Shown here in pieces: positions 1-64,000 of a stretch of DNA of 64,000 nucleotides. The DNA lies in the NCBI GenBank assembly GCA_013329045.1, contig DUKZ01000020.1:33489-97488 (forward strand), written 5' to 3'. The number at the start of each line of letters is the position of its first letter. The first letter of the stretch is position 1. The DNA is from Candidatus Woesearchaeota archaeon. Its GTDB lineage: Archaea > Nanobdellota > Nanobdellia > Woesearchaeales > UBA9989. Under the pieces are notes generated by a model that was given only the letters and a program-made list of their open reading frames with translations, searched no databases and was not told the DNA's origin. A program made the translations under genes and the position numbers.

Positions 1-875
1 TCCTTGGCGCCCTTCTCATCGAGATTATGAGACGATACCGCATCCTGACTATCGAAGATACCCTCGAGCTTCCAACCAGCGCACTTCGGAAGATGGGGTA
101 TAATATCCAGGCGATGAAAGTGGCTTCCGCTTTGAGGGCTTCTTCTTCAGAGGTTCCAGCTGATGAGGGCATCAGGACAACATTGAGGCTTGGCGATTCC
201 TGCCTGATAGTAGGCGAAGTGCGATCAACTGAGGCATCAGCCCTGTATGAGGCAATGAGGGTTGGCGCCCTCGCAAATGTTGTTGCAGGAACAATCCACG
301 GCGATTCACCCTATGGGGTCTTTGATAGGGTAGTGAATGATTTAAAGGTTCCAAGGACGAGCTTTAAGGCAACAGATGTGATCATTGTGGCAAATCCCAT
401 TCGTTCAGCAGATGGCTTGCATTCATGGAGGAGAGTCTTTTCAATAACTGAGATAAGGAAGCAATGGGAAGATGATCCCTTGCTCGAGAACGGATTTGTT
501 GACCTCATGAAGTACAATTCAACAACTGACCAACTAGAGCCCAGCGATGACCTCATCAACGGTGATTCTGACATCCTCAAGTCCATTGCTGGAAAAGTAA
601 AAGACTGGGTGGGGAATTGGGATGCAGTCTGGGAGAATATCCAGCTTCGTGCCGACTGCAAGCAGCTCATTGTTGATACAGCTGCAAAGCTCAAGAATGA
701 TGATCTTCTCGAAGCGCCCTTTGTGATTCAGGCAAATGACGAGTTCCACAAGGCAACTGACCGGGTCAAAGAGGAATTTGGATCATTGGATACAAAAAGG
801 ATTTTTGCTGAATACACTGATTGGGTAAAGAAAGCATCAGTGGAGTGGGGAAAAAAGCAGCAGCCAAAGAGATGA
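1..875 (+). CDS. Type IV pilus/archaellum assembly ATPase (FlaI/PilB/GspE-like), C-terminal part; 5' end lies outside the window
   Basis: The reading frame is open from the window edge. ILTIEDTLEL and LIVGEVRSTEA match the Asp-box/His-box region of secretion-superfamily ATPases. Ends with a roughly 110-aa acidic C-terminal extension. Confidence 0.6.
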   Translation, partial: LGALLIEIMRRYRILTIEDTLELPTSALRKMGYNIQAMKVASALRASSSEVPADEGIRTTLRLGDSCLIVGEVRSTEASALYEAMRVGALANVVAGTIHGDSPYGVFDRVVNDLKVPRTSFKATDVIIVANPIRSADGLHSWRRVFSITEIRKQWEDDPLLENGFVDLMKYNSTTDQLEPSDDLINGDSDILKSIAGKVKDWVGNWDAVWENIQLRADCKQLIVDTAAKLKNDDLLEAPFVIQANDEFHKATDRVKEEFGSLDTKRIFAEYTDWVKKASVEWGKKQQPKR

Positions 876-905
876 TCTGAGAAGAAGATGATGTGAGAAG
901 AGCAG

Positions 906-1253
906 ATGCCAATGAAGAGAAAAAAAATGTCGGCAGAAAATGTTGTCATCGCGGACAATTTTTTATCAAGAGCAAGGGGATTGATGTTTTCTTTCCCAAA
1001 GAAGGTGATGATCCTTTCATTTCCAAAGCCAGGAAAGTATGCGATTCATATGTGGTTTGTTTTTTATCCCATAACCATTCTGTGGCTTGACGAAAAGAAG
1101 CGCATCGTCCAGATGAACGAAAACGTCAAACCATTCACGTGCTGCGTGAAGCCAAAACATCCAATAGCATATATTGTTGAGATCCCGCAAAGCCTTGTGA
1201 GAAGAAGGTATAAAGAAAAAGGCACATTTGTGTTCTATAATAACAGCCGTTAG
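906..1253 (+). CDS. DUF192 family protein
   Basis: ADNFLSRARGLMF and the downstream hydrophobic core resemble the DUF192/COG1430 consensus. Confidence 0.5.
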   Translation: MPMKRKKMSAENVVIADNFLSRARGLMFSFPKKVMILSFPKPGKYAIHMWFVFYPITILWLDEKKRIVQMNENVKPFTCCVKPKHPIAYIVEIPQSLVRRRYKEKGTFVFYNNSR

Positions 1254-1406
1254 TTTTTAATAATAATCTGCAGGTATTATATTCAGAGGCCATAACCACT
1301 TTTTATTAAATAGGTATGGCCGATGGTATAATAGTCTAATATAACAGATAGAAATATCCTTTTTTATCCGGCATATGCTTTTAAATGGGCAAGCGTTCTT
1401 CTCTCT

Positions 1407-2975
1407 ATGAGTCAAATGTTCGAACGGGGGGCAGGCGTATTAGTGCATTATACATCATTGCCAGGTCCAGAAGGCATTGGCACATTCCGGGAGGGAGTAT
1501 CATTCGTCGAGACGCTTGCTTGCCAGGGTGCATTCAGGTATTATCAAGTTTTGCCAGGACATCCAACGGCCGGCAGTGACTCTCCTTTCGGCAGTTCTTC
1601 TGCATTCGCGCTCAATCCAAACCTCATCAGCCTTCAGTCACTTTGTGATAGCGGGGATTTGACAGAAGAGCAGCTTAGTGCATTTCTCCATGAATGGGAA
1701 GCATATAAGAGAGGCCATAGTGGAAGAAGTGATCAGTACATGGAGTCAGGATTTTTATGGGCGAGGAAGCTCGGGTTTGACTCCAGAGATCCATCTCACA
1801 ATTCAGCAAGTCTTCGCCTCGCATATGATAATTTTCAAAGGACTCCAGAAAGTGACCGCCAGCATCAATTTGAACAATTCTGCGCTGCTGCAGGATGGTT
1901 GGATGATTACGCAGTGTTCATGGCAGCAAAGGAAACATTCGGTTTTGAGAACATGTGGTGTGAGTGGCCGGACCGATTAAGGTTCAGAGAGGATGGATAT
2001 CAAGAGGATATTCCTGAGGAGAGGATTAAATTCTATAGGTATGTGCAATTTGTCGCTGATGAGCAGCAGCAGGCTGTAAAATCCATCGCAGAAAGATGCG
2101 GAATTGCTCTTATAGGGGATTTACCGATGTATCCTGCATATGACAGCGCTGATGTGTGGAGTAATCCCCATCTCTTCCAGCTGGATGAAAGGAGGAAGAT
2201 GCAATATGTCGCAGGCGTTCCTCCTGATGATTTCAATGATGATGGCCAGCGGTGGGGAAATCCATTATACAAATGGGGCATCTTTGGGTCAGGGCATGAT
2301 CACGAATTGCTTTATCAATGGTGGCAGCAACGTTTCGATCGTGAAGCGCAGCTAGCAGATATCATCAGGATCGACCATTTTAGAGGATTTACTGCATATG
2401 GACAAGTGCCGGCAGATGAGCCAACAGCAAAGAATGCTAAATGGATTCGCGGCCCTGGCAATGAAGTATTTGAGAGAGTGGACCTTAATGGGGTAAGGAT
2501 CATTGCAGAGAATCTTGGGGTGATAACACCTCCAGTTGAAAGAAATTTAAGACGCTCAGGATTTCCTGGTATGGGAGTATTGCAGTTCGCCACCTTTAGC
2601 GATCCAGATAATAATTATCTTCCCAAAAACGCTCCAGTAAATAGCGTGTATTATACCGGCACCCATGATAATGACACATTTATGGGATGGCTCGGGGAAT
2701 TATCAGGGAAAAAAGAAGCGCAGCTCCACAATTTCTTATCACAATCACCCTTTTTTGGCCCGAATATGCAAGCAATAGACCTGTCCTTGAGCTCTCCTGC
2801 AGTGTTGGCTATTGTTCCCATCCAAGATATCCTTGGGAGGGGCACCGATGCAAGGATGAATTATCCTGGCATACCGGGAGGATGGTGGCGCTGGAGGATG
2901 ACACCAGCAGAGATGGCTGCTTTCATAGATGATAAGACGTTGGAGCAAATAGCCCGTGCACATCGAAGGGCATAA
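1407..2975 (+). CDS. malQ: 4-alpha-glucanotransferase (amylomaltase, GH77)
   Basis: The N-terminal RGAGVLVHYTSLPGPEGIGTF is the typical GH77 start. 522 aa, with conserved catalytic-region blocks. Confidence 0.85.
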   Translation: MSQMFERGAGVLVHYTSLPGPEGIGTFREGVSFVETLACQGAFRYYQVLPGHPTAGSDSPFGSSSAFALNPNLISLQSLCDSGDLTEEQLSAFLHEWEAYKRGHSGRSDQYMESGFLWARKLGFDSRDPSHNSASLRLAYDNFQRTPESDRQHQFEQFCAAAGWLDDYAVFMAAKETFGFENMWCEWPDRLRFREDGYQEDIPEERIKFYRYVQFVADEQQQAVKSIAERCGIALIGDLPMYPAYDSADVWSNPHLFQLDERRKMQYVAGVPPDDFNDDGQRWGNPLYKWGIFGSGHDHELLYQWWQQRFDREAQLADIIRIDHFRGFTAYGQVPADEPTAKNAKWIRGPGNEVFERVDLNGVRIIAENLGVITPPVERNLRRSGFPGMGVLQFATFSDPDNNYLPKNAPVNSVYYTGTHDNDTFMGWLGELSGKKEAQLHNFLSQSPFFGPNMQAIDLSLSSPAVLAIVPIQDILGRGTDARMNYPGIPGGWWRWRMTPAEMAAFIDDKTLEQIARAHRRA

Positions 2976-2983
2976 AGAGCAGG

Positions 2984-2995
2984 TTTTATAAATAA
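2984..2995 (+). promoter_or_regulatory. TATA-box-like element (TTTTATAAATA) about 30 nt upstream of the tRNA-Trp 5' end
   Basis: AT-rich octamer at archaeal promoter spacing relative to the tRNA start at 3020. Confidence 0.4.
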
Positions 2996-3019
2996 CTTCT
3001 TCCCTCCCTTCTCGTTAAA

Positions 3020-3137
3020 GGGGACATAGTATAACCCGGCTAGTATAGCCGGCTCCAGCTATGGAGCGTTGAGCTGAAAAGCGATGATAAACCCTAGGTG
3101 ATACCGGCCGATCTGGGTTCAAATCCCAGTGTCCCCA
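3020..3137 (+). tRNA. tRNA-Trp (anticodon CCA) with a 44-nt intron at the canonical 37/38 position
   Basis: Acceptor GGGGACA pairs with TGTCCCC; discriminator A. T-arm is CTGGG-TTCAAAT-CCCAG. Anticodon stem GCCGG/CCGGC. Anticodon loop is CT-CCA-G, then the intron, then A. The D-stem is weak, with G-U pairs. No encoded CCA. A T-run follows. Confidence 0.75.
3059..3102 (+). other. tRNA-Trp intron, BHB-type with a relaxed central helix
   Basis: The anticodon region pairs with the intron 3' end: C34-G81, C36-G79, C37-G78. Three-nucleotide bulges hold both splice sites. A CTGA followed 5 nt later by GATGATA resembles box D'/C' motifs. Confidence 0.6.
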
Positions 3138-3257
3138 TTTATTTGCCAAAGGGATTTGAACAAAGTTCCCACAAGCAAAGCAAAGTGGGTACTAAGAACT
3201 GAAAGATTCACAAGAAAAGTTTTAGTATTGTCACCAAATGCATAAAGAAGGCTGCAG

Positions 3258-3908
3258 ATGAAAACAAAAAAAGAGCTCACCGAAAAAGAGAACAATCTTA
3301 TCCCGGCTTTTTTCACACTTGCTGGTCTTGTCCTTATCATTGCAATCATTTTCCAACAACCGATGTCAATTCAGCCAGGTAACAAAACTCCGTTTGAGCA
3401 AGGATTCGATAAGGTTCTCAGTTTAGACAAAAAATATGGTGGGGATTACCGCAATGAGCGCCTCAATCATACCATGGTCAATATCAGCGTTATTCCCATG
3501 ATGATCAATGACTTAGAGACAATGAAGCAAGACCTTGCTGGAAAGGATGATAATGGTTCCATTGCCCTTTCACGGTTTATTGATGTTAGGATTGGCATGC
3601 TCAACACGCAGCGCTTATACCAGCAGGCAGCACTCATAGGGCCTATTGGCACTGCTTTTGACGGGTTTAGATGCTCAGAAGCGCCTTATCTGATTAAAGT
3701 GATTGATCTGTATAATGAAACAAGGCAGCAATTTTTGGACACCATGCTCGGGGACCTGGATGCTTTGTTCTACGATTATCCCGAGTACCGTTCTGTTATC
3801 GGCTTTGAGGGCAATAAGACAAAGTTTTATGGTTCAAACATCAGGGCTCTAAACCAGATTGCCGAAGAGAACGATTTTGTTTTGAAGAGATACTGCCAGG
3901 TTGGATGA
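3258..3908 (+). CDS. Hypothetical protein with an N-terminal TM anchor
   Basis: 216-aa ORF. A GAAGG sits before the ATG. A single N-terminal hydrophobic helix is followed by a soluble domain of unknown function. Confidence 0.5.
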   Translation: MKTKKELTEKENNLIPAFFTLAGLVLIIAIIFQQPMSIQPGNKTPFEQGFDKVLSLDKKYGGDYRNERLNHTMVNISVIPMMINDLETMKQDLAGKDDNGSIALSRFIDVRIGMLNTQRLYQQAALIGPIGTAFDGFRCSEAPYLIKVIDLYNETRQQFLDTMLGDLDALFYDYPEYRSVIGFEGNKTKFYGSNIRALNQIAEENDFVLKRYCQVG

Positions 3909-3960
3909 TTGCTCTATCTGATAATTACTCTATCTTTTACTCTATCTATTTCTGATTATT

Positions 3961-6900
3961 CTATTTCTGATTATCTTCCTTTCCTTCTTCTTCTAAAAAG
4001 AACTCGACGATCCCTTTTCGATAGCGAAAGAAGATGAGGAGGAGGACAATGATCACAACGCCAACAACAATATATGCATAGTAGTCAGCAAGCCTCTTCC
4101 CAAGGAAATCAAGGAACCCGGTTATCCCTTCAGGGCCAAGGACAGGGAGATCTTCTCCTCCTCTGACCTCAAGCATGACCGTTTCAGAGGAGATGATTCC
4201 TCCCCTGCCATCATCCGCATTAAAGACGATATAGTCTGTTCCTTCCCAATTCTTTTCTGGTTGAAGGGTCACAATGCCTCCGGAGACATCGACACTGATG
4301 TGTTTTGGCTTTGAATGCGTAAATGATAAAGGGTCATAGTCAGCATCAAAAAAGTGGGTAGTGAGGTCTATTGTGTGAGGGGTGTTTTTCTCCCATACCT
4401 GCGCCGTAAAGTTTTGGATGATTACAGGATAGTTATCGTTTGCAGGAACCTTTGGGACAAGGTAATAGCCAATTGTCCCGATGAGCAAGAGCACAAGGAC
4501 GATAAGGGGTATGACCCACCATCGCTTCTTCTCTTCCCTTTCCTCTTCCTTTTCCTTTTCTCCAGCGCCTACTGCATATTCTCCTGGGGGAACAAGTGGG
4601 CTTTCATAATACACAAGAGTATCATCGCTTCCGATGCGAAGGAGGTCATTGGATTTCCACTCCTGCACCCCATTCGTAAAGAACATCATATCATCATCAG
4701 CTAGTCCGTGCTTGTCTAGCCATCGTTTTTCTACCCGTACCCTGATCTTTGCCTCTTTGAGCTTGTTTCTCGAGAGATTTTCGAGTGAGACTGAGAAATA
4801 ATCATAGACATGTTCTGCGGGTGGCAGGAGTGATGGATTGTTTATTTGGCCAACTTCTGCAGAGACGCCAAAGGCTTTCTCTTTTGGGATGATGATAAGC
4901 TCAGCAGCACAGCCCTTCTCGAGCAGCAAAACGCCAGGCTTGCGGCTGGTGATCTCTTCCCACGTGATCGAGGAGGAATACTTCCGTCCCCGGATCCATC
5001 TGACGATCAGTACAAGGATGAGCAGCAGCGCAAATCCTGTAACAATGTAAGCGATGACATATAATGCATAGGTAATGAGGAAATAGATAAGACTCGTGAA
5101 GAAGAGGAACAATAACAGCACCCCAACCATTCCGAGGATGAACGATCGTTTTGTTTCATACTCTTCTTGGGCGGTCTCATCTTTTTTCTTATCCTTATCT
5201 TTCAAGGCGTCTTTTGCCTCTTGAACAATCTCTTCATCACCCATACTCTTCCTTTTGGCGATCCAAAGGATAGTTATGAAGAGGGCAAGGAGCACAACCC
5301 CAATGATGATAGAGAGGAGGTAGGGAAAAATATTGTTGATATACCAGGTGTTCTCGATGGAGTCCCAATAATGGTAGGGATACTGCGAGACAATAAGTGC
5401 GAAAACAACAATCCACATCAGGAGGAGTACCCAGGGAAATTGTCTCTTTCCTGCCTGCTTCTCTTCTTTTTTCCTTTGCGCTGATTCACCATCCTGTTTT
5501 CTCTTCCTGATGAAGTAGGCAAGGAGGAGGATGACTATGATTAGTACCGCAAGGATAACATACTGGTAAGCAGGTATCCCTTCTCCCTCTTCAGCTGTTC
5601 CTTGTGTCTGATCGACAATCATAAAGATGACCCATCCAAGCAGGATAACAACAAACAGGATAAAGAGTATCTTTCTGAAGTCCTTAAACCGCTCAAGGGC
5701 TGCAAGCTTCTTCTCTTTAAAGAGAGAGATAAGAGGAACAGGTTGTTTCTCTTCTTTTTCCTTGCCCATTAATTTTCTCTTCGACCGGATAAAAAGGAAG
5801 ATAATGATGAGGACCAATAAGAGGATGAGCGATCCGATCATGATCATAAGAGTGCTGAAATACTCGCTGAGGAACACGATCACTCCAGAACTGCTCTCAG
5901 CACCAAGGAGTTTGATGAGGTAGAGGCCGAGGGCAACAATGACAAGGACAAGGATCAGCACAATGGGAATGACCCAAAAAGGCCTGCCGGCTTTGTCTTT
6001 CCCTGCTGCTTTCTCAGCACGTTTGAACTCTCGTTCCTTCTCTTTTTCAGCCTTCTTTCGTTCTCGTTCTGCCCGTGCTTTTTCCTTCGCAGCTTCTTTT
6101 TCTTTTCTCTTGGCTTCCAGTTCATCCTCCTTGTCAGGAAGAGGCATTGTGGCAAGATAATAGAGGAAAGCGACAAAGAGCAAGAAGAGGAGCAGCATCC
6201 ACCACCAGTTTGCTGACAAGAAATCAGCCACGAGGTAGCGGCTTCCCTGCGATTTTCTGAGTTTGATGGTTGCTTGGATTGATTGTGATACTGATTGGTC
6301 ATCGCTCAGCGCACTGACGACAAAATTATAGTTCCCTTCAGCGGTCTGGCCGGTTGGAGAGAAGACGACCGTGACTGATTGCTGTGTTCCAGGGTCAAGA
6401 GTGACTTGTGAGGGAGCAAAGCTCACCCATGGAAGGTTCGTGAGCAAGGAAACATTTCTTGATTGCCTTCCTTTATTGCCAAGGGTCAATGCCAGGCTTC
6501 GCGGTTGATAATCGATCTTGATATCTTTTTGGTTGATTGCAAGGCTCAGTTCTTCACAAGTGATTGCCTTGATGGTGACGGGCGACTCGAGTAGGACATC
6601 ATCCCTCAAACTTTTGGCACTGATTTTTCCGGTGAACACCCCTGGCTTTGGTGCCCTGACAGAGATATCTACCAATCCATTTGAGGATGGGCCAATCTGC
6701 ACCGTTCGGGCAGGAAGCACAACCCATGGATCAAATGTTGATGTCAGAGTGTACACATTTGTGTACGATGCGATATTGTTTAAGAGGAATGGGATGGTGA
6801 AAGGAGCGCCTGCACAGACCGTATATGCCCCAGATGAAGAAGCAAATACTTGTTTCCCATCTTCAATGACATAACTGCCGGGGGTAAAGAGTGTCGATGG

Positions 6901-7581
6901 GCAAAGGCCCGAGGCCAACTGGAGGGCAAGCTTGTTGTGGGTCTGGGTCTTGATTGCGAATGCATCTAGGGTAAAATGATATCTCCCAGGCTTTGCACAG
7001 GGCGGCCGTATGTTGATGTAAACAGCCCGTTCCTCGCCAGCTTGGAGAGGTAATGCCTGCTCTGAAAAGACAGCAGAGTCTTCAAAGGTATCAAGTGAGA
7101 GGGAATACGTCTCTTCATATGTTCCGGTATTTTTCAGGACAATTTCGTATTGGACAGGACCGCAATCGCATGATGCTGTTGCATCCTGCTTTCCAGACAT
7201 TGTGAGGGTGGAACAAGAAGAGACACTAATGCCCTGCCCAAGGGCTTGTGGCTCACCGAATGTTGAAGTGACCTTTGTTTCAAGAATATAATCCCCTTCA
7301 GCATCGCATGGGACAGTGAGGAATGTGTATACATGTTCTATCTCATCAGGATCCAATTTGAGGACTGCTGGGGCATAGACAGCCCAAGGTGATGCTGTCC
7401 CATCAACTTGCACAAGCGCAGTGTCCTGGGGGCCTATATTCACTGCCTGAATCTTATTTTCGACAGATGAACACGCACAGACATCAAGATGCTCTGGACC
7501 TGAAAGGATGACACTTGCGGAGGCGAGGGGCAAGAGGAAAACTAGGAAGAGAACCAATACAATCTGTCGATTATTCCCCAT
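3961..7581 (-). CDS. Large envelope protein: signal peptide, Cys-containing extracellular beta-domain repeats, then at least 5 modules of paired TM helices separated by K/E-rich charged linkers
   Basis: The ORF is open to 7665. The likely start is the ATG at 7581 (MGNNRQIVLVLF...), which has GGGGGTATCC 4 nt upstream. About 1206 aa. Extracellular cadherin/Ig-like segments occur between the TM blocks. Confidence 0.65.
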   Translation of the reverse strand: MGNNRQIVLVLFLVFLLPLASASVILSGPEHLDVCACSSVENKIQAVNIGPQDTALVQVDGTASPWAVYAPAVLKLDPDEIEHVYTFLTVPCDAEGDYILETKVTSTFGEPQALGQGISVSSCSTLTMSGKQDATASCDCGPVQYEIVLKNTGTYEETYSLSLDTFEDSAVFSEQALPLQAGEERAVYINIRPPCAKPGRYHFTLDAFAIKTQTHNKLALQLASGLCPSTLFTPGSYVIEDGKQVFASSSGAYTVCAGAPFTIPFLLNNIASYTNVYTLTSTFDPWVVLPARTVQIGPSSNGLVDISVRAPKPGVFTGKISAKSLRDDVLLESPVTIKAITCEELSLAINQKDIKIDYQPRSLALTLGNKGRQSRNVSLLTNLPWVSFAPSQVTLDPGTQQSVTVVFSPTGQTAEGNYNFVVSALSDDQSVSQSIQATIKLRKSQGSRYLVADFLSANWWWMLLLFLLFVAFLYYLATMPLPDKEDELEAKRKEKEAAKEKARAERERKKAEKEKEREFKRAEKAAGKDKAGRPFWVIPIVLILVLVIVALGLYLIKLLGAESSSGVIVFLSEYFSTLMIMIGSLILLLVLIIIFLFIRSKRKLMGKEKEEKQPVPLISLFKEKKLAALERFKDFRKILFILFVVILLGWVIFMIVDQTQGTAEEGEGIPAYQYVILAVLIIVILLLAYFIRKRKQDGESAQRKKEEKQAGKRQFPWVLLLMWIVVFALIVSQYPYHYWDSIENTWYINNIFPYLLSIIIGVVLLALFITILWIAKRKSMGDEEIVQEAKDALKDKDKKKDETAQEEYETKRSFILGMVGVLLLFLFFTSLIYFLITYALYVIAYIVTGFALLLILVLIVRWIRGRKYSSSITWEEITSRKPGVLLLEKGCAAELIIIPKEKAFGVSAEVGQINNPSLLPPAEHVYDYFSVSLENLSRNKLKEAKIRVRVEKRWLDKHGLADDDMMFFTNGVQEWKSNDLLRIGSDDTLVYYESPLVPPGEYAVGAGEKEKEEEREEKKRWWVIPLIVLVLLLIGTIGYYLVPKVPANDNYPVIIQNFTAQVWEKNTPHTIDLTTHFFDADYDPLSFTHSKPKHISVDVSGGIVTLQPEKNWEGTDYIVFNADDGRGGIISSETVMLEVRGGEDLPVLGPEGITGFLDFLGKRLADYYAYIVVGVVIIVLLLIFFRYRKGIVEFFLEEEGKEDNQK

Positions 7582-7724
7582 AAGGATACCCCCACTATTT
7601 TGATACCATTCAAGAATGGATACTTTATATACTTTTATATCTCTCAATGGATAGGATAAAAACAACTAAACGTGAACGTAATTCAGGACCAAAAGATAAA
7701 AAAAAGGAGAAAAAAATGAAAAAA

Positions 7725-9125
7725 TTAATAGTAGGTTTGTGATCCTTCCCCTTCATCCTCATCTTCACCCTTCAGCTTGTTAAAGCCGATGATGAGAGCA
7801 AGGATGACAAGGAGAACCACAAGCACTACAAAGCCGATTTCAAGCCCCTTCTTGAGGCTGCCCCATTGAGCAGTTGTTGTAGTAGACTGTGCAGGCCCAA
7901 CAACATTCCCTTTGAGGATGACCTGTTTGAGGGTCTCGCCATCTGACATGATACTGACCAAGAGTGCCTGTTCGCCGGCAGCAGCTGTATCTTTTGGGGT
8001 GACAAAGATAAACAATGCCTTCGATTCGCCAGCTTGAGCAACGACAGTGCTAGAGGGGCTCACTTTTGTATCTGCCCAGCCGCCAACTGCTTCTGTGGTG
8101 ATAGTATAAGTCTTTGCAGACCTTCCCTGGTTCATGAGGGTCACTGGATACACTGCGCCTTTGTCCCTGGCAACATCCTGTGCTTCAGGGCCAATGGAGA
8201 TGATTGTTTTTGCTGCGCCAGAAGGAGAAGAGCCGCTGTCAGATGATGATCCGCTGTCCGTTTCTGATGCACTAGTATCAGCAGCAGGGGTGACAAAGAT
8301 GCTTGTCTCCTCGATAACAGTCTCATCACCATCATCATAGGTAGCTTCAATGATAACCCTGTATTCGCCTTTTCTTGCATCTTCAGGGATCCTCATATAG
8401 AGTTCTTCAGAGGTAGTTGACTCATCTTCAGAAAGCTCATCAATATAATCAGAAGCGCTAATACCTAGTTCTGGTATGCTCACGCGTACCTTTATGCCGT
8501 TGTTCTCATCTTTGTTGCCAACATTCTGAACGCGTACAGTTGCAAGGAATGCTCGGCCAGCCATGACTGTTCGTTCGGGGGAAAAGACTGCATCCTTGAT
8601 GATGACAGAATGGCTTTGAGCTTCAACCTCTATATTGTATGTTTCAGTTAGGGTAAACTGTCTTCCGCTGACTCGAACCTGCAATGAATACCTGTCCTGG
8701 ACAAGCCTATAAGGCAATTGCAGTTTAAGATCCTCGACATAAGAGACTCCTTCTTGGGCATTGAATGCATCAGAGACATCTTGGATGAAATCATTGCCGT
8801 CATATCCCCTGATAACTGCCTCAACCTGGAGATCCTCTAGTTCCCGGATCAGGTCAGGGTTGTCATTTCCCCTGATATTAAGGTGGGAATCAGAGTAAGC
8901 AGAAAGATTTTGTGAAACCTCAACTTCTACGAGCACACTAATCTCATCGCCGCGATCAACGCTTCTGATAAGTGCGGTTCCTCCTGTCTTTACTTCCCTG
9001 TCATTGACTTCGACAGAGGTTATGCACACAGGACCGCTGGTGCAAGCAGCACTAACAGCTCCAGCGAGAGCTAGTGCCAGAAGTGCAAAGATGAATGCAC
9101 TCATGAACATCTTTGTGGTTTTCAT
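7725..9125 (-). CDS. Secreted/anchored surface protein (signal peptide, Ser-rich linker, C-terminal TM anchor)
   Basis: N-terminal signal MKTTKMFMSAFIFALLALALAGAVSAAC. SASETDSGSSSDSGSSPSG linker. C-terminal hydrophobic helix plus an acidic tail. GGGGGTATATAAC lies 4 nt upstream of the ATG. Confidence 0.6.
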   Translation of the reverse strand: MKTTKMFMSAFIFALLALALAGAVSAACTSGPVCITSVEVNDREVKTGGTALIRSVDRGDEISVLVEVEVSQNLSAYSDSHLNIRGNDNPDLIRELEDLQVEAVIRGYDGNDFIQDVSDAFNAQEGVSYVEDLKLQLPYRLVQDRYSLQVRVSGRQFTLTETYNIEVEAQSHSVIIKDAVFSPERTVMAGRAFLATVRVQNVGNKDENNGIKVRVSIPELGISASDYIDELSEDESTTSEELYMRIPEDARKGEYRVIIEATYDDGDETVIEETSIFVTPAADTSASETDSGSSSDSGSSPSGAAKTIISIGPEAQDVARDKGAVYPVTLMNQGRSAKTYTITTEAVGGWADTKVSPSSTVVAQAGESKALFIFVTPKDTAAAGEQALLVSIMSDGETLKQVILKGNVVGPAQSTTTTAQWGSLKKGLEIGFVVLVVLLVILALIIGFNKLKGEDEDEGEGSQTYY

Positions 9126-9270
9126 AGTTATATACCCCCCAAACTCTTGTTTATCTTTAAATTTGGTACACTGTTATTATTTTCATATTGTAACAGCGTA
9201 TTGTATTTAAACTTTTCGGTGTTTTAGTATACCTCAGTAGTTAAATTATTTAACTACTCGATAGTGTTAT

Positions 9271-12200
9271 CTAAGACACTATCAATTCGCGATGTTTTAC
9301 ACGCCGAATGAAGTCATCGCTGATGACAAAGCGCACATCATACACGCCAGGTGGTGCGTATTCTGGAACATTGAGGGAAAGCGTCCTTGTCACGACTTTT
9401 CCAGAGCTCACGTCAAAAGGTCCAATCTTCCTATAGACGCCAAGTTCTGGTATGACCATCGTGACATGCACATCATTCATCTTGATGTATCCCTCATTGC
9501 CAAAAGAGATGGCAACGGGCACGCTCTCACCTGCATCGACAGTGTCCCCCTCGATGAAGACGATGCTTCCGACCTCAACTTTTCGTTGAGAATAGGTATC
9601 ATCAAAGGAATATCTGGTCCTGATGGCATATTCCTGGTCGGTGACCATGTTTTCACTCATCGCCCGTATAGTCACAGGGTTCTGGCCGATCTGTGATTCT
9701 GTTGGGACCCAAAGGACTATGCCAGAGTCGCTGTCGATGGTCATGCCAAGCGGTGCAGCAACCAGTGAATAGGTGATGTGGCCACCATCTGGATCGATAG
9801 CGTTTGCATCATACATGTACACTTCGCCGACAAATGCAACACCGATGGGCGTTGAGATGAATCGTGCGCCATCCGCAATAGATTGGATGGTGATTGTTGC
9901 ATCATCATAATCCGACAAGCCATCAGGATCTGTTGCAATGAATCGGAATGCTTCTGCTCCATTAAAATCCTGTGCTCCTCGGATATGCGCAATGTTTTGT
10001 GAGTCTATAGTGATAGAGATTTCACCAGTGCCAGACAGGCGTTGGGTTGTCCAGGCGATCTCATCATCGCTGTTGTCTTCATCAGTGACATAGCTATTAA
10101 GGTCTAGGGATACCTCTTGATCTTCGTCAAGGAACTGGTCTGGGATATCACTGACAACTGGTGCATCTGCAACGGGTGTGATAGTGACAACAAAGGATGC
10201 CTCACTGAACAAGCCCGTGGAATCTGTTGCTCGCACGGTCGCTTCGCAGACACCATTGAAGTTAGAAACAGGAGTAATATCAATGTTCTTTGAGGGATCA
10301 AGGATAATGCCGCAAAGATTGTTATGAGTAACAGAGACCAGGTTAAATGTTAAGGAGGCATCTGGATCATCAGCATCTGTCACATAGTTGAGCAATGAAA
10401 ATGCGTCATTCCGGACAGTATCTTCAGTGAGTGTCTGGTCTGGAAGAGTACTCCAGACAGGCCCATCATTCACTGGCGTGATGGTCAAGGAAAATTGTGC
10501 TGATATGTTGTTACAGGATAATTGTACGTTTTCAGTTCCAGTAAAGTCATGTTCGAGTGAATTGATGACCAGATCATTCCCGGTAAAGTTGAGTGAATAA
10601 TGGGTGTGCGCGGAGACAACATTCACAGCTTCAGTATCATCTGGATCGGTGCAAAGAAGCTTTAATCCCCCATACACAAGGGTCCCGCTGGGACTATCTT
10701 CAGGAACGCTCTTGTCAGTGAGTGTCTGCCACACGGCAGGTTCATCCTCATCATCATCTCCAGGGGTAGTGCAGCCTGGATCATTCCTGTCAATGAGCCC
10801 ATCGCCATCATTATCAAGGCCGTCAGTGCATTGTGTTGGGCCATTGTTTGTTTCATCATTGTCAATCCTGCTCGTGCATCCCCAATCTGCTGGATAATCA
10901 ATCCAGCCATCACCATCATTATCAATGCCATCCTGGCACTGCGTCGTGCCATCTGATTCATCATCATCCATCGGAGAAGAACAGCCAGGGTCTTGCATGT
11001 CGATGACCCCATCATTATCATTATCAAGGGTGTCTGAACACTGGGTCCTGCCTGGATTGAATGGGCCTTCATCATTATCCTGCAAAGAAAAACAGCCGGG
11101 ATCATCAGGAGAATCAACAAACAAGTCGCCATCATTATCGATACTGTCCTGGCACTGCGCTCGTGGCAACAACTCATCGTCGTCATTCACGTGTGAACAG
11201 CTAAAATCAGCAGGGTAATCTGTTGCCCCGTCAGCATCATTGTCAACATGATCATTGCACTGGCCATATTCAGAATCATCTCCAGGGTCTGTGCAGAGTG
11301 GATCATTCCTGTCAATGAGCCCATCGCCATCATTATCAAGGCCGTCAGTGCATTGTGTTGGGCCATTGTTCGTCTCATCATCATCAGTAGGAGAAGTGCA
11401 TCCCCAATCAGCAGGATAATCAATCCAGCCATCACCATCATTATCGATGCCATCACTGCAGGCAAAGGTTGTTTGAGTGACCGTCAAGGTAACAGAATTG
11501 CTCTGGGCACTTCCCCCCCGCCCATCATTCGCGGTAAAGACGACATGCTCAACACCATGGAAGGATGCTGGTTGATTGAAGGAAACAACATTCCCTGAGC
11601 CAATAACAACAGTAATGTTAGGATTATCAGCAGCAGAAGCAGTATAAGTCAAAACATCTCCATCTACATCGCTGAAATAATTATCAAGATCAAAAGCATT
11701 ATTCCGAGAAGTGCCCTGATTCCATGTTTGGGCAGGGATGGGATTAGCATTTGGATCAAAATTAGGATTATCATTGACAGGAACAACACTCACCCTGAAT
11801 ATGTCGCTTCCAGTAAGACCTTGGCTATCATGGACGATCACAGTAGCATCACACACACCATGGAAATTTGCAGCAGGTGTGATATCAATATTATCCAGTG
11901 CATCAATGCTAACACCGCAAAAGTTGCTGTTGGAAACAGAGATGGTGTATATCAATGTGCTGTCAGGATCCTCATGATCTGATGCAAAATCATTCAGGTT
12001 GAATGTATTTAGGAGTTGTGTGTCCTCATTTAGTATCCGGTCAGGAAGATTGGTTATGATAGGAGCCTCATTTTCATCATCATCTCCAGGGGTAGTGCAT
12101 CCTGGATCATTCCTGTCAATGAGCCCATCGCCATCATTATCAAGGCCGTCAGTGCATTGTGTTGGGCCATTGTTCGTTTCATCATCATCAGTAGGAGAAG

Positions 12201-15200
12201 TGCATCCCCAATCAGCAGGATAATCAATCCAGCCATCACCATCATTATCGATGTTATCACTACACTGCGCTGCAGTCTGGGTTAGGTGAACTGCCATGCT
12301 GTCCTGGCCGGTGGCGCCATGAGGATCCCTCACCTGCACAGTAACACCGCAGGTGATTGACTGGCCTTGAGGGATTGTTGCTGTAAAGAGCAGCTCTTCT
12401 TGCGCATTTATCTCAAAATGGCACTCTGGGATGCCGCTGCTGGTGATAGCAAAACTAAGTTCCGTATCATCCGGATCGAATGACTCGGCATTAAGATCAT
12501 GGAGAACTACTAATCCTTGGATGTCCTGCAAGGTCACATCTGCAAGAGAGATGGTAGGAGGACCGTTTTCATCATTATCATTACGGTCATCGCACTGTGG
12601 ATCATCCTGGTCAATGGCAATATCAGCATCGTTGTCAATGCCATCAGAACATTGTGTATTCCCGTTGTTTGTCTCATCATCATCCCGGGGGCTGGTGCAA
12701 CCAAAATCTGCTGGATAATCTATCGCGCCATCATTATCATTATCTAGCCCATCAGAACATTGAGGGATCGCTGCCACCTGGAACTGGAAGGTAAACAGAT
12801 TGTTTGCTTCATTCGTCTCATGATAGACATTGTTTGGATCAACCTGGATGGCAAAAAAATGCGTTCCAGCACTCAAATGGCCAAGGTTCACTGAGGTCAT
12901 AAAAGAAGCTGAAGGAAATGGCAGTGTTGGAATGGAGGTAATAACATTCGAATCAAGCGTTACTCTCACCGGTAGGTTTGTTGGAATGCCGGCATTTGCG
13001 GGGATCTTATGAGTGTTAAACTGGACTATGGCATTCTGATTTATAGTAATAGGACTATTTTGGAGAAACCCATTATCAATCAAGAGATCAAAGGTATTGG
13101 ACTCATCATCATCTGCAGTGCTGGTGCATCCAGGATCAGCAGGGTAGTCTATGAGCGTATCGCCATCATTGTCTAGCCCATCAGAGCACTGGGTCCTGCC
13201 TGGATTGAACGGTCCTTCATCATTGTCCTGTAAAGAAAAACAGCCAGGATCATCGGGATAATCAACAAACAAGTCGCCATCATTATCTATGCTGTCCTGG
13301 CACTGCGCTCGTGGCAACAGCTCATCGTCGTCGAAATAAGATGAACAGCTAAAATCATTTGGGAAATCGACTGCGCCGTCTTGATCATTGTCTTGGCTGT
13401 CTGAACATTGCGTATAATCACATCCCTGGACAGGTGAACAGATAAACGAGCATTGGTCGATGGTAGTGCTCACAACATTTTCACAGAAGCTAGAGTCTGT
13501 TCCTCCATTTCGGCATGTTGGGGTAGTGGTAGTGGTCACAAACCCGTTATTCACATTACAGGAGTTAGAGCTAGAGATACTGCCGCAATCATTATTCACA
13601 TAGCAGATGATAGGTCCATCAGACTCATCATCATCTATTGGAGAGGAACATCCAGGATCGGCAGGATAATCAATTCTAGTATCACCATCATTATCGATGC
13701 CATCATTGCATTGGAATACTTGGCGAACAACAGTCAACACGACAGAATTACTCTGAGCAGAACCGCCAAGACCATCACGAGCAGTAAAAACAACACGCTC
13801 AACACCAAAAAAAGAAGCGGCCTGAGTAAAAGAAACAACATTCCCTGAGCCAATAACAACAGTAATGTTAGGATTATCAGCAGCAGAAGCAGTATAAGTC
13901 AAAACATCACCATCAACATCAACAAAAAAGTTATCAAGATCAAAAGCATTATTCCGAGAAGTACCCTGAGTCCACGTCTGATCAGGAATAGGATTAGCAA
14001 GAGGATCAAAATTAGGATTATCATTAACAGGAACAACAATCACACGAAAAACATCACTGCTGGAAAGACCAGAAGGATCACGAACAGTAACAGTAACATC
14101 ACAAAAACCATTAAAATTATTTTGAGGCGTGAGATCAACATTCTTACCTGAATCAACAACAACACCACACTGATTACTAGTAGTAACAGCAAGAACATAA
14201 TTCAATTGTGAATCAACATTATCAGGATCAGAAGAAAAATCATTAAGATTAAAAGCATTATCCCTCGAAGTATCCTCATTCAATGTTTGATCAGGAAGAC
14301 CAGCAATAACAGGAGGCTGATTCGGAACGGGTATGACAAAGACCTGTGCACTCCCAACACCATTCGTTGGTATGTCCCTTGCCTGAACAACGCAATTTCC
14401 TGCTGCAATGCCTGTCAGCAGCCCATTTTGGTTTACTGTGCAGAATGCAGTTCCCTGGCTAATGCTCCATGCATAGCTCGTCCCGCCAGTTGCAGTGAAT
14501 TGCTGTGTCTGTCCAACAGTGATTGTCGCAGGGTTTGGTAAAACAACAACAGATGCAGGGTCTGGAAACTCTGATGGATCATCTGGCCCTGTACAGTCCG
14601 GATCATCCTGGTCGATAAATCCATCACCGTCATTGTCTATGCCATCAGAACATTGTGTTGGGCCATTGTTTGTTTCATTGTTATCTTCTGGGCTGGTACA
14701 GCCAAAATCTGCCGGATAGTCTATTTCCCCATCGCCATCATTATCAATGAAATCTGAGCATTGTGGTGTTGATGGGCCTTGAACGTGGATTGAGATTATC
14801 GAGGACATGGGCGTTATAGTCAGCCCATTGCATCGTGGATCAGTGGGAAATCCTTCAACAGTAACAAAATGATCACCAGGTACTGTTGGTATATAAGTGA
14901 ATGATGCAGGTCTTGGTGTAACAGCGTCAGGATTTGCTGCTAAGGTCTCTTGTTGAGAGAATACCTGTGTTCCGGTCACAATCCCAGTTTCAGTTACTCG
15001 TGTTTGTACAGGGAACAGATTGTGATTGTTGTCAGCATAGTTGCTGATTCTATTATAAGAGAACGTCACTGTTTGCCCAACCTGAGGCTGAGCATTTGAC
15101 GCGACAAGATTGTTGATTATAGTGTAGCACTCGTTTGTTGGCCTGGCTTCCAGGACAACAAGATTTTCGTAGGCGTTATCTGCTACTTTATTATTTTGAT

Positions 15201-15948
15201 TGCATTGTGAATCTGTAACATCAGTGTCTATATGGATTTGGTAATTTCCCGGTGTGGCAGGCGTCCAGACAAACCGGACTGTTTCTGTGCTGTCCATGAA
15301 GATGTTAACATCACGAGAATCTGTATAGATAACCTGCCCTGTTCCAAGCTGCTCTACTTGAAGGGTAATCCTGGTCATCGCTGAATAGTACTCATCCTTC
15401 AATGCCAGCAGTGCAGGATCATCTGGAGGAAGCCAGTTTGGAAAGCCATTATTGAGCCTATAGAAAGGAGAGTTTGCATCCGCAGCGATGTTTGCGGGTA
15501 CATCAATGACCAATGGTTCATTTGCATAGACAGAGTTTTCTGTCACGAGATTGCCGATCTCTGCCCTGCAGAAATCGCCTTTGAAGAATTCTACTTTTTG
15601 GGAAAAATCTCCAGTGGTAGGCGTTGTTGTGTACGTTTGCTTGAGCGGCATGTATCCTTGCTTATGATAATAGAGCCCATACCACCACGAACCGGAATCC
15701 GGCCGGGCTATGTTGAAGACTGATACTGCATCACCTGAATTTCCTTGAAGATAACCATAGATAGAATTGCAGGGTTGGTCTTGGCATTGCGCCAGCAGAA
15801 CATCAACACCCGTCACAAGATTCTGGGTTACCTTATCAGCAAACGTTACTGTATATCGCGACGTTCCCGCCGCTGAAACTGGAATGATTGATGTCACCAA
15901 AAAGATGGTAACAAACAAGGTTAGGAATTGTTTAGAGTTCATGATCAT
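9271..15948 (-). CDS. Giant (2225 aa) secreted adhesin-like protein with Asp-rich Cys-bounded DNDGDG repeats (thrombospondin-type-3-like Ca-binding), cadherin-like modules and He_PIG-type Ig-like modules
   Basis: Signal peptide MIMNSKQFLTLFVTIFLVTSIIPVSAAG. About 20 repeats of C-[ST]-D-G-[IL]-D-N-D-G-D-G-x-I-D-Y-P-A-D-x-G-C. VVPVNDNPNF cadherin-type motifs. A C-terminal HITYSLVAAPLGMTIDSDSGIVLWVPT motif. GGGGGAAC lies 3 nt upstream of the ATG. Confidence 0.75.
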   Translation of the reverse strand: MIMNSKQFLTLFVTIFLVTSIIPVSAAGTSRYTVTFADKVTQNLVTGVDVLLAQCQDQPCNSIYGYLQGNSGDAVSVFNIARPDSGSWWYGLYYHKQGYMPLKQTYTTTPTTGDFSQKVEFFKGDFCRAEIGNLVTENSVYANEPLVIDVPANIAADANSPFYRLNNGFPNWLPPDDPALLALKDEYYSAMTRITLQVEQLGTGQVIYTDSRDVNIFMDSTETVRFVWTPATPGNYQIHIDTDVTDSQCNQNNKVADNAYENLVVLEARPTNECYTIINNLVASNAQPQVGQTVTFSYNRISNYADNNHNLFPVQTRVTETGIVTGTQVFSQQETLAANPDAVTPRPASFTYIPTVPGDHFVTVEGFPTDPRCNGLTITPMSSIISIHVQGPSTPQCSDFIDNDGDGEIDYPADFGCTSPEDNNETNNGPTQCSDGIDNDGDGFIDQDDPDCTGPDDPSEFPDPASVVVLPNPATITVGQTQQFTATGGTSYAWSISQGTAFCTVNQNGLLTGIAAGNCVVQARDIPTNGVGSAQVFVIPVPNQPPVIAGLPDQTLNEDTSRDNAFNLNDFSSDPDNVDSQLNYVLAVTTSNQCGVVVDSGKNVDLTPQNNFNGFCDVTVTVRDPSGLSSSDVFRVIVVPVNDNPNFDPLANPIPDQTWTQGTSRNNAFDLDNFFVDVDGDVLTYTASAADNPNITVVIGSGNVVSFTQAASFFGVERVVFTARDGLGGSAQSNSVVLTVVRQVFQCNDGIDNDGDTRIDYPADPGCSSPIDDDESDGPIICYVNNDCGSISSSNSCNVNNGFVTTTTTPTCRNGGTDSSFCENVVSTTIDQCSFICSPVQGCDYTQCSDSQDNDQDGAVDFPNDFSCSSYFDDDELLPRAQCQDSIDNDGDLFVDYPDDPGCFSLQDNDEGPFNPGRTQCSDGLDNDGDTLIDYPADPGCTSTADDDESNTFDLLIDNGFLQNSPITINQNAIVQFNTHKIPANAGIPTNLPVRVTLDSNVITSIPTLPFPSASFMTSVNLGHLSAGTHFFAIQVDPNNVYHETNEANNLFTFQFQVAAIPQCSDGLDNDNDGAIDYPADFGCTSPRDDDETNNGNTQCSDGIDNDADIAIDQDDPQCDDRNDNDENGPPTISLADVTLQDIQGLVVLHDLNAESFDPDDTELSFAITSSGIPECHFEINAQEELLFTATIPQGQSITCGVTVQVRDPHGATGQDSMAVHLTQTAAQCSDNIDNDGDGWIDYPADWGCTSPTDDDETNNGPTQCTDGLDNDGDGLIDRNDPGCTTPGDDDENEAPIITNLPDRILNEDTQLLNTFNLNDFASDHEDPDSTLIYTISVSNSNFCGVSIDALDNIDITPAANFHGVCDATVIVHDSQGLTGSDIFRVSVVPVNDNPNFDPNANPIPAQTWNQGTSRNNAFDLDNYFSDVDGDVLTYTASAADNPNITVVIGSGNVVSFNQPASFHGVEHVVFTANDGRGGSAQSNSVTLTVTQTTFACSDGIDNDGDGWIDYPADWGCTSPTDDDETNNGPTQCTDGLDNDGDGLIDRNDPLCTDPGDDSEYGQCNDHVDNDADGATDYPADFSCSHVNDDDELLPRAQCQDSIDNDGDLFVDSPDDPGCFSLQDNDEGPFNPGRTQCSDTLDNDNDGVIDMQDPGCSSPMDDDESDGTTQCQDGIDNDGDGWIDYPADWGCTSRIDNDETNNGPTQCTDGLDNDGDGLIDRNDPGCTTPGDDDEDEPAVWQTLTDKSVPEDSPSGTLVYGGLKLLCTDPDDTEAVNVVSAHTHYSLNFTGNDLVINSLEHDFTGTENVQLSCNNISAQFSLTITPVNDGPVWSTLPDQTLTEDTVRNDAFSLLNYVTDADDPDASLTFNLVSVTHNNLCGIILDPSKNIDITPVSNFNGVCEATVRATDSTGLFSEASFVVTITPVADAPVVSDIPDQFLDEDQEVSLDLNSYVTDEDNSDDEIAWTTQRLSGTGEISITIDSQNIAHIRGAQDFNGAEAFRFIATDPDGLSDYDDATITIQSIADGARFISTPIGVAFVGEVYMYDANAIDPDGGHITYSLVAAPLGMTIDSDSGIVLWVPTESQIGQNPVTIRAMSENMVTDQEYAIRTRYSFDDTYSQRKVEVGSIVFIEGDTVDAGESVPVAISFGNEGYIKMNDVHVTMVIPELGVYRKIGPFDVSSGKVVTRTLSLNVPEYAPPGVYDVRFVISDDFIRRVKHRELIVS
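11538..12093. repeat. Intragenic long repeat copy 1 (cadherin-like module duplication within the giant adhesin gene)
   Basis: A 77-nt block is identical at 11581-11657 and 13839-13915, with flanking high similarity. The encoded peptides are about 190 aa and nearly identical. Confidence 0.8.
13728..14298. repeat. Intragenic long repeat copy 2
   Basis: Partner of 11538..12093. Several shorter DNDGDG-unit nucleotide repeats recur at about 10790, 11305 and 12110. Confidence 0.8.
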
Positions 15949-15960
15949 GTTCCCCCGATT

Positions 15961-18570
15961 TTATTCGATCGTTGAGCCTCCAATGCCGCCGCTTCCTCCT
16001 CCAGATCCACCGCCGCCAATGCCTCCAGTGCCAACTGATGGGATGATGGGTCCTGGTCCGCCATTGCCGCCAATTCCTGGCGGCCCCTGTGGTCCAGCGG
16101 GTCCTTGTGGTCCAGAACCTCCATTAGCGCCAGGTGGGCCTTGTTGTCCCTGAGGGCCTCTCTCTGGTCCATCAAAAAGATCGATGAGCTGTGTCACTGT
16201 TGAGATGAATGAAGCGATACCATACAACCCATCCAGGAAGACACCAAATGAGGCAGGTCCAACAACCCTGCTTCTCCTGAGAGGAGAAAATCCTCTAGCT
16301 TCAAAATTAAGGTCTGCTGCCCCATCAAAGCCAAGATTATGCCATTCTCCACCAGAAAGACGTTCTTGGCCAGTTAAGATAAGATCGCCATAATGTCCTT
16401 CTCCAACTCCATACGATGTTTGAACAGGATCCTTGAATACAATGAGACCAAGAAGAGGTATACCAGAAAAAGGCCGAGACTCATGGAGGTGGTTCATTGC
16501 AGGCATGACAGGACCCCACATTTGGTCATCGAGACCAACATAGGGGAATAGTCCATGTGTATTTTGAAATCGAACAGCACCAATACGATAATGTTCAGGT
16601 TCATTGATGGTTGATAGGAGTTGTTGTCTTGTCGCTTCTGGCAGTGCATCACCAGCAGCAAAATCAATGTTGCCTATGCCATTCCATGCATCTCGCACCC
16701 AATTTATTTGATCTCTGCTGCTCACTCTATCAGGTCGCTGACGGATTCTTTGTGCCCTAAACCGATGGAAATTAGCATTCACCTGATAATCGCTTCCTTT
16801 AAGTGCTAAGCGTTTATCAACAAGTGCTAATACTAATGTATCATACGGTTTGTTCAGGACTAACGTATCCAGGTCGACCGGTGGATTATTCACCCAATCA
16901 GCCCTTCTGTTCTCTTCTGTCGTGATGGGTTGAACATAGGTAGTGAGGAATTTATCTTCCTCACCTGGTAAGATGATTGGTACCATCCCGGTATACGGGT
17001 CAGTACTCATAGGAATACGAGCTTGTTCGCCATGTCGGACAGCAACAGCAAGAAGCAACGGGCTAACCCTATCACGTAAAAGATATCCTGTGGGCCGCTG
17101 TTCTAGCAGGGTTATTCGCAACTCATGATCCGCAATAGTCTCGCCATGTTCACTCACAGCGCTTTCAAGACTGCTCACCCTCCTTTCTAGTCTTGTGTAT
17201 AAGCTGCCAAGCTGCTCTATTTGCCCCGCTACCCAACCCCTGAAAGTTGGATATCCCTCAAGGATCGTATGCCATTCATTCCACCATACCCTGATGGACC
17301 CGCAAAGGTCATCTAAGACTGGTGGTTCAATATGAGAGGTTTCTCTTTGTTCTTCAAGGCCTCTCCCGACAGCATATAGGGTTTCCAGCATTGTCCTAAT
17401 CTCGGTTGTCCTGACAACAAAGTAAGGGGTGTTAGTATCCGGATTAGTGGTAGTGCGGCCCCATTCATACACAGCAGCGAGGGCTTCAAGGCTCCTGCCT
17501 GTCAGTCGGACAAGTCCTGGCCTTCGTTCTGTTGTCTCATCGAGGTATATCTCTGCCGGGAAGATGATATCTCCTGATTGCCCGTGACCAAACGCGTATG
17601 ATCCATGGCCTCTGGCTCTTCCGTTCGCAAAGACATAATAGGTTCCATCATCATTAACCCTGAACGTGACAGTTTGGTTTCTTGTGACATAATCTACAAG
17701 ACCTGCCTGGTCATTGTCAAACATATGGGTTAATTCCCTAACGACAGAATCACCCGCTCCATGGGTAGTAACATAATCTGCAATTGCATCGCTCCAGGCT
17801 TGCCCTGGTTCTGATCGTAAAGTCAGGCTTCTTCCTTGTCCAATGCTTTGGAAGCCTTCAAACTCGTTTGTAGTGACGGTGGATCGTGGATCCCTAGCTT
17901 CTGTTCGAACAACGCTCGCATGACTATACCCCATTTGGCCGAATTCAAAATAACGGAGCATAGAGGCAACTAATGTCTGTTGAACATCATCGACAGTGGT
18001 CATATCATTTGGAACGCCGGTGATATGGAGCGATGCGCGGGTGCTGGCAGTGTTCAGCCATACTTCCATCTCTCTGACCATTCCAGGCAGGTCGATTCTT
18101 TCTTCTTGGTAGTCATACCATATCTGCGCTCTTTTTGAGTCATCTCGGATATCAAAGAACACATAGCGCTCTCCTGCATCGGTAAGATGCATATTCCGGG
18201 GGACTGTTCCAGCCCATAATTGAAGATCAGGGGTCTCCATTCCATAGTGTGAGAGGAGGGATGGAAGGGCAATTTGCTGTCCTTGGCCTCCGTCAGCTGC
18301 AGGTGCGTCTGCTGCCGGTGCTGTTGTTGCAGCAGAGACTGGTGCTGCCATGCCGGTAAAGAGAGTGAGTGCGCCAAGGGCAAGAATTGCTGAATTGGGG
18401 ATAGTTCTTCCATGATAAACTTCAGGATTTCCTTCATGTCCTCCAAGGCGAAGGCTCAGCCCTTCTAACGTTTCTAAACCGCCTGTTTTTTGCAGAGCTC
18501 GAGAAGCATAATCTGAAAGGTGGTCAAGCCCATAGTGTTTCCCACCAAGTCCCCGTGATTGATCTGTCAT
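15961..18570 (-). CDS. Secreted protein with a C-terminal collagen-like G-X-Y repeat tail
   Basis: The ORF is open to 18624. The probable start is the ATG at 18570 (MTDQSRG...), with AAGGGGGTACC upstream. A hydrophobic signal-like segment AILALGALTLFTGMAAPVSA. The C-terminus is GPQGQQGPPGANGGSGPQGPAGPQGPPGIGGNGGPGP, then Gly-rich. Only 12 nt separate it from the downstream giant gene. Confidence 0.6.
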   Translation of the reverse strand: MTDQSRGLGGKHYGLDHLSDYASRALQKTGGLETLEGLSLRLGGHEGNPEVYHGRTIPNSAILALGALTLFTGMAAPVSAATTAPAADAPAADGGQGQQIALPSLLSHYGMETPDLQLWAGTVPRNMHLTDAGERYVFFDIRDDSKRAQIWYDYQEERIDLPGMVREMEVWLNTASTRASLHITGVPNDMTTVDDVQQTLVASMLRYFEFGQMGYSHASVVRTEARDPRSTVTTNEFEGFQSIGQGRSLTLRSEPGQAWSDAIADYVTTHGAGDSVVRELTHMFDNDQAGLVDYVTRNQTVTFRVNDDGTYYVFANGRARGHGSYAFGHGQSGDIIFPAEIYLDETTERRPGLVRLTGRSLEALAAVYEWGRTTTNPDTNTPYFVVRTTEIRTMLETLYAVGRGLEEQRETSHIEPPVLDDLCGSIRVWWNEWHTILEGYPTFRGWVAGQIEQLGSLYTRLERRVSSLESAVSEHGETIADHELRITLLEQRPTGYLLRDRVSPLLLAVAVRHGEQARIPMSTDPYTGMVPIILPGEEDKFLTTYVQPITTEENRRADWVNNPPVDLDTLVLNKPYDTLVLALVDKRLALKGSDYQVNANFHRFRAQRIRQRPDRVSSRDQINWVRDAWNGIGNIDFAAGDALPEATRQQLLSTINEPEHYRIGAVRFQNTHGLFPYVGLDDQMWGPVMPAMNHLHESRPFSGIPLLGLIVFKDPVQTSYGVGEGHYGDLILTGQERLSGGEWHNLGFDGAADLNFEARGFSPLRRSRVVGPASFGVFLDGLYGIASFISTVTQLIDLFDGPERGPQGQQGPPGANGGSGPQGPAGPQGPPGIGGNGGPGPIIPSVGTGGIGGGGSGGGSGGIGGSTIE

Positions 18571-18776
18571 TCTAAGGTACCCCCTTATCGATCTCTCACC
18601 CCATTTTAGAATGCCCCCAGGCAAACTTAATAGGCAAAAAACATACTCATTATTTAAAGCTTGTGGTTTATTACTATTATAAAATAGTAAATATATAATA
18701 GAATAATATGGTAACGACCATCAAGTGACAAGAATCAAAGGTAATGTTTTAATAAAGGAATAATTAGCCTTCTCCC

Positions 18777-19859
18777 ATGATAGCGATAATTGGTGCTGGG
18801 CCAGTCGGGAATTATGTGGCATATCTTTTGGCATCAAATAATATCGCTGTTGAGGTGTTCGAAGAACACGGTGAAGTGGGGATCCCCTGGCAGTGCACAG
18901 GGATCACGACGGCCAGCTTCGAAAAAATTGTCGAGCTTCCACCAAAGCTGATTATCAATCGGCTAAGAAAGCTCAAGATTGTTTCAAGACGTCATTCTGT
19001 GCGAATGCCAATCGAAGAGATCGTTCTAGACCGCGTCGGGCTGGATAAGCATTGGTATGAAGAAGCAAAAAAGAGTGGGGCAAAGTACCATCTCAATTGC
19101 CGTTTCGAAAGGAAAGAAGGAAAGAGCGTCATAGTGCTAGACAAGAAGGCAGGAAAAGAAATGATGATACAGCCGGACCTGCTCATAGGTGCTGATGGGC
19201 CAAGCTCAAAAGTATCTGCGCTGATCAATCCAAAGCCGGCAAGGACATTCTTTGGGTATCAGGTGAGGATCAAGGGGGAATATGATGCGGAATGTTTTGA
19301 GACTCATTTCATTGATGATCATTTGTTTTACTGGGTTGTCCCAGAATCAGCAACAGTTGCCAGGATCGGCACTTTTTGCACCAGTTTTGACAGCAGAGCA
19401 TGGGAAGCATTTTTGCAGAGGAGATGTGGAAAAAAGGCAAAAGGGCTAATCATCAACGCTCAGCCAGGAAAGATCCCTTGGTATTCGGGAGAAAAGATTA
19501 TAGAGAAGGATGGCATCAGGATTGTTGGGGATGCTGCTGGGCAGGTGAAAGCAACTACAGGAGGAGGCCTAGTCCCAGGGTTTTTGGCAGCAAAGGCGCT
19601 GGCACGATCAATCATAAAAAATACTTCTTATGCAAAGGAAGTGGGGGAAGTGCACCGGCAGCTTTCAGTGAGTTTATATCTCCGGAATATCCTTTCTCGC
19701 TGTTCAGTTGAGGATTATGATGCGCTGGTGAGATATCTTGACCAGGGAAGGATCAAGAGGCTGCTCTACAAGATTGATAGGGATCATCCAATCCAGCTCG
19801 CCTGGAGGGCAGCAGTGCTCGAGCCAAGGCTTCTTCGTTTCTTGCCCAAACTTTTATAA
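18777..19859 (+). CDS. FAD-dependent oxidoreductase, geranylgeranyl reductase family
   Basis: N-terminal IAIIGAGPVGNYVAYLL Rossmann motif. About 360 aa, matching the GGR-family length and pattern. Confidence 0.55.
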   Translation: MIAIIGAGPVGNYVAYLLASNNIAVEVFEEHGEVGIPWQCTGITTASFEKIVELPPKLIINRLRKLKIVSRRHSVRMPIEEIVLDRVGLDKHWYEEAKKSGAKYHLNCRFERKEGKSVIVLDKKAGKEMMIQPDLLIGADGPSSKVSALINPKPARTFFGYQVRIKGEYDAECFETHFIDDHLFYWVVPESATVARIGTFCTSFDSRAWEAFLQRRCGKKAKGLIINAQPGKIPWYSGEKIIEKDGIRIVGDAAGQVKATTGGGLVPGFLAAKALARSIIKNTSYAKEVGEVHRQLSVSLYLRNILSRCSVEDYDALVRYLDQGRIKRLLYKIDRDHPIQLAWRAAVLEPRLLRFLPKLL

Positions 19860-19874
19860 AGGCTATCCTGTTCC

Positions 19875-22800
19875 TTGGGCGTGGGTTGTTTCATGGGAGA
19901 AGATGATATTGAGATTGATTTTGGCAAGATCACGAAGTTCTTTAAGAGAGACAAGAAAAAGGCAGAGCAAAAAGAAGCGGCTGATGATCAGGTGCAGGGG
20001 AGTTCTGCTGAGGAAACACCAAAGAGTGGGTCTCCTGAAATAAAAGAGGGAATAAAAGAGGGCGCAAATAAGAGTGCAAAGGGCGATCATGACGATGGAA
20101 AGAATGAAGCAGGCAGCGCTCAGCAATCAGGAGAAGATGCTCAGAAGGATAAAGAGTCTGCAGTAAAAAAGAAACAAAATGGTGCGCACGAGACCAAAGA
20201 TGATAAGGAAGAACAAGATGGTGATGAGAAAGGACAAAGTGATGACGAGATTGCAATTGACTTTTCAAAGATAACAGGCATATTCAGAAAGAAAGAAGCA
20301 AGAGAGAAGGAAAAATCAGAGGCGCAGAAAAAGCAGAGGGTGAGCGAGGAACGAAAAAAGAAACCCGAGTCTGCTGATCTTGAAAAGAAACAAAATGAAA
20401 AGGAACAGGACAGCGAGGATGCTGAGGAAGAGATTTCATTTGACTTTTCAAAGGTAAAAGGGTTGTTCAAGGCAAAAGGCAGAAAGGAAGACGCTGAAGA
20501 AAAAGTTGATGTTCAACCAGTTGTTCATTTTGTCAAGAAGAACAGCAAAGTGCTGATTATGCTCATATTGCTCCTCATCCCGCTATATATAGGGATGGAA
20601 GTGAGGACTTATCCAAACCACCTGCCAATAGCAGACGATATGGCAAAGGAGGTTGTCCAAAGATCGATCCAGGCGCAGATCATAGATCAGGTCAACAACC
20701 AGTATCCAAACCTTCCAGCTGCGCAAAGGCAAAAGATTCTCGAGAAGGAATACCAAAGGGTCGTGAAAGAGAACCAGGCAGGAATTGATCAGCAGGTTCA
20801 GCTGTATGGTAATTATATTCGTGCCCAGATGAAAGTGGGAGAGGAAGATTCACAGACATATCTTCTCGCCATTGATCCGTATCATTGGGCGCGGTATGCG
20901 CGGAACATTGCTGATCATGGATATCCTGGCGATGATCTGCGCGAGGGGCAGAGTTATGATACCTTGATGCACGCACCCTTGGGGAGGTATGTTTCTGGTG
21001 ACAGGTTCCACGCATATTTCGAGGCATACCTGTATAAGTTTGTCCGTCTCTTCGATAAGGATGCTGATTTTCAGGGAGTCATCTTCACCACCCCTATTAT
21101 TATTATAGTGCTCGGGATCATCCCGACCTTCTTCTTGGCAAGGATGATTGCAGGGGACATTGCAGGGTTTGTTGCAGCTCTTATCATTGCAGTCCATCCT
21201 GCGGTAATGTCAAGAACGGTTGGAGGGTTTGCGGATACGGATCCATACCAGATCCTTTTTCCGTTGCTCATCTCATTATTATTCATGTGGGCATATGAGC
21301 TCAAGAAGGTGCAGGGAAAGATCCTGCTCGTGACATTCGCCGGTCTGCTTGTCGGATTATATGCCTCTGCATGGAGGGGCTATTGGCACATCCTTGATTT
21401 TTTAATGGTCGTTGCCATCACACAGCTCTCATTTTATCTCCTTGTACACTGGTCGGAGGTAAAGAAAGGTCTCTTTTCAAAGGAGGCAGTAACCCATGGA
21501 GCGATCATCCTCATCACGTTCATCTTGGCATCTGGCATGTTTATAGGTGTTTTTAGTGAGCATGCTCCGCTCGATATCTTCAGGGAGGCAACAGGTCAGC
21601 CGGTAAAGTTCTCAACAGCAAAGGATGTTGGGATCACCTCAATCTGGCCAAACGTCCTAACAACCGTCGCAGAGCAGAATGAAGCAAGCAGGTCAGAGAT
21701 CATTAGTACGGTCGGTTTTGGCGGGAAGAGCGCCGGAAAATTCCTTTTCTTTTTATGCTTTTTTGGCATTGCTGTTGCGGTCACGGAGAGGTCATGGAAA
21801 AGGAAAAAGGATATGGTTTTCCTTGGTGCAAGTGCCATCTATTATCTGGTGATAATCAGCATGAATGATCGCATCGAAAACACACTCACGCTGTTTTTCC
21901 TCCTTGCAGTTCCATTGATCATCAAGGCATATTTGGCCATTGACGAGAAGGATGAGCATATCAGGATGAGATATGCAGCGCTTATCTTTGTCTGGATTAT
22001 TGCTACTATGTATGCCAGCCAAAAAGGCATCAGGTTTACTTTGATGATGGTTCCAGCTCTCGCAATTGGGCTTGGTGTTGCTGTTGCATTCCTCTTTGAA
22101 CTCATTGACCGGTATGCATCAAGGGAGATGAAGGTTGAAAAGTATCTGATTACCGGGTTCTTGTTCTTGCTTCTTTTCCTCGCATTGTATAAAGGGCCAG
22201 TTGCTGCAGGAAAGGAAGTGGCAAAGAACCAGATTCCAGGGATGAATGATGCGTGGTGGTCTGCACTAGAAAGGATTGATGGTGCAGCCAGCCAGGATGC
22301 GATCATCACCTCCTGGTGGGATTATGGCCATTGGTTTAAGTTTGTTGCAAAGCGTGGAGTGACCTTTGATGGGGCATCACAGAACCTCGAGCCCGCCCAT
22401 TGGGTCGGATTGGTGCTGCTTACAGAAAATGAGACAGAAGCGAAGGATATCTTGAGGTTCTTGACATGCGGCAACTTTTACACGCATGAGTTTCTGCTCA
22501 GGTCAAACTGGTCCAGTGACCCCTATGACCAGGTGATGCTGCTCAAGGAGATCATCCCCCAGAGCCGGGAGGAAGCACGCCAAACCTTGATTAAAAAAGG
22601 GTTCCCGGAGGGCAGCATCACTCAGCTTCTTGATTACACCCATTGTGATCCTCCAGAGGACTATTTTATCGCATCAGATGATATGGTGTCAAAATCTGGG
22701 GTGTGGGCTCATTTTGGCATCTGGGATTTCAAAAGGGCATATATCTATAATACCTTGATAAAGCAGGAATATGCAAGCAAGGAGAAGGCAATAGCATGGC

Positions 22801-23492
22801 TCGGGGAGCGTTTTGATATGCCACCAGCTGATGCTGAGAAGATGTATAATGATGTGCGCACGCTTGCAAAGGCTGACGCAAACTCCTGGATTTCCCCCTG
22901 GCCAAGCTATGTGCAGGGAGTGCAACAATGTAATCAGGGAGGGGATATTCTCCAGTGCCCGCAGGGGATCATGTTCAATCTCACCTCAGAGGAGGCATAC
23001 ATTATTAATCCTGACAAGAGTGTTACTCATCCAAAAGCTGTTGCTTTCGCGGCAACGAATGATACCATAGTCAAGAAATATTCTGAGAACATCCATTCAC
23101 CAGAGTTTGGTATTGCGATCATACCTGCTGACGGAAAATATTATGCTGTGCTAATGGACCCCCGATTGACAGGATCATTGTTCACCAGGATGTTTTTCTT
23201 TCAGGGACACGGCCTTCGCTACTTTGATGCTTTTAGCGTTGAGCGAAATCAGGTTCTTGGCACCCAGGTGTATACATACAAGGTTGATTGGAACGGGACA
23301 GATCCAAACATTGCCCCACTGTTCCCAGAGGATAGCTCAATAGAAGAGAACTCGCGTATTGATGCATCAAAAGCAAGCAATGAAACGGCTGGATTGGGTA
23401 ATGACACTAGGATAATAGACAGTGATAAAGGGAATGAATCTAAAGGAAGCAGAAATAGTTCAGCCCGCTCAAAGAACATTTCCAGTAAATAG
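19875..23492 (+). CDS. aglB: Oligosaccharyltransferase AglB/STT3 family with an unusual roughly 230-aa charged repeat-containing N-terminal extension
   Basis: WWDYGHWFKF (WWDYG motif). About 13 TM helices followed by a large C-terminal soluble domain. The N-terminus holds three copies of I-[EAS]-[IF]-DF-[GS]-K-[IV]-[TK]-x-[FIL]-F-[KR], spaced by KE-rich low-complexity sequence. Confidence 0.85.
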   Translation: MGVGCFMGEDDIEIDFGKITKFFKRDKKKAEQKEAADDQVQGSSAEETPKSGSPEIKEGIKEGANKSAKGDHDDGKNEAGSAQQSGEDAQKDKESAVKKKQNGAHETKDDKEEQDGDEKGQSDDEIAIDFSKITGIFRKKEAREKEKSEAQKKQRVSEERKKKPESADLEKKQNEKEQDSEDAEEEISFDFSKVKGLFKAKGRKEDAEEKVDVQPVVHFVKKNSKVLIMLILLLIPLYIGMEVRTYPNHLPIADDMAKEVVQRSIQAQIIDQVNNQYPNLPAAQRQKILEKEYQRVVKENQAGIDQQVQLYGNYIRAQMKVGEEDSQTYLLAIDPYHWARYARNIADHGYPGDDLREGQSYDTLMHAPLGRYVSGDRFHAYFEAYLYKFVRLFDKDADFQGVIFTTPIIIIVLGIIPTFFLARMIAGDIAGFVAALIIAVHPAVMSRTVGGFADTDPYQILFPLLISLLFMWAYELKKVQGKILLVTFAGLLVGLYASAWRGYWHILDFLMVVAITQLSFYLLVHWSEVKKGLFSKEAVTHGAIILITFILASGMFIGVFSEHAPLDIFREATGQPVKFSTAKDVGITSIWPNVLTTVAEQNEASRSEIISTVGFGGKSAGKFLFFLCFFGIAVAVTERSWKRKKDMVFLGASAIYYLVIISMNDRIENTLTLFFLLAVPLIIKAYLAIDEKDEHIRMRYAALIFVWIIATMYASQKGIRFTLMMVPALAIGLGVAVAFLFELIDRYASREMKVEKYLITGFLFLLLFLALYKGPVAAGKEVAKNQIPGMNDAWWSALERIDGAASQDAIITSWWDYGHWFKFVAKRGVTFDGASQNLEPAHWVGLVLLTENETEAKDILRFLTCGNFYTHEFLLRSNWSSDPYDQVMLLKEIIPQSREEARQTLIKKGFPEGSITQLLDYTHCDPPEDYFIASDDMVSKSGVWAHFGIWDFKRAYIYNTLIKQEYASKEKAIAWLGERFDMPPADAEKMYNDVRTLAKADANSWISPWPSYVQGVQQCNQGGDILQCPQGIMFNLTSEEAYIINPDKSVTHPKAVAFAATNDTIVKKYSENIHSPEFGIAIIPADGKYYAVLMDPRLTGSLFTRMFFFQGHGLRYFDAFSVERNQVLGTQVYTYKVDWNGTDPNIAPLFPEDSSIEENSRIDASKASNETAGLGNDTRIIDSDKGNESKGSRNSSARSKNISSK

Positions 23493-23546
23493 AAGGGAGC
23501 ATTCATTTCCGCTGCCTTTAAATAATGCTCATTTCTACCATGCACC

Positions 23547-24212
23547 ATGAAGAAAAAGATAATTGCGGTCATTCCTGCATACAATGAGGCTCAAAGGATC
23601 GAGCCGGTCATCCAAGAGACAAAAAGGTATGTTGATGAGGTTATTGTCGTTGATGATGGAAGCCAGGATGACACAGCTCAAATCGCAGCTAAGGCTGGGG
23701 CCCATGTCCTCCAGCACCTTATTAACCTCGGCAAGGGTGCAGGGCTCAAGACCGGGTGTGAATGCGCAGTGCTTCATCACGCTGATATTATCATCATGCT
23801 TGATGCAGATGGCCAGCATGAGCCAGTGGATATCAAGCGTTTTATTGAGAAGGTAAAGGAAGGGTATGATATTGTCTTTGGGGTGAGGGAATTACAGAAG
23901 GGAAGCCCCTTCATTCTCCGCCTGGGCAATGAGATCATCTCCACCATGATCTTCCTCCTCTTCCACATCCACATCAAAGATTCTCAATGTGGGTTTCGCG
24001 CATTTACTGCAAAGGCATATGAAAGCATCAAATGGCGCTCCACTGATTATGCTTTAGAGTCTGAAATGATTGTGAATGCAAAACAGCACAAACTCTCCTG
24101 TACCCAACTAAAGATTAAGAACATTTACAATGACAGGTTTAAGGGAACAGGGGTCATTGATGGAATGAAGATTGTGGCAAACCTTTTGTGGTGGCGTATC
24201 AGGGGGGTTTGA
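23547..24212 (+). CDS. GT2 glycosyltransferase, polyprenyl-phosphate sugar synthase type (DPM1/GtrB/AglJ-like)
   Basis: IIAVIPAYNEA...VVDDGSQDDT...DADGQHEP motifs. It is followed by a DUF2304 partner. Confidence 0.8.
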   Translation: MKKKIIAVIPAYNEAQRIEPVIQETKRYVDEVIVVDDGSQDDTAQIAAKAGAHVLQHLINLGKGAGLKTGCECAVLHHADIIIMLDADGQHEPVDIKRFIEKVKEGYDIVFGVRELQKGSPFILRLGNEIISTMIFLLFHIHIKDSQCGFRAFTAKAYESIKWRSTDYALESEMIVNAKQHKLSCTQLKIKNIYNDRFKGTGVIDGMKIVANLLWWRIRGV

Positions 24213-24323
24213 AAAAGCAGTGAATGATCATTGGAGGGGCATTGACAAGGTAGGGGAGAAGATTGTGGGAGGCAAGGACGGGAAAGAATATATTTAAAAA
24301 TCCCATTCTGTTCTCCTCCCGAT

Positions 24324-24656
24324 ATGGTACTTGGCATTCAGGTTGCAGGCGTCTGTTTCGCCTTGTTCATGCTCTACATCACGTACACGAGCTCAAAGAA
24401 AAAGCAGTTTACCGCAAAGGAATGGGTGTTTTGGAGCCTGATTTGGGTCATGATCGGTCTCATCTCCCTATTCCCAGAACTGCTCGACAGTGTTGTAAAG
24501 CGCTTTCATTTTGCGCGGGCGCTCGATGTCATCATCATTGGAGGATTCATTTTTCTTCTGGGTATCATGTTCTACCAGTATACGGTTATTAGAAAGTGCC
24601 AGAGGAGCATTGAGGAATTGGTGAGGAAGGTTGCGCTGGAAAAGGAGCAGCGATGA
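24324..24656 (+). CDS. DUF2304 small membrane protein (typical partner of GtrB-like GT2)
   Basis: 110 aa with three hydrophobic helices. ATGA overlap with the next gene. Confidence 0.55.
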   Translation: MVLGIQVAGVCFALFMLYITYTSSKKKQFTAKEWVFWSLIWVMIGLISLFPELLDSVVKRFHFARALDVIIIGGFIFLLGIMFYQYTVIRKCQRSIEELVRKVALEKEQR

Positions 24657-25780
24657 CAAGAGTTGGGACGATTAAGGCCATAGACAAGGTTCTTGGCACG
24701 CTCGGTGTTGTTCTTTTGGGATTGAAAAAAAAGAGTCCGCTGCCAAAGTCATTTTCTTCTATCTTATGCATCCAGTTGTGGGGGATGGGAGAGTCGATCT
24801 TGACGTTGCCTGCAATAATCGCAGTGAAGAAAGCAAATCCAAAGGCGACTATTTCAGTGCTGGCAACTGCAAGGAACAAGGATGTGTTTTTTGGTCAAAA
24901 GGATATTGACAACGTCATTGAGCTTGGCATGTCTCCAGGGATGATTCTTTCATTTATGAGGAAAAACAAGGATATGTTTGACCTTGTCATCGACTTTGAG
25001 GAGTACCTCAATATTTCGGCAATCATCGCGGCGAGGGTTGGAAAGCATACAATCGGGTTTTCAGGGCAGCCAAGATCCAGGGTATACGATGAGTCCATCC
25101 CATACAATGATGCACAGCATGTGGTGGTGACATGCATGGACCTGGCAAGGCTCGCTGGTGCAAAGGGGGTGCCAACAGAATTGCCAACGCTTGGTGCTGA
25201 TCTGTCTGATAAGAAGAGGGTTGATATATTCCTTAGAGAGAGTGGTGTTGGGAAACAGCCTTTTGTCGGCTTTGGAACAAGTGTTGCTGAATCATCAAAA
25301 TCTAGGATGTGGCCAAAAGAGAACTTTGCAAGACTTGCAGATTGGATGATAGGGAAAGAAAATGTCCATGTAGTCTTTGTTGGAACAAGAGGGGAGGTGG
25401 ACGCTATCCAGGAGATCATTGAGCTGATGCATCATAAAGATAAGGCAGTAAATGGGGCAGGAAGGCTGTCAATGAGGCAGCTGTTTGATTTTGTCGGTAG
25501 ATGCAGGATGTTTATTGGAAATGACTCTGGGCCAATGCATGTCGCAGCAGCAATGAGAGTTCCTACGATCGGTTTGTTTGGATGCAATCTCCCGGAAAGG
25601 TTTGGGCCATATGGAAAGAATGCTATGGGCATCAGAAAAGTCAAAGAAAGAAAGCCCTGCATCAACGTCCATCAGGGCGAGGTGAGGGAATGCCAGTTCG
25701 AGCAGACATGCGTCTCATTTATCTGGGTAGAAGATGTGCAGGAAGTGTGTGAGAGATTTTTTCGGAGGGAAAGAAAATAA
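24653..25780 (+). CDS. GT9 family glycosyltransferase (ADP-heptose:acceptor heptosyltransferase-like)
   Basis: GNDSGPMHVAAAMRVPTIGLFG C-terminal signature. N-terminal LWGMGESILTLPAI motif. Confidence 0.75.
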   Translation: MTRVGTIKAIDKVLGTLGVVLLGLKKKSPLPKSFSSILCIQLWGMGESILTLPAIIAVKKANPKATISVLATARNKDVFFGQKDIDNVIELGMSPGMILSFMRKNKDMFDLVIDFEEYLNISAIIAARVGKHTIGFSGQPRSRVYDESIPYNDAQHVVVTCMDLARLAGAKGVPTELPTLGADLSDKKRVDIFLRESGVGKQPFVGFGTSVAESSKSRMWPKENFARLADWMIGKENVHVVFVGTRGEVDAIQEIIELMHHKDKAVNGAGRLSMRQLFDFVGRCRMFIGNDSGPMHVAAAMRVPTIGLFGCNLPERFGPYGKNAMGIRKVKERKPCINVHQGEVRECQFEQTCVSFIWVEDVQEVCERFFRRERK

Positions 25781-26787
25781 TGGGAACAAGAAGAGAATTC
25801 CTCAGGGCTGCTGGAGGGATTGCTGCTCTCGCCCTCACGCATGGGTGCTCTGATCCAGTGTATAAGGGAAGGATTGCCTACCTGCTCCGCCAGCAAGGTC
25901 AGAATCTTGAATTATCTCTTGAGGTCGTTGATCTCGCAGCAGCAGGGACAAGATCATTAAGATCATTATATACAAGCCATATTGGTGATCTGGCTGTTAA
26001 TGGCAATGATCTGTACATAGCAGCATTCCCGGAGGAAATTCTCAAGAGGGTGAGCGTTGGCACAGGAGGGGTAGTTGATCTTCAAAGGGATCAACGATTC
26101 GCATATCGCTTCCCTTCCCCTTTAGGTGATGGCTTCTGTGCAGCATCTCTTCGTGAGAGCGGGAATGGTGGCGCTCATTTTCATATTGGTATTGTTGATG
26201 ACCAGCAAACAAGAGTGATCGTGGAGGATATTGCTCAGACGCAATACGCCGCAACCAGAAGAGGGCCAGATGTTGCTGTCGCTTACGCTAAACAAAGAGA
26301 GTCAATGTTGGAGATATGGAAAGGGATATGGACTCCTGAAAATGGCCAATTGAGAAACGATCAGCAGGTAGGTGATATTCCCATGGCGCCGCCAGATCCA
26401 TTCAAGCCCCAGCAATTGTTTCTTCGATTTGTGGGGGATGCATTAACAGTCTCTGATTCATCGATTGGATGTTTGTATTATGAGAAGGATGGATATCTCA
26501 GCCAGGCAGTCCTTGCCCAAGATGCCAGGATGATCAAACCCGGATCATACCTCTATGTCGATCAGGATGATCGCCGGGCAAGCCTTGTTTTGGATGATGG
26601 CTCGCCAAGAGAGATTTGGAGAACTGGTGGGATGATAAGGATTAGTGATATTCAGGACAGCGTAGCCCTTCTCACAAGAAGAGACGTGTATGGGACAGCG
26701 ATGATCATTGTGGATGTGTATTCTCAGGAGCGAATGATTGTTCCGCAAAAGAAGGGAATGCCGTTCATGCCATTGTTCCTGGATTAA
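25780..26787 (+). CDS. Secreted protein with a twin-arginine (Tat) signal and a Cys shortly after the h-region
   Basis: MGTRREFLRAAGGIAALALTHGCSDP. Unknown function; Gly/Asp-rich. Confidence 0.55.
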   Translation: MGTRREFLRAAGGIAALALTHGCSDPVYKGRIAYLLRQQGQNLELSLEVVDLAAAGTRSLRSLYTSHIGDLAVNGNDLYIAAFPEEILKRVSVGTGGVVDLQRDQRFAYRFPSPLGDGFCAASLRESGNGGAHFHIGIVDDQQTRVIVEDIAQTQYAATRRGPDVAVAYAKQRESMLEIWKGIWTPENGQLRNDQQVGDIPMAPPDPFKPQQLFLRFVGDALTVSDSSIGCLYYEKDGYLSQAVLAQDARMIKPGSYLYVDQDDRRASLVLDDGSPREIWRTGGMIRISDIQDSVALLTRRDVYGTAMIIVDVYSQERMIVPQKKGMPFMPLFLD

Positions 26788-27539
26788 GCGGCATGCACAT
26801 ATTCTCCGTGGGTAAAGAAGCCGACGAGCTGTTTGATCTTCGCAATCTTTGGAAAGAGGTGGTTTTCTAGGCTGGTTGTGTGTTCATCGAAGAGTGCAAA
26901 TACTTCTGGCTTGAGGAGATAGATGCCAGCATTCCCGACATGGGATGATATATGTTTTGGTTTTTCCTGGAAGTCGATGATAAGGTCTCCGTCAAGGATA
27001 GCATTGCCGAACCGTGAAGGTTCATTGATGCTCATGAGTCCCATCGTAGCCAGCTTGTCCTGCTGCATATGCTTTTTTTCCATCTGGTGGAGGTCAAAGT
27101 GGTTATAGACATCCCCGCTCATCACGATAAAATCCTGGTTGGACAGCTTGTCCTTGACAGCGAGCAATGCTTGTGCATTCCCTTTGACTGGCGCTTCGAT
27201 GATTTCTGCTGGAAGAATGCTTTGCTGGACTTCCGAATAGAGTTTCACGCTCTCTTTAGTATGCTGGGTCACGATGTATGCCTGCTTTATGCCATGAGAG
27301 TAAAAGAAATGCAATTGCTCAAGAATGAGGGATCGCTTGTGGAGTGATGAGAGGGAAGTGTGCTGGTGTTCACCTTTGAGCAGGAGCACAACTGTCTTGA
27401 TGGACTGCTCCTGGAGCCCTTTTTGGAGAAAGTATTCTATTGCCTGGCTTCTGCTCCTGATGATGGAGCCATCAACATGAGAATCTATCTGTCGGAGGAG
27501 TGGTTCATCGAGAGAGATGGCAATTTTAGCTTTGGTCAT
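26784..27539 (-). CDS. Ribbon-helix-helix (CopG/NikR-like) domain fused to a degenerate sugar-phosphate nucleotidyltransferase-like domain; putative regulator
   Basis: The ATG at 27539 gives MTKAKIAISLDEPLLRQIDSHV (RHH beta-strand plus helix pattern). The C-terminal GDVY...FGNAILDGDLIIDFQEKPK...NAGIYLLKPEVF matches the NTP_transferase core. The N-terminal GxGTRL nucleotide loop is replaced by KGEHQHTSLSS. Confidence 0.55.
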   Translation of the reverse strand: MTKAKIAISLDEPLLRQIDSHVDGSIIRSRSQAIEYFLQKGLQEQSIKTVVLLLKGEHQHTSLSSLHKRSLILEQLHFFYSHGIKQAYIVTQHTKESVKLYSEVQQSILPAEIIEAPVKGNAQALLAVKDKLSNQDFIVMSGDVYNHFDLHQMEKKHMQQDKLATMGLMSINEPSRFGNAILDGDLIIDFQEKPKHISSHVGNAGIYLLKPEVFALFDEHTTSLENHLFPKIAKIKQLVGFFTHGEYVHAA

Positions 27540-27544
27540 ACTAA

Positions 27545-27561
27545 GTATGAAATAGTATGAA
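27545..27561. promoter_or_regulatory. Direct repeat GTATGAA-ATA-GTATGAA adjacent to the regulator start
   Basis: Seen directly. It shares the half-site with the palindrome at 27649. Confidence 0.35.
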
Positions 27562-27648
27562 CTATTTAAACATTGCGTAATTATCCTCATGAAAGAGAAA
27601 GACTTTTGAGATGATAGGGAAAACCTTATAAAGAAGCGGTAAATAAAA

Positions 27649-27678
27649 GTATGAAATATTCATACCTACAGGTGTAGG
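27649..27678. promoter_or_regulatory. Two perfect palindromes (GTATGAA-ATA-TTCATAC and CCTACA-GG-TGTAGG) 11-40 nt upstream of the gmhA ATG; candidate operator
   Basis: Seen directly. They lie between the divergent RHH gene and the heptose operon. A GGAGGGG SD follows. Confidence 0.4.
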
Positions 27679-27688
27679 AGGGGTTCAC

Positions 27689-28303
27689 ATGGAAAACGTG
27701 ATTACGGAAAAAGAGATAGATGAGAAGATCCATCACTGGTTCTTGGAGAGCGCGCGGGTAAAAGAAGAGCTCGCAAGGACGCAGAGGAAGAACATGGCAA
27801 AGATTGCAGCTATCGTTATTGATGCGATCAGGAACGGCAATACCATCTTTGCCTGCGGCAATGGCGGATCGATGTGTGATGCACTGCATTTGACCGAGGA
27901 GCTCACCGGAAGATACAAGAAGAACAGAAAACCTCTCCCGGGACTCTGCCTTGGTGCAAATCAGGGGAGTGTCAGCTGCATCGGGAATGATTTTGGGTAT
28001 GATGATATCTTTTGCCGTGAGGTGCAGGCATTTGGAAAGAAAGGGGATGTTCTCATAGGGTTTAGTACATCAGGAAATTCGCTGAATGTGATAAAAGCGA
28101 TGGGATGTGCAAAAGCGCAGGGGTTAAAAACAATCGCATTGCTGGGAAAAGATGGGGGCAAGATGAAAGGCATGTGCGATGTTGAGATTATCGTTCCCAG
28201 TAATGAATCATCCAGGATCCAGGAGAGCCATATGCTTATCTATCATTCACTAATAGAGCTCGTTGATGATACATTATTTCCGGAGGGTGGAAAACATGAG
28301 TAA
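27689..28303 (+). CDS. gmhA: Sedoheptulose-7-phosphate isomerase (SIS domain)
   Basis: IFACGNGGSMCDALHLTEELTGRY...IGNDFGYDDIF...GDVLIGFSTSGNS...LLGKDGGKM is near-identical in pattern to bacterial GmhA. Confidence 0.85.
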   Translation: MENVITEKEIDEKIHHWFLESARVKEELARTQRKNMAKIAAIVIDAIRNGNTIFACGNGGSMCDALHLTEELTGRYKKNRKPLPGLCLGANQGSVSCIGNDFGYDDIFCREVQAFGKKGDVLIGFSTSGNSLNVIKAMGCAKAQGLKTIALLGKDGGKMKGMCDVEIIVPSNESSRIQESHMLIYHSLIELVDDTLFPEGGKHE

Positions 28304-29768
28304 GCAGTTGCAGGATGCATTAAAGAATGTCGTTGGAAAAAGGATTCTCGTCATTGGCGATGTGATGCTTGATAGGTATGTGTGGGGAAGCGTGGAAAGG
28401 ATTTCCCCTGAAGCGCCAATTCCCATCTGCCTGGTAAAGAGAGAAACAAATGTCCCGGGGGGCGCTGGGAACACAGCTGCAAACATTACAGCAATGAAGG
28501 GAAAATGCACTCTCCTGAGCGTTGTTGGTGATGATGAGGCAAGGAGGATGCTAAACAGCGAACTGGAATCTCGCGGGATTGATGTATCCGCAATGGTCGC
28601 TGAGCAGGAAAGGCCAACGACAAGAAAAACAAGGGTGATGGGCGGCCAGCAGCAGCTGCTCCGGCTGGACTTTGAGGACTCTTCACCGATTAAGGAAGAA
28701 AGCAGGCAAAAGATTATTGGGTATATCAAGAAGAATGTTTCCCTGTTTGACTGCGTGGTCATTTCTGATTATGCGAAGGGGGTCATTGATAGGGAGTTGG
28801 CAGAGGCAGTCGTCCAGGAAGCAGCAAGGGCAAGAAAGCCTTTGCTTGTCGATCCAAAGCCAAAGCATGCAAAATATTTCAAGGGTGCAACATTGATCAC
28901 CCCAAACCATAAGGAGGCTTCTGAGATCGCAGGTATCAGGGAGGAAAAGGAAGCAGACCATATCATCATAGGTAATCATCTCGTGAAGCTGATGGGTTCA
29001 GATATCCTGATCACAAGAGGGGAGAAGGGTATGACCTTGTTTCAGTTGAAGGAGAACGCAATTTCTGTTAATGAGTTCATGACGACGGCAAGGGAAGTGT
29101 ATGATGTGAGCGGTGCTGGGGATACGGTAGTAGCAGCACTTGCCTTATCGATGGCAGCTGGAAATCCCTTAGAGCTGGGGATCATGCTGGCAAATATTGC
29201 TGCAGGGATTAAGGTAGGAAAACTCGGAACTGCTGCTGTCACCTACCATGAGGTAGAGGATAAGATCATGAACATTGACGAGAAGATCAAGTCAAGAGAA
29301 CAAATCACCCTCGTAGCAAAGCAGGTAAGAGCAGAAGGCAAAAAGATAGTCACGACGAATGGCAGCTTTGACCTTCTGCACGCAGGCCACCTGAAATATC
29401 TTAATGAGGCAAAGGCGCAAGGCGACGTTTTGATCGTCGGGCTGAATAGTGATGACTCGGTCAGGCGCTGGAAGAAGACAGTTGGGTATGAGGATTGGAA
29501 AAACAGGCCGATCATTCCAGAGCAGTACCGCGCACGGATGCTTGCTGCATTGAAGAGTGTTGATTATGTGACTATCTTCGATGAGACAGAACCATTTGAG
29601 TTTCTAAACTCAGTCCATCCGGATGTCCATGTCAACGGCTCAGAATACGGGGAAAAGTGTATCGAAGCGGATCTCATCAAGTCGATGGGTGGCAGGATCC
29701 ACATTGTTGAGAAGGAAGCTGGCCTTTCCACATCAGAAGTGATCAAGAAGATCAAGGAGTCAAAGTGA
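28296..29768 (+). CDS. hldE: Bifunctional D-beta-D-heptose 7-phosphate kinase / D-beta-D-heptose 1-phosphate adenylyltransferase
   Basis: The ATG at 28296 follows GGAGGGTGG. The N-terminal PfkB kinase domain has VIGDVMLDRYVWG and DVSGAGDTVVAALA. The C-terminal cytidylyltransferase-fold domain has TNGSFDLLHAGHLKYL. Confidence 0.9.
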   Translation: MSKQLQDALKNVVGKRILVIGDVMLDRYVWGSVERISPEAPIPICLVKRETNVPGGAGNTAANITAMKGKCTLLSVVGDDEARRMLNSELESRGIDVSAMVAEQERPTTRKTRVMGGQQQLLRLDFEDSSPIKEESRQKIIGYIKKNVSLFDCVVISDYAKGVIDRELAEAVVQEAARARKPLLVDPKPKHAKYFKGATLITPNHKEASEIAGIREEKEADHIIIGNHLVKLMGSDILITRGEKGMTLFQLKENAISVNEFMTTAREVYDVSGAGDTVVAALALSMAAGNPLELGIMLANIAAGIKVGKLGTAAVTYHEVEDKIMNIDEKIKSREQITLVAKQVRAEGKKIVTTNGSFDLLHAGHLKYLNEAKAQGDVLIVGLNSDDSVRRWKKTVGYEDWKNRPIIPEQYRARMLAALKSVDYVTIFDETEPFEFLNSVHPDVHVNGSEYGEKCIEADLIKSMGGRIHIVEKEAGLSTSEVIKKIKESK

Positions 29769-30373
29769 TGATAAGCTCTGATGCAGGCAGTAGTAGAAGA
29801 GATGAATTCATCAAGAAGCACATAGAGGAAGTGCAAAAAAGCCTCAGTCGCCTTGATCAGGGAGAGATCAACAGATGCGTGTCCATCTTTTTCGATGCAT
29901 GGAAGCAGAAAAAGACCATCTTTTTCATGGGCAATGGCGGCTCGGGAAGCACGGCCAGCCATTTTGTTGCCGACATGAGCAAGTGGACAATCATTGAGGG
30001 CAGGCCGCGAGTAAGGGCAATTGCCCTAACAGACAATATGCCAAACATTCTTGCCTGGGGAAATGATGATGGATATGAGGCTATCTTTGTGGAGCAGCTA
30101 AAGAACCTGATGGGAAAAGGTGATGTTGTTGTGGGAATTAGCGGCTCTGGAAATTCAAGGAATGTCATTGAGGCGCTAAGATATGCGAATGATAATAATG
30201 CAGCAACCATTGCTTTCCTTGGTTTTGACGGCGGGAAGATGAAAGCAATTGCATCCCATAGCGTCCATGTGAAGAATGATCATATGGGGCAAGTTGAGGG
30301 GATCCATGCAGTGCTCCAGCACATAATTGTTGATGCGTTAAAGAAAGAGATAAAGGACGCAAACGTTCCATAG
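29765..30373 (+). CDS. Second SIS-domain GmhA-family isomerase paralog
   Basis: IFFMGNGGSGSTASHF...GDVVVGISGSGNSRNVIEAL...FLGFDGGKM. ATGA overlap with hldE. Confidence 0.7.
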   Translation: MMISSDAGSSRRDEFIKKHIEEVQKSLSRLDQGEINRCVSIFFDAWKQKKTIFFMGNGGSGSTASHFVADMSKWTIIEGRPRVRAIALTDNMPNILAWGNDDGYEAIFVEQLKNLMGKGDVVVGISGSGNSRNVIEALRYANDNNAATIAFLGFDGGKMKAIASHSVHVKNDHMGQVEGIHAVLQHIIVDALKKEIKDANVP

Positions 30374-30412
30374 GCATCCAGGAGAACATTTATTCGGCGA
30401 GAAAAGGAGGGA

Positions 30413-31276
30413 ATGATGAAAAAGATTGAGAGTATCGAGGAATTGGAAGGGAAGGCAAGAGAATTGCGCATCACTACACTAAAGATGATTCATGCAGCTG
30501 GCTCTGGCCATCCCGGGGGATCATTATCAGCAGCTGATCTGCTCACAGCGATCTATTATCGGTTTATGAGGTTTAAGGCAGACCAGCCAAATTGGCCAGA
30601 GCGAGACAGGCTTATACTTTCAAAGGGCCATTGTTGCCCCATCTTATATGCAATCCTTGCGGATCAGGGATATTTTGAGAAGGAAAAACTCATGACTCTC
30701 AGAAAGATGGGAAGCATCCTCCAGGGCCATCCTGACAGGAATAAAACACCAGGAATAGAAGTTTCATCCGGTAGCCTTGGCCAGGGCCTCAGTGTTGCTG
30801 CGGGTATGGCATTAGCAGGGAAAATAGACAAAAAGCCCTACAAGACATACTGCATCCTTGGCGATGGAGAATTCCAGGAAGGAAGCAACTACGAGGCTTT
30901 GATGGCAGCAGCTCATTTCCGCATTCCAAACCTTGTGGCGATTCTTGATTATAACCAGATCCAACAGTGCGGGATGGTAAAGGATATCATGCATATTGAT
31001 CCAGTCGGTGAGAAAGTGAAAGCTTTTGGATGGAAGGTGTATGAGATTGATGGTCATGATATGGGAGAGATCGTAATGACACTCGAGAAGGCGCAAAAGG
31101 ACACTCAGCCAGTATTTATTGTTGCTCACACGGTGAAAGGGAAAGGTGTCTCGTTCATGGAGCTCAATAAGGATTTCCATGGAAGGGCGCCATCCGACGC
31201 AGAGTTGCATGCTGCGTTGCAGGAACTAGGCACGGTGACCAGCACCCAGCATCCGGCCCAAGGGGGGGTGGCATGA
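30413..31276 (+). CDS. Transketolase, N-terminal (TPP-binding) subunit
   Basis: GSGHPGGSLSAADLLTAIYY and LGDGEFQEG motifs. Split-type tkt. Confidence 0.85.
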   Translation: MMKKIESIEELEGKARELRITTLKMIHAAGSGHPGGSLSAADLLTAIYYRFMRFKADQPNWPERDRLILSKGHCCPILYAILADQGYFEKEKLMTLRKMGSILQGHPDRNKTPGIEVSSGSLGQGLSVAAGMALAGKIDKKPYKTYCILGDGEFQEGSNYEALMAAAHFRIPNLVAILDYNQIQQCGMVKDIMHIDPVGEKVKAFGWKVYEIDGHDMGEIVMTLEKAQKDTQPVFIVAHTVKGKGVSFMELNKDFHGRAPSDAELHAALQELGTVTSTQHPAQGGVA

Positions 31277-32253
31277 TGGCAGAATCGGTCAAGCTTAATC
31301 TTTCTTTCGACACAAGCAAACCAGAGGCGACAAGGGATGGTTTTGGAAAAGGCCTTGTCATCGAAGGTAAAAAGAACAAGGACATTATTGCCCTTGATGG
31401 TGATCTTGCAAACTCTACAAGGTCGGAATGGTTCGGGCAGGAATTTCCTGACCGGTTCTTCAATGTGGGGATTGCTGAGCAAAACCTTGTTGGCATGGCA
31501 GCTGGCCTAGCCCTTGCAGGAAAGATTCCTTTTGCGTGCTCGTTTGCAGGATTCCTTGTCAATAGGGGCCATGACATCATCAGGATTAGTGTTGCCTATT
31601 CAAATGCAAATGTCAAGCTCATTGGCACCCATGGAGGCATCCAGATCGGAGAGGATGGCCCGTCCAACCAGTCGATGAGTGATATTGCCTCTCTCAGGGC
31701 GCTTCCAAGGATGGTTATTGTTAATCCCTGTGACGCTCTCGAAGCGGCAAAGGCTGTTGAGGCATTCGTGAAGACAAAAGGACCGATGTATATGAGGCTC
31801 ACACGCAATAAGCTGCCATATTTTCATAAGGAAGACTACAAGTTCCAGCTCGGAAAGGCAGATATTATAAAGGAAGGCAAGGACGCAACAATCCTGGCAA
31901 CAGGCGCGCTTGTTGCTGAAGCGATGAAGGCAGCAAAAGAATTAGAGAACGAGGGCATTTCGACAAGGGTGATCAACATCCACACGATAAAACCGCTCGA
32001 CGCTGAGGCTGTCCTTCAGGCTGCAAGATCAACGAAGGTGATGATCACTGCTGAGGACCACAATGTCATCGGCGGCCTTGGGGGCGGGGTAGCAGAAGTC
32101 ATCGCTCAGCAGCAGATAAGCATCCCCTTCAGGATCATTGGTGTGAAGGACTCATTCGCAGAGTCTGCAACGCCAGATCAGCTCTTTGAGAAATACGGGC
32201 TGTCCTATCCCCATCTGGTAACCGCAGTAAAGGATCTGATGAAGAGGAAGTAA
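31273..32253 (+). CDS. Transketolase, C-terminal (pyrimidine-binding) subunit
   Basis: Overlaps the N-terminal subunit by ATGA. GIAEQNLVGMAAGLA motif. Confidence 0.85.
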   Translation: MMAESVKLNLSFDTSKPEATRDGFGKGLVIEGKKNKDIIALDGDLANSTRSEWFGQEFPDRFFNVGIAEQNLVGMAAGLALAGKIPFACSFAGFLVNRGHDIIRISVAYSNANVKLIGTHGGIQIGEDGPSNQSMSDIASLRALPRMVIVNPCDALEAAKAVEAFVKTKGPMYMRLTRNKLPYFHKEDYKFQLGKADIIKEGKDATILATGALVAEAMKAAKELENEGISTRVINIHTIKPLDAEAVLQAARSTKVMITAEDHNVIGGLGGGVAEVIAQQQISIPFRIIGVKDSFAESATPDQLFEKYGLSYPHLVTAVKDLMKRK

Positions 32254-32255
32254 GC

Positions 32256-32756
32256 ATGAAAAAAACGATTTATCTTGGTTTTGACCACGGCGCCTTTCAA
32301 GTAAGGGGGTTTGTGAGAAGATACCTTGGGGAAAAACAGGTAGCATACAAAGATTTTTCAAAAGAGAAGCTGGATCCATCAGATGATTATCCGGATGCGG
32401 TAGTGCCAGCAGCAAAGGCCGCTGCAAAAGATGGCTCCTTTGCGATTGTTGGGTGCTCAAGTGGCACGGGAAGCTCGATTGCTGCAAACAAGGTCAAAGG
32501 GATCAGGGCAGCCCCGCTGCATGATGAGACCCTTGTGTATCTGGCAAGGCTTCACAATGACCTGAATTGTCTTGCTCTTCGGGGGATGATTTTTTCCTCA
32601 GATATCCAGATGCAAACAGCAGGTTCATACATTAATTTATTGTCGATCAAGCACACCTCAGTGACAGAACAGGAAGTGAGAAAATTGGTGAAGGTATTCC
32701 TTGAAACCGAGTTTGAAGGCGGCCGTCATCAGAAAAGGATTGAGAAGATCGAATGA
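32256..32756 (+). CDS. rpiB: Ribose-5-phosphate isomerase B
   Basis: LGFDHGAF...GCSSGTGSSIAANKVKGIRAA...EGGRHQKRIEKI matches RpiB/LacAB. Confidence 0.8.
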   Translation: MKKTIYLGFDHGAFQVRGFVRRYLGEKQVAYKDFSKEKLDPSDDYPDAVVPAAKAAAKDGSFAIVGCSSGTGSSIAANKVKGIRAAPLHDETLVYLARLHNDLNCLALRGMIFSSDIQMQTAGSYINLLSIKHTSVTEQEVRKLVKVFLETEFEGGRHQKRIEKIE

Positions 32757-32780
32757 AAGAAGAAGTGAGTTGAAAGAAGG

Positions 32781-33416
32781 ATGAACAAAAAAAAGTCTAT
32801 CATTTCCGTATCATTCCTCTCAGCAGACCAAGGAATGCTCAAAGAGGAGCTCGAATCAGTTGGTACTGCTGATTATTTCCACGTTGATGTGATGGACGGT
32901 AGGTTTGTTCCAAGAAAGACGTACTGCCCGGAAGATATCATCAGCCTCGAACTCACTGTTCCGCTCGATGTGCACCTGATGGTTGATAAGCCGGAAAATA
33001 TGATTGATGATTGGCTAAGAACAGGACCATCTATTGTGGTATTCCATTATGAAGCAACAACAAAGCACAAAGAGATTATTGCAATGCTCCACAAGCAGGA
33101 GGTCAAAGCCGGCATCTCGGTAAAACCGGGAACGCCGGCAAAAGTCCTCTTCCCATTCCTCGCGACAATCGACCTTGTTTTGGTCATGACTGTTGAGCCT
33201 GGCGCTGCGGGCCAATCATTTATGCCAGAAATGCTGGAAAAAGTAAGAGGTTTAAGGAAAGCTGGCTTCAAGGGAATCATCGAGGTCGATGGCGGGATCA
33301 CGCTGGAGAACCAGAAGAAGGCAAAGCTTGCAGGAGCGGACATGTTTGTTTCCGCATCATTCATATTCAAACACAAGGACAGGAAAGCCATTATTCGGCA
33401 GATGCAGGAGGTATGA
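32781..33416 (+). CDS. rpe: Ribulose-phosphate 3-epimerase
   Basis: HVDVMDGRFVP, DVHLMV and EVDGGI motifs. Confidence 0.8.
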   Translation: MNKKKSIISVSFLSADQGMLKEELESVGTADYFHVDVMDGRFVPRKTYCPEDIISLELTVPLDVHLMVDKPENMIDDWLRTGPSIVVFHYEATTKHKEIIAMLHKQEVKAGISVKPGTPAKVLFPFLATIDLVLVMTVEPGAAGQSFMPEMLEKVRGLRKAGFKGIIEVDGGITLENQKKAKLAGADMFVSASFIFKHKDRKAIIRQMQEV

Positions 33417-34075
33417 AGATGGAAATTTGGGCAGATACAGCAAATACAGCGGAGATCGAGAAGATCAATGCGCTTGGAATCCTAGATGGTGTGACAACTA
33501 ATCCAAGCTTGATTGCAAAAGAGGCTGGCGATCCAATCGCGATTTTAAAGAGGATAACATCAGTTGTTAAAGGGCCTGTTTCTGCAGAGGTGATTAGCGT
33601 TGAAGCTGATGGGATGATAAAGGAAGGAACTAAGCTGGCAGGCATTGCTCCAAACATTGTTGTAAAGATCCCAATGGGCATAGAAGGGTTAAAAGCAATT
33701 AAAGTGCTGCATCAGAAAGGTATTCGCACGAACTGCACGTTGACTTTTTCTGCTAACCAGGCACTTCTTGCAGCAAAGGCTGGCGCATCGTATGTCAACG
33801 CTTTTGTTGGAAGAATTGATGATGAGGGTGATGATGGCTTTCGCCTCGTCCAGGATATCCTGGTGATGCTGGAGAACTATAAGCTCCAGTCAGAGCTCAT
33901 CGTCGCATCAATCAGGCATCCCTGGCATGTCCATCTCTCAGCCCAAGCAGGAGCGCATGTTGCAACGATTCCAACAGCAGTCATCGAGAAGATGGCCAGC
34001 CACATAAGGACAACTGAGGGGATCAATAAGTTTCTTGCAGATTGGAACAAGGCAGGAAAGGAATACAAGATTTGA
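33413..34075 (+). CDS. tal: Transaldolase, short Fsa/TalC subfamily
   Basis: WADTANTAEIEK...GVTTNPSL...VVKIPMG...TNCTLTFS...FVGRIDD resembles MJ0960-type transaldolase. Confidence 0.85.
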   Translation: MKMEIWADTANTAEIEKINALGILDGVTTNPSLIAKEAGDPIAILKRITSVVKGPVSAEVISVEADGMIKEGTKLAGIAPNIVVKIPMGIEGLKAIKVLHQKGIRTNCTLTFSANQALLAAKAGASYVNAFVGRIDDEGDDGFRLVQDILVMLENYKLQSELIVASIRHPWHVHLSAQAGAHVATIPTAVIEKMASHIRTTEGINKFLADWNKAGKEYKI

Positions 34076-34110
34076 TAGTGTAAAGTGGAGTTGCGCTGGA
34101 AAAGGTTTGA

Positions 34111-34192
34111 AGCAACAACAATGGCACAAATCGCGTAGGCTCTACGCGAAGGTTTTCAAAGAAAACCGGTTTGTCGCCAGTATTGTTGTTGC
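34111..34192. repeat. Double-hairpin palindromic element, copy B
   Basis: Outer 11-bp perfect stem GCAACAACAAT/ATTGTTGTTGC, extended imperfectly. Inner hairpins CGCGTAG-gct-CTACGCG and GGTTTT-caaag-AAAACC. Confidence 0.6.
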
Positions 34193-34235
34193 CCAATGAA
34201 ATGAAAGGTAGAGTGAGTCAATAATTAAAGAGGGC

Positions 34236-35219
34236 ATGATGTACAAAAATCTGGCATTGGAATTTGTCCGGGCAACCGAAGCAGCAGCGCTAGCCAGCGC
34301 TAAGTGGATGGGCAAGGGCAATGAGAAGATGGCTGATCACGCAGCAGTTGAGGCAATGAGGAAGCATTTCAACTTCATGGATATTGATGGAACGGTGGTT
34401 ATTGGTGAGGGTGAGCGTGATGAAGCTCCCATGCTCTACATTGGAGAGAAGCTTGGCAACGGAAAAGGGCCAAAAGTTGATATCGCTGTTGATCCATTGG
34501 AAGGAACAACAATTACGGCAAGGGGGGATCCAAACGCAATAACCGTTCTGGCTTCCGCACCAAAGGGCCATTTGCTCCATTCACCGGACACCTATATGGA
34601 CAAGATCGCTGTGGGGAAAGATGCTGTTGGTGTCATTGATCTTGATGCATCAGTAAAAGATAACATTCTCGCTGTCGCAGATAAGCTTGGGAAGGATTGT
34701 GATGAGATAACCGTGATTATTCTTGATCGTGACCGCCATATTGAACTCATCAAGCAGGTGAGGGAGTGTGGCTGCAGGATCAGGCTTATTCGTGATGGTG
34801 ATGTTGCAGGCGCTCTCGCCCCAGCTCTTCCAGACTCTGGTATTGACATTTTGATGGGTATTGGCGGTGCCCCGGAAGGTGTTCTTGGCGCTGCTGGCTT
34901 GAAATGTCTTGGTGGTGAGATTCAAGGAAGGCTCAAGTTCAGGAACCCCTCAGAGAAAGAGCGGGCGATTGGTATGGGGTTGAGCGATCCAGAAAAGATT
35001 TTCACCATGAAGGAGATGGTGGGAGGGGAAGATGTGATGTTTGCAGCAACGGGCGTGACTGACGGCACCATCCTGAAGGGGGTGAGATTTATTCATAACG
35101 GCGCATCGACCCATTCATTGGTGATGCGGTCAGCTTCTGGCACAGTAAGATTCATTGAGGCAAATCATAAGTTTGGAGATGAAAGAGGTGATATCCATGA
35201 AAAAAATGAAAGAAAGTGA
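34236..35219 (+). CDS. glpX: Fructose-1,6-bisphosphatase class II / sedoheptulose-1,7-bisphosphatase (GlpX family)
   Basis: ALEFVRATEAAALASAKWMGKG...DGTVVIGEGERDEAPMLYIGEKLG...DIAVDPLEGTT aligns closely with E. coli GlpX. Confidence 0.85.
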   Translation: MMYKNLALEFVRATEAAALASAKWMGKGNEKMADHAAVEAMRKHFNFMDIDGTVVIGEGERDEAPMLYIGEKLGNGKGPKVDIAVDPLEGTTITARGDPNAITVLASAPKGHLLHSPDTYMDKIAVGKDAVGVIDLDASVKDNILAVADKLGKDCDEITVIILDRDRHIELIKQVRECGCRIRLIRDGDVAGALAPALPDSGIDILMGIGGAPEGVLGAAGLKCLGGEIQGRLKFRNPSEKERAIGMGLSDPEKIFTMKEMVGGEDVMFAATGVTDGTILKGVRFIHNGASTHSLVMRSASGTVRFIEANHKFGDERGDIHEKNERK

Positions 35220-36138
35220 CGTAGGAGTTCCAGGGGATGTTCCAGCAGGTGCAAAGAAAACATACATCAAAAATTTCCTGAAGGTGACCCATAACACTAG
35301 GAGAGTTATGCTGTTTGCGGGCGACCAAAAGATTGAGCATCTCAATGATGATTTTTATGGCACTGTTAAGATGGAAGGAAAAGAAGTGTCGATCTCAAAA
35401 GATGATGCCGATCCAGAGCACCTTTTTAGGATTGCATCAAAGGCAAATATTGGTGTCTTTGCAGGCCAGCTAGGCCTCATCGCCCGGTATGGAAAGTCAT
35501 ACAAGAACATTCCTTACCTGATTAAGCTTAATTCAAAATCCCACTTGGTAAAGACAGAACTCCAGGATCCGTTGAGCAAGGCTTTGTGGGATATTGAGCG
35601 TATTGTAAAATTCAGGAAAGACTCAGGCTTGAATGTTGTTGGTGTTGGCTATACTGTTTATGTTGGCAGCATGTATGAGCCAAAAATGCTCAAGGAGGCA
35701 GCAAGGATCGCTTTTGATGCGCATCAAGCTGGCCTTTTGGCAATTTTCTGGATGTATCCGAGGGGAAAAGCAATTCTTGATGAGAAAGATCCTCATTTGA
35801 TTGCCGGGGCAGCCGGCACAGGTGCCTGTCTTGGTGCTGACTTTGTGAAGGTAAATTATCCAAAGCCAAAGGAAGGAAAAGCCGCAGAATCATTCAAGGA
35901 AGCAGTGCTCGCTGCCGGAAGGACTGGGGTGATTACTGCTGGCGGCTCTTCTAAGCCTCCAAGGGAGTTTTTACAGGAAACTTGGGATCAGATCCACATC
36001 GCTGGCTGTCGGGGAAATGCTACCGGAAGAAATATCCATCAGCGGTCTCTCAGTGAAGCAGTAAAGCTGGCTAATGCCATTGCCTCAATCACGTATGAGG
36101 ACAAGAGTGTTGATGAAGCGATGAAGATGATGGGGTGA
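35197..36138 (+). CDS. fbaB: Class I fructose-bisphosphate aldolase, DhnA/FbaB archaeal type
   Basis: The ATG at 35197 follows GAGGTGAT. YLIKLNSKSHL, VGYTVYVGS, LAIFWMYPRG, GADFVKVNYPK and GRNIHQ blocks. Confidence 0.75.
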   Translation: MKKMKESDVGVPGDVPAGAKKTYIKNFLKVTHNTRRVMLFAGDQKIEHLNDDFYGTVKMEGKEVSISKDDADPEHLFRIASKANIGVFAGQLGLIARYGKSYKNIPYLIKLNSKSHLVKTELQDPLSKALWDIERIVKFRKDSGLNVVGVGYTVYVGSMYEPKMLKEAARIAFDAHQAGLLAIFWMYPRGKAILDEKDPHLIAGAAGTGACLGADFVKVNYPKPKEGKAAESFKEAVLAAGRTGVITAGGSSKPPREFLQETWDQIHIAGCRGNATGRNIHQRSLSEAVKLANAIASITYEDKSVDEAMKMMG

Positions 36139-36169
36139 GATATGTTTTTTCTTTATTTATTATCTTCAG

Positions 36170-36720
36170 CAATGAATGGCCCAATCGGGGCAGAGCCCCG
36201 GGGTATCTCCTCAAAAACTTATGAGCTTTAACTGATTGGGGTCACCGCCTTGCTTCCTAATATATTCTTTCATCTGCTCTTCTCCATAGCCATCGCCAAC
36301 AGTATCAATGTGTCCTCCCTCTGTCCAGAAGTGACCTCCCCACAATTCCTCACGGAGCTTAGGAAACCTCTTGAACGTTTCTTTTGCAGTAATGCTTTTA
36401 CAAATCATCATCACTTGCGATGGAGAGTATCGAGGCGCTGCCTCGACAAGAATATGTAAATGATCCTCATCAGTCCCCATCGCATGAAACTGCAAATAAT
36501 ACCGCTTACCAATGCCAAGTAAGATTTCTTTCAAATATTTGCTCACCTCATCGGTGAGTAAATCCTTACGATACTTGACAACAAATACCACATGATATCG
36601 GATGCGATAACTACAATAAGAAGCATAACGCACTTCCATAAAAAGAAAAAAAGCGTCATGTATTCATAAAATGAGAGGCACTACGGGGCAGAGCCCCGGG
36701 GTATTTACCCAAATAGGAAT
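36170..36720. mobile_element. IS200/IS605-family element (tnpA only), with the same hairpin motif at both ends
   Basis: CGGGGCAGAGCCCCGGGGTAT at 36186-36206 and 36684-36704, in direct orientation. They flank a Y1-transposase gene. Confidence 0.65.
36211..36639 (-). CDS. tnpA: IS200-like HUH/Y1 transposase
   Basis: YHVVFVVKYRK...HLHILVEAAPRYSPSQV is the classical IS200 TnpA pattern. 142 aa. Confidence 0.85.
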   Translation of the reverse strand: MEVRYASYCSYRIRYHVVFVVKYRKDLLTDEVSKYLKEILLGIGKRYYLQFHAMGTDEDHLHILVEAAPRYSPSQVMMICKSITAKETFKRFPKLREELWGGHFWTEGGHIDTVGDGYGEEQMKEYIRKQGGDPNQLKLISF

Positions 36721-36758
36721 AAACAACCTTTTTAAACCCCACCGCTCTTCATCCTTGT

Positions 36759-37439
36759 ATGAAACTTTCCATCATCATCCCCGCCTACAACGAGGAGAAA
36801 TTCATCAAGAAAGTTGTGGGCATCGTAAAAAAAGTTGATTTGGGAAAAATCGAGAAGGAAATCATCATCGTCAATGACGCTTCAAAGGATAACACAGGTA
36901 ATATTATCCAAAAAATCAAAGGGGTAAAGATTCTGAACCACAAGGTAAATCAAGGCAAGGGCGCGGCCATCAGGACTGGCCTCCAGCATGCGACAGGCGA
37001 CATCGTCCTCATCCAGGACGCTGATCTCGAATACGACCCGAACGAATACCCAAAATTAATTCAGCCAATTATCCAGGGTCATGCTGATATTGTCTATGGC
37101 TCAAGGTTCACAGCATCGCACAATCCCAAATACAGATTGTATTATCTTGGTAATAAGTTTCTCACTCTTCTCACCAATATCCTCTACGGCGCAAGAATTA
37201 CTGACATGGAAACCTGTTATAAAGTGATGAAAAAGGATGTCATCAAGGGGATGAAGTTGAGGGCAAATAGGTTTGATTTCGAGCCGGAAATTACCGCAAA
37301 ACTCCTCAAACAAAAAAAGAAGATTATAGAAGTCCCAATCACCTATCACTGCCGTGATTTTGCTGAAGGAAAAAAGATCACGTGGAAAGACGGCATGCTC
37401 GCTGTTTGGTATTTGATAAAATATAGGTTTGTTGATTAG
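36759..37439 (+). CDS. GT2 glycosyltransferase (DPM1-like)
   Basis: LSIIIPAYNEE...IVNDASKDNT...DADLEYDP motifs. Confidence 0.8.
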   Translation: MKLSIIIPAYNEEKFIKKVVGIVKKVDLGKIEKEIIIVNDASKDNTGNIIQKIKGVKILNHKVNQGKGAAIRTGLQHATGDIVLIQDADLEYDPNEYPKLIQPIIQGHADIVYGSRFTASHNPKYRLYYLGNKFLTLLTNILYGARITDMETCYKVMKKDVIKGMKLRANRFDFEPEITAKLLKQKKKIIEVPITYHCRDFAEGKKITWKDGMLAVWYLIKYRFVD

Positions 37440-37442
37440 AAT

Positions 37443-37560
37443 CAGAAATCCGCTGCTCAACACTAACCCCGACCTGAAGGTAGGGGTATGACGTGCCTCG
37501 CTTCTACACGCGGATTTCTGGTGTAGAATTGGGCACTCGCCCTAAAGGGCGGGGTATGAC
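37443..37560. repeat. Cluster of hairpins: 11-bp inverted repeat CAGAAATCCGC/GCGGATTTCTG enclosing hairpin CCCCGACC..GGTAGGGG, plus hairpin CGCCC-TAAA-GGGCG. Each inner hairpin is followed by GGGGTATGAC
   Basis: Seen directly. The GGGGTAT tail is shared with the IS200 end motif. An alternative pairing is TTCTACAC/GTGTAGAA (37503-37528). It lies in the convergent gap between GT2 and the methyltransferase. Confidence 0.5.
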
Positions 37561-37590
37561 ACCCAATTCAACAATCAAAAAGTTATGTTT

Positions 37591-38250
37591 TCACTTCTTC
37601 GCCACAACCACAAAGTCCCCCCATAAGTTCCGTGCGGGAAAACTGACCTTTACAGAATGGAAATGCTCTCCGACAATGCTCCTTAGTTTTCCCTTCGTCC
37701 AGGGGCGGGTGATCTCGCCGGGGTATGCATCAAACTTTTTCCCGATGATTCGCACAAGCAAGCCAAATCCCCGCAGTATCGTGCCATTGAGGCTGAACAT
37801 TGGCGGCCAGAACGTATAGAAACCCCCGCCTTTCTTGAGCACGCGTGCGCACTCGCTCATGAGCTGGTGGATTTCTTCTTCAGTAAAATGCTCATACAAT
37901 CCATGGTTCCATATCCCGTCAAGTGATTCATCCTTAAAGGGCAGCCGGAAAGCATCCCCTTTCACGCGCACATCAAATTGCTTGATTGCATGGGACTGCT
38001 TGAGGGCATCAAAAGAAATGTCAAGGGCAATAAGAGTCCGGTTCTTTTTTCGAATAAGAGTAGATGCCTGTGCCGTGCCGCAGCCAACTTCACAATAGAT
38101 TCCATCAGGTTTGGGAAATGCTTTCTCAAACACCCGCCGGTGCGTTGGGGCAATCACATGTTTTCTGTAATATTGGACAGCGCTTTCATAGAATGTTCCT
38201 TTCATCCCAACATAATGGCTTTCCCAGTCCTGCTCCACTTCTTTTGGCAT
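37591..38250 (-). CDS. Class I SAM-dependent methyltransferase
   Basis: YCEVGCGTAQ motif I. ALDIS and LKKGG motifs. The ORF is open to 38376, but the upstream part overlaps the structured element. The ATG at 38250 (MPKEVEQ) is preferred, weakly. Confidence 0.65.
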   Translation of the reverse strand: MPKEVEQDWESHYVGMKGTFYESAVQYYRKHVIAPTHRRVFEKAFPKPDGIYCEVGCGTAQASTLIRKKNRTLIALDISFDALKQSHAIKQFDVRVKGDAFRLPFKDESLDGIWNHGLYEHFTEEEIHQLMSECARVLKKGGGFYTFWPPMFSLNGTILRGFGLLVRIIGKKFDAYPGEITRPWTKGKLRSIVGEHFHSVKVSFPARNLWGDFVVVAKK

Positions 38251-38366
38251 AAGAGAAGAAAAAAGAACGGTGTTTTTAAGGGTTTTGTTCAAAGAGGGCG
38301 AAAAGAAAAAGGCAATGGGCAAATGGTACTGGAAGATGCAGCACCATAACTGGCAGGCAGAACAAG

Positions 38367-38452
38367 TTGGCAACAATACTGCGCAAACGGCCTAGTTTCT
38401 AGGCTGAGCCTTGCGGAGCAAGGCGGTTTGCTGCCATTGGTATTGTTGCCAA
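38367..38452. repeat. Double-hairpin palindromic element, copy A (inverted relative to copy B)
   Basis: Outer 13-bp perfect stem TTGGCAACAATAC/GTATTGTTGCCAA with imperfect extension. Inner hairpins CCTAG-ttt-CTAGG and GCCTTGC-gga-GCAAGGC. Confidence 0.6.
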
Positions 38453-38547
38453 ACACAAATTCACAGAATACTTCCCTTTAATGTGCGAGTAACCTTATAA
38501 TAAGAACTTTTTTAAAGAAAAACAATATCGACGTCAGTGGGGGAAAG

Positions 38548-40878
38548 ATGTGTCTCAAAAGGATTAAGGGTGTATGGAAAGAGCATTGGATTCCAATTAG
38601 TATCTTAGCTTTGCTCATCATCATCTTTTGTTATCCTTATTTTAGCTCTGATACCATGCCTGTGCGTGCCGGTCCAGGGCTAGGGCTTCCAGCTGGCGAT
38701 GCCCATTACAACGCGGCAAATGCCATGATTGCCCAAAATGCTGCAAGGGAATTTGATCTTCCTCTCTGGAGCCCCTACACGATGTCGGGCACCCCCTTCT
38801 ACGCAAAGCCCCAAGTCCCTTTCTTCTATATCACATATCCGTTATATTTCCTGGCTCCAACCCCCTGGGCATTCCTGAAGTGGAGCCTCATTATCCATCT
38901 TCTGATTGCAGGCATTGCAATGTACTCATTATTCTGGTACATGAGAAAAGACAAGTACGCATCATTCATTGCAGCTCTTTGTTATATGTTCTCAGGCTAC
39001 ATAACGGCTGACTTATTCGGTGGCCATCCAAATATCGTATTCAATTATGCCTGGGTTCCCCTCATAGTCTTATTTTCCATAAAGGCAATGAAAGAGGATC
39101 ACATTAAAAATGCCATTTGGACAGGAATCTTTCTTTCATTGCAGGTGATGGGCGGCGGTCCGGAAATGTTCCTCTACACCCTGCTGTTTGTCGGGATTAT
39201 CTTCCTTTTTTACCTCATCACTTCAGACCCATCAAAGATGCTAAAAAAAGTTCTCATTGCAGGCATCATCATTATTCTTGTCTTCGCCGGCCTCACTGCC
39301 CATAAGTTTCTCCCATTAAAAGAGCTCATGAAAATATCTGTCAGGAACCAGGGTTACAGCATGGAGAACAGCTTGGGTGATCCAACAGAATTCCGTGAGT
39401 TCTGGCATGACCTCGTGAGGCCTGGACCGAGAAATATTGGTTTTATCCCTTTCCTGCTCCTCCTCTTTGCCCTTCCGTTGTGGAAGAAGAAAGACGTCTC
39501 CTTGTTCATGATCATGGCAATTTTTGCTCTCCTCATGCTTTCCGGGTCGTTTGTGTATTTCCTTGTCTGGAAATTTATCCCGTATTATAATAAGATGGAT
39601 GATATCTTTAAGGGAATTTTCCTCTTCATTCTCCCAGCTTGCTATCTTGCAGGTGTTGGAATACAGCAAATCCTCCATCATACAGACAAAAAACTTAAGA
39701 TAAAAAAAGGAGTCATCGTTGGCGTCCTTGCCTTCCTCATCATTCTTGACCTGCTCGTTTTTGTTCCCGATTGGATGGGTTCTGCCGACAGGAAAACCAT
39801 GCAGGAAAACGGCATCATCTACCCAGCAAGATTCGCCCAGAGGACAAGCCCCCCCTATGTCTCTATGCAAGAAACGCTGGAAAGAAATACAATTTTGCAA
39901 AGGATTAGTGAAGACAAGTCATTATATAGGATCCATGTCCAGGAAACAAACGGCATTGATTGGGGAACAGACACAAGCACGATCCCATTGGGGCTCCAGG
40001 ATGTGTATGGGACAGAGAATATTTGGCTCGTGGATTATATGCCAATGTTCCTCAGCGTTGCAAACAGTGATCCGGCTAAATTGTTTGGCATCCTCAACAC
40101 AAAGTATATCACAAGCACCACGCCATTGAATATCTCAGGGTATCGCTTTATTGGAAAAGCCTCTGAATGCGGCCCTCTCTGCCAGCCGATAAAAATTGGC
40201 GGGCCATACTTATACCAAAACGATCTCTGGCTTCCACGATATTACCATGCCCCTAATGCAGTTCTTGTTATCGGGTCAAGGGATAACAAGCTCCAGGCGA
40301 TGTATTTTCTCCTCACCAATCCAAACCTGAATCCTGCAAAGACAATCATCATCTACGGAAAAGATTCTATCAATGAGTACACTCCAGATGACCTGGGCAG
40401 GTTCTCTATGATCCTATTGACCCCGGGGTCAATTGATGAGAAAAGCGGGTTTATCCTGGAGCAATATGCAAAATCAGGGGGGATGCTCATGCCAGACATT
40501 CTCTCTGGAGAACAGCAGATATTTGTAGCAGGGATGGGAGAGGCCCTCCAAAATCTCAGTAGGGAGGGTGGTTTTGAGGAATTGTCTTATTCATTCTCTT
40601 CTGGTTTTGATACCCTCACCCTCGATGTCCATAAGAGTAATGGCTGGGTGTTCCTCTCAGAACAATACAGCATGTATCAAGGATGGGAAGCGAGGGTTGA
40701 TGGAAAGGAAACAGCCATCGAAAGAGCTGATGGTGTTCTTTCAGCAGTATATGTGCCAAAAGGAGCATCATCTCTTGTCATGACATACCATCCAAGATAC
40801 CTGACAGAAGGGATCATCATCTCTCTCATCTCAATAAGTATCATCAGTGGAGCATTATTCTATGGAAAAAAAGAATAG
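38548..40878 (+). CDS. Large polytopic membrane protein with a C-terminal extracytoplasmic domain; YfhO-like / GT-C-fold glycosyltransferase candidate
   Basis: 776 aa. About 12 TM helices in the N-terminal 450 aa, then a soluble domain and a terminal TM. The architecture resembles YfhO. Confidence 0.45.
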   Translation: MCLKRIKGVWKEHWIPISILALLIIIFCYPYFSSDTMPVRAGPGLGLPAGDAHYNAANAMIAQNAAREFDLPLWSPYTMSGTPFYAKPQVPFFYITYPLYFLAPTPWAFLKWSLIIHLLIAGIAMYSLFWYMRKDKYASFIAALCYMFSGYITADLFGGHPNIVFNYAWVPLIVLFSIKAMKEDHIKNAIWTGIFLSLQVMGGGPEMFLYTLLFVGIIFLFYLITSDPSKMLKKVLIAGIIIILVFAGLTAHKFLPLKELMKISVRNQGYSMENSLGDPTEFREFWHDLVRPGPRNIGFIPFLLLLFALPLWKKKDVSLFMIMAIFALLMLSGSFVYFLVWKFIPYYNKMDDIFKGIFLFILPACYLAGVGIQQILHHTDKKLKIKKGVIVGVLAFLIILDLLVFVPDWMGSADRKTMQENGIIYPARFAQRTSPPYVSMQETLERNTILQRISEDKSLYRIHVQETNGIDWGTDTSTIPLGLQDVYGTENIWLVDYMPMFLSVANSDPAKLFGILNTKYITSTTPLNISGYRFIGKASECGPLCQPIKIGGPYLYQNDLWLPRYYHAPNAVLVIGSRDNKLQAMYFLLTNPNLNPAKTIIIYGKDSINEYTPDDLGRFSMILLTPGSIDEKSGFILEQYAKSGGMLMPDILSGEQQIFVAGMGEALQNLSREGGFEELSYSFSSGFDTLTLDVHKSNGWVFLSEQYSMYQGWEARVDGKETAIERADGVLSAVYVPKGASSLVMTYHPRYLTEGIIISLISISIISGALFYGKKE

Positions 40879-42511
40879 CATGGACATTGCCGCAATAATT
40901 CTTATTGCAGCAATCGTGCTCTATCATCTCTCTCCTTTGTTTGATCATCAGCTAAAGCATGATTTTCCCTACGGGATGATGGCCTCGGACACATTCCAGC
41001 ATCAGACAAGGGCTGAATCAATTAAGCTCATGGACAATTACAAATGGGAAGCTCCCTGGATCGTCGCTGGCTTTACCGACAATCCTGGCTTTTACCAACC
41101 GATTATGTATCATCTTGGTGTGCTCCTCTCCCACTTAGCCGGCCTTGAGACATATGACACCGCCTATTACGTGATAATCTTTCTGTTGATGCTTGGGATG
41201 ATTGGTATGTATGTCTTGATAAGAAAGTTCCATCCGCTCGTTGCATTCCTTTCTATTCCTTTGATGTCACTTGTGTTCATGCAGCAGCCAACTATCGGCC
41301 TTACCTGGGGGCATTGGCCAAGCATTGCTGCCCAAGGCTTCTTGATAGGATTCTTATTCAGCATCATGTTCCATAAGGAGAAAGGGTGGTGGGTTATAGA
41401 GGGTATACTGCTGGTTGGCATTTTTCTGGCTCATAGTTCAGAAGCGATCTTTGCAGTGATTGTACTGGTAATAGCAGCAGTGATCCTTCTTGTAAAAGGG
41501 GAGTGGAACAAAGATGATATCGCAAGTCTAGCGAAGGCGGCTCTGCTTGCAGGGGTCATCTCGTTTTGGTATGGTATTATTTTCTGGAACACCTGGCGGT
41601 TAATGGAGCCCTTACGTTTTATTCCTCTTCCTGCTTGGAACAACCCAATATCGCTGTATCTGAAGGATTTTGGCATCATTTTGATAGTGCTTGTCATTGG
41701 CATGGCTCTTGCTGCCATAACTGCAAAGAAAAAGCTCCATGTCCCCCTCCTGTTCTCCTATATCTTCATCGTGCTGGGGTACACAAATTATATTGGATTT
41801 GGTAAGCGGTCATTCCAGTTCCGCATGCTCTGGCCAGTCTACCTCTCATTGTTCTTTGGGATCGCATTGTACTCGCTGATTCAGGCGCTTGACAAGAAGG
41901 CAAGGCCAATTGCAGCAATAGGCATATCACTTCTGTTTATCTTCCTCTTCATAGGGCCGGTTCATGCAAAGGCTCTGCCCCATACAGTCATCTTCAACGG
42001 CCCAGGCCTGATGGATCAGCAGCACTGGGACGCTTTCGAGTTCATCCAGGAAAATACCCCAAAGGATGCATCAATCTATTTCCTGTATGGGGACATGTAT
42101 AGCCAGAATGCGGTCCTAAGAAATGCAGAAAGGACGCATTATCAAATTGACAATGATGACTACATTGCATCAATCCAGAATGCCACCTTGAGAGGTGATT
42201 TTCTGGGTATTATCAGGGGGGATTCCCATGGTGTTTCTTACACATACAGAAAAGGCCTCTTAGAGTTTGGCCATTATAAGACAGAGCTTGGGGATGATTA
42301 TTTTTATAAGAATTATGATATCTGCACAATGGATTATGTTGTATTGGACACAGCAAGCCGCCAGCCAGTCATTGCCCAGTATAACACACTGATCGCAAAT
42401 GAGATGGTGCAGCATGGAACACATCAGATTGTCTTTAACAATGGCATAGTAGCGATCCTAAAGAACATCAAAAAGGGGGAAACGTGCATTGAACCAAAAA
42501 AGCTTGCTTGA
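40847..42511 (+). CDS. Polytopic membrane protein, GT-C-like (ArnT/PMT-like) candidate with a C-terminal soluble domain
   Basis: The start is probably at ATG 40862 or 40880, just after the upstream stop. The C-terminal domain shares the motif pattern IYFL.GD...DYVVLD...I..FNNGI with 53936..55492 and 58968..60512. Confidence 0.45.
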   Translation: MEHYSMEKKNSMDIAAIILIAAIVLYHLSPLFDHQLKHDFPYGMMASDTFQHQTRAESIKLMDNYKWEAPWIVAGFTDNPGFYQPIMYHLGVLLSHLAGLETYDTAYYVIIFLLMLGMIGMYVLIRKFHPLVAFLSIPLMSLVFMQQPTIGLTWGHWPSIAAQGFLIGFLFSIMFHKEKGWWVIEGILLVGIFLAHSSEAIFAVIVLVIAAVILLVKGEWNKDDIASLAKAALLAGVISFWYGIIFWNTWRLMEPLRFIPLPAWNNPISLYLKDFGIILIVLVIGMALAAITAKKKLHVPLLFSYIFIVLGYTNYIGFGKRSFQFRMLWPVYLSLFFGIALYSLIQALDKKARPIAAIGISLLFIFLFIGPVHAKALPHTVIFNGPGLMDQQHWDAFEFIQENTPKDASIYFLYGDMYSQNAVLRNAERTHYQIDNDDYIASIQNATLRGDFLGIIRGDSHGVSYTYRKGLLEFGHYKTELGDDYFYKNYDICTMDYVVLDTASRQPVIAQYNTLIANEMVQHGTHQIVFNNGIVAILKNIKKGETCIEPKKLA

Positions 42512-42869
42512 GGACATAAAGAATCTGGGAGGGCTAGTAACCATAGCAGTAGTCATTGTTCAAGTGTTCTTTAGCAAGACAAACATCTTGATAACCGCAA
42601 GGCTTGTTATTTCTCTCGTATGGATTTCCCTCATTCCAGGGTATGGTCTTTTGCTGACATGGCGAGAGAGGCTGACCTTCTTGGAGTATAGTGTTCTTGC
42701 AGCATTTGTTGGTGCCTCAGTAACAGGAATCCTCAGTTATCACCTGGGCCTCATTGGAGTTAATTTGTCATCACAACCAATCCTTCTTCCGTTAATCTTA
42801 TTAATGATTGGCATTGCCATCGAGTGGAAGGTGAAAAAACATGAAACCGCAAACCCATCTCACCGTTAG
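42489..42869 (+). CDS. Small hypothetical membrane protein
   Basis: 126 aa with 3-4 TM helices. Overlaps its neighbours. Confidence 0.4.
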   Translation: MNQKSLLEDIKNLGGLVTIAVVIVQVFFSKTNILITARLVISLVWISLIPGYGLLLTWRERLTFLEYSVLAAFVGASVTGILSYHLGLIGVNLSSQPILLPLILLMIGIAIEWKVKKHETANPSHR

Positions 42870-43263
42870 CACGCTCCTCGCAGCCCTTTTCTACCCATTG
42901 ATCGGCTGGAATGCCCTATGGGTATTCATGACAGGATTTCTGGTGGATCTGGACCATTTTATCTATTATTATGCAATAAAGAGAGATCTTAGCATTAAAG
43001 GTTTTTTTGAGTTTTTTGGGCCAGAAAACCAGGAGTTCCACCAGGGGTGCATGTGTATCTTCCACAGTTTTGAGATTCTCGTCATTTTTATCGTCGCAAG
43101 TTTCTTTTCGATGGTCATCTTTGCAGCAACAGCCTCCCTTGCCATCCATTACTTGATGGATTATATTTATGAAAAGGGTATTTCTGGAGAGGGGTATGTA
43201 AAATCCATGTCCCATATTGCGTATGCAAAAAGAAAGCGCATGAAGCAAAATCAAAAGAAATAG
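42841..43263 (+). CDS. Hypothetical membrane protein
   Basis: 140 aa with 3 TM helices and an LVDLDHF motif. Its last 7 codons are part of the 108-nt repeat. Confidence 0.45.
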   Translation: MKPQTHLTVSTLLAALFYPLIGWNALWVFMTGFLVDLDHFIYYYAIKRDLSIKGFFEFFGPENQEFHQGCMCIFHSFEILVIFIVASFFSMVIFAATASLAIHYLMDYIYEKGISGEGYVKSMSHIAYAKRKRMKQNQKK

Positions 43264-43346
43264 CTTTTCGCATCATTTTTTTCCAAGGAGGAAATAATTG
43301 GCGATGTGGTCTGGACCGCTATTCCCTTTGATAGAGATGATTTTTG
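43239..43346. repeat. Direct repeat copy 1 (about 108 nt, about 95 percent identical to 51849..51957)
   Basis: atgaagcaaaatcaaaagaaata ... tttttttccaaggaggaaataattggcgatgtggtctggaccgctattccctttgatagagatgatttttg. Confidence 0.85.
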
Positions 43347-43459
43347 ATGCAATGACTTTTCTCATCCTTCGCCACCGTATCATCTTGAACTTCGAGGCAG
43401 AGCGTCAGGGAATGAAGGAAGATGATGTGATTCAGAAGTTAATAGATAAGATAAAATAA
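43304..43459 (+). CDS. Small ORF (51 aa) with a strong AAGGAGG SD inside repeat copy 1
   Basis: MWSGPLFPLIEMIFDAMTFLILRHRIILNFEAERQGMKEDDVIQKLIDKIK. The first 14 codons are duplicated at 51915. Confidence 0.3.
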   Translation: MWSGPLFPLIEMIFDAMTFLILRHRIILNFEAERQGMKEDDVIQKLIDKIK

Positions 43460-43622
43460 GAAAGGACAAGACGAGAAAGAGAGCAATCTCTCTTCTAGTG
43501 CGGTATTCGAATGAATATATAGTATTAATAGGTTATATTACAAAGATTATTATGAGGAGAATAGACACGCTTATATAGTTTGAAGTTTCAAATAAAGTTT
43601 CAAGGGTTATTTATTAAAAGAG

Positions 43623-46600
43623 GTGGGAATAATAAGCAATCATCCACAGCTTAACTTGATAATTGGATTATTTTTGCTTATAGGCGTGGTTATAGTAGTT
43701 GCTTCTGATGAAATATCAGGGAAAGGGGGCCTTGAGGTAAATCATTCTGACAGGGTATCAGGACATTTAGAAGATATGATAACAGGTATTGATGATGAGA
43801 AAGTTGAGAGACTGATCATTAAGTTTAAAAGTTCCGATGATCACAACTTATCTGCGTTTGATACCATAAAAGAGATTCCAGGTAGGAATCTTGTCACAGT
43901 TAAAGGTAGTATCAAGCATATTTCGCAATTGTTGGATGACCCTAATGTTGAGTTTATTGAGATTGACCAGAATGCCTCTTTGCTGGGTGATTCGTTGGGT
44001 TATGGTGTTGTGTTAACAAAGGCTCCTTTTGTGTGGAACCAATCGATGGGCTTGGGTGTCAAGGTGGCAGTGTTGGATTCTGGCATTGGAGTACATGATG
44101 ATTTAAGCATTTCTGGGGGGTATTCTGCTGTGAGTGATGATTATTTTGATTCTTATGGCCATGGTACGATGGTTGCTGGTGTTGTTGGTTCTTTGTTTGA
44201 TGACGAGGGCATTGTTGGCGTTTCCCCTTCTGTTGAATTATATGCTGTGAAGATTACTAATTCTTCCAAGGGGTTTATCTCAGATGCTATCCAGGGCTTG
44301 GAATGGGCTATTGATAATCATATGGATGTTGTGGTCATGAGTTTTGGCTTTCCTGAATATTCTCAGTTATTTAAGGAGGCTGTCCAGGATGCGTATGCTG
44401 AAGGTATTGTGTTGGTCGCAGCTGCCGGGAATGATGATAATGCTGAGATTCTTTATCCTGCTAAGTATACTGATGTAATCAGTGTTGGAGCAGTTGATGA
44501 GTATTTCCAACGATGGCCACAAAGCAATCATGGTGTTGATTTGGAGTTGGTCGCTGCTGGCGTTGACGTTAACACTACGGTTTTGGGTGATGGATATGCA
44601 TTGGGCACTGGCACCTCGCTTGCTGCCCCTCATGTTGCAGGCATTGCTGCCTTGCTAAAATCATACAACAATTCATTGTCAAATGAGGAGATTCGGGCAA
44701 AGCTGCGCAGTGATACGCGTGATTTAGGCGAACCTGGCAGGGATGATTATTTTGGTTATGGACTAGCTCAGGTGAACTTGAGCTTTGGATCAATGATTAT
44801 CAATGATTCTTATTTTTATGAAGTGTTTAATGTCACCGGTTATGGTACCGAAGAACAGGGAGAAATCTTTTGGCTGAATGGCACGGGAACAATTGATGAT
44901 GTTGAGTTTGCACCGGGCGTGTTTAAAGTTGTAAAATATCTCGATCCGATTGAAGAAAAAATAATTGTGGTTGAAGAAGGAGGGGAATTTCAGTTACTGG
45001 TTTCTGCAAATCTCGAAGATGATTTTAATAAAGAGGGGTCTACATTTTTTGACAACATAGTCTGGTACAATGGAAGTATGAAGATGTACCTGAGTGGAGA
45101 CATTGAATATGTTGATGCAATTTGTGTCAATATATACAAGTTAGATAACCAGTATGACTATTGTATTTATAAGACTGGAAAGAAAACTAGCTGTGACACT
45201 TATTCATCAGGAAGCTCTAATTATGATAGAATTTCCTTCCATGATGTGTGCGCGAATTATCCTCAAAATTGCACAGAAGGTGATGTTTTACAATTCCTCA
45301 ATATGAGGACAAATAAAACCGGAAGAATCTCAGATGAAGTGACTGCTTTCCTGAATTGTGAGAGCTCACCTAATTATGATAATGAACCAATTGATTTCGA
45401 TGTTATCAATACAAAAAAGGCACGATGTACATCAAGCACAACATATGATACTGAAGGATACAAAAACGCCCCAAGTTGGCTGATTATTTCAAGCTATTCA
45501 TGCACCCAAGGTCGTCTATGTAGCTCTTCTTTAGATGAGATCAACATCACAGACCCGAATAGTCCTGTAGCAAACCCCTGTGGTTGCAACGGCACTATTG
45601 AAGTGAACACTGTTGATAATAATGAGGATCCCATAGGGGATCTATCTGTTTACTTAAATGGTATTTTCCAAGATAGCGTAGATGAGATTGGACAAGTACG
45701 TATAGATTTTGGTTCTGTCCAATGCAATTCAAATCAAGAAGTCACGGTGAAATGTGCAAACCAGTCAAAAACTTGTGGTACGAAGTCCACACAGATAGAC
45801 ATGAATAATGACTATGATTCATTGAATTTTGACTGTACACTATGCAAAGAAGATGCACCTGACATCTGGATAGACAATACACATATTTACCTGGACATGG
45901 AAAGTAATACGGTAAAAGTGGGGGTGTTTTCCACAAGCATATCAGGCAGTACATCGGTAAGATTGCAACGAGTTGATGATGATGGGATTTTGCAGCCAGA
46001 ATTGAATGAGGAGGTGACCTTAGTTCCTGGTGGAGTAATGAATGTAACATTTTCTTTGCTTTCCATAGAGAAAGGGGATTATCTCCATATCTCTCTTGAT
46101 CCTGATAATGATATCGAACAGGAGGACAACACGAATAATTATTTGTTCCGTCCTGCCTTAAAGCCAATCAACGTCTATATAACGATGGATATTGACAGTT
46201 CATTTTCCGCAGCGCAACCGGTTATAGAAGAGTTCATAGGATCATTCGTTAACATGGTAGATACTGAAGGAGAGGCTGATGTGATTGTTGAGATTCGCGA
46301 ATCCTTTTCATTGACTGATGGGGCTCACACCATCTTTTCTGATGGCAAGGTAGTTGTCAATCCGTATGGAGCTGAAGTTTTCAAAACAAGTTCAGGATCA
46401 AAACCATTAGTGACTGTAACTGGAAACCGGATCGAAGGCATTATTGCAGGAGTAAAACGCATGATTAATGCCAGGAACATATTCTTGAACAAGGACATGT
46501 ATTTTTCTGATTCAATCATTGATGATTATGACCGGCTGGGCATCAGTGTCTTCGATGTGATGCACAACGAAGAACACCAACCAGTATTCTCTGCAAACAA

Positions 46601-47723
46601 CACACAATTCGCAGAAGTCGTCAGGAAAGTGTTGTTTGACAACAATTTTGAGGTCAGCATCAAACCAGTGAAAACGTTAAACACCACATCCTACAACAAA
46701 TCAACAATATTACGAGTCAAGCACGTCAACTCAGATTTCTCACAAGATTACAAAGACGCAATAGGAATAAACGACACGCCAGTGGTGATGGCAGGCGGCC
46801 TTTTTTCAGACCTTTTTACTTTCAATTCATTCGGCAAGGAACTTGCCGCAAAAGGGTATGATGTGTGGCTTATTGAGCTCACTGGGGGCCCCTATACTGA
46901 CCTTGAGACTAATGATGGTTGTGGAAGCCAGTGTCCAAACTATACGTATGATGATCTTGTGGATTTTTACTGGCCTGCATTGGTCGCAGGAGTGATAGAG
47001 TATTCAGACAAACAAAAAATTAACTATCTTGGTCATAGCAATGGAGGGCGAGTAGCGTTATCTTCGCTAAACAGTTACTCCCAGTCTGGAAAGAACAATG
47101 CAGGATATTATTTCGATTATGGAACCGGTAATTATGTTTATTCAGATTTGCCGGCATATCCAGTAGATAAGTTTTTCGGGATTGGGGTTCCGGCATCTCT
47201 AAATGATGAGACCCCCTTTACAGAGGCGGTAAGATACGAAGTGAATTATTCGTATCCACCAGGTCAGAAGACTGGTAACATTGCGATATCGAGAATTGAT
47301 AGTAACGGGTTGTCCCATATCAGAAAATATGACTACGCAAAAACATTAGCCACCTATGCTCCCATCGATCTATATAACCTTTTTAACCTAGCTTTCTCTT
47401 TAAGAGATCGGGGGATGATTTCAAGAAATTTAATGTATGATTATAATCAATTAGCACTAAACGAATCAAATGAGATTGACCTATCGACATTTGATGTTAG
47501 TAAGATTATACTCATAAACACAAAGCCTGATGATGTTATTCTTGGAATTCAGGATCAGGAAAGAGTTTTCAACAAGACAATTTTAATTGCAGACACAAAT
47601 AAAATCTCTTTAAATTTTACTAGAAATGTTTATCTTGGTGTATTCGGAGCAATTAATTCACATCATGGAGCTATAGCATCTAATAGTCATACAATCGAGT
47701 TCGTGATAGAGGAGTTATCATGA
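43623..47723 (+). CDS. Subtilisin-like serine protease (peptidase S8) with a very large Cys/Asn-rich C-terminal extension (1366 aa)
   Basis: VAVLDSGIGVHDDL (Asp), HGTMVAGVVG (His) and GTSLAAPHVAGIAALL (Ser) catalytic motifs. An N-terminal signal anchor. The start codon is uncertain (GTG at 43623). Confidence 0.8.
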   Translation: MGIISNHPQLNLIIGLFLLIGVVIVVASDEISGKGGLEVNHSDRVSGHLEDMITGIDDEKVERLIIKFKSSDDHNLSAFDTIKEIPGRNLVTVKGSIKHISQLLDDPNVEFIEIDQNASLLGDSLGYGVVLTKAPFVWNQSMGLGVKVAVLDSGIGVHDDLSISGGYSAVSDDYFDSYGHGTMVAGVVGSLFDDEGIVGVSPSVELYAVKITNSSKGFISDAIQGLEWAIDNHMDVVVMSFGFPEYSQLFKEAVQDAYAEGIVLVAAAGNDDNAEILYPAKYTDVISVGAVDEYFQRWPQSNHGVDLELVAAGVDVNTTVLGDGYALGTGTSLAAPHVAGIAALLKSYNNSLSNEEIRAKLRSDTRDLGEPGRDDYFGYGLAQVNLSFGSMIINDSYFYEVFNVTGYGTEEQGEIFWLNGTGTIDDVEFAPGVFKVVKYLDPIEEKIIVVEEGGEFQLLVSANLEDDFNKEGSTFFDNIVWYNGSMKMYLSGDIEYVDAICVNIYKLDNQYDYCIYKTGKKTSCDTYSSGSSNYDRISFHDVCANYPQNCTEGDVLQFLNMRTNKTGRISDEVTAFLNCESSPNYDNEPIDFDVINTKKARCTSSTTYDTEGYKNAPSWLIISSYSCTQGRLCSSSLDEINITDPNSPVANPCGCNGTIEVNTVDNNEDPIGDLSVYLNGIFQDSVDEIGQVRIDFGSVQCNSNQEVTVKCANQSKTCGTKSTQIDMNNDYDSLNFDCTLCKEDAPDIWIDNTHIYLDMESNTVKVGVFSTSISGSTSVRLQRVDDDGILQPELNEEVTLVPGGVMNVTFSLLSIEKGDYLHISLDPDNDIEQEDNTNNYLFRPALKPINVYITMDIDSSFSAAQPVIEEFIGSFVNMVDTEGEADVIVEIRESFSLTDGAHTIFSDGKVVVNPYGAEVFKTSSGSKPLVTVTGNRIEGIIAGVKRMINARNIFLNKDMYFSDSIIDDYDRLGISVFDVMHNEEHQPVFSANNTQFAEVVRKVLFDNNFEVSIKPVKTLNTTSYNKSTILRVKHVNSDFSQDYKDAIGINDTPVVMAGGLFSDLFTFNSFGKELAAKGYDVWLIELTGGPYTDLETNDGCGSQCPNYTYDDLVDFYWPALVAGVIEYSDKQKINYLGHSNGGRVALSSLNSYSQSGKNNAGYYFDYGTGNYVYSDLPAYPVDKFFGIGVPASLNDETPFTEAVRYEVNYSYPPGQKTGNIAISRIDSNGLSHIRKYDYAKTLATYAPIDLYNLFNLAFSLRDRGMISRNLMYDYNQLALNESNEIDLSTFDVSKIILINTKPDDVILGIQDQERVFNKTILIADTNKISLNFTRNVYLGVFGAINSHHGAIASNSHTIEFVIEELS

Positions 47724-48274
47724 AACAAGAGACTATTGGTAGCTCAGATATCATATTTTATATTGCTTTCGTTATTTATGGTCAATTTTTAGCATCATAC
47801 CAAACAATAACGACACCATTGTCTAATGATCAGGTGGTATTAAATTTAATAATGAGTCTACTTGTTAGCGTTTTAATACTTTATTTTACCCGACTAAATC
47901 CCATTAGAAAATATTTTAAAGGTATCAGATCACGACAAGTATTGTTTATCTCAATCATCTTGATTATAACATGTATTTTTCTGTTTTCATCGGTCTTCTC
48001 TTCAAAGAGAGTGTTAGATAACACTGTCGTTCAGATTCAAGAAAAAATTTATAGAGAACAGAGTTTCACGAATAAGATAACAGTTAGTCTTATGATAAGC
48101 TCCTTCTTATATTCAATTATATTTGCTTTTCAGCTATCAAAGAAATTTGATGAAAGAATCGACATTAATCTAACATATATCTATTGGTTTACCTTATTTT
48201 TTGTTCAATTTTTAATGATGCACACAATCGCATTGATAATAAGTGGACTTAGAAACATGGGGTTTGGATTATGA
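47720..48274 (+). CDS. Hypothetical polytopic membrane protein (AT-rich)
   Basis: 184 aa with 5-6 hydrophobic helices. ATGA overlap with the subtilase gene. Confidence 0.4.
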   Translation: MKQETIGSSDIIFYIAFVIYGQFLASYQTITTPLSNDQVVLNLIMSLLVSVLILYFTRLNPIRKYFKGIRSRQVLFISIILIITCIFLFSSVFSSKRVLDNTVVQIQEKIYREQSFTNKITVSLMISSFLYSIIFAFQLSKKFDERIDINLTYIYWFTLFFVQFLMMHTIALIISGLRNMGFGL

Positions 48275-48318
48275 TAGACGGCCATATAATAGAATGTTGG
48301 GATGTTTGGGAGATTGAA

Positions 48319-48439
48319 ATGAATGAAGGGTCTTATACTGACCTTGAGACTAATGATGGTTGTGGTTCTTCTTGCTGTGATTATACTTATCAAAGCCAGG
48401 TCGATTATTATTGGTCAATTTTAGCGAGGGGTACTAAAT
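48319..48439 (+). CDS. Small ORF (40 aa) that is a diverged duplicate of a subtilase C-terminal segment
   Basis: tatactgaccttgagactaatgatggttgtgg is identical at 46893-46924 and 48338-48369. MNEGSYTDLETNDGCGSSCCDYTYQSQVDYYW parallels YTDLETNDGCGSQCPNYTYDDLVDFYW. ATGA overlap with the next gene. Confidence 0.3.
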
Positions 48440-51400
48440 GAAAACCAAGAATCTACTGATTGTCTGTATCCTCCTCATCCCTTTTGTCTCTGCTTCGCTT
48501 GATCCGCTTATTGCTTCGTATAATTTTGATTTTTCTTCTGGTGTTTTGGATGTGACAAGCACCTCTCAATTCTTAACTGACTCGGACAATAATGGCGTCA
48601 ATGATACATTGACCTTTAATATCACGACTGCTGCCGGACCATCACAGGAGTATACTTTTCTTATTTCCCTGTTTGAGGGAACTGATCTTGTGCAGAATTA
48701 TTCTGTTATGAATGTTTCAACAATTTACCCTTCTGCACAGGTCTCTTTCCCAACCATACAACTTGTACGGGCCAAGTATAATTATTCTCTCATGGTTTAT
48801 GATGGGAACTCTCTTGTGTATATGGATTATGCTTCAGAAACAATACCTTTTGGAGATGTTGAACGGGGCAACAGTATAGACTTCCTGTCTGATGCTCCCC
48901 TAGGTGATACCGGCATACAGCTCAATGTGACATTTAATGTATCAGTCAATCAGACAGAGAATATTACAGCATTCTTGTCTTTGGGAAATTATTCTACAGA
49001 AGTGATATCTTCCGGTAATTTGCTAACACCCCAGTCTACCATCTCATTGACCATTGATAATTTAACCATAACAGCATCCCACTATAGCGGTGTTATCATA
49101 ATTGATGCAATTAAAGTCGGTGAGAAAGTGTATTTTACAAATTATTCCACGGTGGCCTATAATTATGAGGACTTTGCCCAATACTCTTACATCCAGTCGG
49201 TTACCACCTCTCAGGTTGACATAAATGACAACAATCTATCTGAAGTAGTACAACTCAATCTTACAGTACAAGCAGACTCAGGAGGTATATACACCCTCAG
49301 CTCATCATTATTCGATCCTGAAAAAGAACTGCTCATCTACGCTGAAATCAACGTTACGCTGACCACTGGCCAAAACCAGGTCTTCCTCAATTTTAGCGGT
49401 GAAAAAGTGTATTCATCATACCAATACGGTGATTTCACAATCCCCCTCATTGAACTCTCAAAAAATGGACAATCAATAGATTCATACCCATTTGGTATAA
49501 CACTAACAGACCTGATATATACGGAGTTTGAACCCCCGGACCTGCCGGATTTGCAGGTAAATCTTTCAACACACCTCGATCTTAGCTCAAATATCACTTT
49601 TATCAATATTACCGTAAGTAATAATGGCTCTGCCCCTGCATTTAATATTTTCCTAGATGTTTTTGATGATAGTAATTTTAGTTATACCTTAGTACAAGAC
49701 TCTCTGAATAGTTCCGAACAGAAACTGTTTAATTTAACTAAGCCCTTCTATTACACCAACAATAACATTATGGTGATTGTTGACATGGAAAATATCGTTG
49801 ATGAATCATACGAAGAGAATAATATCATCGATAATTTTGTGGGAAATCACCAACCTATAGCTTTACCTAGCCAACATCCTTCATATTTCTCTTGCACCGT
49901 TTACACCCCATGTGTATTTTATTGTGATTACAGCGATGAAGACAATGATACCAGGGATACTACAATAATAAAATGGTTTATTAATGATGAATTAGCGCTT
50001 ACTAATTATTCAGTAAATGGAATTTATGAGTTATATCTAGATCCTTTTTATTATAAGAAAGGAGATACCTTAAAATTCGAATGCCAACATTGGGATCAAC
50101 ATTTACTTGCTAGCCAAAAAGAAAATTTCAGCGTATATATCAATAATTCTCTCCCTTTTATCACCACAAACATATCTATTATGCAATTGTACGTCGATCA
50201 AAATTTCACGTTTGATTTTAATGCAAGCGATCCAGATGTGGAGGATGGAATTGACATATTGGTATGGAGCCAAAATTTGTCATTTATGTCACTCAACAGC
50301 TCTACAGGCCTCCTCTCAGGTATACCAAATGAGAGCAATATTGGCAATTACTCCATCCAAGTTAGTGTTTCTGATGGTGATGACATAGATTACAAGAATA
50401 TCAGCGTATGGGTAAGCTATCCCCCAAACATCACAATGAACATCAAGTCCTTACAGGATGATTTCTCCATTGGTGATGTAGTTGGTATCACAGATCCGCC
50501 ATCCATTAGCTCTAAAACAAACGAGGTTGCAACGTGTGTGGGTCATAAATGCTCACTCAGCATATTTAATGCTGGTTTACAAATGAAAGATACAAAGAAT
50601 AAATTAGTTGATTACGCTCAGGGAACTCGTGTGTATCCCGATGCAGATGATATTGTGATTGAATGGTCAGGCAACACTGTCGTACTGCAACCTTTTATAA
50701 TAAAATCCAAGAAGAAATTGCCTGTTTCTGACACTGGGTTCAGCACAAATATTACCTATGAACGTGGGACATATAAAACCGTGCATTATATTGAGGATTA
50801 CAAAGATATAAAGGTGTTTGGGTATGATATTATCTCGTCAGTTGACTGTACAAATAATGATCTTGAGTTACTCTGTGGTAACCAGGTAATTGGTTTTGAT
50901 ATTCTTGAAGAGTCTGGTTTTTCCCTTGATGTTTCACCTACGCGTGTCCTGATTTACGGAAGGAATTTTTCTATAATTGACCCGACAATGCAATTGAATT
51001 ATACAAGTGACATCCATGATGCGATGGTCAAGTATAACAACCCTGACACCAATTATGATGCTGCTAATCTTGAGTCTTCAGATAGGGTCGATAATCAAAG
51101 AGAGAGTATTTTGCGATGGAACTTATCTTCAATACCGCCTGGGTCGACGATCACCAATGCTTCGTTATATATGATGGTTAGACTTTCTTCCTCTTCTGAT
51201 ACAACATATGGGGTACGAGGAGTGGGTAATGATTCATGGATAGAAAGTTCTATCACGTGGAATACTAAGCCGAGCTATGAAACTACACCATATGATACTG
51301 TTGATACTACCCCTTTTGATAATGGGGATTGGATGAGATGGAATATAACATCTCTTGCTCAGGAAAGTGCGGACTCTGATAAGTCACTGTCTCTTGCGAT

Positions 51401-51824
51401 AATAGATGAGGTGAGTGGTGGTACTGCAGCCTGGGGGTGGTATGATTCTGAAACTACAACTGCCTCAAGAAGGCCATACCTTACTATTGATTATGAAGTA
51501 ACACCTGAGGAGAATCAATCCCGTATCAAGAATGAAGGCAATAGCCCTCTTTCAATATACCTTCTTATGAAAATGCAGTTTTTTAATGAGTCAGCGCAGC
51601 AGTGGGTGGATGTAATGACTACGTACTCTTCAAATAGTACAATATCATTAGAACCAGGAGAGATTATAAAATTAGATGAAAACTGGACACTTTGGAATAC
51701 ATCTACCATAAACTATGGATCGGGGACGTATCGTGCTTTTGTAGACGCTCATGATTCCTATGACAGTATTATTTATAACAACGAGGGCAATCCATATGAC
51801 TCATATAACTTCTCATTGTCCTAA
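48438..51824 (+). CDS. Very large secreted Asn/Ser/Thr-rich protein, dense in N-x-S/T sequons, with He_PIG-type Ig-like and a DNRLRE-like region
   Basis: Signal peptide MKTKNLLIVCILLIPFVSAS. Dozens of NxS/NxT sites. SSTGLLSGIPNESNIGNYSIQVSVSDG (He_PIG). VDNQRESILRWNLSSIPPGSTITNASLYM resembles the DNRLRE-domain motif. Confidence 0.7.
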   Translation: MKTKNLLIVCILLIPFVSASLDPLIASYNFDFSSGVLDVTSTSQFLTDSDNNGVNDTLTFNITTAAGPSQEYTFLISLFEGTDLVQNYSVMNVSTIYPSAQVSFPTIQLVRAKYNYSLMVYDGNSLVYMDYASETIPFGDVERGNSIDFLSDAPLGDTGIQLNVTFNVSVNQTENITAFLSLGNYSTEVISSGNLLTPQSTISLTIDNLTITASHYSGVIIIDAIKVGEKVYFTNYSTVAYNYEDFAQYSYIQSVTTSQVDINDNNLSEVVQLNLTVQADSGGIYTLSSSLFDPEKELLIYAEINVTLTTGQNQVFLNFSGEKVYSSYQYGDFTIPLIELSKNGQSIDSYPFGITLTDLIYTEFEPPDLPDLQVNLSTHLDLSSNITFINITVSNNGSAPAFNIFLDVFDDSNFSYTLVQDSLNSSEQKLFNLTKPFYYTNNNIMVIVDMENIVDESYEENNIIDNFVGNHQPIALPSQHPSYFSCTVYTPCVFYCDYSDEDNDTRDTTIIKWFINDELALTNYSVNGIYELYLDPFYYKKGDTLKFECQHWDQHLLASQKENFSVYINNSLPFITTNISIMQLYVDQNFTFDFNASDPDVEDGIDILVWSQNLSFMSLNSSTGLLSGIPNESNIGNYSIQVSVSDGDDIDYKNISVWVSYPPNITMNIKSLQDDFSIGDVVGITDPPSISSKTNEVATCVGHKCSLSIFNAGLQMKDTKNKLVDYAQGTRVYPDADDIVIEWSGNTVVLQPFIIKSKKKLPVSDTGFSTNITYERGTYKTVHYIEDYKDIKVFGYDIISSVDCTNNDLELLCGNQVIGFDILEESGFSLDVSPTRVLIYGRNFSIIDPTMQLNYTSDIHDAMVKYNNPDTNYDAANLESSDRVDNQRESILRWNLSSIPPGSTITNASLYMMVRLSSSSDTTYGVRGVGNDSWIESSITWNTKPSYETTPYDTVDTTPFDNGDWMRWNITSLAQESADSDKSLSLAIIDEVSGGTAAWGWYDSETTTASRRPYLTIDYEVTPEENQSRIKNEGNSPLSIYLLMKMQFFNESAQQWVDVMTTYSSNSTISLEPGEIIKLDENWTLWNTSTINYGSGTYRAFVDAHDSYDSIIYNNEGNPYDSYNFSLS

Positions 51825-51848
51825 AATAGTGAAGAGTTAAGGGAAGCC

Positions 51849-51957
51849 GATGAAGCAAAATCAAAAGAAATAATTTTTGGCGTCACTTTTTTTCCAAGGA
51901 GGAAATAATTGGCGATGTGGTCTGGACCGCTATTCCCTTTGATAGAGATGATTTTTG
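51849..51957. repeat. Direct repeat copy 2
   Basis: It contains the remnant ATG AAG CAA AAT CAA AAG AAA TAA and the same SD plus ATGTGGTCTGGACCGCTATTCCCTTTGATAGAGATGATTTTTG. Confidence 0.85.
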
Positions 51958-52189
51958 GTGAGAGGATGGTAAAGTGTGGCAAAAAAAGAGCTTGCAGTTC
52001 CTCTTGTGTCGCATAATAGAAGGTTGTTCCTGTAGGGCTTTGCCTAATTTGGTGTTTGCCTCCCCCATACTCACTGCTATCGATATGAAAGGAAACAGAG
52101 AGGTACTTTCCCTTAGGTAAAAGGAGTTTTGAGTCCCGTTTGATGTGCTCATCCCACCTCTCCCAGGGGTATACAAAATAGAGTGTCCC

Positions 52190-52330
52190 AGCCAGGAAGC
52201 TTGCCTATTCCGACAAGGCGGCCATTATTATTGTTGAGGTTGTTGTTGCTGTTGGCATTGGAATTATTGCTGCCGACAGAGCCAAGCCACACGAGCCGCC
52301 CAGAGTAGCCATTCCACCTTTTTGTATGTC
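52190..52330 (-). pseudogene. Gene fragment paralogous to the C-terminal region of 52578..53342
   Basis: About 70 percent nucleotide identity over about 120 nt. Translated ...GRLVWLGSVGSNNSN...GRLVGIG versus MRLVWLGSVDNYSSD...GRLVGVV. No intact ORF. Confidence 0.5.
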
Positions 52331-52577
52331 ACCACCACTTCATTGCTATTGTGGTTGTATGCGAAAAAATCGAAGATTTTTTGCACACAAGAAATTTTCA
52401 ATTTCTTCGCGTTTTATAACGATATTTCATCATGGTGAAATGACGTGTAGTTCCAAGCTTACTATTGTAAGCTGGGACAATATGTAAGAGATATAATAAT
52501 TTAAAATATTATGGTTTAAGTTGCACTCCTGATGTTGGAACATAAACCTGACCATCATACTCAAATGGTCTTCCAAC

Positions 52578-53342
52578 TTAGAGTGCATCAATTACAGAAT
52601 TATCAAGATCAGATTTCGCTGCCGCAACGCCTCCGGCGCTGATTGCGACTCCGTCGCTAACTACCCCGACAAGGCGGCCAAAATAATAGCTGAGGCCAAG
52701 GTCGCTGCTGGCATCGGAACTATAGTTGTCGACAGAGCCAAGCCACACGAGCCGCATCCCTTCAGAGGTAGAAGGAAATACCCCCATACAGTCTTTTACT
52801 GATCCTCCTCTTGCTTCTTGAACAAGAGCAAGGGTTTCATCAAACAGATCGTCAGCATTATCCTCCCCTCGAAAGGCGAATTCCTTCCAAAATGCCTCAC
52901 GCCTCTCTGGAAGAGCATATCTGGTATTCCTTAATGCTGCAACTTCATCTTGGGTGAATATATACACACCATCCGATTCCCGGAAAGTTTCATAAACATC
53001 AGCATCAACGGGGAGTGACCAATTGACTAATTGATCAGTTGAACGAAGAGAATGTACTAAATCACGTCCCTGCTTATTTTCGTATGGAACAGCGAGCATG
53101 CTTCCGTCACTTCCAACAATAAACATGTCTGCAGTGGTGAAGTAATTATCACGGAATCGCTGTCTGTCAAAATGAACAGCTGCAGCATCGGATTCATCAA
53201 CATCACGAACACGCGCAATGAGAAAATCATAGAGAGTCATTGGTGTTCTGTTTTCACCTAACAGCACAGATATCTGTTCGACCGGTTCGCCTGGGAAAAG
53301 TTTATACAATGAAAGACTTTCTGTAAGTTTTTGTTGAAACAT
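52578..53342 (-). CDS. Hypothetical cytoplasmic protein
   Basis: ATG at 53342 with AGGTG 9 nt upstream. 254 aa. No recognised motif. Confidence 0.5.
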   Translation of the reverse strand: MFQQKLTESLSLYKLFPGEPVEQISVLLGENRTPMTLYDFLIARVRDVDESDAAAVHFDRQRFRDNYFTTADMFIVGSDGSMLAVPYENKQGRDLVHSLRSTDQLVNWSLPVDADVYETFRESDGVYIFTQDEVAALRNTRYALPERREAFWKEFAFRGEDNADDLFDETLALVQEARGGSVKDCMGVFPSTSEGMRLVWLGSVDNYSSDASSDLGLSYYFGRLVGVVSDGVAISAGGVAAAKSDLDNSVIDAL

Positions 53343-53439
53343 AGTGAGCACCTGCTTATTGGAGACAAGTAATAATTACCCATATATAAACCTTTCGCAT
53401 TAATTACTACTCTTAAGTAAGAATAAATTTGATCTTTAA

Positions 53440-53617
53440 TGTTTATAAAAACATGACAACCGCCACCTTTCCAGCATGCTCGCCCCCCCCGAAAATCGAA
53501 AAGATCTGTACGAGACCCTCTGTTCTTATACCGCTCTTCTGCTTCTTTTGGAGGGAACCCTCTTGTCCATACTGCGCCTGGCTTTTCATAGATGGATTCA
53601 AAGAGTTCTTTGCTCAT
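53440..53617 (-). CDS. Small ORF (about 45-58 aa) translationally coupled (ATGA) to the upstream gene; contains a G8 homopolymer near its 3' end
   Basis: MSKELFESIYEKPGAVWTRGFPPKEAEERYKNRGSRTDLFDF... All three frames terminate within about 20 codons after the poly-G. The annotated 119-aa continuation reads through the next promoter region and is unlikely to be real. Confidence 0.3.
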
Positions 53618-53991
53618 GATGTTTTCTCTTTCTTATGAGAAGATTGGTAAGAGATGTGCACAAAATAAGCTGCTATGGCAAGAATCACAAAGCAAACCAC
53701 AAGTGCCTGCCACAATCCGATGTAGGCTCCAGCATAAAATGCGAAGGTGGGAATTACTCCAAGCCCAAGGAAAACGGAAATAATGATCCGTTCTATCTTC
53801 TCGAGCATCGGGAGCATGTAATAGAAGGGAACGATATAGAAAATACTAAATCCAAGGACTGTCCGAAGCCCTGTAAGGTGGAACTTCAAGAGGAAGAAAA
53901 GACCAATGATGCCGATCAATGCCCATGATAATTTTTTATCTTTCAAGTTTGTACACCCGTATATTCTCTTGATTATAGAGCAGCGTGTCAT
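53614..53991 (-). CDS. Small membrane protein
   Basis: Hydrophobic 125-aa ORF. Its 5' part overlaps the end of 53936..55492, so the real start may be internal (MLPMLEK...). Confidence 0.35.
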   Translation of the reverse strand: MTRCSIIKRIYGCTNLKDKKLSWALIGIIGLFFLLKFHLTGLRTVLGFSIFYIVPFYYMLPMLEKIERIIISVFLGLGVIPTFAFYAGAYIGLWQALVVCFVILAIAAYFVHISYQSSHKKEKTS

Positions 53992-55492
53992 TCTGGAGGG
54001 TTTGTTGTTCCCACCCTATCAGCTGCTGGGCTACATCCTGCCGTCCAAGCATGACAAGCTGGGAATAGTCCACAACAACATACGAGCTCAAATTCGCGAA
54101 TTCATGCTCTGTTCCGATAAGGTTGCTGTCATATGCAGCGCTTCGCTGTGCCAGGATATACATCCATTTCTTCACGGGATACACAGCAGTTCCGGCAGAC
54201 AAGTAAACAGCATCCTCTGGAATGTTCATTTGAAGATAGTTCATGGCATCATATTCCGCTGGATTTACCCGGGATAAGGGATCATTTGCAGATTGCAGTC
54301 TGGCGAGTGCCGGTTGTGCATTCCATACCCAGAACATCCCGGCAAAGAGGAGTATGATAATACCAGTTACCACTCTCCTTTCTGCTGACACGAGTGATGA
54401 GATAAAGGTGATCAAAAACATGATTCCCAGCACGATCAGGGGATAGAACAGGTGGGACTCGGCTGCAAGCATCCGATGGGTTCGATAATCAAGGATGCCA
54501 AACAGTTTGAGGTGGAACAGGATATACAAGGACAGCATCCAGGAGAGCATGAGGAGGTGCTTTGTGTCCCGTTTCATGAAAAGAAACACAACCCCAAGAA
54601 GGATAAAAGGAATCAGCCAATACCCATACATATCCTTGAAAGAAAAGTAGGTTTCTGGGGTTCCATGGAAATTATCCTGTGGGATGAACCAAGAGAAGAA
54701 TCCTCCAACGTTTGAGAGTCCAAGCTTGATGCCTGCTTGTTGTTCGGAGAGTTCCCCTGTATACTTGAGCGTCGGGAGGAAGAGGACAAGAAAGATTACC
54801 CCTGCAACCGCAATATGTATCCAGTCAAATGGCATCTTGCGCTCTTTGATGATCATTACAAGACTAAATATTCCAAGTGCAGCGGCGCTGTGCAATAATC
54901 CTTGGGGGTGCTGGAAATACTGGAAGACGCAAAGGAGAGCTGTCAGATAGAGATACACAAGTTTTGGCTTTCCTTCAAAAGCACTGGTAAGATATCGGTA
55001 AGCGGTATAAAGGATTACCGGAAGATAAAAGTAGCTGATCTGTTGTGGCCACTGGCTCCATAAGTACACGTTGATGTCCCGCATCGAAAAAAGGGAAAGG
55101 ATACCGGCAAGAAAGCCAGCCCACATGCCAAATAAATGCCTAATCAGGAGAAAAACAGCAGTCCCGATGAGCATCCCTTCAAATGCTATCAGGAGGTATG
55201 GCCCAATGATCCGCTCCCCGCTGATGATCTGCAGCAAAGCAATGTTATGGTGGTATTGCGGCGGGTACCAGATTTTGTGATTATTCACATGCCCTTTTGC
55301 CCGGTCAAGGTAGGGGGGAAGCGTCTCGACAGGCATATTCGTCGTTCCTGCATAGTCCCCAATGCCAAAATGCGTGGCAGCATCCACATCTCCAAAGGGC
55401 ATGTCATTGACGGGGATAAGGTACATGCTCATACCGATAAGAAGAAGGGCAAAGAGCAAGAGCAGTTCAATGTGGTGTTTTGCCAGCTTCAT
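53936..55492 (-). CDS. GT-C-like polytopic membrane protein (ArnT/PMT/GT39-GT83-like candidate) with a C-terminal soluble domain
   Basis: 518 aa, about 11 TM helices. The C-terminus is AVYLSAG...YVVVDYSQL...IRVYKL, paralogous in pattern to 40847 and 58968. 4-nt overlap with the GT9 gene. Confidence 0.5.
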   Translation of the reverse strand: MKLAKHHIELLLLFALLLIGMSMYLIPVNDMPFGDVDAATHFGIGDYAGTTNMPVETLPPYLDRAKGHVNNHKIWYPPQYHHNIALLQIISGERIIGPYLLIAFEGMLIGTAVFLLIRHLFGMWAGFLAGILSLFSMRDINVYLWSQWPQQISYFYLPVILYTAYRYLTSAFEGKPKLVYLYLTALLCVFQYFQHPQGLLHSAAALGIFSLVMIIKERKMPFDWIHIAVAGVIFLVLFLPTLKYTGELSEQQAGIKLGLSNVGGFFSWFIPQDNFHGTPETYFSFKDMYGYWLIPFILLGVVFLFMKRDTKHLLMLSWMLSLYILFHLKLFGILDYRTHRMLAAESHLFYPLIVLGIMFLITFISSLVSAERRVVTGIIILLFAGMFWVWNAQPALARLQSANDPLSRVNPAEYDAMNYLQMNIPEDAVYLSAGTAVYPVKKWMYILAQRSAAYDSNLIGTEHEFANLSSYVVVDYSQLVMLGRQDVAQQLIGWEQQTLQNDTLLYNQENIRVYKLER

Positions 55493-56748
55493 TGTCTTTT
55501 TGTTCCTTGTTTCTGATGATGGGAAGCCTGATGATGGATATTCTCGAGCTGTTCCTCAACGATCTTATACACGTATTCAACAGATATTGATTTCAAGCAT
55601 TCATTAGACCCGCAGAGTGTCTTTCGGTGATTAAATGCTGAGACGCAAGGAGAGCACGCAAATTGGGAATCAATAATCACTGCAGTATCACTGATTGGCC
55701 CATACAGTTTTGGCGTTTCTGGCCCAAAAAAAGCTATGATGTTTATTGGGGTGAGCGGGGCAAAATGAACCGGCCCTGAATCATTAGTAATGAGCAGATG
55801 ACAGCTGTTATAGATATCTATCAATTCCCGAAAGCTTGTTTTGTTGACAAGGTTGATGCAATGCTCCTCGCCAACAGTCTCAATGATCACTTCAGCATCA
55901 TGTGCTGCATCCTTCACCCCGGTAATGACAAAGAGCACGTCTTTATGGTGGGTAAGGATTTTTTTGCAGAGCGCTGCATACGATTCAAGCGGCCATGCCC
56001 GTATCGGCAATAACCCTGCATTGGAATTAATGATGATGAGGATGTGTTTTTTTGTGAGTGCTGGATTGCAGGACAGCATTTTTTCCCAGATTGCATCAAG
56101 CTTTTCTTTGCTAGAGGAGATCCGGGGGATATGGAGTTCTTTTTCGCTGATATGCCTTTTTGTAAGAGGCCATTCCCCATCAGGGGATTTGAGCGCATAC
56201 ACGAGGGATAAGAAATTCACTCCAACGTGGCGATGGGGGTTATAGCTAACCTTGTGGGTTTGCATATTTCCCCGGTATAATCCTTCCATTGTGTGCTGAT
56301 AAAACCCAACCCTGTTGGAGGCTCCAGAAAGATAAGAGATGATTGCTGTCACCCGGGAGAATAATTCAAGATCAATGATTGTATCAATGCCTTCTTTCTT
56401 CATCCGGATGAGGGCTTTGAAGACGGTAATCTTGAAGCGAAAGAGGGAGGAATTATCAATGAGGATGAGGTTTTTTTCAGGAATAATTTCGAGCAGTTTA
56501 ACGCTTTCCTGGTTCTGCTTAAAGATCATGAAATACAGTTCAGATGAAGGCCAAAGTTCTTTTGTCTTGCTCATCGCTGCATATGCAAGGACAGTGCTTC
56601 CCATCTCAGAAAGTTCCAGAAAAAGTACCTTTTTTGGCTCCTTTTTTTTTCTTGGAAACACCCGCCCAAGGATATGCAGGCAACTCAGTGAAAAGCAAAG
56701 AGGATTACCAATCCAATAATCCATTTTCCTCATGAAATCTACTTTCAT
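55489..56748 (-). CDS. GT9 family glycosyltransferase (heptosyltransferase-like)
   Basis: ITNDSGPVHFAPLTPINIIAFFGPETP and N-terminal KKVLFLELSEMGSTVL motifs. Confidence 0.75.
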   Translation of the reverse strand: MKVDFMRKMDYWIGNPLCFSLSCLHILGRVFPRKKKEPKKVLFLELSEMGSTVLAYAAMSKTKELWPSSELYFMIFKQNQESVKLLEIIPEKNLILIDNSSLFRFKITVFKALIRMKKEGIDTIIDLELFSRVTAIISYLSGASNRVGFYQHTMEGLYRGNMQTHKVSYNPHRHVGVNFLSLVYALKSPDGEWPLTKRHISEKELHIPRISSSKEKLDAIWEKMLSCNPALTKKHILIIINSNAGLLPIRAWPLESYAALCKKILTHHKDVLFVITGVKDAAHDAEVIIETVGEEHCINLVNKTSFRELIDIYNSCHLLITNDSGPVHFAPLTPINIIAFFGPETPKLYGPISDTAVIIDSQFACSPCVSAFNHRKTLCGSNECLKSISVEYVYKIVEEQLENIHHQASHHQKQGTKRQ

Positions 56749-56836
56749 TGTTTCCCCCTAGGAGGATAGACTTGTTTTCTGTTTATATGTCTTTCGACAA
56801 AAATGTTCTCGTGAAAAACAAAGAGGAAATGAGCAA

Positions 56837-56916
56837 CATCACCACTGGCGCAGATGGCCAAGTCTCTTGGCCAAGGTTTCTGTAAGAAACCGGTCTGCCT
56901 GCCAGTTGTGGTGATG
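56837..56916. repeat. Double-hairpin palindromic element, copy C
   Basis: Outer arms CATCACCACTGGCGCAGAT / GGTCTGCCTGCCAGTTGTGGTGATG. Inner hairpins GGCCAAG-tct-CTTGGCC and GGTTTC-tgtaa-GAAACC. It lies in the divergent promoter region between the GT9 and methyltransferase genes. Confidence 0.55.
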
Positions 56917-57003
56917 TTGCTGACCTTGAATCACACAATTTACTCAGCTCCATAAAGGAGGCATGACCAAACCTTTTTATATGGGCCACCTCCCCCTTCT
57001 CCC

Positions 57004-57855
57004 ATGAAAAAGATTGCTGTCAGGTGCGGCATTTGCGGGGCAAATGACTATAAGGAAAAGCTCAGGAAGAATGGGTATAAGGTGGTAACGTGCAATAAGT
57101 GCGGCCATATCTATGTCAATCCACGGCTCGATTTTTCCACCCTAAATGAGCTCTATAACGAGAACAAGATCTCGCCCATGCCCTATTATGTTGAGAATTT
57201 AGCCCAAGACAAGAAGACATTTGAGCAGCGCCTCAAATTGGTAGAAAAATACAAGAAAAAAGGCAAGCTCCTGGATGTTGGCTGTGCCATTGGCACCTTC
57301 ATGAATGTGGCAAAAGAGAGGGGTTGGGAAGTCAAGGGCATAGATTTGAATAGGTCATCTGTCCAGAAATGCAAGGAAGCCGGCCTGGATGTCATGTGTT
57401 CAGCGTTCGAGAAGCATTCTTTCGAGAAAGGATCGTTCGATGCGATCATCATGAACGATTTTTTAGAGCACGTTCCAGACCCAAAAGAAGTCCTGAAGAC
57501 TGCAAATGGCCTGCTGAAGAAAGGGGGCGTCATCCTGATTGTCACTCCAAAGATCGATTCATTCATGGGAAAGATTTCAGGGAAGAAATGGCTTCACCTA
57601 AAGCCTGATGAGCATATCCATTTCTATAATAAGAAAAACCTGGGAAGAATACTCAAAGATGCAGGTTTTTCCCCGATTGTTATGAAGGATATGGGAAGGG
57701 TGCGAAGCTTGAAAATAATAGTAGAAAAAGCATCAACGTATGGGAAGGCAATCACCAGGATATTGAAGGTGTTCCTTCCAGACTCGATATCAAAGAAGGT
57801 GTGGATCAATCTGAATCTGCATGATGAGTTTGGTGTGGTGGCAAGGAAGGAATAA
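57004..57855 (+). CDS. Class I SAM-dependent methyltransferase with an N-terminal CxxC...CxxC zinc ribbon
   Basis: CGICGANDY...CNKCGH; LDVGCAIGTF motif I; LKKGGVILI. TTTTATAT is about 30 nt upstream. Confidence 0.75.
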   Translation: MKKIAVRCGICGANDYKEKLRKNGYKVVTCNKCGHIYVNPRLDFSTLNELYNENKISPMPYYVENLAQDKKTFEQRLKLVEKYKKKGKLLDVGCAIGTFMNVAKERGWEVKGIDLNRSSVQKCKEAGLDVMCSAFEKHSFEKGSFDAIIMNDFLEHVPDPKEVLKTANGLLKKGGVILIVTPKIDSFMGKISGKKWLHLKPDEHIHFYNKKNLGRILKDAGFSPIVMKDMGRVRSLKIIVEKASTYGKAITRILKVFLPDSISKKVWINLNLHDEFGVVARKE

Positions 57856-57856
57856 G

Positions 57857-58930
57857 ATGTTGCGTTTGTTCTTGTCTGGAAAAAAGTGCCCTCTTCCCAA
57901 AAGCCCAGGCACTGTATTGATCAGCCGTTCTGGAGGCCTCGGGGATATTATCATGACAACCCCTCTTGTTCGGGCTATCCGCAACCATTACCCAAAGGCT
58001 CATATTGTGTATCTTGTTGGCCTGGAAGCAGCTCCTGCATTGAAGAATAATAAGGATATAAACAAGATCATCGCGTTTGATGAGAAGATCATTTTTGGCA
58101 AGAAGATCGGAAAAATTCTGGAGCTAAAACAAAAGATCATGGCTCTTGATGCTGATATGTGTTTTATCCTTGATAAGTCAAAGTGGTGGAATGTGCTCAT
58201 GAAGCTTTCAGGGATTCCTGTTAGGGTTGGATTTGACAGGAAAGGGGAGGGCTTTTCCAACACGCATAATATCGCGTTTGATGGGGAAAAAAGCGAGCTG
58301 GAATATTATCTCGAAATGGCAGACCTCATTGGTGCAAGGATCCCGTCAAAAGCAACCGTCTTCAATCTCAAAGAGGATGATCATCGTTATGCGCGGTCTT
58401 TTCTTCATGAGCACTCGCTGGACAGGAAGAAGGTGCTCGCTATTTGCCCGGGAGGGGCAAAGAATTGCGGCCACGCATTCCCGCTGAAGCGCTGGCTTGT
58501 AGAGAGATACGCTGAACTCATCAACGAGCTCCCAACTGCAATTGAGGTGGTCATTATCGGCGGCCCGATGGATAAGGAGATTATTGATGAAATGAAAGGT
58601 ATGCTTAAGCGAAGGGCATATATCAGCTATGATGCATCGCTCAGCGAGAATGCAGCGCTCCTTGCTCACTGCCGTTTGGTCCTCACGCACGATTCTGGCT
58701 TGATGCACATCGCAGCAGCACTGAATGATAATGTCATTGCGCTCTTTGGCCCAACGCCAGCACTCAGGTTCGCTCCGTCAAATGTCAAAGTGATCGATAA
58801 GCATGAGGAGTACCCGCCTTGTTATGACATATTTGGCAACACCTCTGCATGCCAGGGATATGAGGGGATGAATGCGCTATCAGCAGGTGAAGTGCAAAAA
58901 GTTGTTCTCAAGAAGCTAGACACCCAATAA
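57857..58930 (+). CDS. GT9 family glycosyltransferase (heptosyltransferase-like)
   Basis: The ATG at 57857 is right after the upstream stop. GGLGDIIMTTPLVRAI and THDSGLMHIAAALNDNVIALFGPT motifs. Confidence 0.75.
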   Translation: MLRLFLSGKKCPLPKSPGTVLISRSGGLGDIIMTTPLVRAIRNHYPKAHIVYLVGLEAAPALKNNKDINKIIAFDEKIIFGKKIGKILELKQKIMALDADMCFILDKSKWWNVLMKLSGIPVRVGFDRKGEGFSNTHNIAFDGEKSELEYYLEMADLIGARIPSKATVFNLKEDDHRYARSFLHEHSLDRKKVLAICPGGAKNCGHAFPLKRWLVERYAELINELPTAIEVVIIGGPMDKEIIDEMKGMLKRRAYISYDASLSENAALLAHCRLVLTHDSGLMHIAAALNDNVIALFGPTPALRFAPSNVKVIDKHEEYPPCYDIFGNTSACQGYEGMNALSAGEVQKVVLKKLDTQ

Positions 58931-58967
58931 TTGGTGCACAACAATCTTTTTATACACTTCCTCCATT

Positions 58968-60512
58968 ATGAGGCATATGAAGAAGGAGGGGTCATTTCAG
59001 GAAAAAGCGCTCATTGTCCTCGCCATTGCTCTAGTCCTCAGGCTCATCATCGCGGGCCTCTCCCATGTCAGTGGAGATGCATGCTGGCATATCAGCGTTG
59101 GAAAGTTCATAGCAAGAACAGGCCATATTCCTCTTTACGAGCCTCTTGGCAGGCCTGTCTTTTGGTCTCCTCCATTGTTTAACTGGTTTATTGCCTTCTT
59201 TTTCAAGGTCGGATCCTGGTTTTCCCCGCTCTTTGCGAGCGGCGGTATCATGCTCATATCAGTCCTGTTTGGCCTTGGAACCCTCATTTACACATACAAG
59301 CTTGCAAAGGAAGTGGCAAATGAAAAGGCTGCCTTCCTCGCAGTAGTGTTCCTCAGCTTCCTGCCGATTCATATCTATCTCTCAGCAATACCGTATAATG
59401 ATACGATGATCTCTTTTTTTGCGATCGCTGCTGTCTATCATGCGATAAGAAGGCAATACATCATCGCCAGCATCTTGACAGGCCTTGGCCTTTTGACAAA
59501 GTACACAGGCTTTTTCATCCTCCCGGTGATCATCCTGATCGCTCTCATCAATGAATCAAAGAAGATCAGGGCAATCGAGCGCTCGGTCATGATGACAGTC
59601 ATTAGCCTGGCAATTGGCCTTCCTTGGTACCTGCGAAACCAGATCCTTCTTGGCAATCCGTTATGGCCAAAGCTCACGAGGATTTTTGGTGATAAGACCG
59701 GTTTTGTCGAGACAGTCTTCCCATCAACAAGGTTATCATTTGAAAACTTATTTCATGGGAAACACCTTGTGAGAACATATCTTGAGCTCTTTGGCGTTCC
59801 AGCAGGCCATGTGAGGAATCTGTACTTTCTCAAGATTCCATTCATTGACGTTCTAATTGCCCTTTGGCTTCTTGGTACTTTCATATACCTGTTTCCGGCA
59901 ATCATTGGCCTGTTCAAGACAAAATGGTATAAGAAGAAGAATCTTTACTTGGTGATGGTTCTCTTGTCTTTTTCCGTTTTTTTCTTCGTGAGTATCCTCT
60001 TCAATGACCTGACCTTGACAAGGTATCTGCTCCCAGCTCTTCCTGTGCTGGCCATTGTCTGGGCGAGTGGCTTTGAATCCATGCCAAAGCCATGGAAAGT
60101 ATGGTACGTGGGTCTCTTTGTCATTCTCATCATCGGGTTTTCAGGAATAGAGATTGTCAAGGCAAAGATCGTCGAGCATGCCTGGGGCCAGTATGACAAT
60201 GACTTTGCATGGATCGGGGAGAACACACCCCAGAATGCCATTTTCCTTTCACAGGGGGATAACTGTTACGCATATAATTTTGACCGCTTGACTGAACAGT
60301 ATAATGGCGTCTATGATATTGATACCATATTCCGGGCGCGGGCAAGAAATATCACGTATGTCTATGTCAACCAGAAGTGGACCCTGACAGGTGATTATGA
60401 TGGCAATCCATTGCTCTACGATAAGGATTTCTTAGAAGAGCTAGATCACTATGCGACAAAGGTGTATGATAATCAAGAGACTGGGTCGATGGTGTATCAG
60501 CTTAAAAAATAA
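58968..60512 (+). CDS. GT-C-like polytopic membrane glycosyltransferase candidate (GT39/GT83/ArnT-like)
   Basis: 514 aa with 11-13 TM helices. The periplasmic-loop acidic/His residues are near the N-terminus. The C-terminal soluble domain is NAIFLSQGD...TYVYVN...MVYQLK. Confidence 0.5.
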   Translation: MRHMKKEGSFQEKALIVLAIALVLRLIIAGLSHVSGDACWHISVGKFIARTGHIPLYEPLGRPVFWSPPLFNWFIAFFFKVGSWFSPLFASGGIMLISVLFGLGTLIYTYKLAKEVANEKAAFLAVVFLSFLPIHIYLSAIPYNDTMISFFAIAAVYHAIRRQYIIASILTGLGLLTKYTGFFILPVIILIALINESKKIRAIERSVMMTVISLAIGLPWYLRNQILLGNPLWPKLTRIFGDKTGFVETVFPSTRLSFENLFHGKHLVRTYLELFGVPAGHVRNLYFLKIPFIDVLIALWLLGTFIYLFPAIIGLFKTKWYKKKNLYLVMVLLSFSVFFFVSILFNDLTLTRYLLPALPVLAIVWASGFESMPKPWKVWYVGLFVILIIGFSGIEIVKAKIVEHAWGQYDNDFAWIGENTPQNAIFLSQGDNCYAYNFDRLTEQYNGVYDIDTIFRARARNITYVYVNQKWTLTGDYDGNPLLYDKDFLEELDHYATKVYDNQETGSMVYQLKK

Positions 60513-60583
60513 CGAAAGTGTGGGGCTATGTCCAGCGCAATTTCTTTTGGTCAAGAAGCAGTTTCAAAGAAAAAAGAGAAATA

Positions 60584-60591
60584 TTTATATA
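60584..60591 (+). promoter_or_regulatory. TATA-box-like TTTATATA about 30 nt upstream of the 60618 ATG
   Basis: AT-rich spacer. Spacing is consistent with a leaderless archaeal transcript. Confidence 0.35.
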
Positions 60592-60617
60592 GGTGTTATT
60601 ATATATAGTTATATAAG

Positions 60618-60884
60618 ATGATAAAATCAACAATTTTGCATAGCCCAACACTGGAATCAGTTATCATGGTAGAAAAAACAATCCAAAAGTATAGCCAGGA
60701 ATGCGGCAAATACCAGCTTTGGAAAAAATTACCTAAAAAGATGATGTATCAGACTTTTCAAGTAATCCTAGATTATCTAGAGCAATCTGGAAAGATTATG
60801 ATTGATACGGAGGGCTGCATTATTTGGACATATGATCCAGAAGGCATAAAGAAAATATTAACAAAGGGTGTAAGATTGCGTTGA
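60618..60884 (+). CDS. Putative antitoxin partner (unknown family)
   Basis: 88-aa ORF. Its stop overlaps the ATG of the RelE-like gene (ATGA). Confidence 0.35.
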   Translation: MIKSTILHSPTLESVIMVEKTIQKYSQECGKYQLWKKLPKKMMYQTFQVILDYLEQSGKIMIDTEGCIIWTYDPEGIKKILTKGVRLR

Positions 60885-61222
60885 ACGGCAGAAAACCAGT
60901 CTACGTAACATTTGGAGAAAAGAAGATAGAGCAAGAATTTGAACTTCTTAAAGAAGGCAAGTTTCAGGACAAGCAACTTTATGCATTTGTTGAGAGAGCT
61001 ATAAAGGACATGAAAAATAACCCTACTTGCGGCATAAAGGTCCCTAAAAGATTATGGCCTAAACTGTATATCGATAAATTTGGCGTGACAAACTTATGGA
61101 AGTATGATTTGCCAAACGGCTGGCGATTAATTTACACAATCAAGGAAGATGAAGTGACGATATTAAATGTCATCTTGGAATGGTTTGACCATAGAAAGTA
61201 TGAGAGAAGGTTTAAGTATTAA
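60881..61222 (+). CDS. RelE/ParE-superfamily toxin-like protein
   Basis: The C-terminus NLWKYDLPNGWRLIYTIKEDEVTILNVILEWFDHRKYERRF parallels the RelE GYRLVY..D..V.V..VG.R...Y pattern. Confidence 0.5.
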   Translation: MNGRKPVYVTFGEKKIEQEFELLKEGKFQDKQLYAFVERAIKDMKNNPTCGIKVPKRLWPKLYIDKFGVTNLWKYDLPNGWRLIYTIKEDEVTILNVILEWFDHRKYERRFKY

Positions 61223-61293
61223 CAGGATCACTTCGTTACGAAACTAGCCAAGAGTTAATAAACCGCTAGCTTTTTAAACAAGAAATCCTAAGA

Positions 61294-61902
61294 ATGATGA
61301 AAATGGCCTTTGGGCTAAAAAAGAGGGATGCAGAGATTTCTTTAGAGCATATTGAATCTATCAATGTTGTCCAGATTAACAAGGAAGAAGTCAGCATTGA
61401 AGATCTCCACAACGACCTCGAGAAGAAGCTTCAGGAGCAAGGCTTCATTTTTGACAAGAAAAAATTCATCACCCAGGATGAGCACTGGACGATCGGGCAG
61501 AGGATTGCTGATCGTGTCGCAAATTTTGGTGGTTCCTGGCCGTTTATCATACTGTTTGTGGTCTTTTTTATCGTGTGGATCGCCCTTAACATCATCATCC
61601 TGAAAAAAGAGCCTTTCGACCCATTCCCCTTTATCCTCTTGAACCTCCTGCTCTCTTGCTTGGCATCATTGCAGGCACCAATCATCATGATGAGCCAGAA
61701 TCGCCAGGCAGAAAAGGACAGGAAGCAGGCAGAGATCAATCTGGAAAAGGATATTGTTGATTTCAAGCAGGACCGTCTGGATCTTATTCTCGACCAGAAA
61801 CAGTGGGATATTCTTCTTGATATGGACAAGCGCATAAAAAGTATTGAAGATGCCCTAAGGGTAAACAACAAAGTGAAAGGAAAGCAAAAAAAGAAACGCT
61901 AA
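61294..61902 (+). CDS. DUF1003 family membrane protein
   Basis: GSWPFIILFVV...PFDPFPFILLNLLLSCLASLQAPIIMMSQNRQAEKDRKQAE matches the DUF1003 consensus, including SQNRQ. Confidence 0.75.
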   Translation: MMKMAFGLKKRDAEISLEHIESINVVQINKEEVSIEDLHNDLEKKLQEQGFIFDKKKFITQDEHWTIGQRIADRVANFGGSWPFIILFVVFFIVWIALNIIILKKEPFDPFPFILLNLLLSCLASLQAPIIMMSQNRQAEKDRKQAEINLEKDIVDFKQDRLDLILDQKQWDILLDMDKRIKSIEDALRVNNKVKGKQKKKR

Positions 61903-61933
61903 GTTTTTAAATTAGTCCAAGGCCCAATAGCCA

Positions 61934-62155
61934 ATGGCAAAAGTTATTGTTGAGCACCACCCAGAGGACTGTATCGGATGTGCTGCTTGCACAGCAGCGG
62001 CTCCGGACCTGTTTGAGATGGAGGGAGATAAGGCAAAGCTCAAGGATGGAAAATCAAAAGGTTCTATCATGAGAAAAATGACAGAACATGATCAGCAGGC
62101 AAAAGACGCTGCCGATTGCTGCCCTGTCGAAGCGATAAAAGTAAAGGACAATTAG
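61934..62155 (+). CDS. Ferredoxin, single [4Fe-4S]/[3Fe-4S] cluster type
   Basis: CIGCAACTAAAP ... CCPVEAI. 73 aa. Confidence 0.75.
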   Translation: MAKVIVEHHPEDCIGCAACTAAAPDLFEMEGDKAKLKDGKSKGSIMRKMTEHDQQAKDAADCCPVEAIKVKDN

Positions 62156-62215
62156 GTGCAAAAGAGAGATAAGAGGTCAGGATAGGGGAAAAATAGTCAG
62201 GAATGAAGATAAGTC

Positions 62216-63157
62216 CTACCTCATCAACGCTTCAAATTCTTTTGTGCTAATCTTCAAATGTTTTTGGATATTTTTTCTCTTCTTGATCAGTTGCGGGAGT
62301 GCTCTCAGCGTTTCCCATTTTGACTTGATGATGGGAAGAGGTTTTCCTTTGAAGGCCCATTTAAGGAGGGTCGCAGCCTGCATCAGGATAAAGGAAGGCA
62401 ATTTCTTGATAAGCACGGGCATTGGATAATTCTTTATGATGGTAAAATTCCTGTTGCGATCACCAAGGTATACCTGTTTGTCAGAATAGTGGTTCATGGT
62501 TGCTCCATGGAGGTGGTGCAGCTCTGCCCCATCAGCATACAAGCATTCCCATCCGGCAATTCTTGCTCGAAGACCAAGGTCAAAGTCCTCAGCGTAGATG
62601 AAATAGTCGCTGTCAAAATAATCCTGTTGCCCGTCAGGTCTGGAAAAAGAGATGTCATCGAGCATTTTTTTTCGGTAGAAAGCGTCCCCTCCGCAGGGGG
62701 CAAGGGGAACCTCATGTGGCAGCAATTCCTTGATGTCTGTCGTGTATCCCTGCTTCTTGAAGCGAAGTCCAAGGGTGTCTATGCCTTCCTCCCAAAAGTA
62801 CATCTTAGGACACCCCATTCCCACGTTTTTCTTCCCTTCGACCGCTTTTGCCAATGCTTCGATGCATCGGGGCTTTAGCTTTGTATCATTATTGAGCACA
62901 AATATCCACTCCCCGGCCGCAGCTCGGATGCCGGCATTATTGCCTTCAGCAAACCCTGCATTTTGTGGAAGGGTAATCAGCCGGGTTTTGGGGTATGTTT
63001 TCTGGACAAACGCGCTGGTGCCATCATGGGAGCCATTGTCAACAACGATGATTTCTAATTGTTTATAGGTTTGGGAAAAGCAGGAGTCAAGGCAGTTCTT
63101 GAGATATTGCTTCCCGTTCCACGTGAGCACGATGATGCTGACGAGCGGCTTTTTCAT
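62216..63157 (-). CDS. GT2 glycosyltransferase
   Basis: VSIIVLTWNG...VVDNGSHDGT...VLNND motifs. Confidence 0.8.
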   Translation of the reverse strand: MKKPLVSIIVLTWNGKQYLKNCLDSCFSQTYKQLEIIVVDNGSHDGTSAFVQKTYPKTRLITLPQNAGFAEGNNAGIRAAAGEWIFVLNNDTKLKPRCIEALAKAVEGKKNVGMGCPKMYFWEEGIDTLGLRFKKQGYTTDIKELLPHEVPLAPCGGDAFYRKKMLDDISFSRPDGQQDYFDSDYFIYAEDFDLGLRARIAGWECLYADGAELHHLHGATMNHYSDKQVYLGDRNRNFTIIKNYPMPVLIKKLPSFILMQAATLLKWAFKGKPLPIIKSKWETLRALPQLIKKRKNIQKHLKISTKEFEALMR

Positions 63158-63180
63158 TGGAAGAAAAAAAGGAAGTTGTT

Positions 63181-64000
63181 TTAAATAAGTTTCCTCTTCG
63201 AGAGTTCCAGCTGGGCTTTCTCAAAAGAATCAGTTGCCTCTTGATGTTCGCTCCAGGCGGCTAGCTCTTTCATCCCTTCCCTGAAGGTGATGTTTGCGCA
63301 AAATCCGAGTTTCTCTTTGATCAGGGAGACATCAGCAAAGCAGTGGCGAACATCGCCATTCCTGAATGTTCCAGTAATTTCAGGGGATATCTTCTTGCTA
63401 AGTGTTGCAGCGAGGATCTCAGCTACCTGCTTGATGGTTATTCGCTCGCCAGACCCAACATTCAGGGCAAGCCCATTTCCACCATCTTTCTCATACGCAA
63501 GGACAATGGCCCGAGCCACATCCTTGACATTGATAAAGTCCCTGCTCTGCTCTCCATCTTCGAAGATGACAGGGGCGTGGTCATTCTTGAGCCTGGACAT
63601 GAAAATGGCAGCAACCCCCGTGTACGGGTTGTTCAGGGACTGTCTTGGCCCATACACATTGAAGAATCGCAGGGCAACTGAGGGGATCTTATAGGCCATA
63701 CCGATGGTCAGCACAAGGTCTTCCTGGTCTTTTTTTGAGATGGCATAAACGGATGTGCAGTCCTGTTTTTTTGATTCTGATGTGGGGATTGGTGTTGCTT
63801 GCTTGTGGCAGGTTGGGCAGTGGAGCTCCCAGTCTCCTGCTGCCATCTGGGATTCTGTTCGAAGGGGCGGCATGACCTTCCCGCAATCATTGCAGCGGTA
63901 GGATCCTTCGCCATAAGTTGACATCGAGCTTGCAACGACGATCTTCTTGATCATGTCTTTTTTTGTGATAATATGGTCAAGAAGTTTTGCCGTGCCAAGA
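63181..64000 (-). CDS. NAD-dependent epimerase/dehydratase (SDR) with a Cys4 insertion; N-terminus lies beyond the window
   Basis: The frame is open to the window edge: ...LGTAKLLDHIITKKDMIKKIVVASSMSTYG. Catalytic YAISK. A 50-aa insert with CNDCG...CPTC lies between the Ser and YxxxK. The C-terminal RHCFADVSLIKEKLGF is typical of the family. Confidence 0.7.
   Translation of the reverse strand, partial: LGTAKLLDHIITKKDMIKKIVVASSMSTYGEGSYRCNDCGKVMPPLRTESQMAAGDWELHCPTCHKQATPIPTSESKKQDCTSVYAISKKDQEDLVLTIGMAYKIPSVALRFFNVYGPRQSLNNPYTGVAAIFMSRLKNDHAPVIFEDGEQSRDFINVKDVARAIVLAYEKDGGNGLALNVGSGERITIKQVAEILAATLSKKISPEITGTFRNGDVRHCFADVSLIKEKLGFCANITFREGMKELAAWSEHQEATDSFEKAQLELSKRKLI

Follow-up and report, generated by a model that had tools for sequence, protein, structure and literature searches.

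Two probable IS200/IS605-family elements, one autonomous and one without a transposase, on either side of a glycosyltransferase gene in a Candidatus Woesearchaeota contig

The surroundings of a small transposase gene in this 64-kb stretch of Candidatus Woesearchaeota DNA (the window, by whose positions all features are given) very probably contain two separate IS200/IS605-family single-strand ("peel-and-paste") elements, both on the minus strand: an autonomous 547-bp insertion sequence (IS) at 36171–36717 and, 0.7 kb from it, a 133-bp derivative of the PATE/MITE type at 37440–37572 (MITE-1 below). Along one strand the ends are ordered LE'-RE'-GT2-LE-tnpA-RE, where GT2 is a glycosyltransferase gene and the primed left and right ends are those of the smaller element. 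The anatomy and boundaries of the elements, near-identical copies in other flanks, a target rule and guide/cleavage-site covariation were all observed. Both elements are ordinary mobile DNA of already known kinds, and they leave the current understanding of the family unchanged.

The window has exactly two copies of the 21-mer CGGGGCAGAGCCCCGGGGTAT (chance alone would give no such match), at 36186–36206 and 36684–36704, with both copies on the plus strand and on either side of the minus-strand open reading frame at 36211–36639; the likeness between the two reaches 30 nt at 90%. The original prediction, which placed an identical sequence on both sides of tnpA in direct orientation, was therefore correct on this point, and the two additional GC-rich hairpins that it described beyond GT2, each followed by GGGGTATGAC, are present as well. 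The first of these, CCCCGACC-TGAA-GGTAGGGG at 37467–37486, forms 7/8 pairs with one G.A mismatch, and the GGGG of its GGGGTAT belongs to the stem; the second, CGCCC-TAAA-GGGCG, lies at 37538–37551, and the two hairpins with their tails have 23 nt in common at 83%. The window has 16 occurrences of GGGGTAT, a total that none of 100 shuffles attained and that compares with 4.6 expected; five of these fall within 36200–37726, all on the plus strand. The fifth, at 37720, lies inside a methyltransferase ORF beside a 4-bp stem only and is probably there by chance. Elsewhere in the 64 kb, GGGGTAT is never preceded by a convincing hairpin. Only the four hairpins of the two elements are present in the window. 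Chance as the origin of the repeats and hairpins is ruled out by the GGGGTAT and 21-mer statistics, by the left-end model described below and by the recurrence of the 133-bp copies.

The larger element is a complete IS200-group insertion sequence that carries tnpA only. Its gene (36211–36639, minus strand) encodes a 142-amino acid Y1 HUH transposase (PF01797, E = 2.5e-33) that passes the IS200 model NF033573 with 123.9 bits against a cut-off of 55, and in an alignment with nine relatives the HUH histidines H60 and H62 (H60-L-H62), Y126 and Q130 are invariant; the assignment of the tnpA unit to the IS200 type thus stands. The boundaries were set by relatives in different contexts (L027, L028, L029 and L030) together with 32 aligned left ends: all of these relatives follow TTTATT and close with TT[C/T/G]ATT, their flanks show no duplication, and upstream of the target hexamer their contexts diverge. 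In the window copy the left end begins directly after the hexamer TTTATT (36718–36723, minus strand; T-T/A-T-T is near-invariant just outside the left end in the 32 copies), and its left-end module TGGGTAA-ATACC-CCGGGGCTCTGCCCCG (36684–36711, minus strand; TGGGT box, guide box and hairpin) fits the consensus of the 32 foreign copies, TTTATTCCnnnnTGGGTTTAATACCCCGSAGCTCTGCTSCGG. A left-end model (R1) built from those 32 copies, with no window sequence included, matches at 36731–36678 with 53.7 bits. The right end has the subterminal hairpin CGGGGC-TCT-GCCCCG with its 5' ATACC(CC) box (36186–36206, minus strand; partial R1 match, 27.4 bits) and closes with TTCATT (36171–36176, minus strand), whose C-ATT is the predicted right cleavage site; right ends in the family have the form ..TTGGGnnnTT[C/T/G]ATT. 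Both subterminal hairpins lie on the same strand, and there are no terminal inverted repeats.

Relatives of this IS at 65–88% identity occupy unrelated contexts, one MAG has two identical copies (L027/L028), and at another locus (L178) there is a derivative that has lost tnpA but keeps the ends of the window IS. The clade is distributed mainly in DPANN, Thermoplasmatota and Methanosarcinales MAGs, and its ends are conserved across 67 archaeal loci. Read on the tnpA sense strand, GGGGTAT becomes ATACCCC. This box lies immediately 5' of each subterminal hairpin and is conserved among some 60 archaeal copies related to this one. In the hairpin stem the two middle pairs covary, with changes on both sides in 23 cells, and none of 500 shuffles came up to the observed value. 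Among 47 distinct cases at right ends, 39 have a base 5' of ATACC that is the Watson-Crick complement of N in the terminal T-N-ATT, by three pair types (A-T 8, C-G 7, G-C 24); independence would give about 19, and these counts are uncorrected for shared ancestry. The right end of the window IS follows the same rule, its G before ATACC pairing with the C of CATT, and the few left ends whose ATACC is preceded by C or T follow TTGATT or TTAATT. In IS608, guide sequences pair with the cleavage site (PMC3201880), and by analogy this covariation is the same guide/cleavage-site logic: the N-ATACC(CC) box region would act as the guide and base-pair with the cleavage site N-ATT, so that for the window IS cleavage is predicted at TTTATT, beyond the left end, and at TTCATT, which closes the right end.

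The two hairpins beyond GT2 are the left and right ends of one 133-bp element that has no gene inside and is too short for a transposase. The original prediction had taken them as solo and perhaps REP-like hairpins; that reading gives way to a discrete non-autonomous element that recurs elsewhere with sharp boundaries. Copies 98–100% identical to MITE-1 are found at L176, L178/L214, L113/L207 and loci of the L014 type, with flanks that differ on one or both sides and at least five flank combinations that share the same sharp boundaries; a further copy (L190) has diverged. Some of the flank combinations (L014 type vs. L113 type) could be recombination or assembly joins over a 139-bp repeat. The copies start after (T/A)TGATT and end with CTGATT without target duplication, and neither terminus is an inverted copy of the other. 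In the window the target hexamer TTGATT (37573–37578, minus strand; TTGATT precedes every copy, with ATGATT in L190) lies 5' of the left end, and the C before both ATACC boxes of the element pairs with the G of GATT. The insertion occupies the short gap where the GT2 and methyltransferase genes converge, and here its terminal CTGATT (37440–37445) abuts the GT2 stop codon TAG (37437–37439).

The left-end module of MITE-1, GTTGAATTGGGTGTC-ATACC-CCGCCC-TTTA-GGGCG (37522–37572, minus strand), contains the second, 37538 hairpin and lies in an outer stem (37522–37533/37562–37573). R1 matches it full length and on the correct strand (37586–37532, minus) with 17.7 bits and a rough E of about 0.004, a modest score, and one similar to it is obtained inside an ORF at 40582–40642; R1 also matches the counterpart of this end in L014. 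The proposal that the extra hairpins share the hairpin-plus-box grammar recognized by Y1 transposases is upheld by this match of a model made from foreign left ends. The right-end module (37440–37520, minus strand) consists of an outer stem (37443–37453/37510–37520), a GTC-ATACC box and the hairpin CCCCTACC-TTCA-GGTCGGGG (37467–37486). The outer stem of the right end is 11 bp long and perfect, and that of the left end has 11 of 12 positions paired. Well past GGGGTAT the 37538 hairpin still resembles the IS left end, sharing TTGGGT..ATACCCCG to one side and AGTGCC to the other. The outer arm of the same unit (ATTCAAC/GTAGAAT) superficially fits the RYYYAAC/GTTRRRY of an integron attC-like site, a candidate that was rejected on inspection since the arms are in the wrong order.

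MITE-2, a sister element about 133 bp long, was searched for with a slightly wider stretch (L014 5331–5475) and found in five contexts, always after TT[T/C]ATT. At L178 the three kinds of element stand side by side: the tnpA-deleted derivative of the window IS, MITE-2 exactly after its TTCATT, and then MITE-1. Autonomous IS200 copies lie downstream of a left-end core like that of MITE-1 at L160 and L137, a likeness that is partly forced by the search pattern that retrieved them; the IS at L160 is complete, and its right-end hairpin, ATACC-CCnnCC-TTCA-GGnnGGGG, is of the same kind as the MITE-1 right end. A TnpA would be expected to move MITE-1 in trans. The adjacent TnpA and this second IS200 clade (L160 type; P0209) are both candidate drivers, and since the MITE-1 hairpins (TTTA and TTCA loops) match the ends of the second clade (TnpA 27% identical) better than those of the adjacent IS, the adjacent TnpA is a possible driver and not the most likely one. 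P0209, the closest Woesearchaeota member of the second clade, comes from the same samples and has the box AAACC, not ATACC.

The window IS resembles the IS200 group (for instance IS200 and the tnpA part of IS608) in several respects: its Y1 HUH transposase is small, terminal inverted repeats are absent, a subterminal hairpin lies at either end on one and the same strand, insertion is 3' of a short specific sequence with no duplication of the target, and the box on the 5' side of each hairpin covaries with the cleavage site in the manner of the IS608 guides (PMC3201880). It differs in being very compact (547 bp), in having the same 21-nt box and hairpin at both ends, and in its N-ATACC box and predicted N-ATT cleavage sites. 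MITE-1 fits the known PATE/MITE class on account of its recurring copies, sharp common boundaries, TGATT target and lack of duplication. Palindrome-associated transposable elements (PATEs) were defined in Haloquadratum walsbyi (PMC3119063), PATE-like mini-elements are present in Geobacillus stearothermophilus (PMC10055086), and some such elements arise by core deletion of a full IS (PMC3119063, PMC10055086), as the derivative at L178 does from the window IS. Like PATEs, MITE-1 is too short for a transposase, has no inverted terminal repeats and no target duplication, carries near-terminal palindromes related to IS605-type ends and has a short targeting oligonucleotide at its 5' side. Unlike them, it derives from a tnpA-only IS200 lineage and not from tnpB-carrying elements, each of its ends lies in an extra 11–12-bp outer stem whose sequence differs between subfamilies, and its host is a DPANN archaeon.

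The nested hairpins also invite explanations in terms of the host. Of these the least improbable, though we give it little credence, is that the nested architecture has been selected for a host role such as transcript 3'-end formation or insulation, with the single, positionally fixed IS200 TnpA as a RAYT-like maintenance enzyme; the setting would be convergent genes in a gene-dense DPANN genome, and such an arrangement, if true, would be an archaeal counterpart of the REP/RAYT partnership that had arisen independently from a standard IS200. Slightly less probable still is that the double nested hairpin at 37440–37575 is primarily a host element, either a small structured RNA or a bidirectional 3'-end/terminator, and that its likeness to IS ends is incidental. 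Its fold is very stable on both strands (z = -4.8, with -6.2 and -6.5 for MITE-2), both known pairs lie between convergent genes, and the outer stems differ in sequence between subfamilies while their pairing is kept. Against this, intact copies of MITE-1 with sharp ends and a target rule recur in flanks that are unrelated, its modules agree with the ends, left and right, that autonomous IS200 copies carry, and termination in archaea is normally independent of hairpins. Rfam searches returned only a tRNA over the window at gathering thresholds and nothing relevant over 36100–37650 at E up to 10, with no family matching the structure itself. A by-eye reading of GGGGUAUGAC as a K-turn or as part of an H/ACA or C/D sRNA was dropped because the GA is not conserved in MITE-2 (UAUUGC, UAUUGA) and because no consistent ACA box follows the stems and the IS ends are without it. 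An inserted element may nonetheless have a secondary effect on its host alongside its mobile origin.

We consider it very unlikely that the system is a REP/RAYT-like one, with TnpA a domesticated, fixed Y1 transposase and the hairpin-GGGGTAT units its REP-like substrates, dispersed as solo palindromes. A likeness of REPs to IS200/IS605 hairpins is known (PMC3333891), and the window has features in common with a REP/BIME locus and its RAYT (TnpA-REP, REPtron), namely a Y1 transposase relative beside GC-rich hairpins with a conserved short flanking motif; in addition tnpA is single-copy in the host species and its locus does not vary, there are hairpins nearby that have the same box, and small elements cluster near IS ends both here and at L178. 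However, the window TnpA scores only 19.4 bits with the REP-associated transposase model NF047646 (cut-off 80) while passing the IS200 model, the hairpins that flank it are direct rather than inverted and form canonical, distinct left and right ends, and its close relatives are ordinary mobile IS copies, with the deletion derivative of this very IS at another locus. Copy number in the 64-kb window is also minimal, and the two hairpins beyond GT2 belong to a single bounded element whose left and right modules differ, not to a series of repeated solo palindromes. The RAYT-like behavior that was originally raised as a question is thus not upheld.

The GT2 gene itself (36759–37439, plus strand; PF00535, E = 1.1e-35) is an ordinary chromosomal bystander, outside both elements because it lies between the right end of MITE-1 and the left end of the IS. 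The suggestion that it could be mobilizable cargo is therefore not supported, MITE-1 and the relatives of the IS also occurring elsewhere without it. Its orthologues in other Woesearchaeota are at most 70% identical and in other contexts, the nearest of them not being syntenic. That the MITE-1 left end and the IS right end move the whole 36171–37572 block, GT2 included, as a composite transposon is extremely unlikely: the four ends do lie on one strand and the outermost pair, alone among them, formally brackets GT2, but the block was seen at one locus only with no second copy, MITE-1 and the IS relatives are always without GT2 in other contexts, GT2 is conserved among Woesearchaeota and its homologues number in the thousands, and the two outermost ends come from different hairpin classes.

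A comparison for presence or absence of the GT2 locus, made by exact-protein look-ups of TnpA and GT2 and through the GT2 relatives, found no copy of the locus lacking either element. Among the 24 + 24 contigs read with an identical TnpA or GT2, the IS is at the same position in all, insertion polymorphism of this IS copy was not seen, and neither an empty IS site nor an empty MITE-1 site was found. For annotation, the 150-nt "structured" spacer after GT2 is to be labeled as a non-autonomous IS200-derived element and not as a regulatory RNA, terminator or REP. The two elements also mark spots of gene-content difference between strain variants of the host Woesearchaeote, and knowledge of them is useful where metagenome assemblies break or join at such repeats.

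The alignments also give an explicit end consensus for this widespread archaeal IS200 clade, TTTATT/CCn4TGGGTTTA-ATACC-hairpin ... N-ATACC-hairpin-TTGGGn3TT-N'-ATT/ (slashes mark the element boundaries), and a predicted rule: the first base of the cleaved N-ATT is set by the base that precedes ATACC, so that the rule predicts the target of each element. The junctions expected after excision can likewise be written down. The locus without the IS would read ...GGTTGTTTATT/GCTGAAGATAAT... and the IS circle ...TTCATT/CCTATTTGGG...; the GT2-methyltransferase spacer without MITE-1 would read, on the minus strand, ...AACTTTTTGATT/CTAATCAACAAACC..., and the MITE-1 circle ...CTGATT/GTTGAATTGGG... (slashes here mark the predicted joins).

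The tnpA unit of the window is a standard, complete IS200-group element. Its product matches Y1_Tnp (E = 2.5e-33) and the NCBI IS200 equivalog (123.9 bits against a cut-off of 55), and it retains residues H60-x-H62, Y126 and Q130. As originally noted, the gene has an identical 21-mer on either side in direct orientation: CGGGGCAGAGCCCCGGGGTAT occurs exactly twice in the window (36186–36206 and 36684–36704, both + strand; chance expectation none) and brackets the ORF at 36211–36639 (−). Element boundaries were set by comparing relatives in differing contexts; these relatives, 65–88% identical, lie in unrelated contexts in other Woesearchaeota, and one MAG carries two identical copies (L027 and L028). 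Read on the tnpA sense strand, the left end is TTTATT followed across the boundary by CCTTTCTGGGTTTA-ATACC-CCGGGGCTCTGCCCCG and the right end finishes ATACC-CCGGGGCTCTGCCCCG-ATTGGGAGCTTTATT, which gives an IS of 547 bp (36171–36717) with TTTATT (36718–36723) outside its left end and TTCATT (36171–36176) as its final six bases. Scanning a single genome for each species turned up 67 further loci with the same end plan in DPANN, Thermoplasmatota and Methanosarcinales MAGs. Across 32 left ends of the resident clade the base and top of the hairpin stem are invariant, and its two middle pairs covary (CG/GC/AU/UA; 23 double-changed cells, the observed value being reached by 0 of 500 shuffles). The window is Candidatus Woesearchaeota (DPANN) DNA, the label that sources give to the identical TnpA and GT2 proteins, and MAG GCA_013330465.1 and numerous groundwater assemblies contain the same DNA.

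The two GC hairpins and shared tail noted beyond the neighboring glycosyltransferase (GT2) gene are also present: CCCCGACC-TGAA-GGTAGGGG at 37467–37486, with one G.A mismatch, and CGCCC-TAAA-GGGCG at 37538–37551, each followed by GGGGTATGAC. They are 83% identical across 23 common nt, a longer outer stem surrounds each (I12 and I14, respectively), and the 160-nt spacer that contains them folds far better than shuffled sequence on both strands (z = −4.8). They had been read as solo hairpins; they instead form the left and right termini of a single 133-bp element (37440–37572, read on the minus strand), a bounded unit that recurs with common boundaries. TTGATT stands outside its left boundary, with GTTGAATTGGGTGTC-ATACC-CCGCCCTTTAGGGCG-AGTGCCCAATTC directly inside, and its right part finishes GGCACGTC-ATACC-CCTACCTTCAGGTCGGGG-TTAGTGTTGAGCAGCGGATTTCTGATT. 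The GT2 stop codon TAG (37437–37439) adjoins the right end, and without the element about 18 nt would separate GT2 from the methyltransferase ORF. A covariance model trained on the 32 foreign left ends alone scores the left end of the window IS at 53.7 bits and its right end, partially, at 27.4 bits; it matches the 37538 unit from end to end on the minus strand (17.7 bits, E about 0.004), and strain variant L014 yields another unit of this kind (15.7 bits). The 37467 unit aligns to the long form of the family's right ends, hairpin-AGTGAGCGGAGCGAACGGTGGG...TT[C/G]ATT. A weak full-length match of the same model at 40582–40642 (+) (14.7 bits, E about 0.03), beginning TTATTCATTCTCTTCTGGTTTTGATACCC, lies in a YfhO-like ORF without a proper hairpin and is probably chance.

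The 133-bp unit recurs at 98–100% identity with differing flanks among the more than 119 loci found by a metagenome scan with the left-end core as query. Both flanks differ from the window in L176 and in L178/L214, the GT2-side flank differs in L113/L207, the opposite flank differs in the L014 type, and L190 holds a diverged copy. All copies are preceded by (T/A)TGATT and terminate in CTGATT, and no target duplication was found at the flanks of any copy compared. MITE-2, a sister element likewise about 133 bp long (searched with L014 5331–5475, slightly wider than the element), has the same two-module plan with different outer stems and occurs in five contexts, each time 3′ of TT[T/C]ATT. Outer stems are seen again with many differing arm sequences. 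Some flank combinations may be recombination or assembly joins across a 139-bp repeat. In L005, L009, L014 and L224 an alternative gene set (HTH_38-like, 250-aa and Band_7 genes, together with MITE-2) replaces the methyltransferase/YfhO side, diverging from the window at 37578/37579, exactly at the 133-bp element's target hexamer; this arrangement is shared by several assemblies and by a scaffold whose GT2 has a diverged patch (L224). L113/L207 join the L014-type flank to yet another GT2-side sequence, and both sets of joins may have arisen by recombination between copies or during assembly. In a strain variant, L004 1–280 and L019 3680–3958 (ERZ4903137 k141_2936270) lack the left-end half of the element; from a breakpoint in the hairpin loop (window 37546) they continue with 26 nt and then the last 144 nt of GT2 again (window 37308–37451, 94% identical), a repeat with an in-frame stop and the beginning of a further right-end arm, where the contig terminates.

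By the published definition the 133-bp element is a PATE (PMC3119063): it has neither inverted terminal repeats, target duplication nor room for a transposase, and its near-terminal palindromes are related to IS605-type ends. Core deletion is an occasional origin of PATEs (PMC3119063), PATE-like elements with ends common to IS200/IS605 copies are known in Geobacillus (PMC10055086), and IS200/IS605 is reportedly the most widespread archaeal IS family (PMC13343696). The IS and the 133-bp element are ordinary mobile DNA of known kinds.

The suggestion that GT2 (36759–37439, +) is mobilizable cargo was not supported. With the right end of the small element on one side and the left end of the IS on the other, it is outside both, and it accompanied neither at other loci among the copies compared. 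GT2 is a conserved Woesearchaeota gene with thousands of homologues. Presence/absence comparison of its locus gave no copy without either element among the loci compared, and contigs with identical TnpA or GT2, and GT2 relatives, gave no empty site for either. A RAYT/REP system is unlikely: TnpA fails the RAYT protein model, the hairpins flanking tnpA are direct whereas those of REP/RAYT systems are inverted, the hairpins belong to bounded elements, and the 64-kb window contains no others.

The GGGGTAT tail is the ATACC(CC) box 5′ of each hairpin on the active strand. The window contains 16 copies of GGGGTAT (4.6 expected), of which five lie between 36200 and 37726, all five on the + strand. 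The fifth (37707–37726) lies inside the methyltransferase ORF after only a 4-bp stem (GGCG..CGCC), is detected by neither the hairpin scan nor the left-end model, and is probably chance. In IS608, short guide sequences 5′ of each hairpin foot base-pair with the cleavage sites (PMC3201880). When the base directly before ATACC was tabulated against N of the terminal T-N-ATT, 39 of 47 distinct right ends were Watson-Crick (A-T 8, C-G 7, G-C 24) against ~19 expected under independence, as raw counts that ignore shared descent; several of the non-pairing ends are regular-expression mis-assignments. Nearly all left ends have A before ATACC, with TTTATT; the rare ones with C (L051) or T (L038) in that place lie 3′ of TTGATT and TTAATT, respectively. 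As indirect evidence, this pairing agrees with the IS608 mechanism's prediction. The 133-bp element fits the rule as well, because C precedes both its ATACC boxes and both predicted cleavage sites are GATT. These elements provide a clean consensus for their ends and a guide rule that can be tested.

Three transposase-less elements stand in a row at L178 8250–8800 (Ga0209417_1004412), downstream of an intron-containing tRNA gene: a ~106-bp derivative of the window IS that has lost its tnpA core at a short CTCAT repeat and whose ends each differ by one substitution, MITE-2 exactly after the derivative's TTCATT, and, 29 nt further, the 133-bp element. The IS lineage was therefore once at another locus, core deletion yields miniature forms, and right ends are used as target sites by later insertions.

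The hairpins of the 133-bp element (TTTA and TTCA loops, other top pairs) clash with the invariant hairpin top of the resident clade. Autonomous IS200 elements L160 and L137 have the left end GGGT(CTC/TTA)ATACC-CCGCCC-TTTA-GGGCG, a match to the 133-bp element that is partly imposed by the search pattern; the right-end hairpin, downstream tnpA and adjoining look-alike of L160 are outside that influence. The right end of L160, a complete copy, is ATACC-CCGGCC-TTCA-GGCCGGGG-AGGAGGTCATT, and its TnpA shares only 27% identity with that of the window. This IS200 of a second clade (L160 100–860, Ga0209211_10207040, about 60% G+C, clearly a different, GC-rich organism) lies directly 3′ of TTTCTGATT, the terminus of a look-alike built like the 133-bp unit, whose outer arms, AGAAATCCCGCC/GGCGGGATTTCT, are related. 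P0209, a Woesearchaeota TnpA of this clade, is 62% identical to that of L160, comes from the same samples as the window organism but has the box AAACC in place of ATACC.

Many metagenome contigs from other samples (L098–L216; e.g., L103 900–1070, L148 1230–1300) carry ~125-nt elements that begin, after TTTATT, CG..GGGTTTAATACC-CCGCCC-TTTA-GGGCG..GGTATTAAACCC and finish AACAAC-ATACC-hairpin-GGTTGTTGATT; some have ~45-nt single-hairpin forms, the left-end 5′ part fused to the right-end 3′ part. L067 holds two copies (3120–3250 and 6800–6930) of another intergenic repeat terminating ATACC-CCGCAGCTTGCTGCG-ACTGGGATTCTTTATT; another hairpin of identical sequence lies 34 nt upstream, and there is no large same-strand ORF (such as tnpB) upstream. 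ARAGORN in bacterial mode calls no tRNA anywhere in the window, and Rfam identifies a 118-nt, presumably intron-containing tRNA at 3020–3137 (+) (47.5 bits). The segment 42000–52000 has a G+C of 0.37–0.40 versus 0.44–0.48 in the remaining window and may be a foreign or variable segment beside glycosylation genes.

Follow-up and report, generated by a model that had tools for sequence, protein, structure and literature searches.

Genes and repeats at the locus

The window analysed here is a 64,000-nucleotide stretch of DNA from a Candidatus Woesearchaeota archaeon (GCA_013329045.1, DUKZ01000020.1:33489-97488). It encodes AglB/STT3 at 19875-23492 as well as YfhO-, DUF6541- and PMT_2-type GT-C proteins and GT2 and GT9 enzymes. 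The segment considered here lies within this neighbourhood, between m126 and a p125-DUF6541 gene pair, and comprises the following features.

42489..42869, + strand: m126, a small membrane protein that closes the conserved YfhO-M554-m126 block; left flank of the junction that relatives share
42841..43263, + strand: YdjM-like membrane protein of 140 aa; GC3 normal, lineage-specific, 3' end inside R1-left
43229..43349, + strand: R1-left, the left copy of a direct repeat (blastn and self-comparison)
43298..43459, + strand: chimeric small ORF, 53 aa from TTG or 51 aa from ATG at 43304
43623..47723, + strand: secreted S8 subtilase of 1366 aa (domain search); D/H/S motifs present, 27 sequons
47720..48274, + strand: multi-pass membrane protein of 184 aa; very AT-rich (GC3 0.28), start overlapping the S8 stop by 4 nt
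48271..48441, + strand: 56-aa ORF, relic of a hydrolase-domain paralog that L011, L036 and L056 have intact
48438..51824, + strand: predicted secreted glycoprotein of 1128 aa, CARDB / He_PIG / CBM96 (DNRLRE)
51839..51960, + strand: R1-right, the right copy of the direct repeat (blastn and self-comparison)
51961..52577, no strand: gene-poor relic zone (self-comparison)
52578..53351, - strand: 257-aa protein (254 aa as called) with operon-like low GC3
53614..55492, - strand: p125 and a DUF6541 GT-C-like membrane protein; right flank of the junction that relatives share

The cargo is as a first-pass annotation had described it, an S8 giant, a membrane protein and a sequon-rich giant, here measured at 1366, 184 and 1128 aa. 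In the S8 giant, a long middle region joins the S8 domain to an alpha/beta-hydrolase domain (GHSNG) at the C-terminus, and an alternative start at 43686 is also used by gene callers. The CARDB protein carries 49 N-X-S/T sequons (4.3 per 100 aa), and its N-terminal ~480 aa are conserved in the operons of relatives. No homologs of the YdjM-like gene were found outside this population, and the 257-aa protein has no family match and is not present at this position in relatives.

The two copies of R1 lie in direct orientation, are ~114-122 nt long and 94% identical, and bracket an 8.6-kb operon segment. A 114-column blastn alignment of 43234-43346 to 51844-51957 contains 6 mismatches and 1 indel (93.9%, E 4e-43), and at the widest extent (43229-43349 and 51839-51960) 112 of 122 positions are alike. 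The repeats had been placed earlier at 43239..43346 and 51849..51957 with ~95% identity, and a count at those positions gives 103/109, or 94.5%. A 42-mer of the R1 core occurs exactly twice in the window, compared with 0 expected from 100 shuffles; there are no copies beyond these two, and R1 was not found in any of the viral, genome or metagenome collections searched.

In R1-left, the final 10 codons of the YdjM-like gene and their stop are followed by a T7 run, by AAGGAGG and by the opening 15-16 codons of the small ORF. R1-right starts 15 nt past the CARDB stop and retains MKQNQKK with its stop, the T7 run and the SD, together with 16 codons, and unrelated sequence lies beyond. The last 7 codons of gene 42841-43263 read MKQNQKK* within R1, the stop being TAG on the left and TAA on the right. 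Neither copy has lost the T7 run or the AAGGAGG-N6-TTG / N12-ATG arrangement. This content bears out the first-pass annotation, which had listed the 7 last codons, an SD and the 14 first codons of a small ORF, the last extending here to 14-16 codons. Divergence between the copies is uneven: the 3' 74 nt hold 1 difference (99% identity) and the 5' 47 nt hold 9 (83%; Fisher p = 8e-4). None of the differences is synonymous, which points to recency or gene conversion rather than to selection at the protein level.

Both repeat edges coincide with a change to unrelated sequence, R1-left adjoining a MoxR relic and R1-right unrelated DNA, and the ORFs that start in R1 run on into this sequence in both copies with no product in common. 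Residues 1-15 of the small ORF are encoded by R1 and match nothing, whereas residues 16-53 (about 43343-43459) match the C-terminus of MoxR ATPases of 312-323 aa at 63-70% identity. At its 3' edge, R1-left runs directly into the final ~37 codons of a MoxR (AAA_3/AAA_lid_2) ATPase gene, and there is no intact MoxR gene in the window. The small ORF, raised earlier as a sequence that might recur elsewhere, is therefore not a gene family but 15 repeat-encoded codons joined to a MoxR C-terminal relic, and the left R1 edge is an illegitimate junction with that relic. Two more short gene relics lie within the same 10 kb. One, 48298-48432, matches 46857-46991 at 62% aa identity; the other, 52198-52300, is a copy of 52654-52756, which encodes the C-terminal part of the 257-aa protein (about 80% nt identity). 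Relatives hold intact paralogs of the kind from which such relics derive.

Composition and conservation of the operon

The segment is AT-shifted at synonymous sites. GC per kb is 0.34-0.43 within it and about 0.45-0.49 outside, and GC3 is 0.28-0.36 in the island genes and about 0.50 in the flanks, in keeping with the AT-richness that the first-pass annotation had reported. After correction for amino-acid content, the GC3 deficits of the three cargo genes are -0.10, -0.22 and -0.10 (z -7.6, -6.0 and -6.8). The low-GC3 tract continues past the right repeat into the 257-aa gene at 52578-53351 (-0.12). GC3 is likewise depressed in two large window genes at unrelated loci (15961-18624, -0.10; 9271-15948, -0.05).

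About 40 proteins are homologous to the S8 giant over its full length, at 35-43% identity; the named ones are mostly labelled Woesearchaeota/Nanoarchaeota, and the S8 giant is not on viral contigs. At seven other loci (L011, L012, L013, L036, L056, L057 and L058) small ORFs come after the S8 gene and precede a CARDB-type giant homologous to 48438-51824, the gene pairs lying on the same strand and the homology covering S8 residues 36-1365 and CARDB protein residues 1-488. Operon GC3 minus flank GC3 at these loci is -0.11, -0.08, 0.00, -0.23, -0.25, -0.08 and -0.12, and it is -0.12 in the window. Since operon GC3 falls below that of the flanks in 6/7 other lineages, 31%-GC hosts included, low GC is a property of the gene class and no mark of recent import. 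The lower GC is thus a lasting feature of Woesearchaeal surface-protein genes of this class, although the operon's persistent GC3 deficit across many lineages could itself reflect repeated transfer.

Two genes of about 200 aa and about 450-570 aa precede the S8 gene in L012, L056 and L058 and lie downstream in L013; neither has a tblastn match anywhere in the window. The closest non-self homologs share 43% identity for S8 and 42% for the flanking M554, and the corresponding values are 40% and 38.5% in L012 and 36% and 36% in L036. No S8 homolog above 43% identity is present among 5.8 billion proteins, and no collection searched holds a relative closer than about 42% protein identity; the state before the event has thus never been observed, and import from an unsampled Woesearchaeon is possible. 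By these comparisons the cargo is an apparently old, lineage-typical Woesearchaeal operon that has been conserved.

The same arrangement is found in > 40 contigs from independent NCBI, JGI, ENA and Logan assemblies, which share >=99.98% identity and represent one clonal Candidatus Woesearchaeota (DPANN) population; no island-free variant occurs among them.

These results bear on the reading that the 8.6-kb block was acquired recently from a lower-GC Woesearchaeon by homologous recombination at R1, entering as in replacement or additive flexible genomic islands, which we regard as unlikely. Such an event would account for GC3 values 0.10-0.22 under the amino-acid-corrected expectation, for an operon position that differs from L012 and L036, and for the missing upstream genes and the foreign-looking MoxR relic at the start with no intact copy in the window; in addition, many Woesearchaeota have 31-35% GC. 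However, the operon's GC3 deficit recurs in the other hosts and in other surface genes of the window, its best homolog among all proteins searched is as distant as that of the flank gene, and the population is clonal with no island-free variant. The earlier description of the cargo as a horizontally acquired surface module is not supported, given the conservation of the operon in Woesearchaeota, the 43% against 42% identity of cargo and flank, and the low GC3 in 6/7 lineages.

A variable junction devoid of mobility genes

Of the 26 related loci with sufficient downstream sequence, 15 have p125/DUF6541 immediately after m126 and lack an S8 operon at this junction. Inserts of 0.7-2.6 kb are present in 8/26 and of 3.5-9.2 kb in 3/26 (L021, L033 and L044); the L021 insert codes for PKD and FG-GAP surface proteins, those of L020 and L033 encode a GT2, and no flanking repeats are found at the other inserts of this hot spot. 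In L012 and L036 the S8 operon lies elsewhere. The insert in the window extends over 42869-53614, or 10.7 kb, and is wider than the 8.6 kb bracketed by R1. The comparison supports the view that the segment is an insertion or rearrangement relative to an arrangement conserved across Woesearchaeota. The insertion or duplication signature proposed in the first-pass annotation thus holds as far as the operon-free junctions in 15/26 loci are concerned, but its boundaries lie outside the repeats; similarly, the junction is operon-free in distant relatives, but every one of the > 40 contigs of the same population carries the segment and no other relative is closer than 42%.

In integrative elements of the archaeal and bacterial tyrosine-recombinase type, the att direct repeats at the two ends are duplicates of a target gene's 3' end. 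The segment resembles them in that R1 holds a gene 3' end with its stop and a near-identical core, and in that the enclosed DNA differs in composition. Unlike them, it encodes no integrase or other element gene, its target is neither a tRNA nor a conserved gene, and it carries a chromosomal operon typical of the clade. No integrase, transposase or other mobility gene was detected with Pfam, NCBIfam and PHROGs in any ORF of the 42.5-54 kb region, as the first-pass annotation had noted for integrases, and no excisionase, replication or transfer function is encoded between 42.8 and 53.6 kb. The sole transposase, Y1_Tnp at 36211-36639, lies 6.6 kb outside the segment. A transposon or IS insertion was rejected: inverted repeats are absent from the segment ends, no transposase lies inside, and a duplication of ~115 nt is far above TSD lengths. 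Direct repeats of 114-122 nt and 94% identity do occupy both ends, but a conserved gene or tRNA as att target was rejected, the target being a 140-aa gene without homologs outside the population, and there is no tRNA near the segment. A repeat with an adjacent gene 3' end and stop, an identical core and an imperfect arm also resembles att sites, an observation that runs against its reading as a scar.

It is therefore improbable that the segment is a degenerate or trans-mobilised integrative element, in which R1-left and R1-right would be attL and attR and a site-specific recombinase, lost or encoded elsewhere, would target the 3' end of the YdjM-like gene. The preserved stop (TAG/TAA), the near-identical 74-nt core with its imperfect 47-nt arm and the switch to unrelated sequence at both repeat edges would suit such an element. 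The absence of all element functions, the ordinary chromosomal cargo, a target gene without homologs, which would make a poor conserved att site, the absence of R1 from the collections searched and of the S8 giant from viral contigs, and the lack of flanking repeats at other inserts of the hot spot all argue against it. The statement that the gene 3' end was duplicated as integrative elements do thus finds no support in mobility genes, terminal inverted repeats or target.

Origin of the repeat-bracketed segment

Our preferred reading, to which we assign a probability of roughly 0.58, is that a local copy of an old Woesearchaeal operon was relocated into the variable m126 | p125-DUF6541 convergent junction, within a conserved GT-C/AglB protein-glycosylation neighbourhood, and that the R1 copies are the scar of the relocating recombination or duplication event. 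It draws together the repeat, the composition, the conservation of the operon, the operon-free junction in relatives, the MoxR relic, the missing upstream genes and the lack of mobility genes. One event, or two closely linked ones, would have joined an operon block, from the last ~37 MoxR codons through 14 nt beyond the CARDB stop, to a short resident piece, which would have been left on both sides of the block and in which the YdjM-like gene ends and an oligo-T terminator and SD-led start follow. The agent was presumably host recombination acting without an element-encoded integrase; we infer both the route and the direction of copying, with two candidate routes: the block may have circularised and entered by a Campbell-type single crossover, or a deletion may have followed a tandem duplication. 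A likely side effect is that the putative T7 terminator of R1-left ends the YfhO-M554-m126-YdjM transcription unit and that of R1-right ends the S8-CARDB operon.

Breakpoints to unrelated sequence and nearby relics are as expected of a scar, but divergence along the copies is not uniformly neutral. A single neutral duplication is thus insufficient, and the pattern would require gene conversion, selection acting on the 74 nt, or two donors that differ in age. The locus resembles segmental duplication or deletion scars and decaying tandem paralogs of surface-protein loci in its short direct copies of gene ends beside an intact gene, in its two further relics within 10 kb and in the intact tandem hydrolase paralogs of L011, L036 and L056; unlike in such cases, the R1 copies are 8.6 kb apart, bracket a whole operon and diverge heterogeneously.

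We also consider it doubtful that selection or gene conversion has kept R1, or the 74-nt part of it at least, alike in both places as a functional cis-element, namely an oligo-T terminator followed by an SD-led leader. The sharp contrast between its 99% and 83% identical parts, the intact T7 and start arrangements and the position of each copy directly past the end of a transcription unit are consistent with this. However, R1 has two copies only and none in any collection searched, its ORFs enter unrelated sequence with no conserved product, one of them being a pseudogene relic, and the lack of synonymous differences points away from protein-level selection. Moreover, no consistent above-background RNA fold common to both copies was found; among four strand/copy combinations one reached z -2.9, with a counterpart in the other copy of only -1.1. 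An assembly artefact or chimera, for which a chimeric contig near the region (L048, break at window 52387) and one MAG with an NN gap at 52604-52743 might speak, is effectively refuted by the identical arrangement in > 40 contigs from independent assemblies and assemblers and by the repeat itself, whose 114 nt fall below the usual lengths of k-mers and reads and whose copies differ at 7 positions.

Archaeal N-glycosylation (agl) neighbourhoods are organised around aglB/STT3 with glycoprotein substrates. The window resembles them in its AglB/STT3, GT-C proteins, GT2 and GT9 around a sequon-rich protein; unlike known agl clusters, it belongs to a DPANN lineage, its tie to N-glycosylation is putative, and to our knowledge an S8/hydrolase partner is not part of such clusters. 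Flexible genomic islands (replacement or additive fGIs) encode exposed cell structures at conserved genomic positions, and the concept is based on how strains within a species differ (Rodriguez-Valera, Lopez-Perez and colleagues; PMC4119200). As in fGIs, the same flanks, m126 and p125-DUF6541, enclose differing content among relatives, the cargo is exposed or glycosylation-related with GC below that of the core, mobility genes are absent and host recombination is the presumed agent. Unlike with fGIs, the sampling here covers one clonal population, the comparison is across lineages at 30-42% protein identity, and the cargo operon is conserved in the clade rather than swapped for a functional analogue.

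On the best reading, then, the repeat-flanked operon reflects ordinary genome dynamics in a flexible surface/glycosylation hot spot. There is a slight chance that the R1 copies, with their 74-nt near-identical core, are substrates for reversible recombinational loss and regain, the module moving among Woesearchaeal genomes as a unit. If so, the presence of the surface module would vary within the population, and the protease-esterase/lipase-like fusion and the heavily glycosylated adhesin-like protein could constitute a DPANN apparatus for host interaction or scavenging.

An operon of giant surface proteins between direct repeats

The operon at 43623-51824 is bracketed by two copies of a direct repeat, R1, and lies among its neighbors as follows.

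Features of the segment and its flanks (strand given for the genes of the conserved flanking order)
42489-42869, + strand: m126, small membrane protein gene
42841-43263: YdjM-like gene, 140-aa membrane protein, its 3' end inside R1-left
43229-43349: R1-left
43623-47723: S8 giant, secreted protein of 1366 aa; its S8 subtilase domain (E 3e-51) shows the D/H/S motifs, and its C-terminal alpha/beta-hydrolase region carries a GHSNG elbow
47720-48274: multi-pass membrane protein, 184 aa
48271-48441: 56-aa ORF, relic of a hydrolase-region paralog
48438-51824: CARDB giant, 1128-aa CARDB/He_PIG/CBM96 (DNRLRE) protein with 49 N-X-S/T sequons
51839-51960: R1-right
52578-53351: 257-aa ORF (254 aa in its gene-called form)
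53614-55492, - strand: p125 and DUF6541 genes

The four cargo genes all overlap by 4 nt, and sequon density reaches 4.3 per 100 aa in the CARDB protein, while the window's other giant proteins stay at 0.1-0.9. The surroundings form a glycosylation region that includes AglB/STT3 (19875-23492), GT-C proteins of the YfhO, DUF6541 and PMT_2 types, GT2 and GT9 enzymes, and methyltransferases. Elsewhere in the window, two genes on the - strand (9271-15948 and 15961-18624) encode an adhesin-like protein of 2225 aa (Big_9/Cadherin_5/He_PIG) and a protein of 887 aa without a family match; both genes are also low in GC3 (-0.05 and -0.10) and, unlike that of the CARDB protein, their products have very few sequons.

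The S8 giant has approximately 40 full-length homologs at 35-43% identity, none above 43%, and those with a name mostly bear the label Woesearchaeota/Nanoarchaeota. In seven related loci (L011, L012, L013, L036, L056, L057 and L058), small ORFs come after the S8 gene, and beyond them lies a giant with homology to the first ~480 aa of the CARDB protein. Several of these loci (L011, at 9779-11884; L036; L056) hold one to three intact hydrolase-region paralogs between both giants, and for this reason the 56-aa ORF and the repeat pair 46857-46991/48298-48432 within the operon are taken as the relic of such a paralog. Two conserved genes of ~200 and ~450 aa lie immediately upstream of S8 in three loci and downstream in L013, and have left no trace in the window. 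Overall, the conserved operon comprises two upstream genes (~200 aa and ~450-570 aa; DUF2341 in L011), the S8 and alpha/beta-hydrolase giant, a small membrane protein, zero to three hydrolase-domain paralogs and the CARDB giant, and in at least four lineages it has glycosylation genes of the YfhO, DUF6541 and PMT_2 types next to it. Its placement varies: it is inverted on the far side of YfhO in L012, directly upstream of the flanking gene M554 in L036, and in unrelated contexts in L011, L013, L057 and L058.

The m126-p125 junction and the edges of the segment

A flank protein was scanned against genome contigs, yielding 31 Woesearchaeal loci onto which the window proteins were then mapped. 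The gene order YfhO(+), M554(+), m126(+), p125(-), DUF6541(-) is conserved. The junction between m126 and p125/DUF6541 is tight in 15 of the 26 loci that extend far enough downstream (for example L012, L015, L019, L025, L026, L027, L034 and L035), and holds 0.7-2.6 kb in 8 and 3.5-9.2 kb in 3 (L033, L044 and L021). In the window it spans 10.7 kb, from 42869 to 53614, and contains, in order, the YdjM-like gene, R1, a MoxR relic, the S8 operon, the second R1 copy, a relic zone and the 257-aa gene. The conserved order in relatives, together with the other positions of the operon, makes the segment an insertion relative to the ancestral order. The insertion proposed in the first-pass annotation stands, as an insertion or rearrangement; its further reading as a mobile element and a recent horizontal acquisition is unsupported. 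The inserted stretch reaches beyond the R1 copies, at a site that is a hot spot in general. Its cargo differs by lineage (L014-L044 and the window; 0 to 10.7 kb) and includes GT2 genes, methyltransferase-like genes, PKD and FG-GAP proteins (both encoded in the L021 insert) and, in L044, an ORF with a 42-nt tandem repeat. No flanking repeats were found around the inserts of L020, L021, L024, L033, L036 and L044.

A repeat search in the window resolves R1 into two blocks, 43276-43349/51887-51960 (74 nt, 99%) and 43229-43282/51839-51892 (54 nt, 83%), which blastn merges into one alignment (43234-43346 versus 51844-51957; 114 columns, 6 mismatches, 1 indel, 93.9%). The identity of about 95% originally reported is borne out by the 94.5% computed for the 108-nt repeats as first delimited. 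For a 42-nt core, the window shows exactly two occurrences, against zero expected by chance. R1 contains the final codons (MKQNQKK) and stop of the YdjM-like gene, the stop being TAA in the right copy, followed by a T7 run, AAGGAGG and the opening 14-16 codons of a small ORF. In a homolog search the YdjM-like protein matched only itself. A 24-mer of R1 was absent from metagenome, genome and viral contig collections, which evidently do not hold this organism's contigs.

At the left copy, an exhaustive HMMER search with the small ORF, a search that the first-pass annotation had proposed, matched only the ORF itself and MoxR ATPases. Residues 17-53 align with the last ~36 residues of these ATPases at 63-70% identity, and a profile of MoxR C-termini aligns from residue 16 on, leaving the R1-encoded peptide unscored. 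Because the match starts where R1 ends, the 3' edge of R1-left is an illegitimate fusion to a gene relic; the window has no intact MoxR gene. The idea that R1-left is the native copy, with MoxR homology reaching into R1, is unsupported, as the profile alignment begins at residue 16. R1-right begins 15 nt past the CARDB stop and ends at the same repeat nucleotide as R1-left, beyond which lies unrelated gene-poor DNA. Within this DNA, 52198-52300 is a relic that duplicates the 3' portion of the coding sequence of the 257-aa gene next to it. When the relic zones were compared by tblastx with the related loci and with the window itself, nothing emerged besides the three repeat pairs.

The most economical account, to which we assign a probability of roughly 0.6, is that host recombination moved a clade-typical surface operon into a flexible junction of the glycosylation neighborhood. 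During this move the two upstream genes of the operon would have been lost and a 3' piece of a MoxR gene joined to its left end, and ~115 nt of resident sequence would have been left on both sides. A single crossover of a circularized block carrying an R1 homolog could account for both edges in one step. Alternatively, the cargo may have been duplicated in tandem and its second copy then deleted, a route that would fit the many decaying tandem paralogs here and in relatives. A T run is the usual archaeal termination signal, and the T7 run of each R1 copy lies directly after a transcription unit; this terminator position is a plausible reason for the retention of R1. Divergence between the copies is heterogeneous (1/74 versus 9/47 differences; Fisher p = 8e-4), and the account therefore needs either gene conversion at a later time or some constraint on the 74-nt block. 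The segment behaves like a flexible genomic island of the type reported to carry genes for exposed structures and glycosylation (PMC4119200), with its fixed position, variable cargo, lower GC and lack of mobility genes. In the strict sense such islands vary among strains of one species; the contigs sampled here come from one clonal population.

Other origins for the segment

Recent horizontal transfer from an unsampled low-GC Woesearchaeon is unlikely. The segment is AT-richer, as originally noted: GC per kb is 0.34-0.43 inside and ~0.45-0.49 outside, GC3 of the enclosed genes is 0.36, 0.28 and 0.36 versus ~0.50, and the amino-acid-corrected GC3 deficits are -0.10, -0.22 and -0.10 (z about -6 to -7.6). 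The low-GC3 tract extends past the right repeat into the 257-aa gene (-0.12). Comparison across loci whose hosts range from 31% to above 45% GC revealed that in six of seven other loci the third codon positions of the operon are richer in AT than those of its host.

Operon GC3 minus flank GC3
L011: -0.11
L012: -0.08
L013: 0.00
L036: -0.23
L056: -0.25
L057: -0.08
L058: -0.12
Window: -0.12

The unrelated surface proteins of the L021 hot-spot insert differ by -0.11. Homolog distance is essentially equal for cargo and flank: the nearest sampled homologs have 43% identity for S8 and 42% for M554, with 40% and 38.5% against L012 and 36% for both against L036. Composition is not evidence of recent import.

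A degenerate or trans-mobilized integrative module is improbable. The likeness to an att-bounded integrative element, as first claimed, goes no further than the presence of a gene 3' end within the direct repeats; the window lacks both the integrase that defines such elements and a conserved target. Searches with Pfam, NCBIfam and PHROGs found no mobility genes between 42.5 and 54 kb, and the repeat search found no terminal inverted repeats at the segment ends. A viral-contig search with aligned S8 giants hit only generic S8 catalytic domains and not the S8 giant. A lone IS200/IS605-type Y1 transposase gene (36211-36639, - strand; Pfam E 2.5e-33) lies 6.6 kb from R1-left, between sugar-phosphate metabolism genes and the glycosylation cluster, with no link to the repeat seen.

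Equally low odds attach to R1 being a functional cis-element. RNA folds on both strands gave no consistent above-background structure common to both copies; of the four strand/copy folds one reached z -2.9, but the corresponding fold of the second copy was at just -1.1.

An assembly artefact can be dismissed, since assemblies made independently (NCBI, JGI, ENA and Logan) share this arrangement in more than 40 contigs, at >=99.98% identity. The source population is from groundwater metagenomes (Candidatus Woesearchaeota, DPANN; MAGs GCA_013330465.1 and GCA_013331745.1), and the available contigs are without strain variation. Seemingly divergent variants (L052-L055 and P0001) differ by 0-2 SNPs and gene calling only. 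An apparent 140-bp deletion in GCA_013330465.1 (window 52604-52743; 19764-19765 of its contig L001) is an NN scaffold gap; it falls inside the 257-aa gene, beside the short-repeat copy at 52654-52756, which indicates that this repeat pair disturbs assembly. Contig L048 (JGI 3300009296 Ga0103681_1000352) is identical to the window until 52387, a small hairpin (AGAAATTGAAAATTTCT), and continues with ParM-like, TraG_N, TraH, TraF and S26-peptidase genes, bacterial F-type conjugation genes at a GC of 0.49 versus 0.44; it is most likely chimeric rather than a real junction. In one sample (L049; ERZ28564140 scaffold_1220) the DUF6541 gene is called in two pieces (148 and 299 aa); the alignment breaks at about 55138-55167 and has 99.7% identity over the next 3 kb, and the split in this GT-C gene may reflect variation within the population or faulty assembly. 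A 118-nt tRNA at 3020-3137 (Rfam, 47.5 bits; missed by ARAGORN), presumably of the intron-containing archaeal type, is consistent with an archaeal host.

Implications for the Woesearchaeal cell surface

The segment is a further example of known genome dynamics, and the finding itself is of little import; it shows that flanking repeats and a higher AT content do not by themselves make a block a mobile island. Three by-products reach further: recognition of a widely conserved Woesearchaeal S8-hydrolase/CARDB operon, found repeatedly beside GT-C/AglB glycosylation genes; a higher AT content of this operon than of its host at synonymous sites, seen in most lineages examined; and identification of the convergent m126-p125-DUF6541 junction as a clade-wide hot spot for variable surface-protein cargo. 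They offer testable starting points for understanding how the cell surface of DPANN archaea is built and varied.
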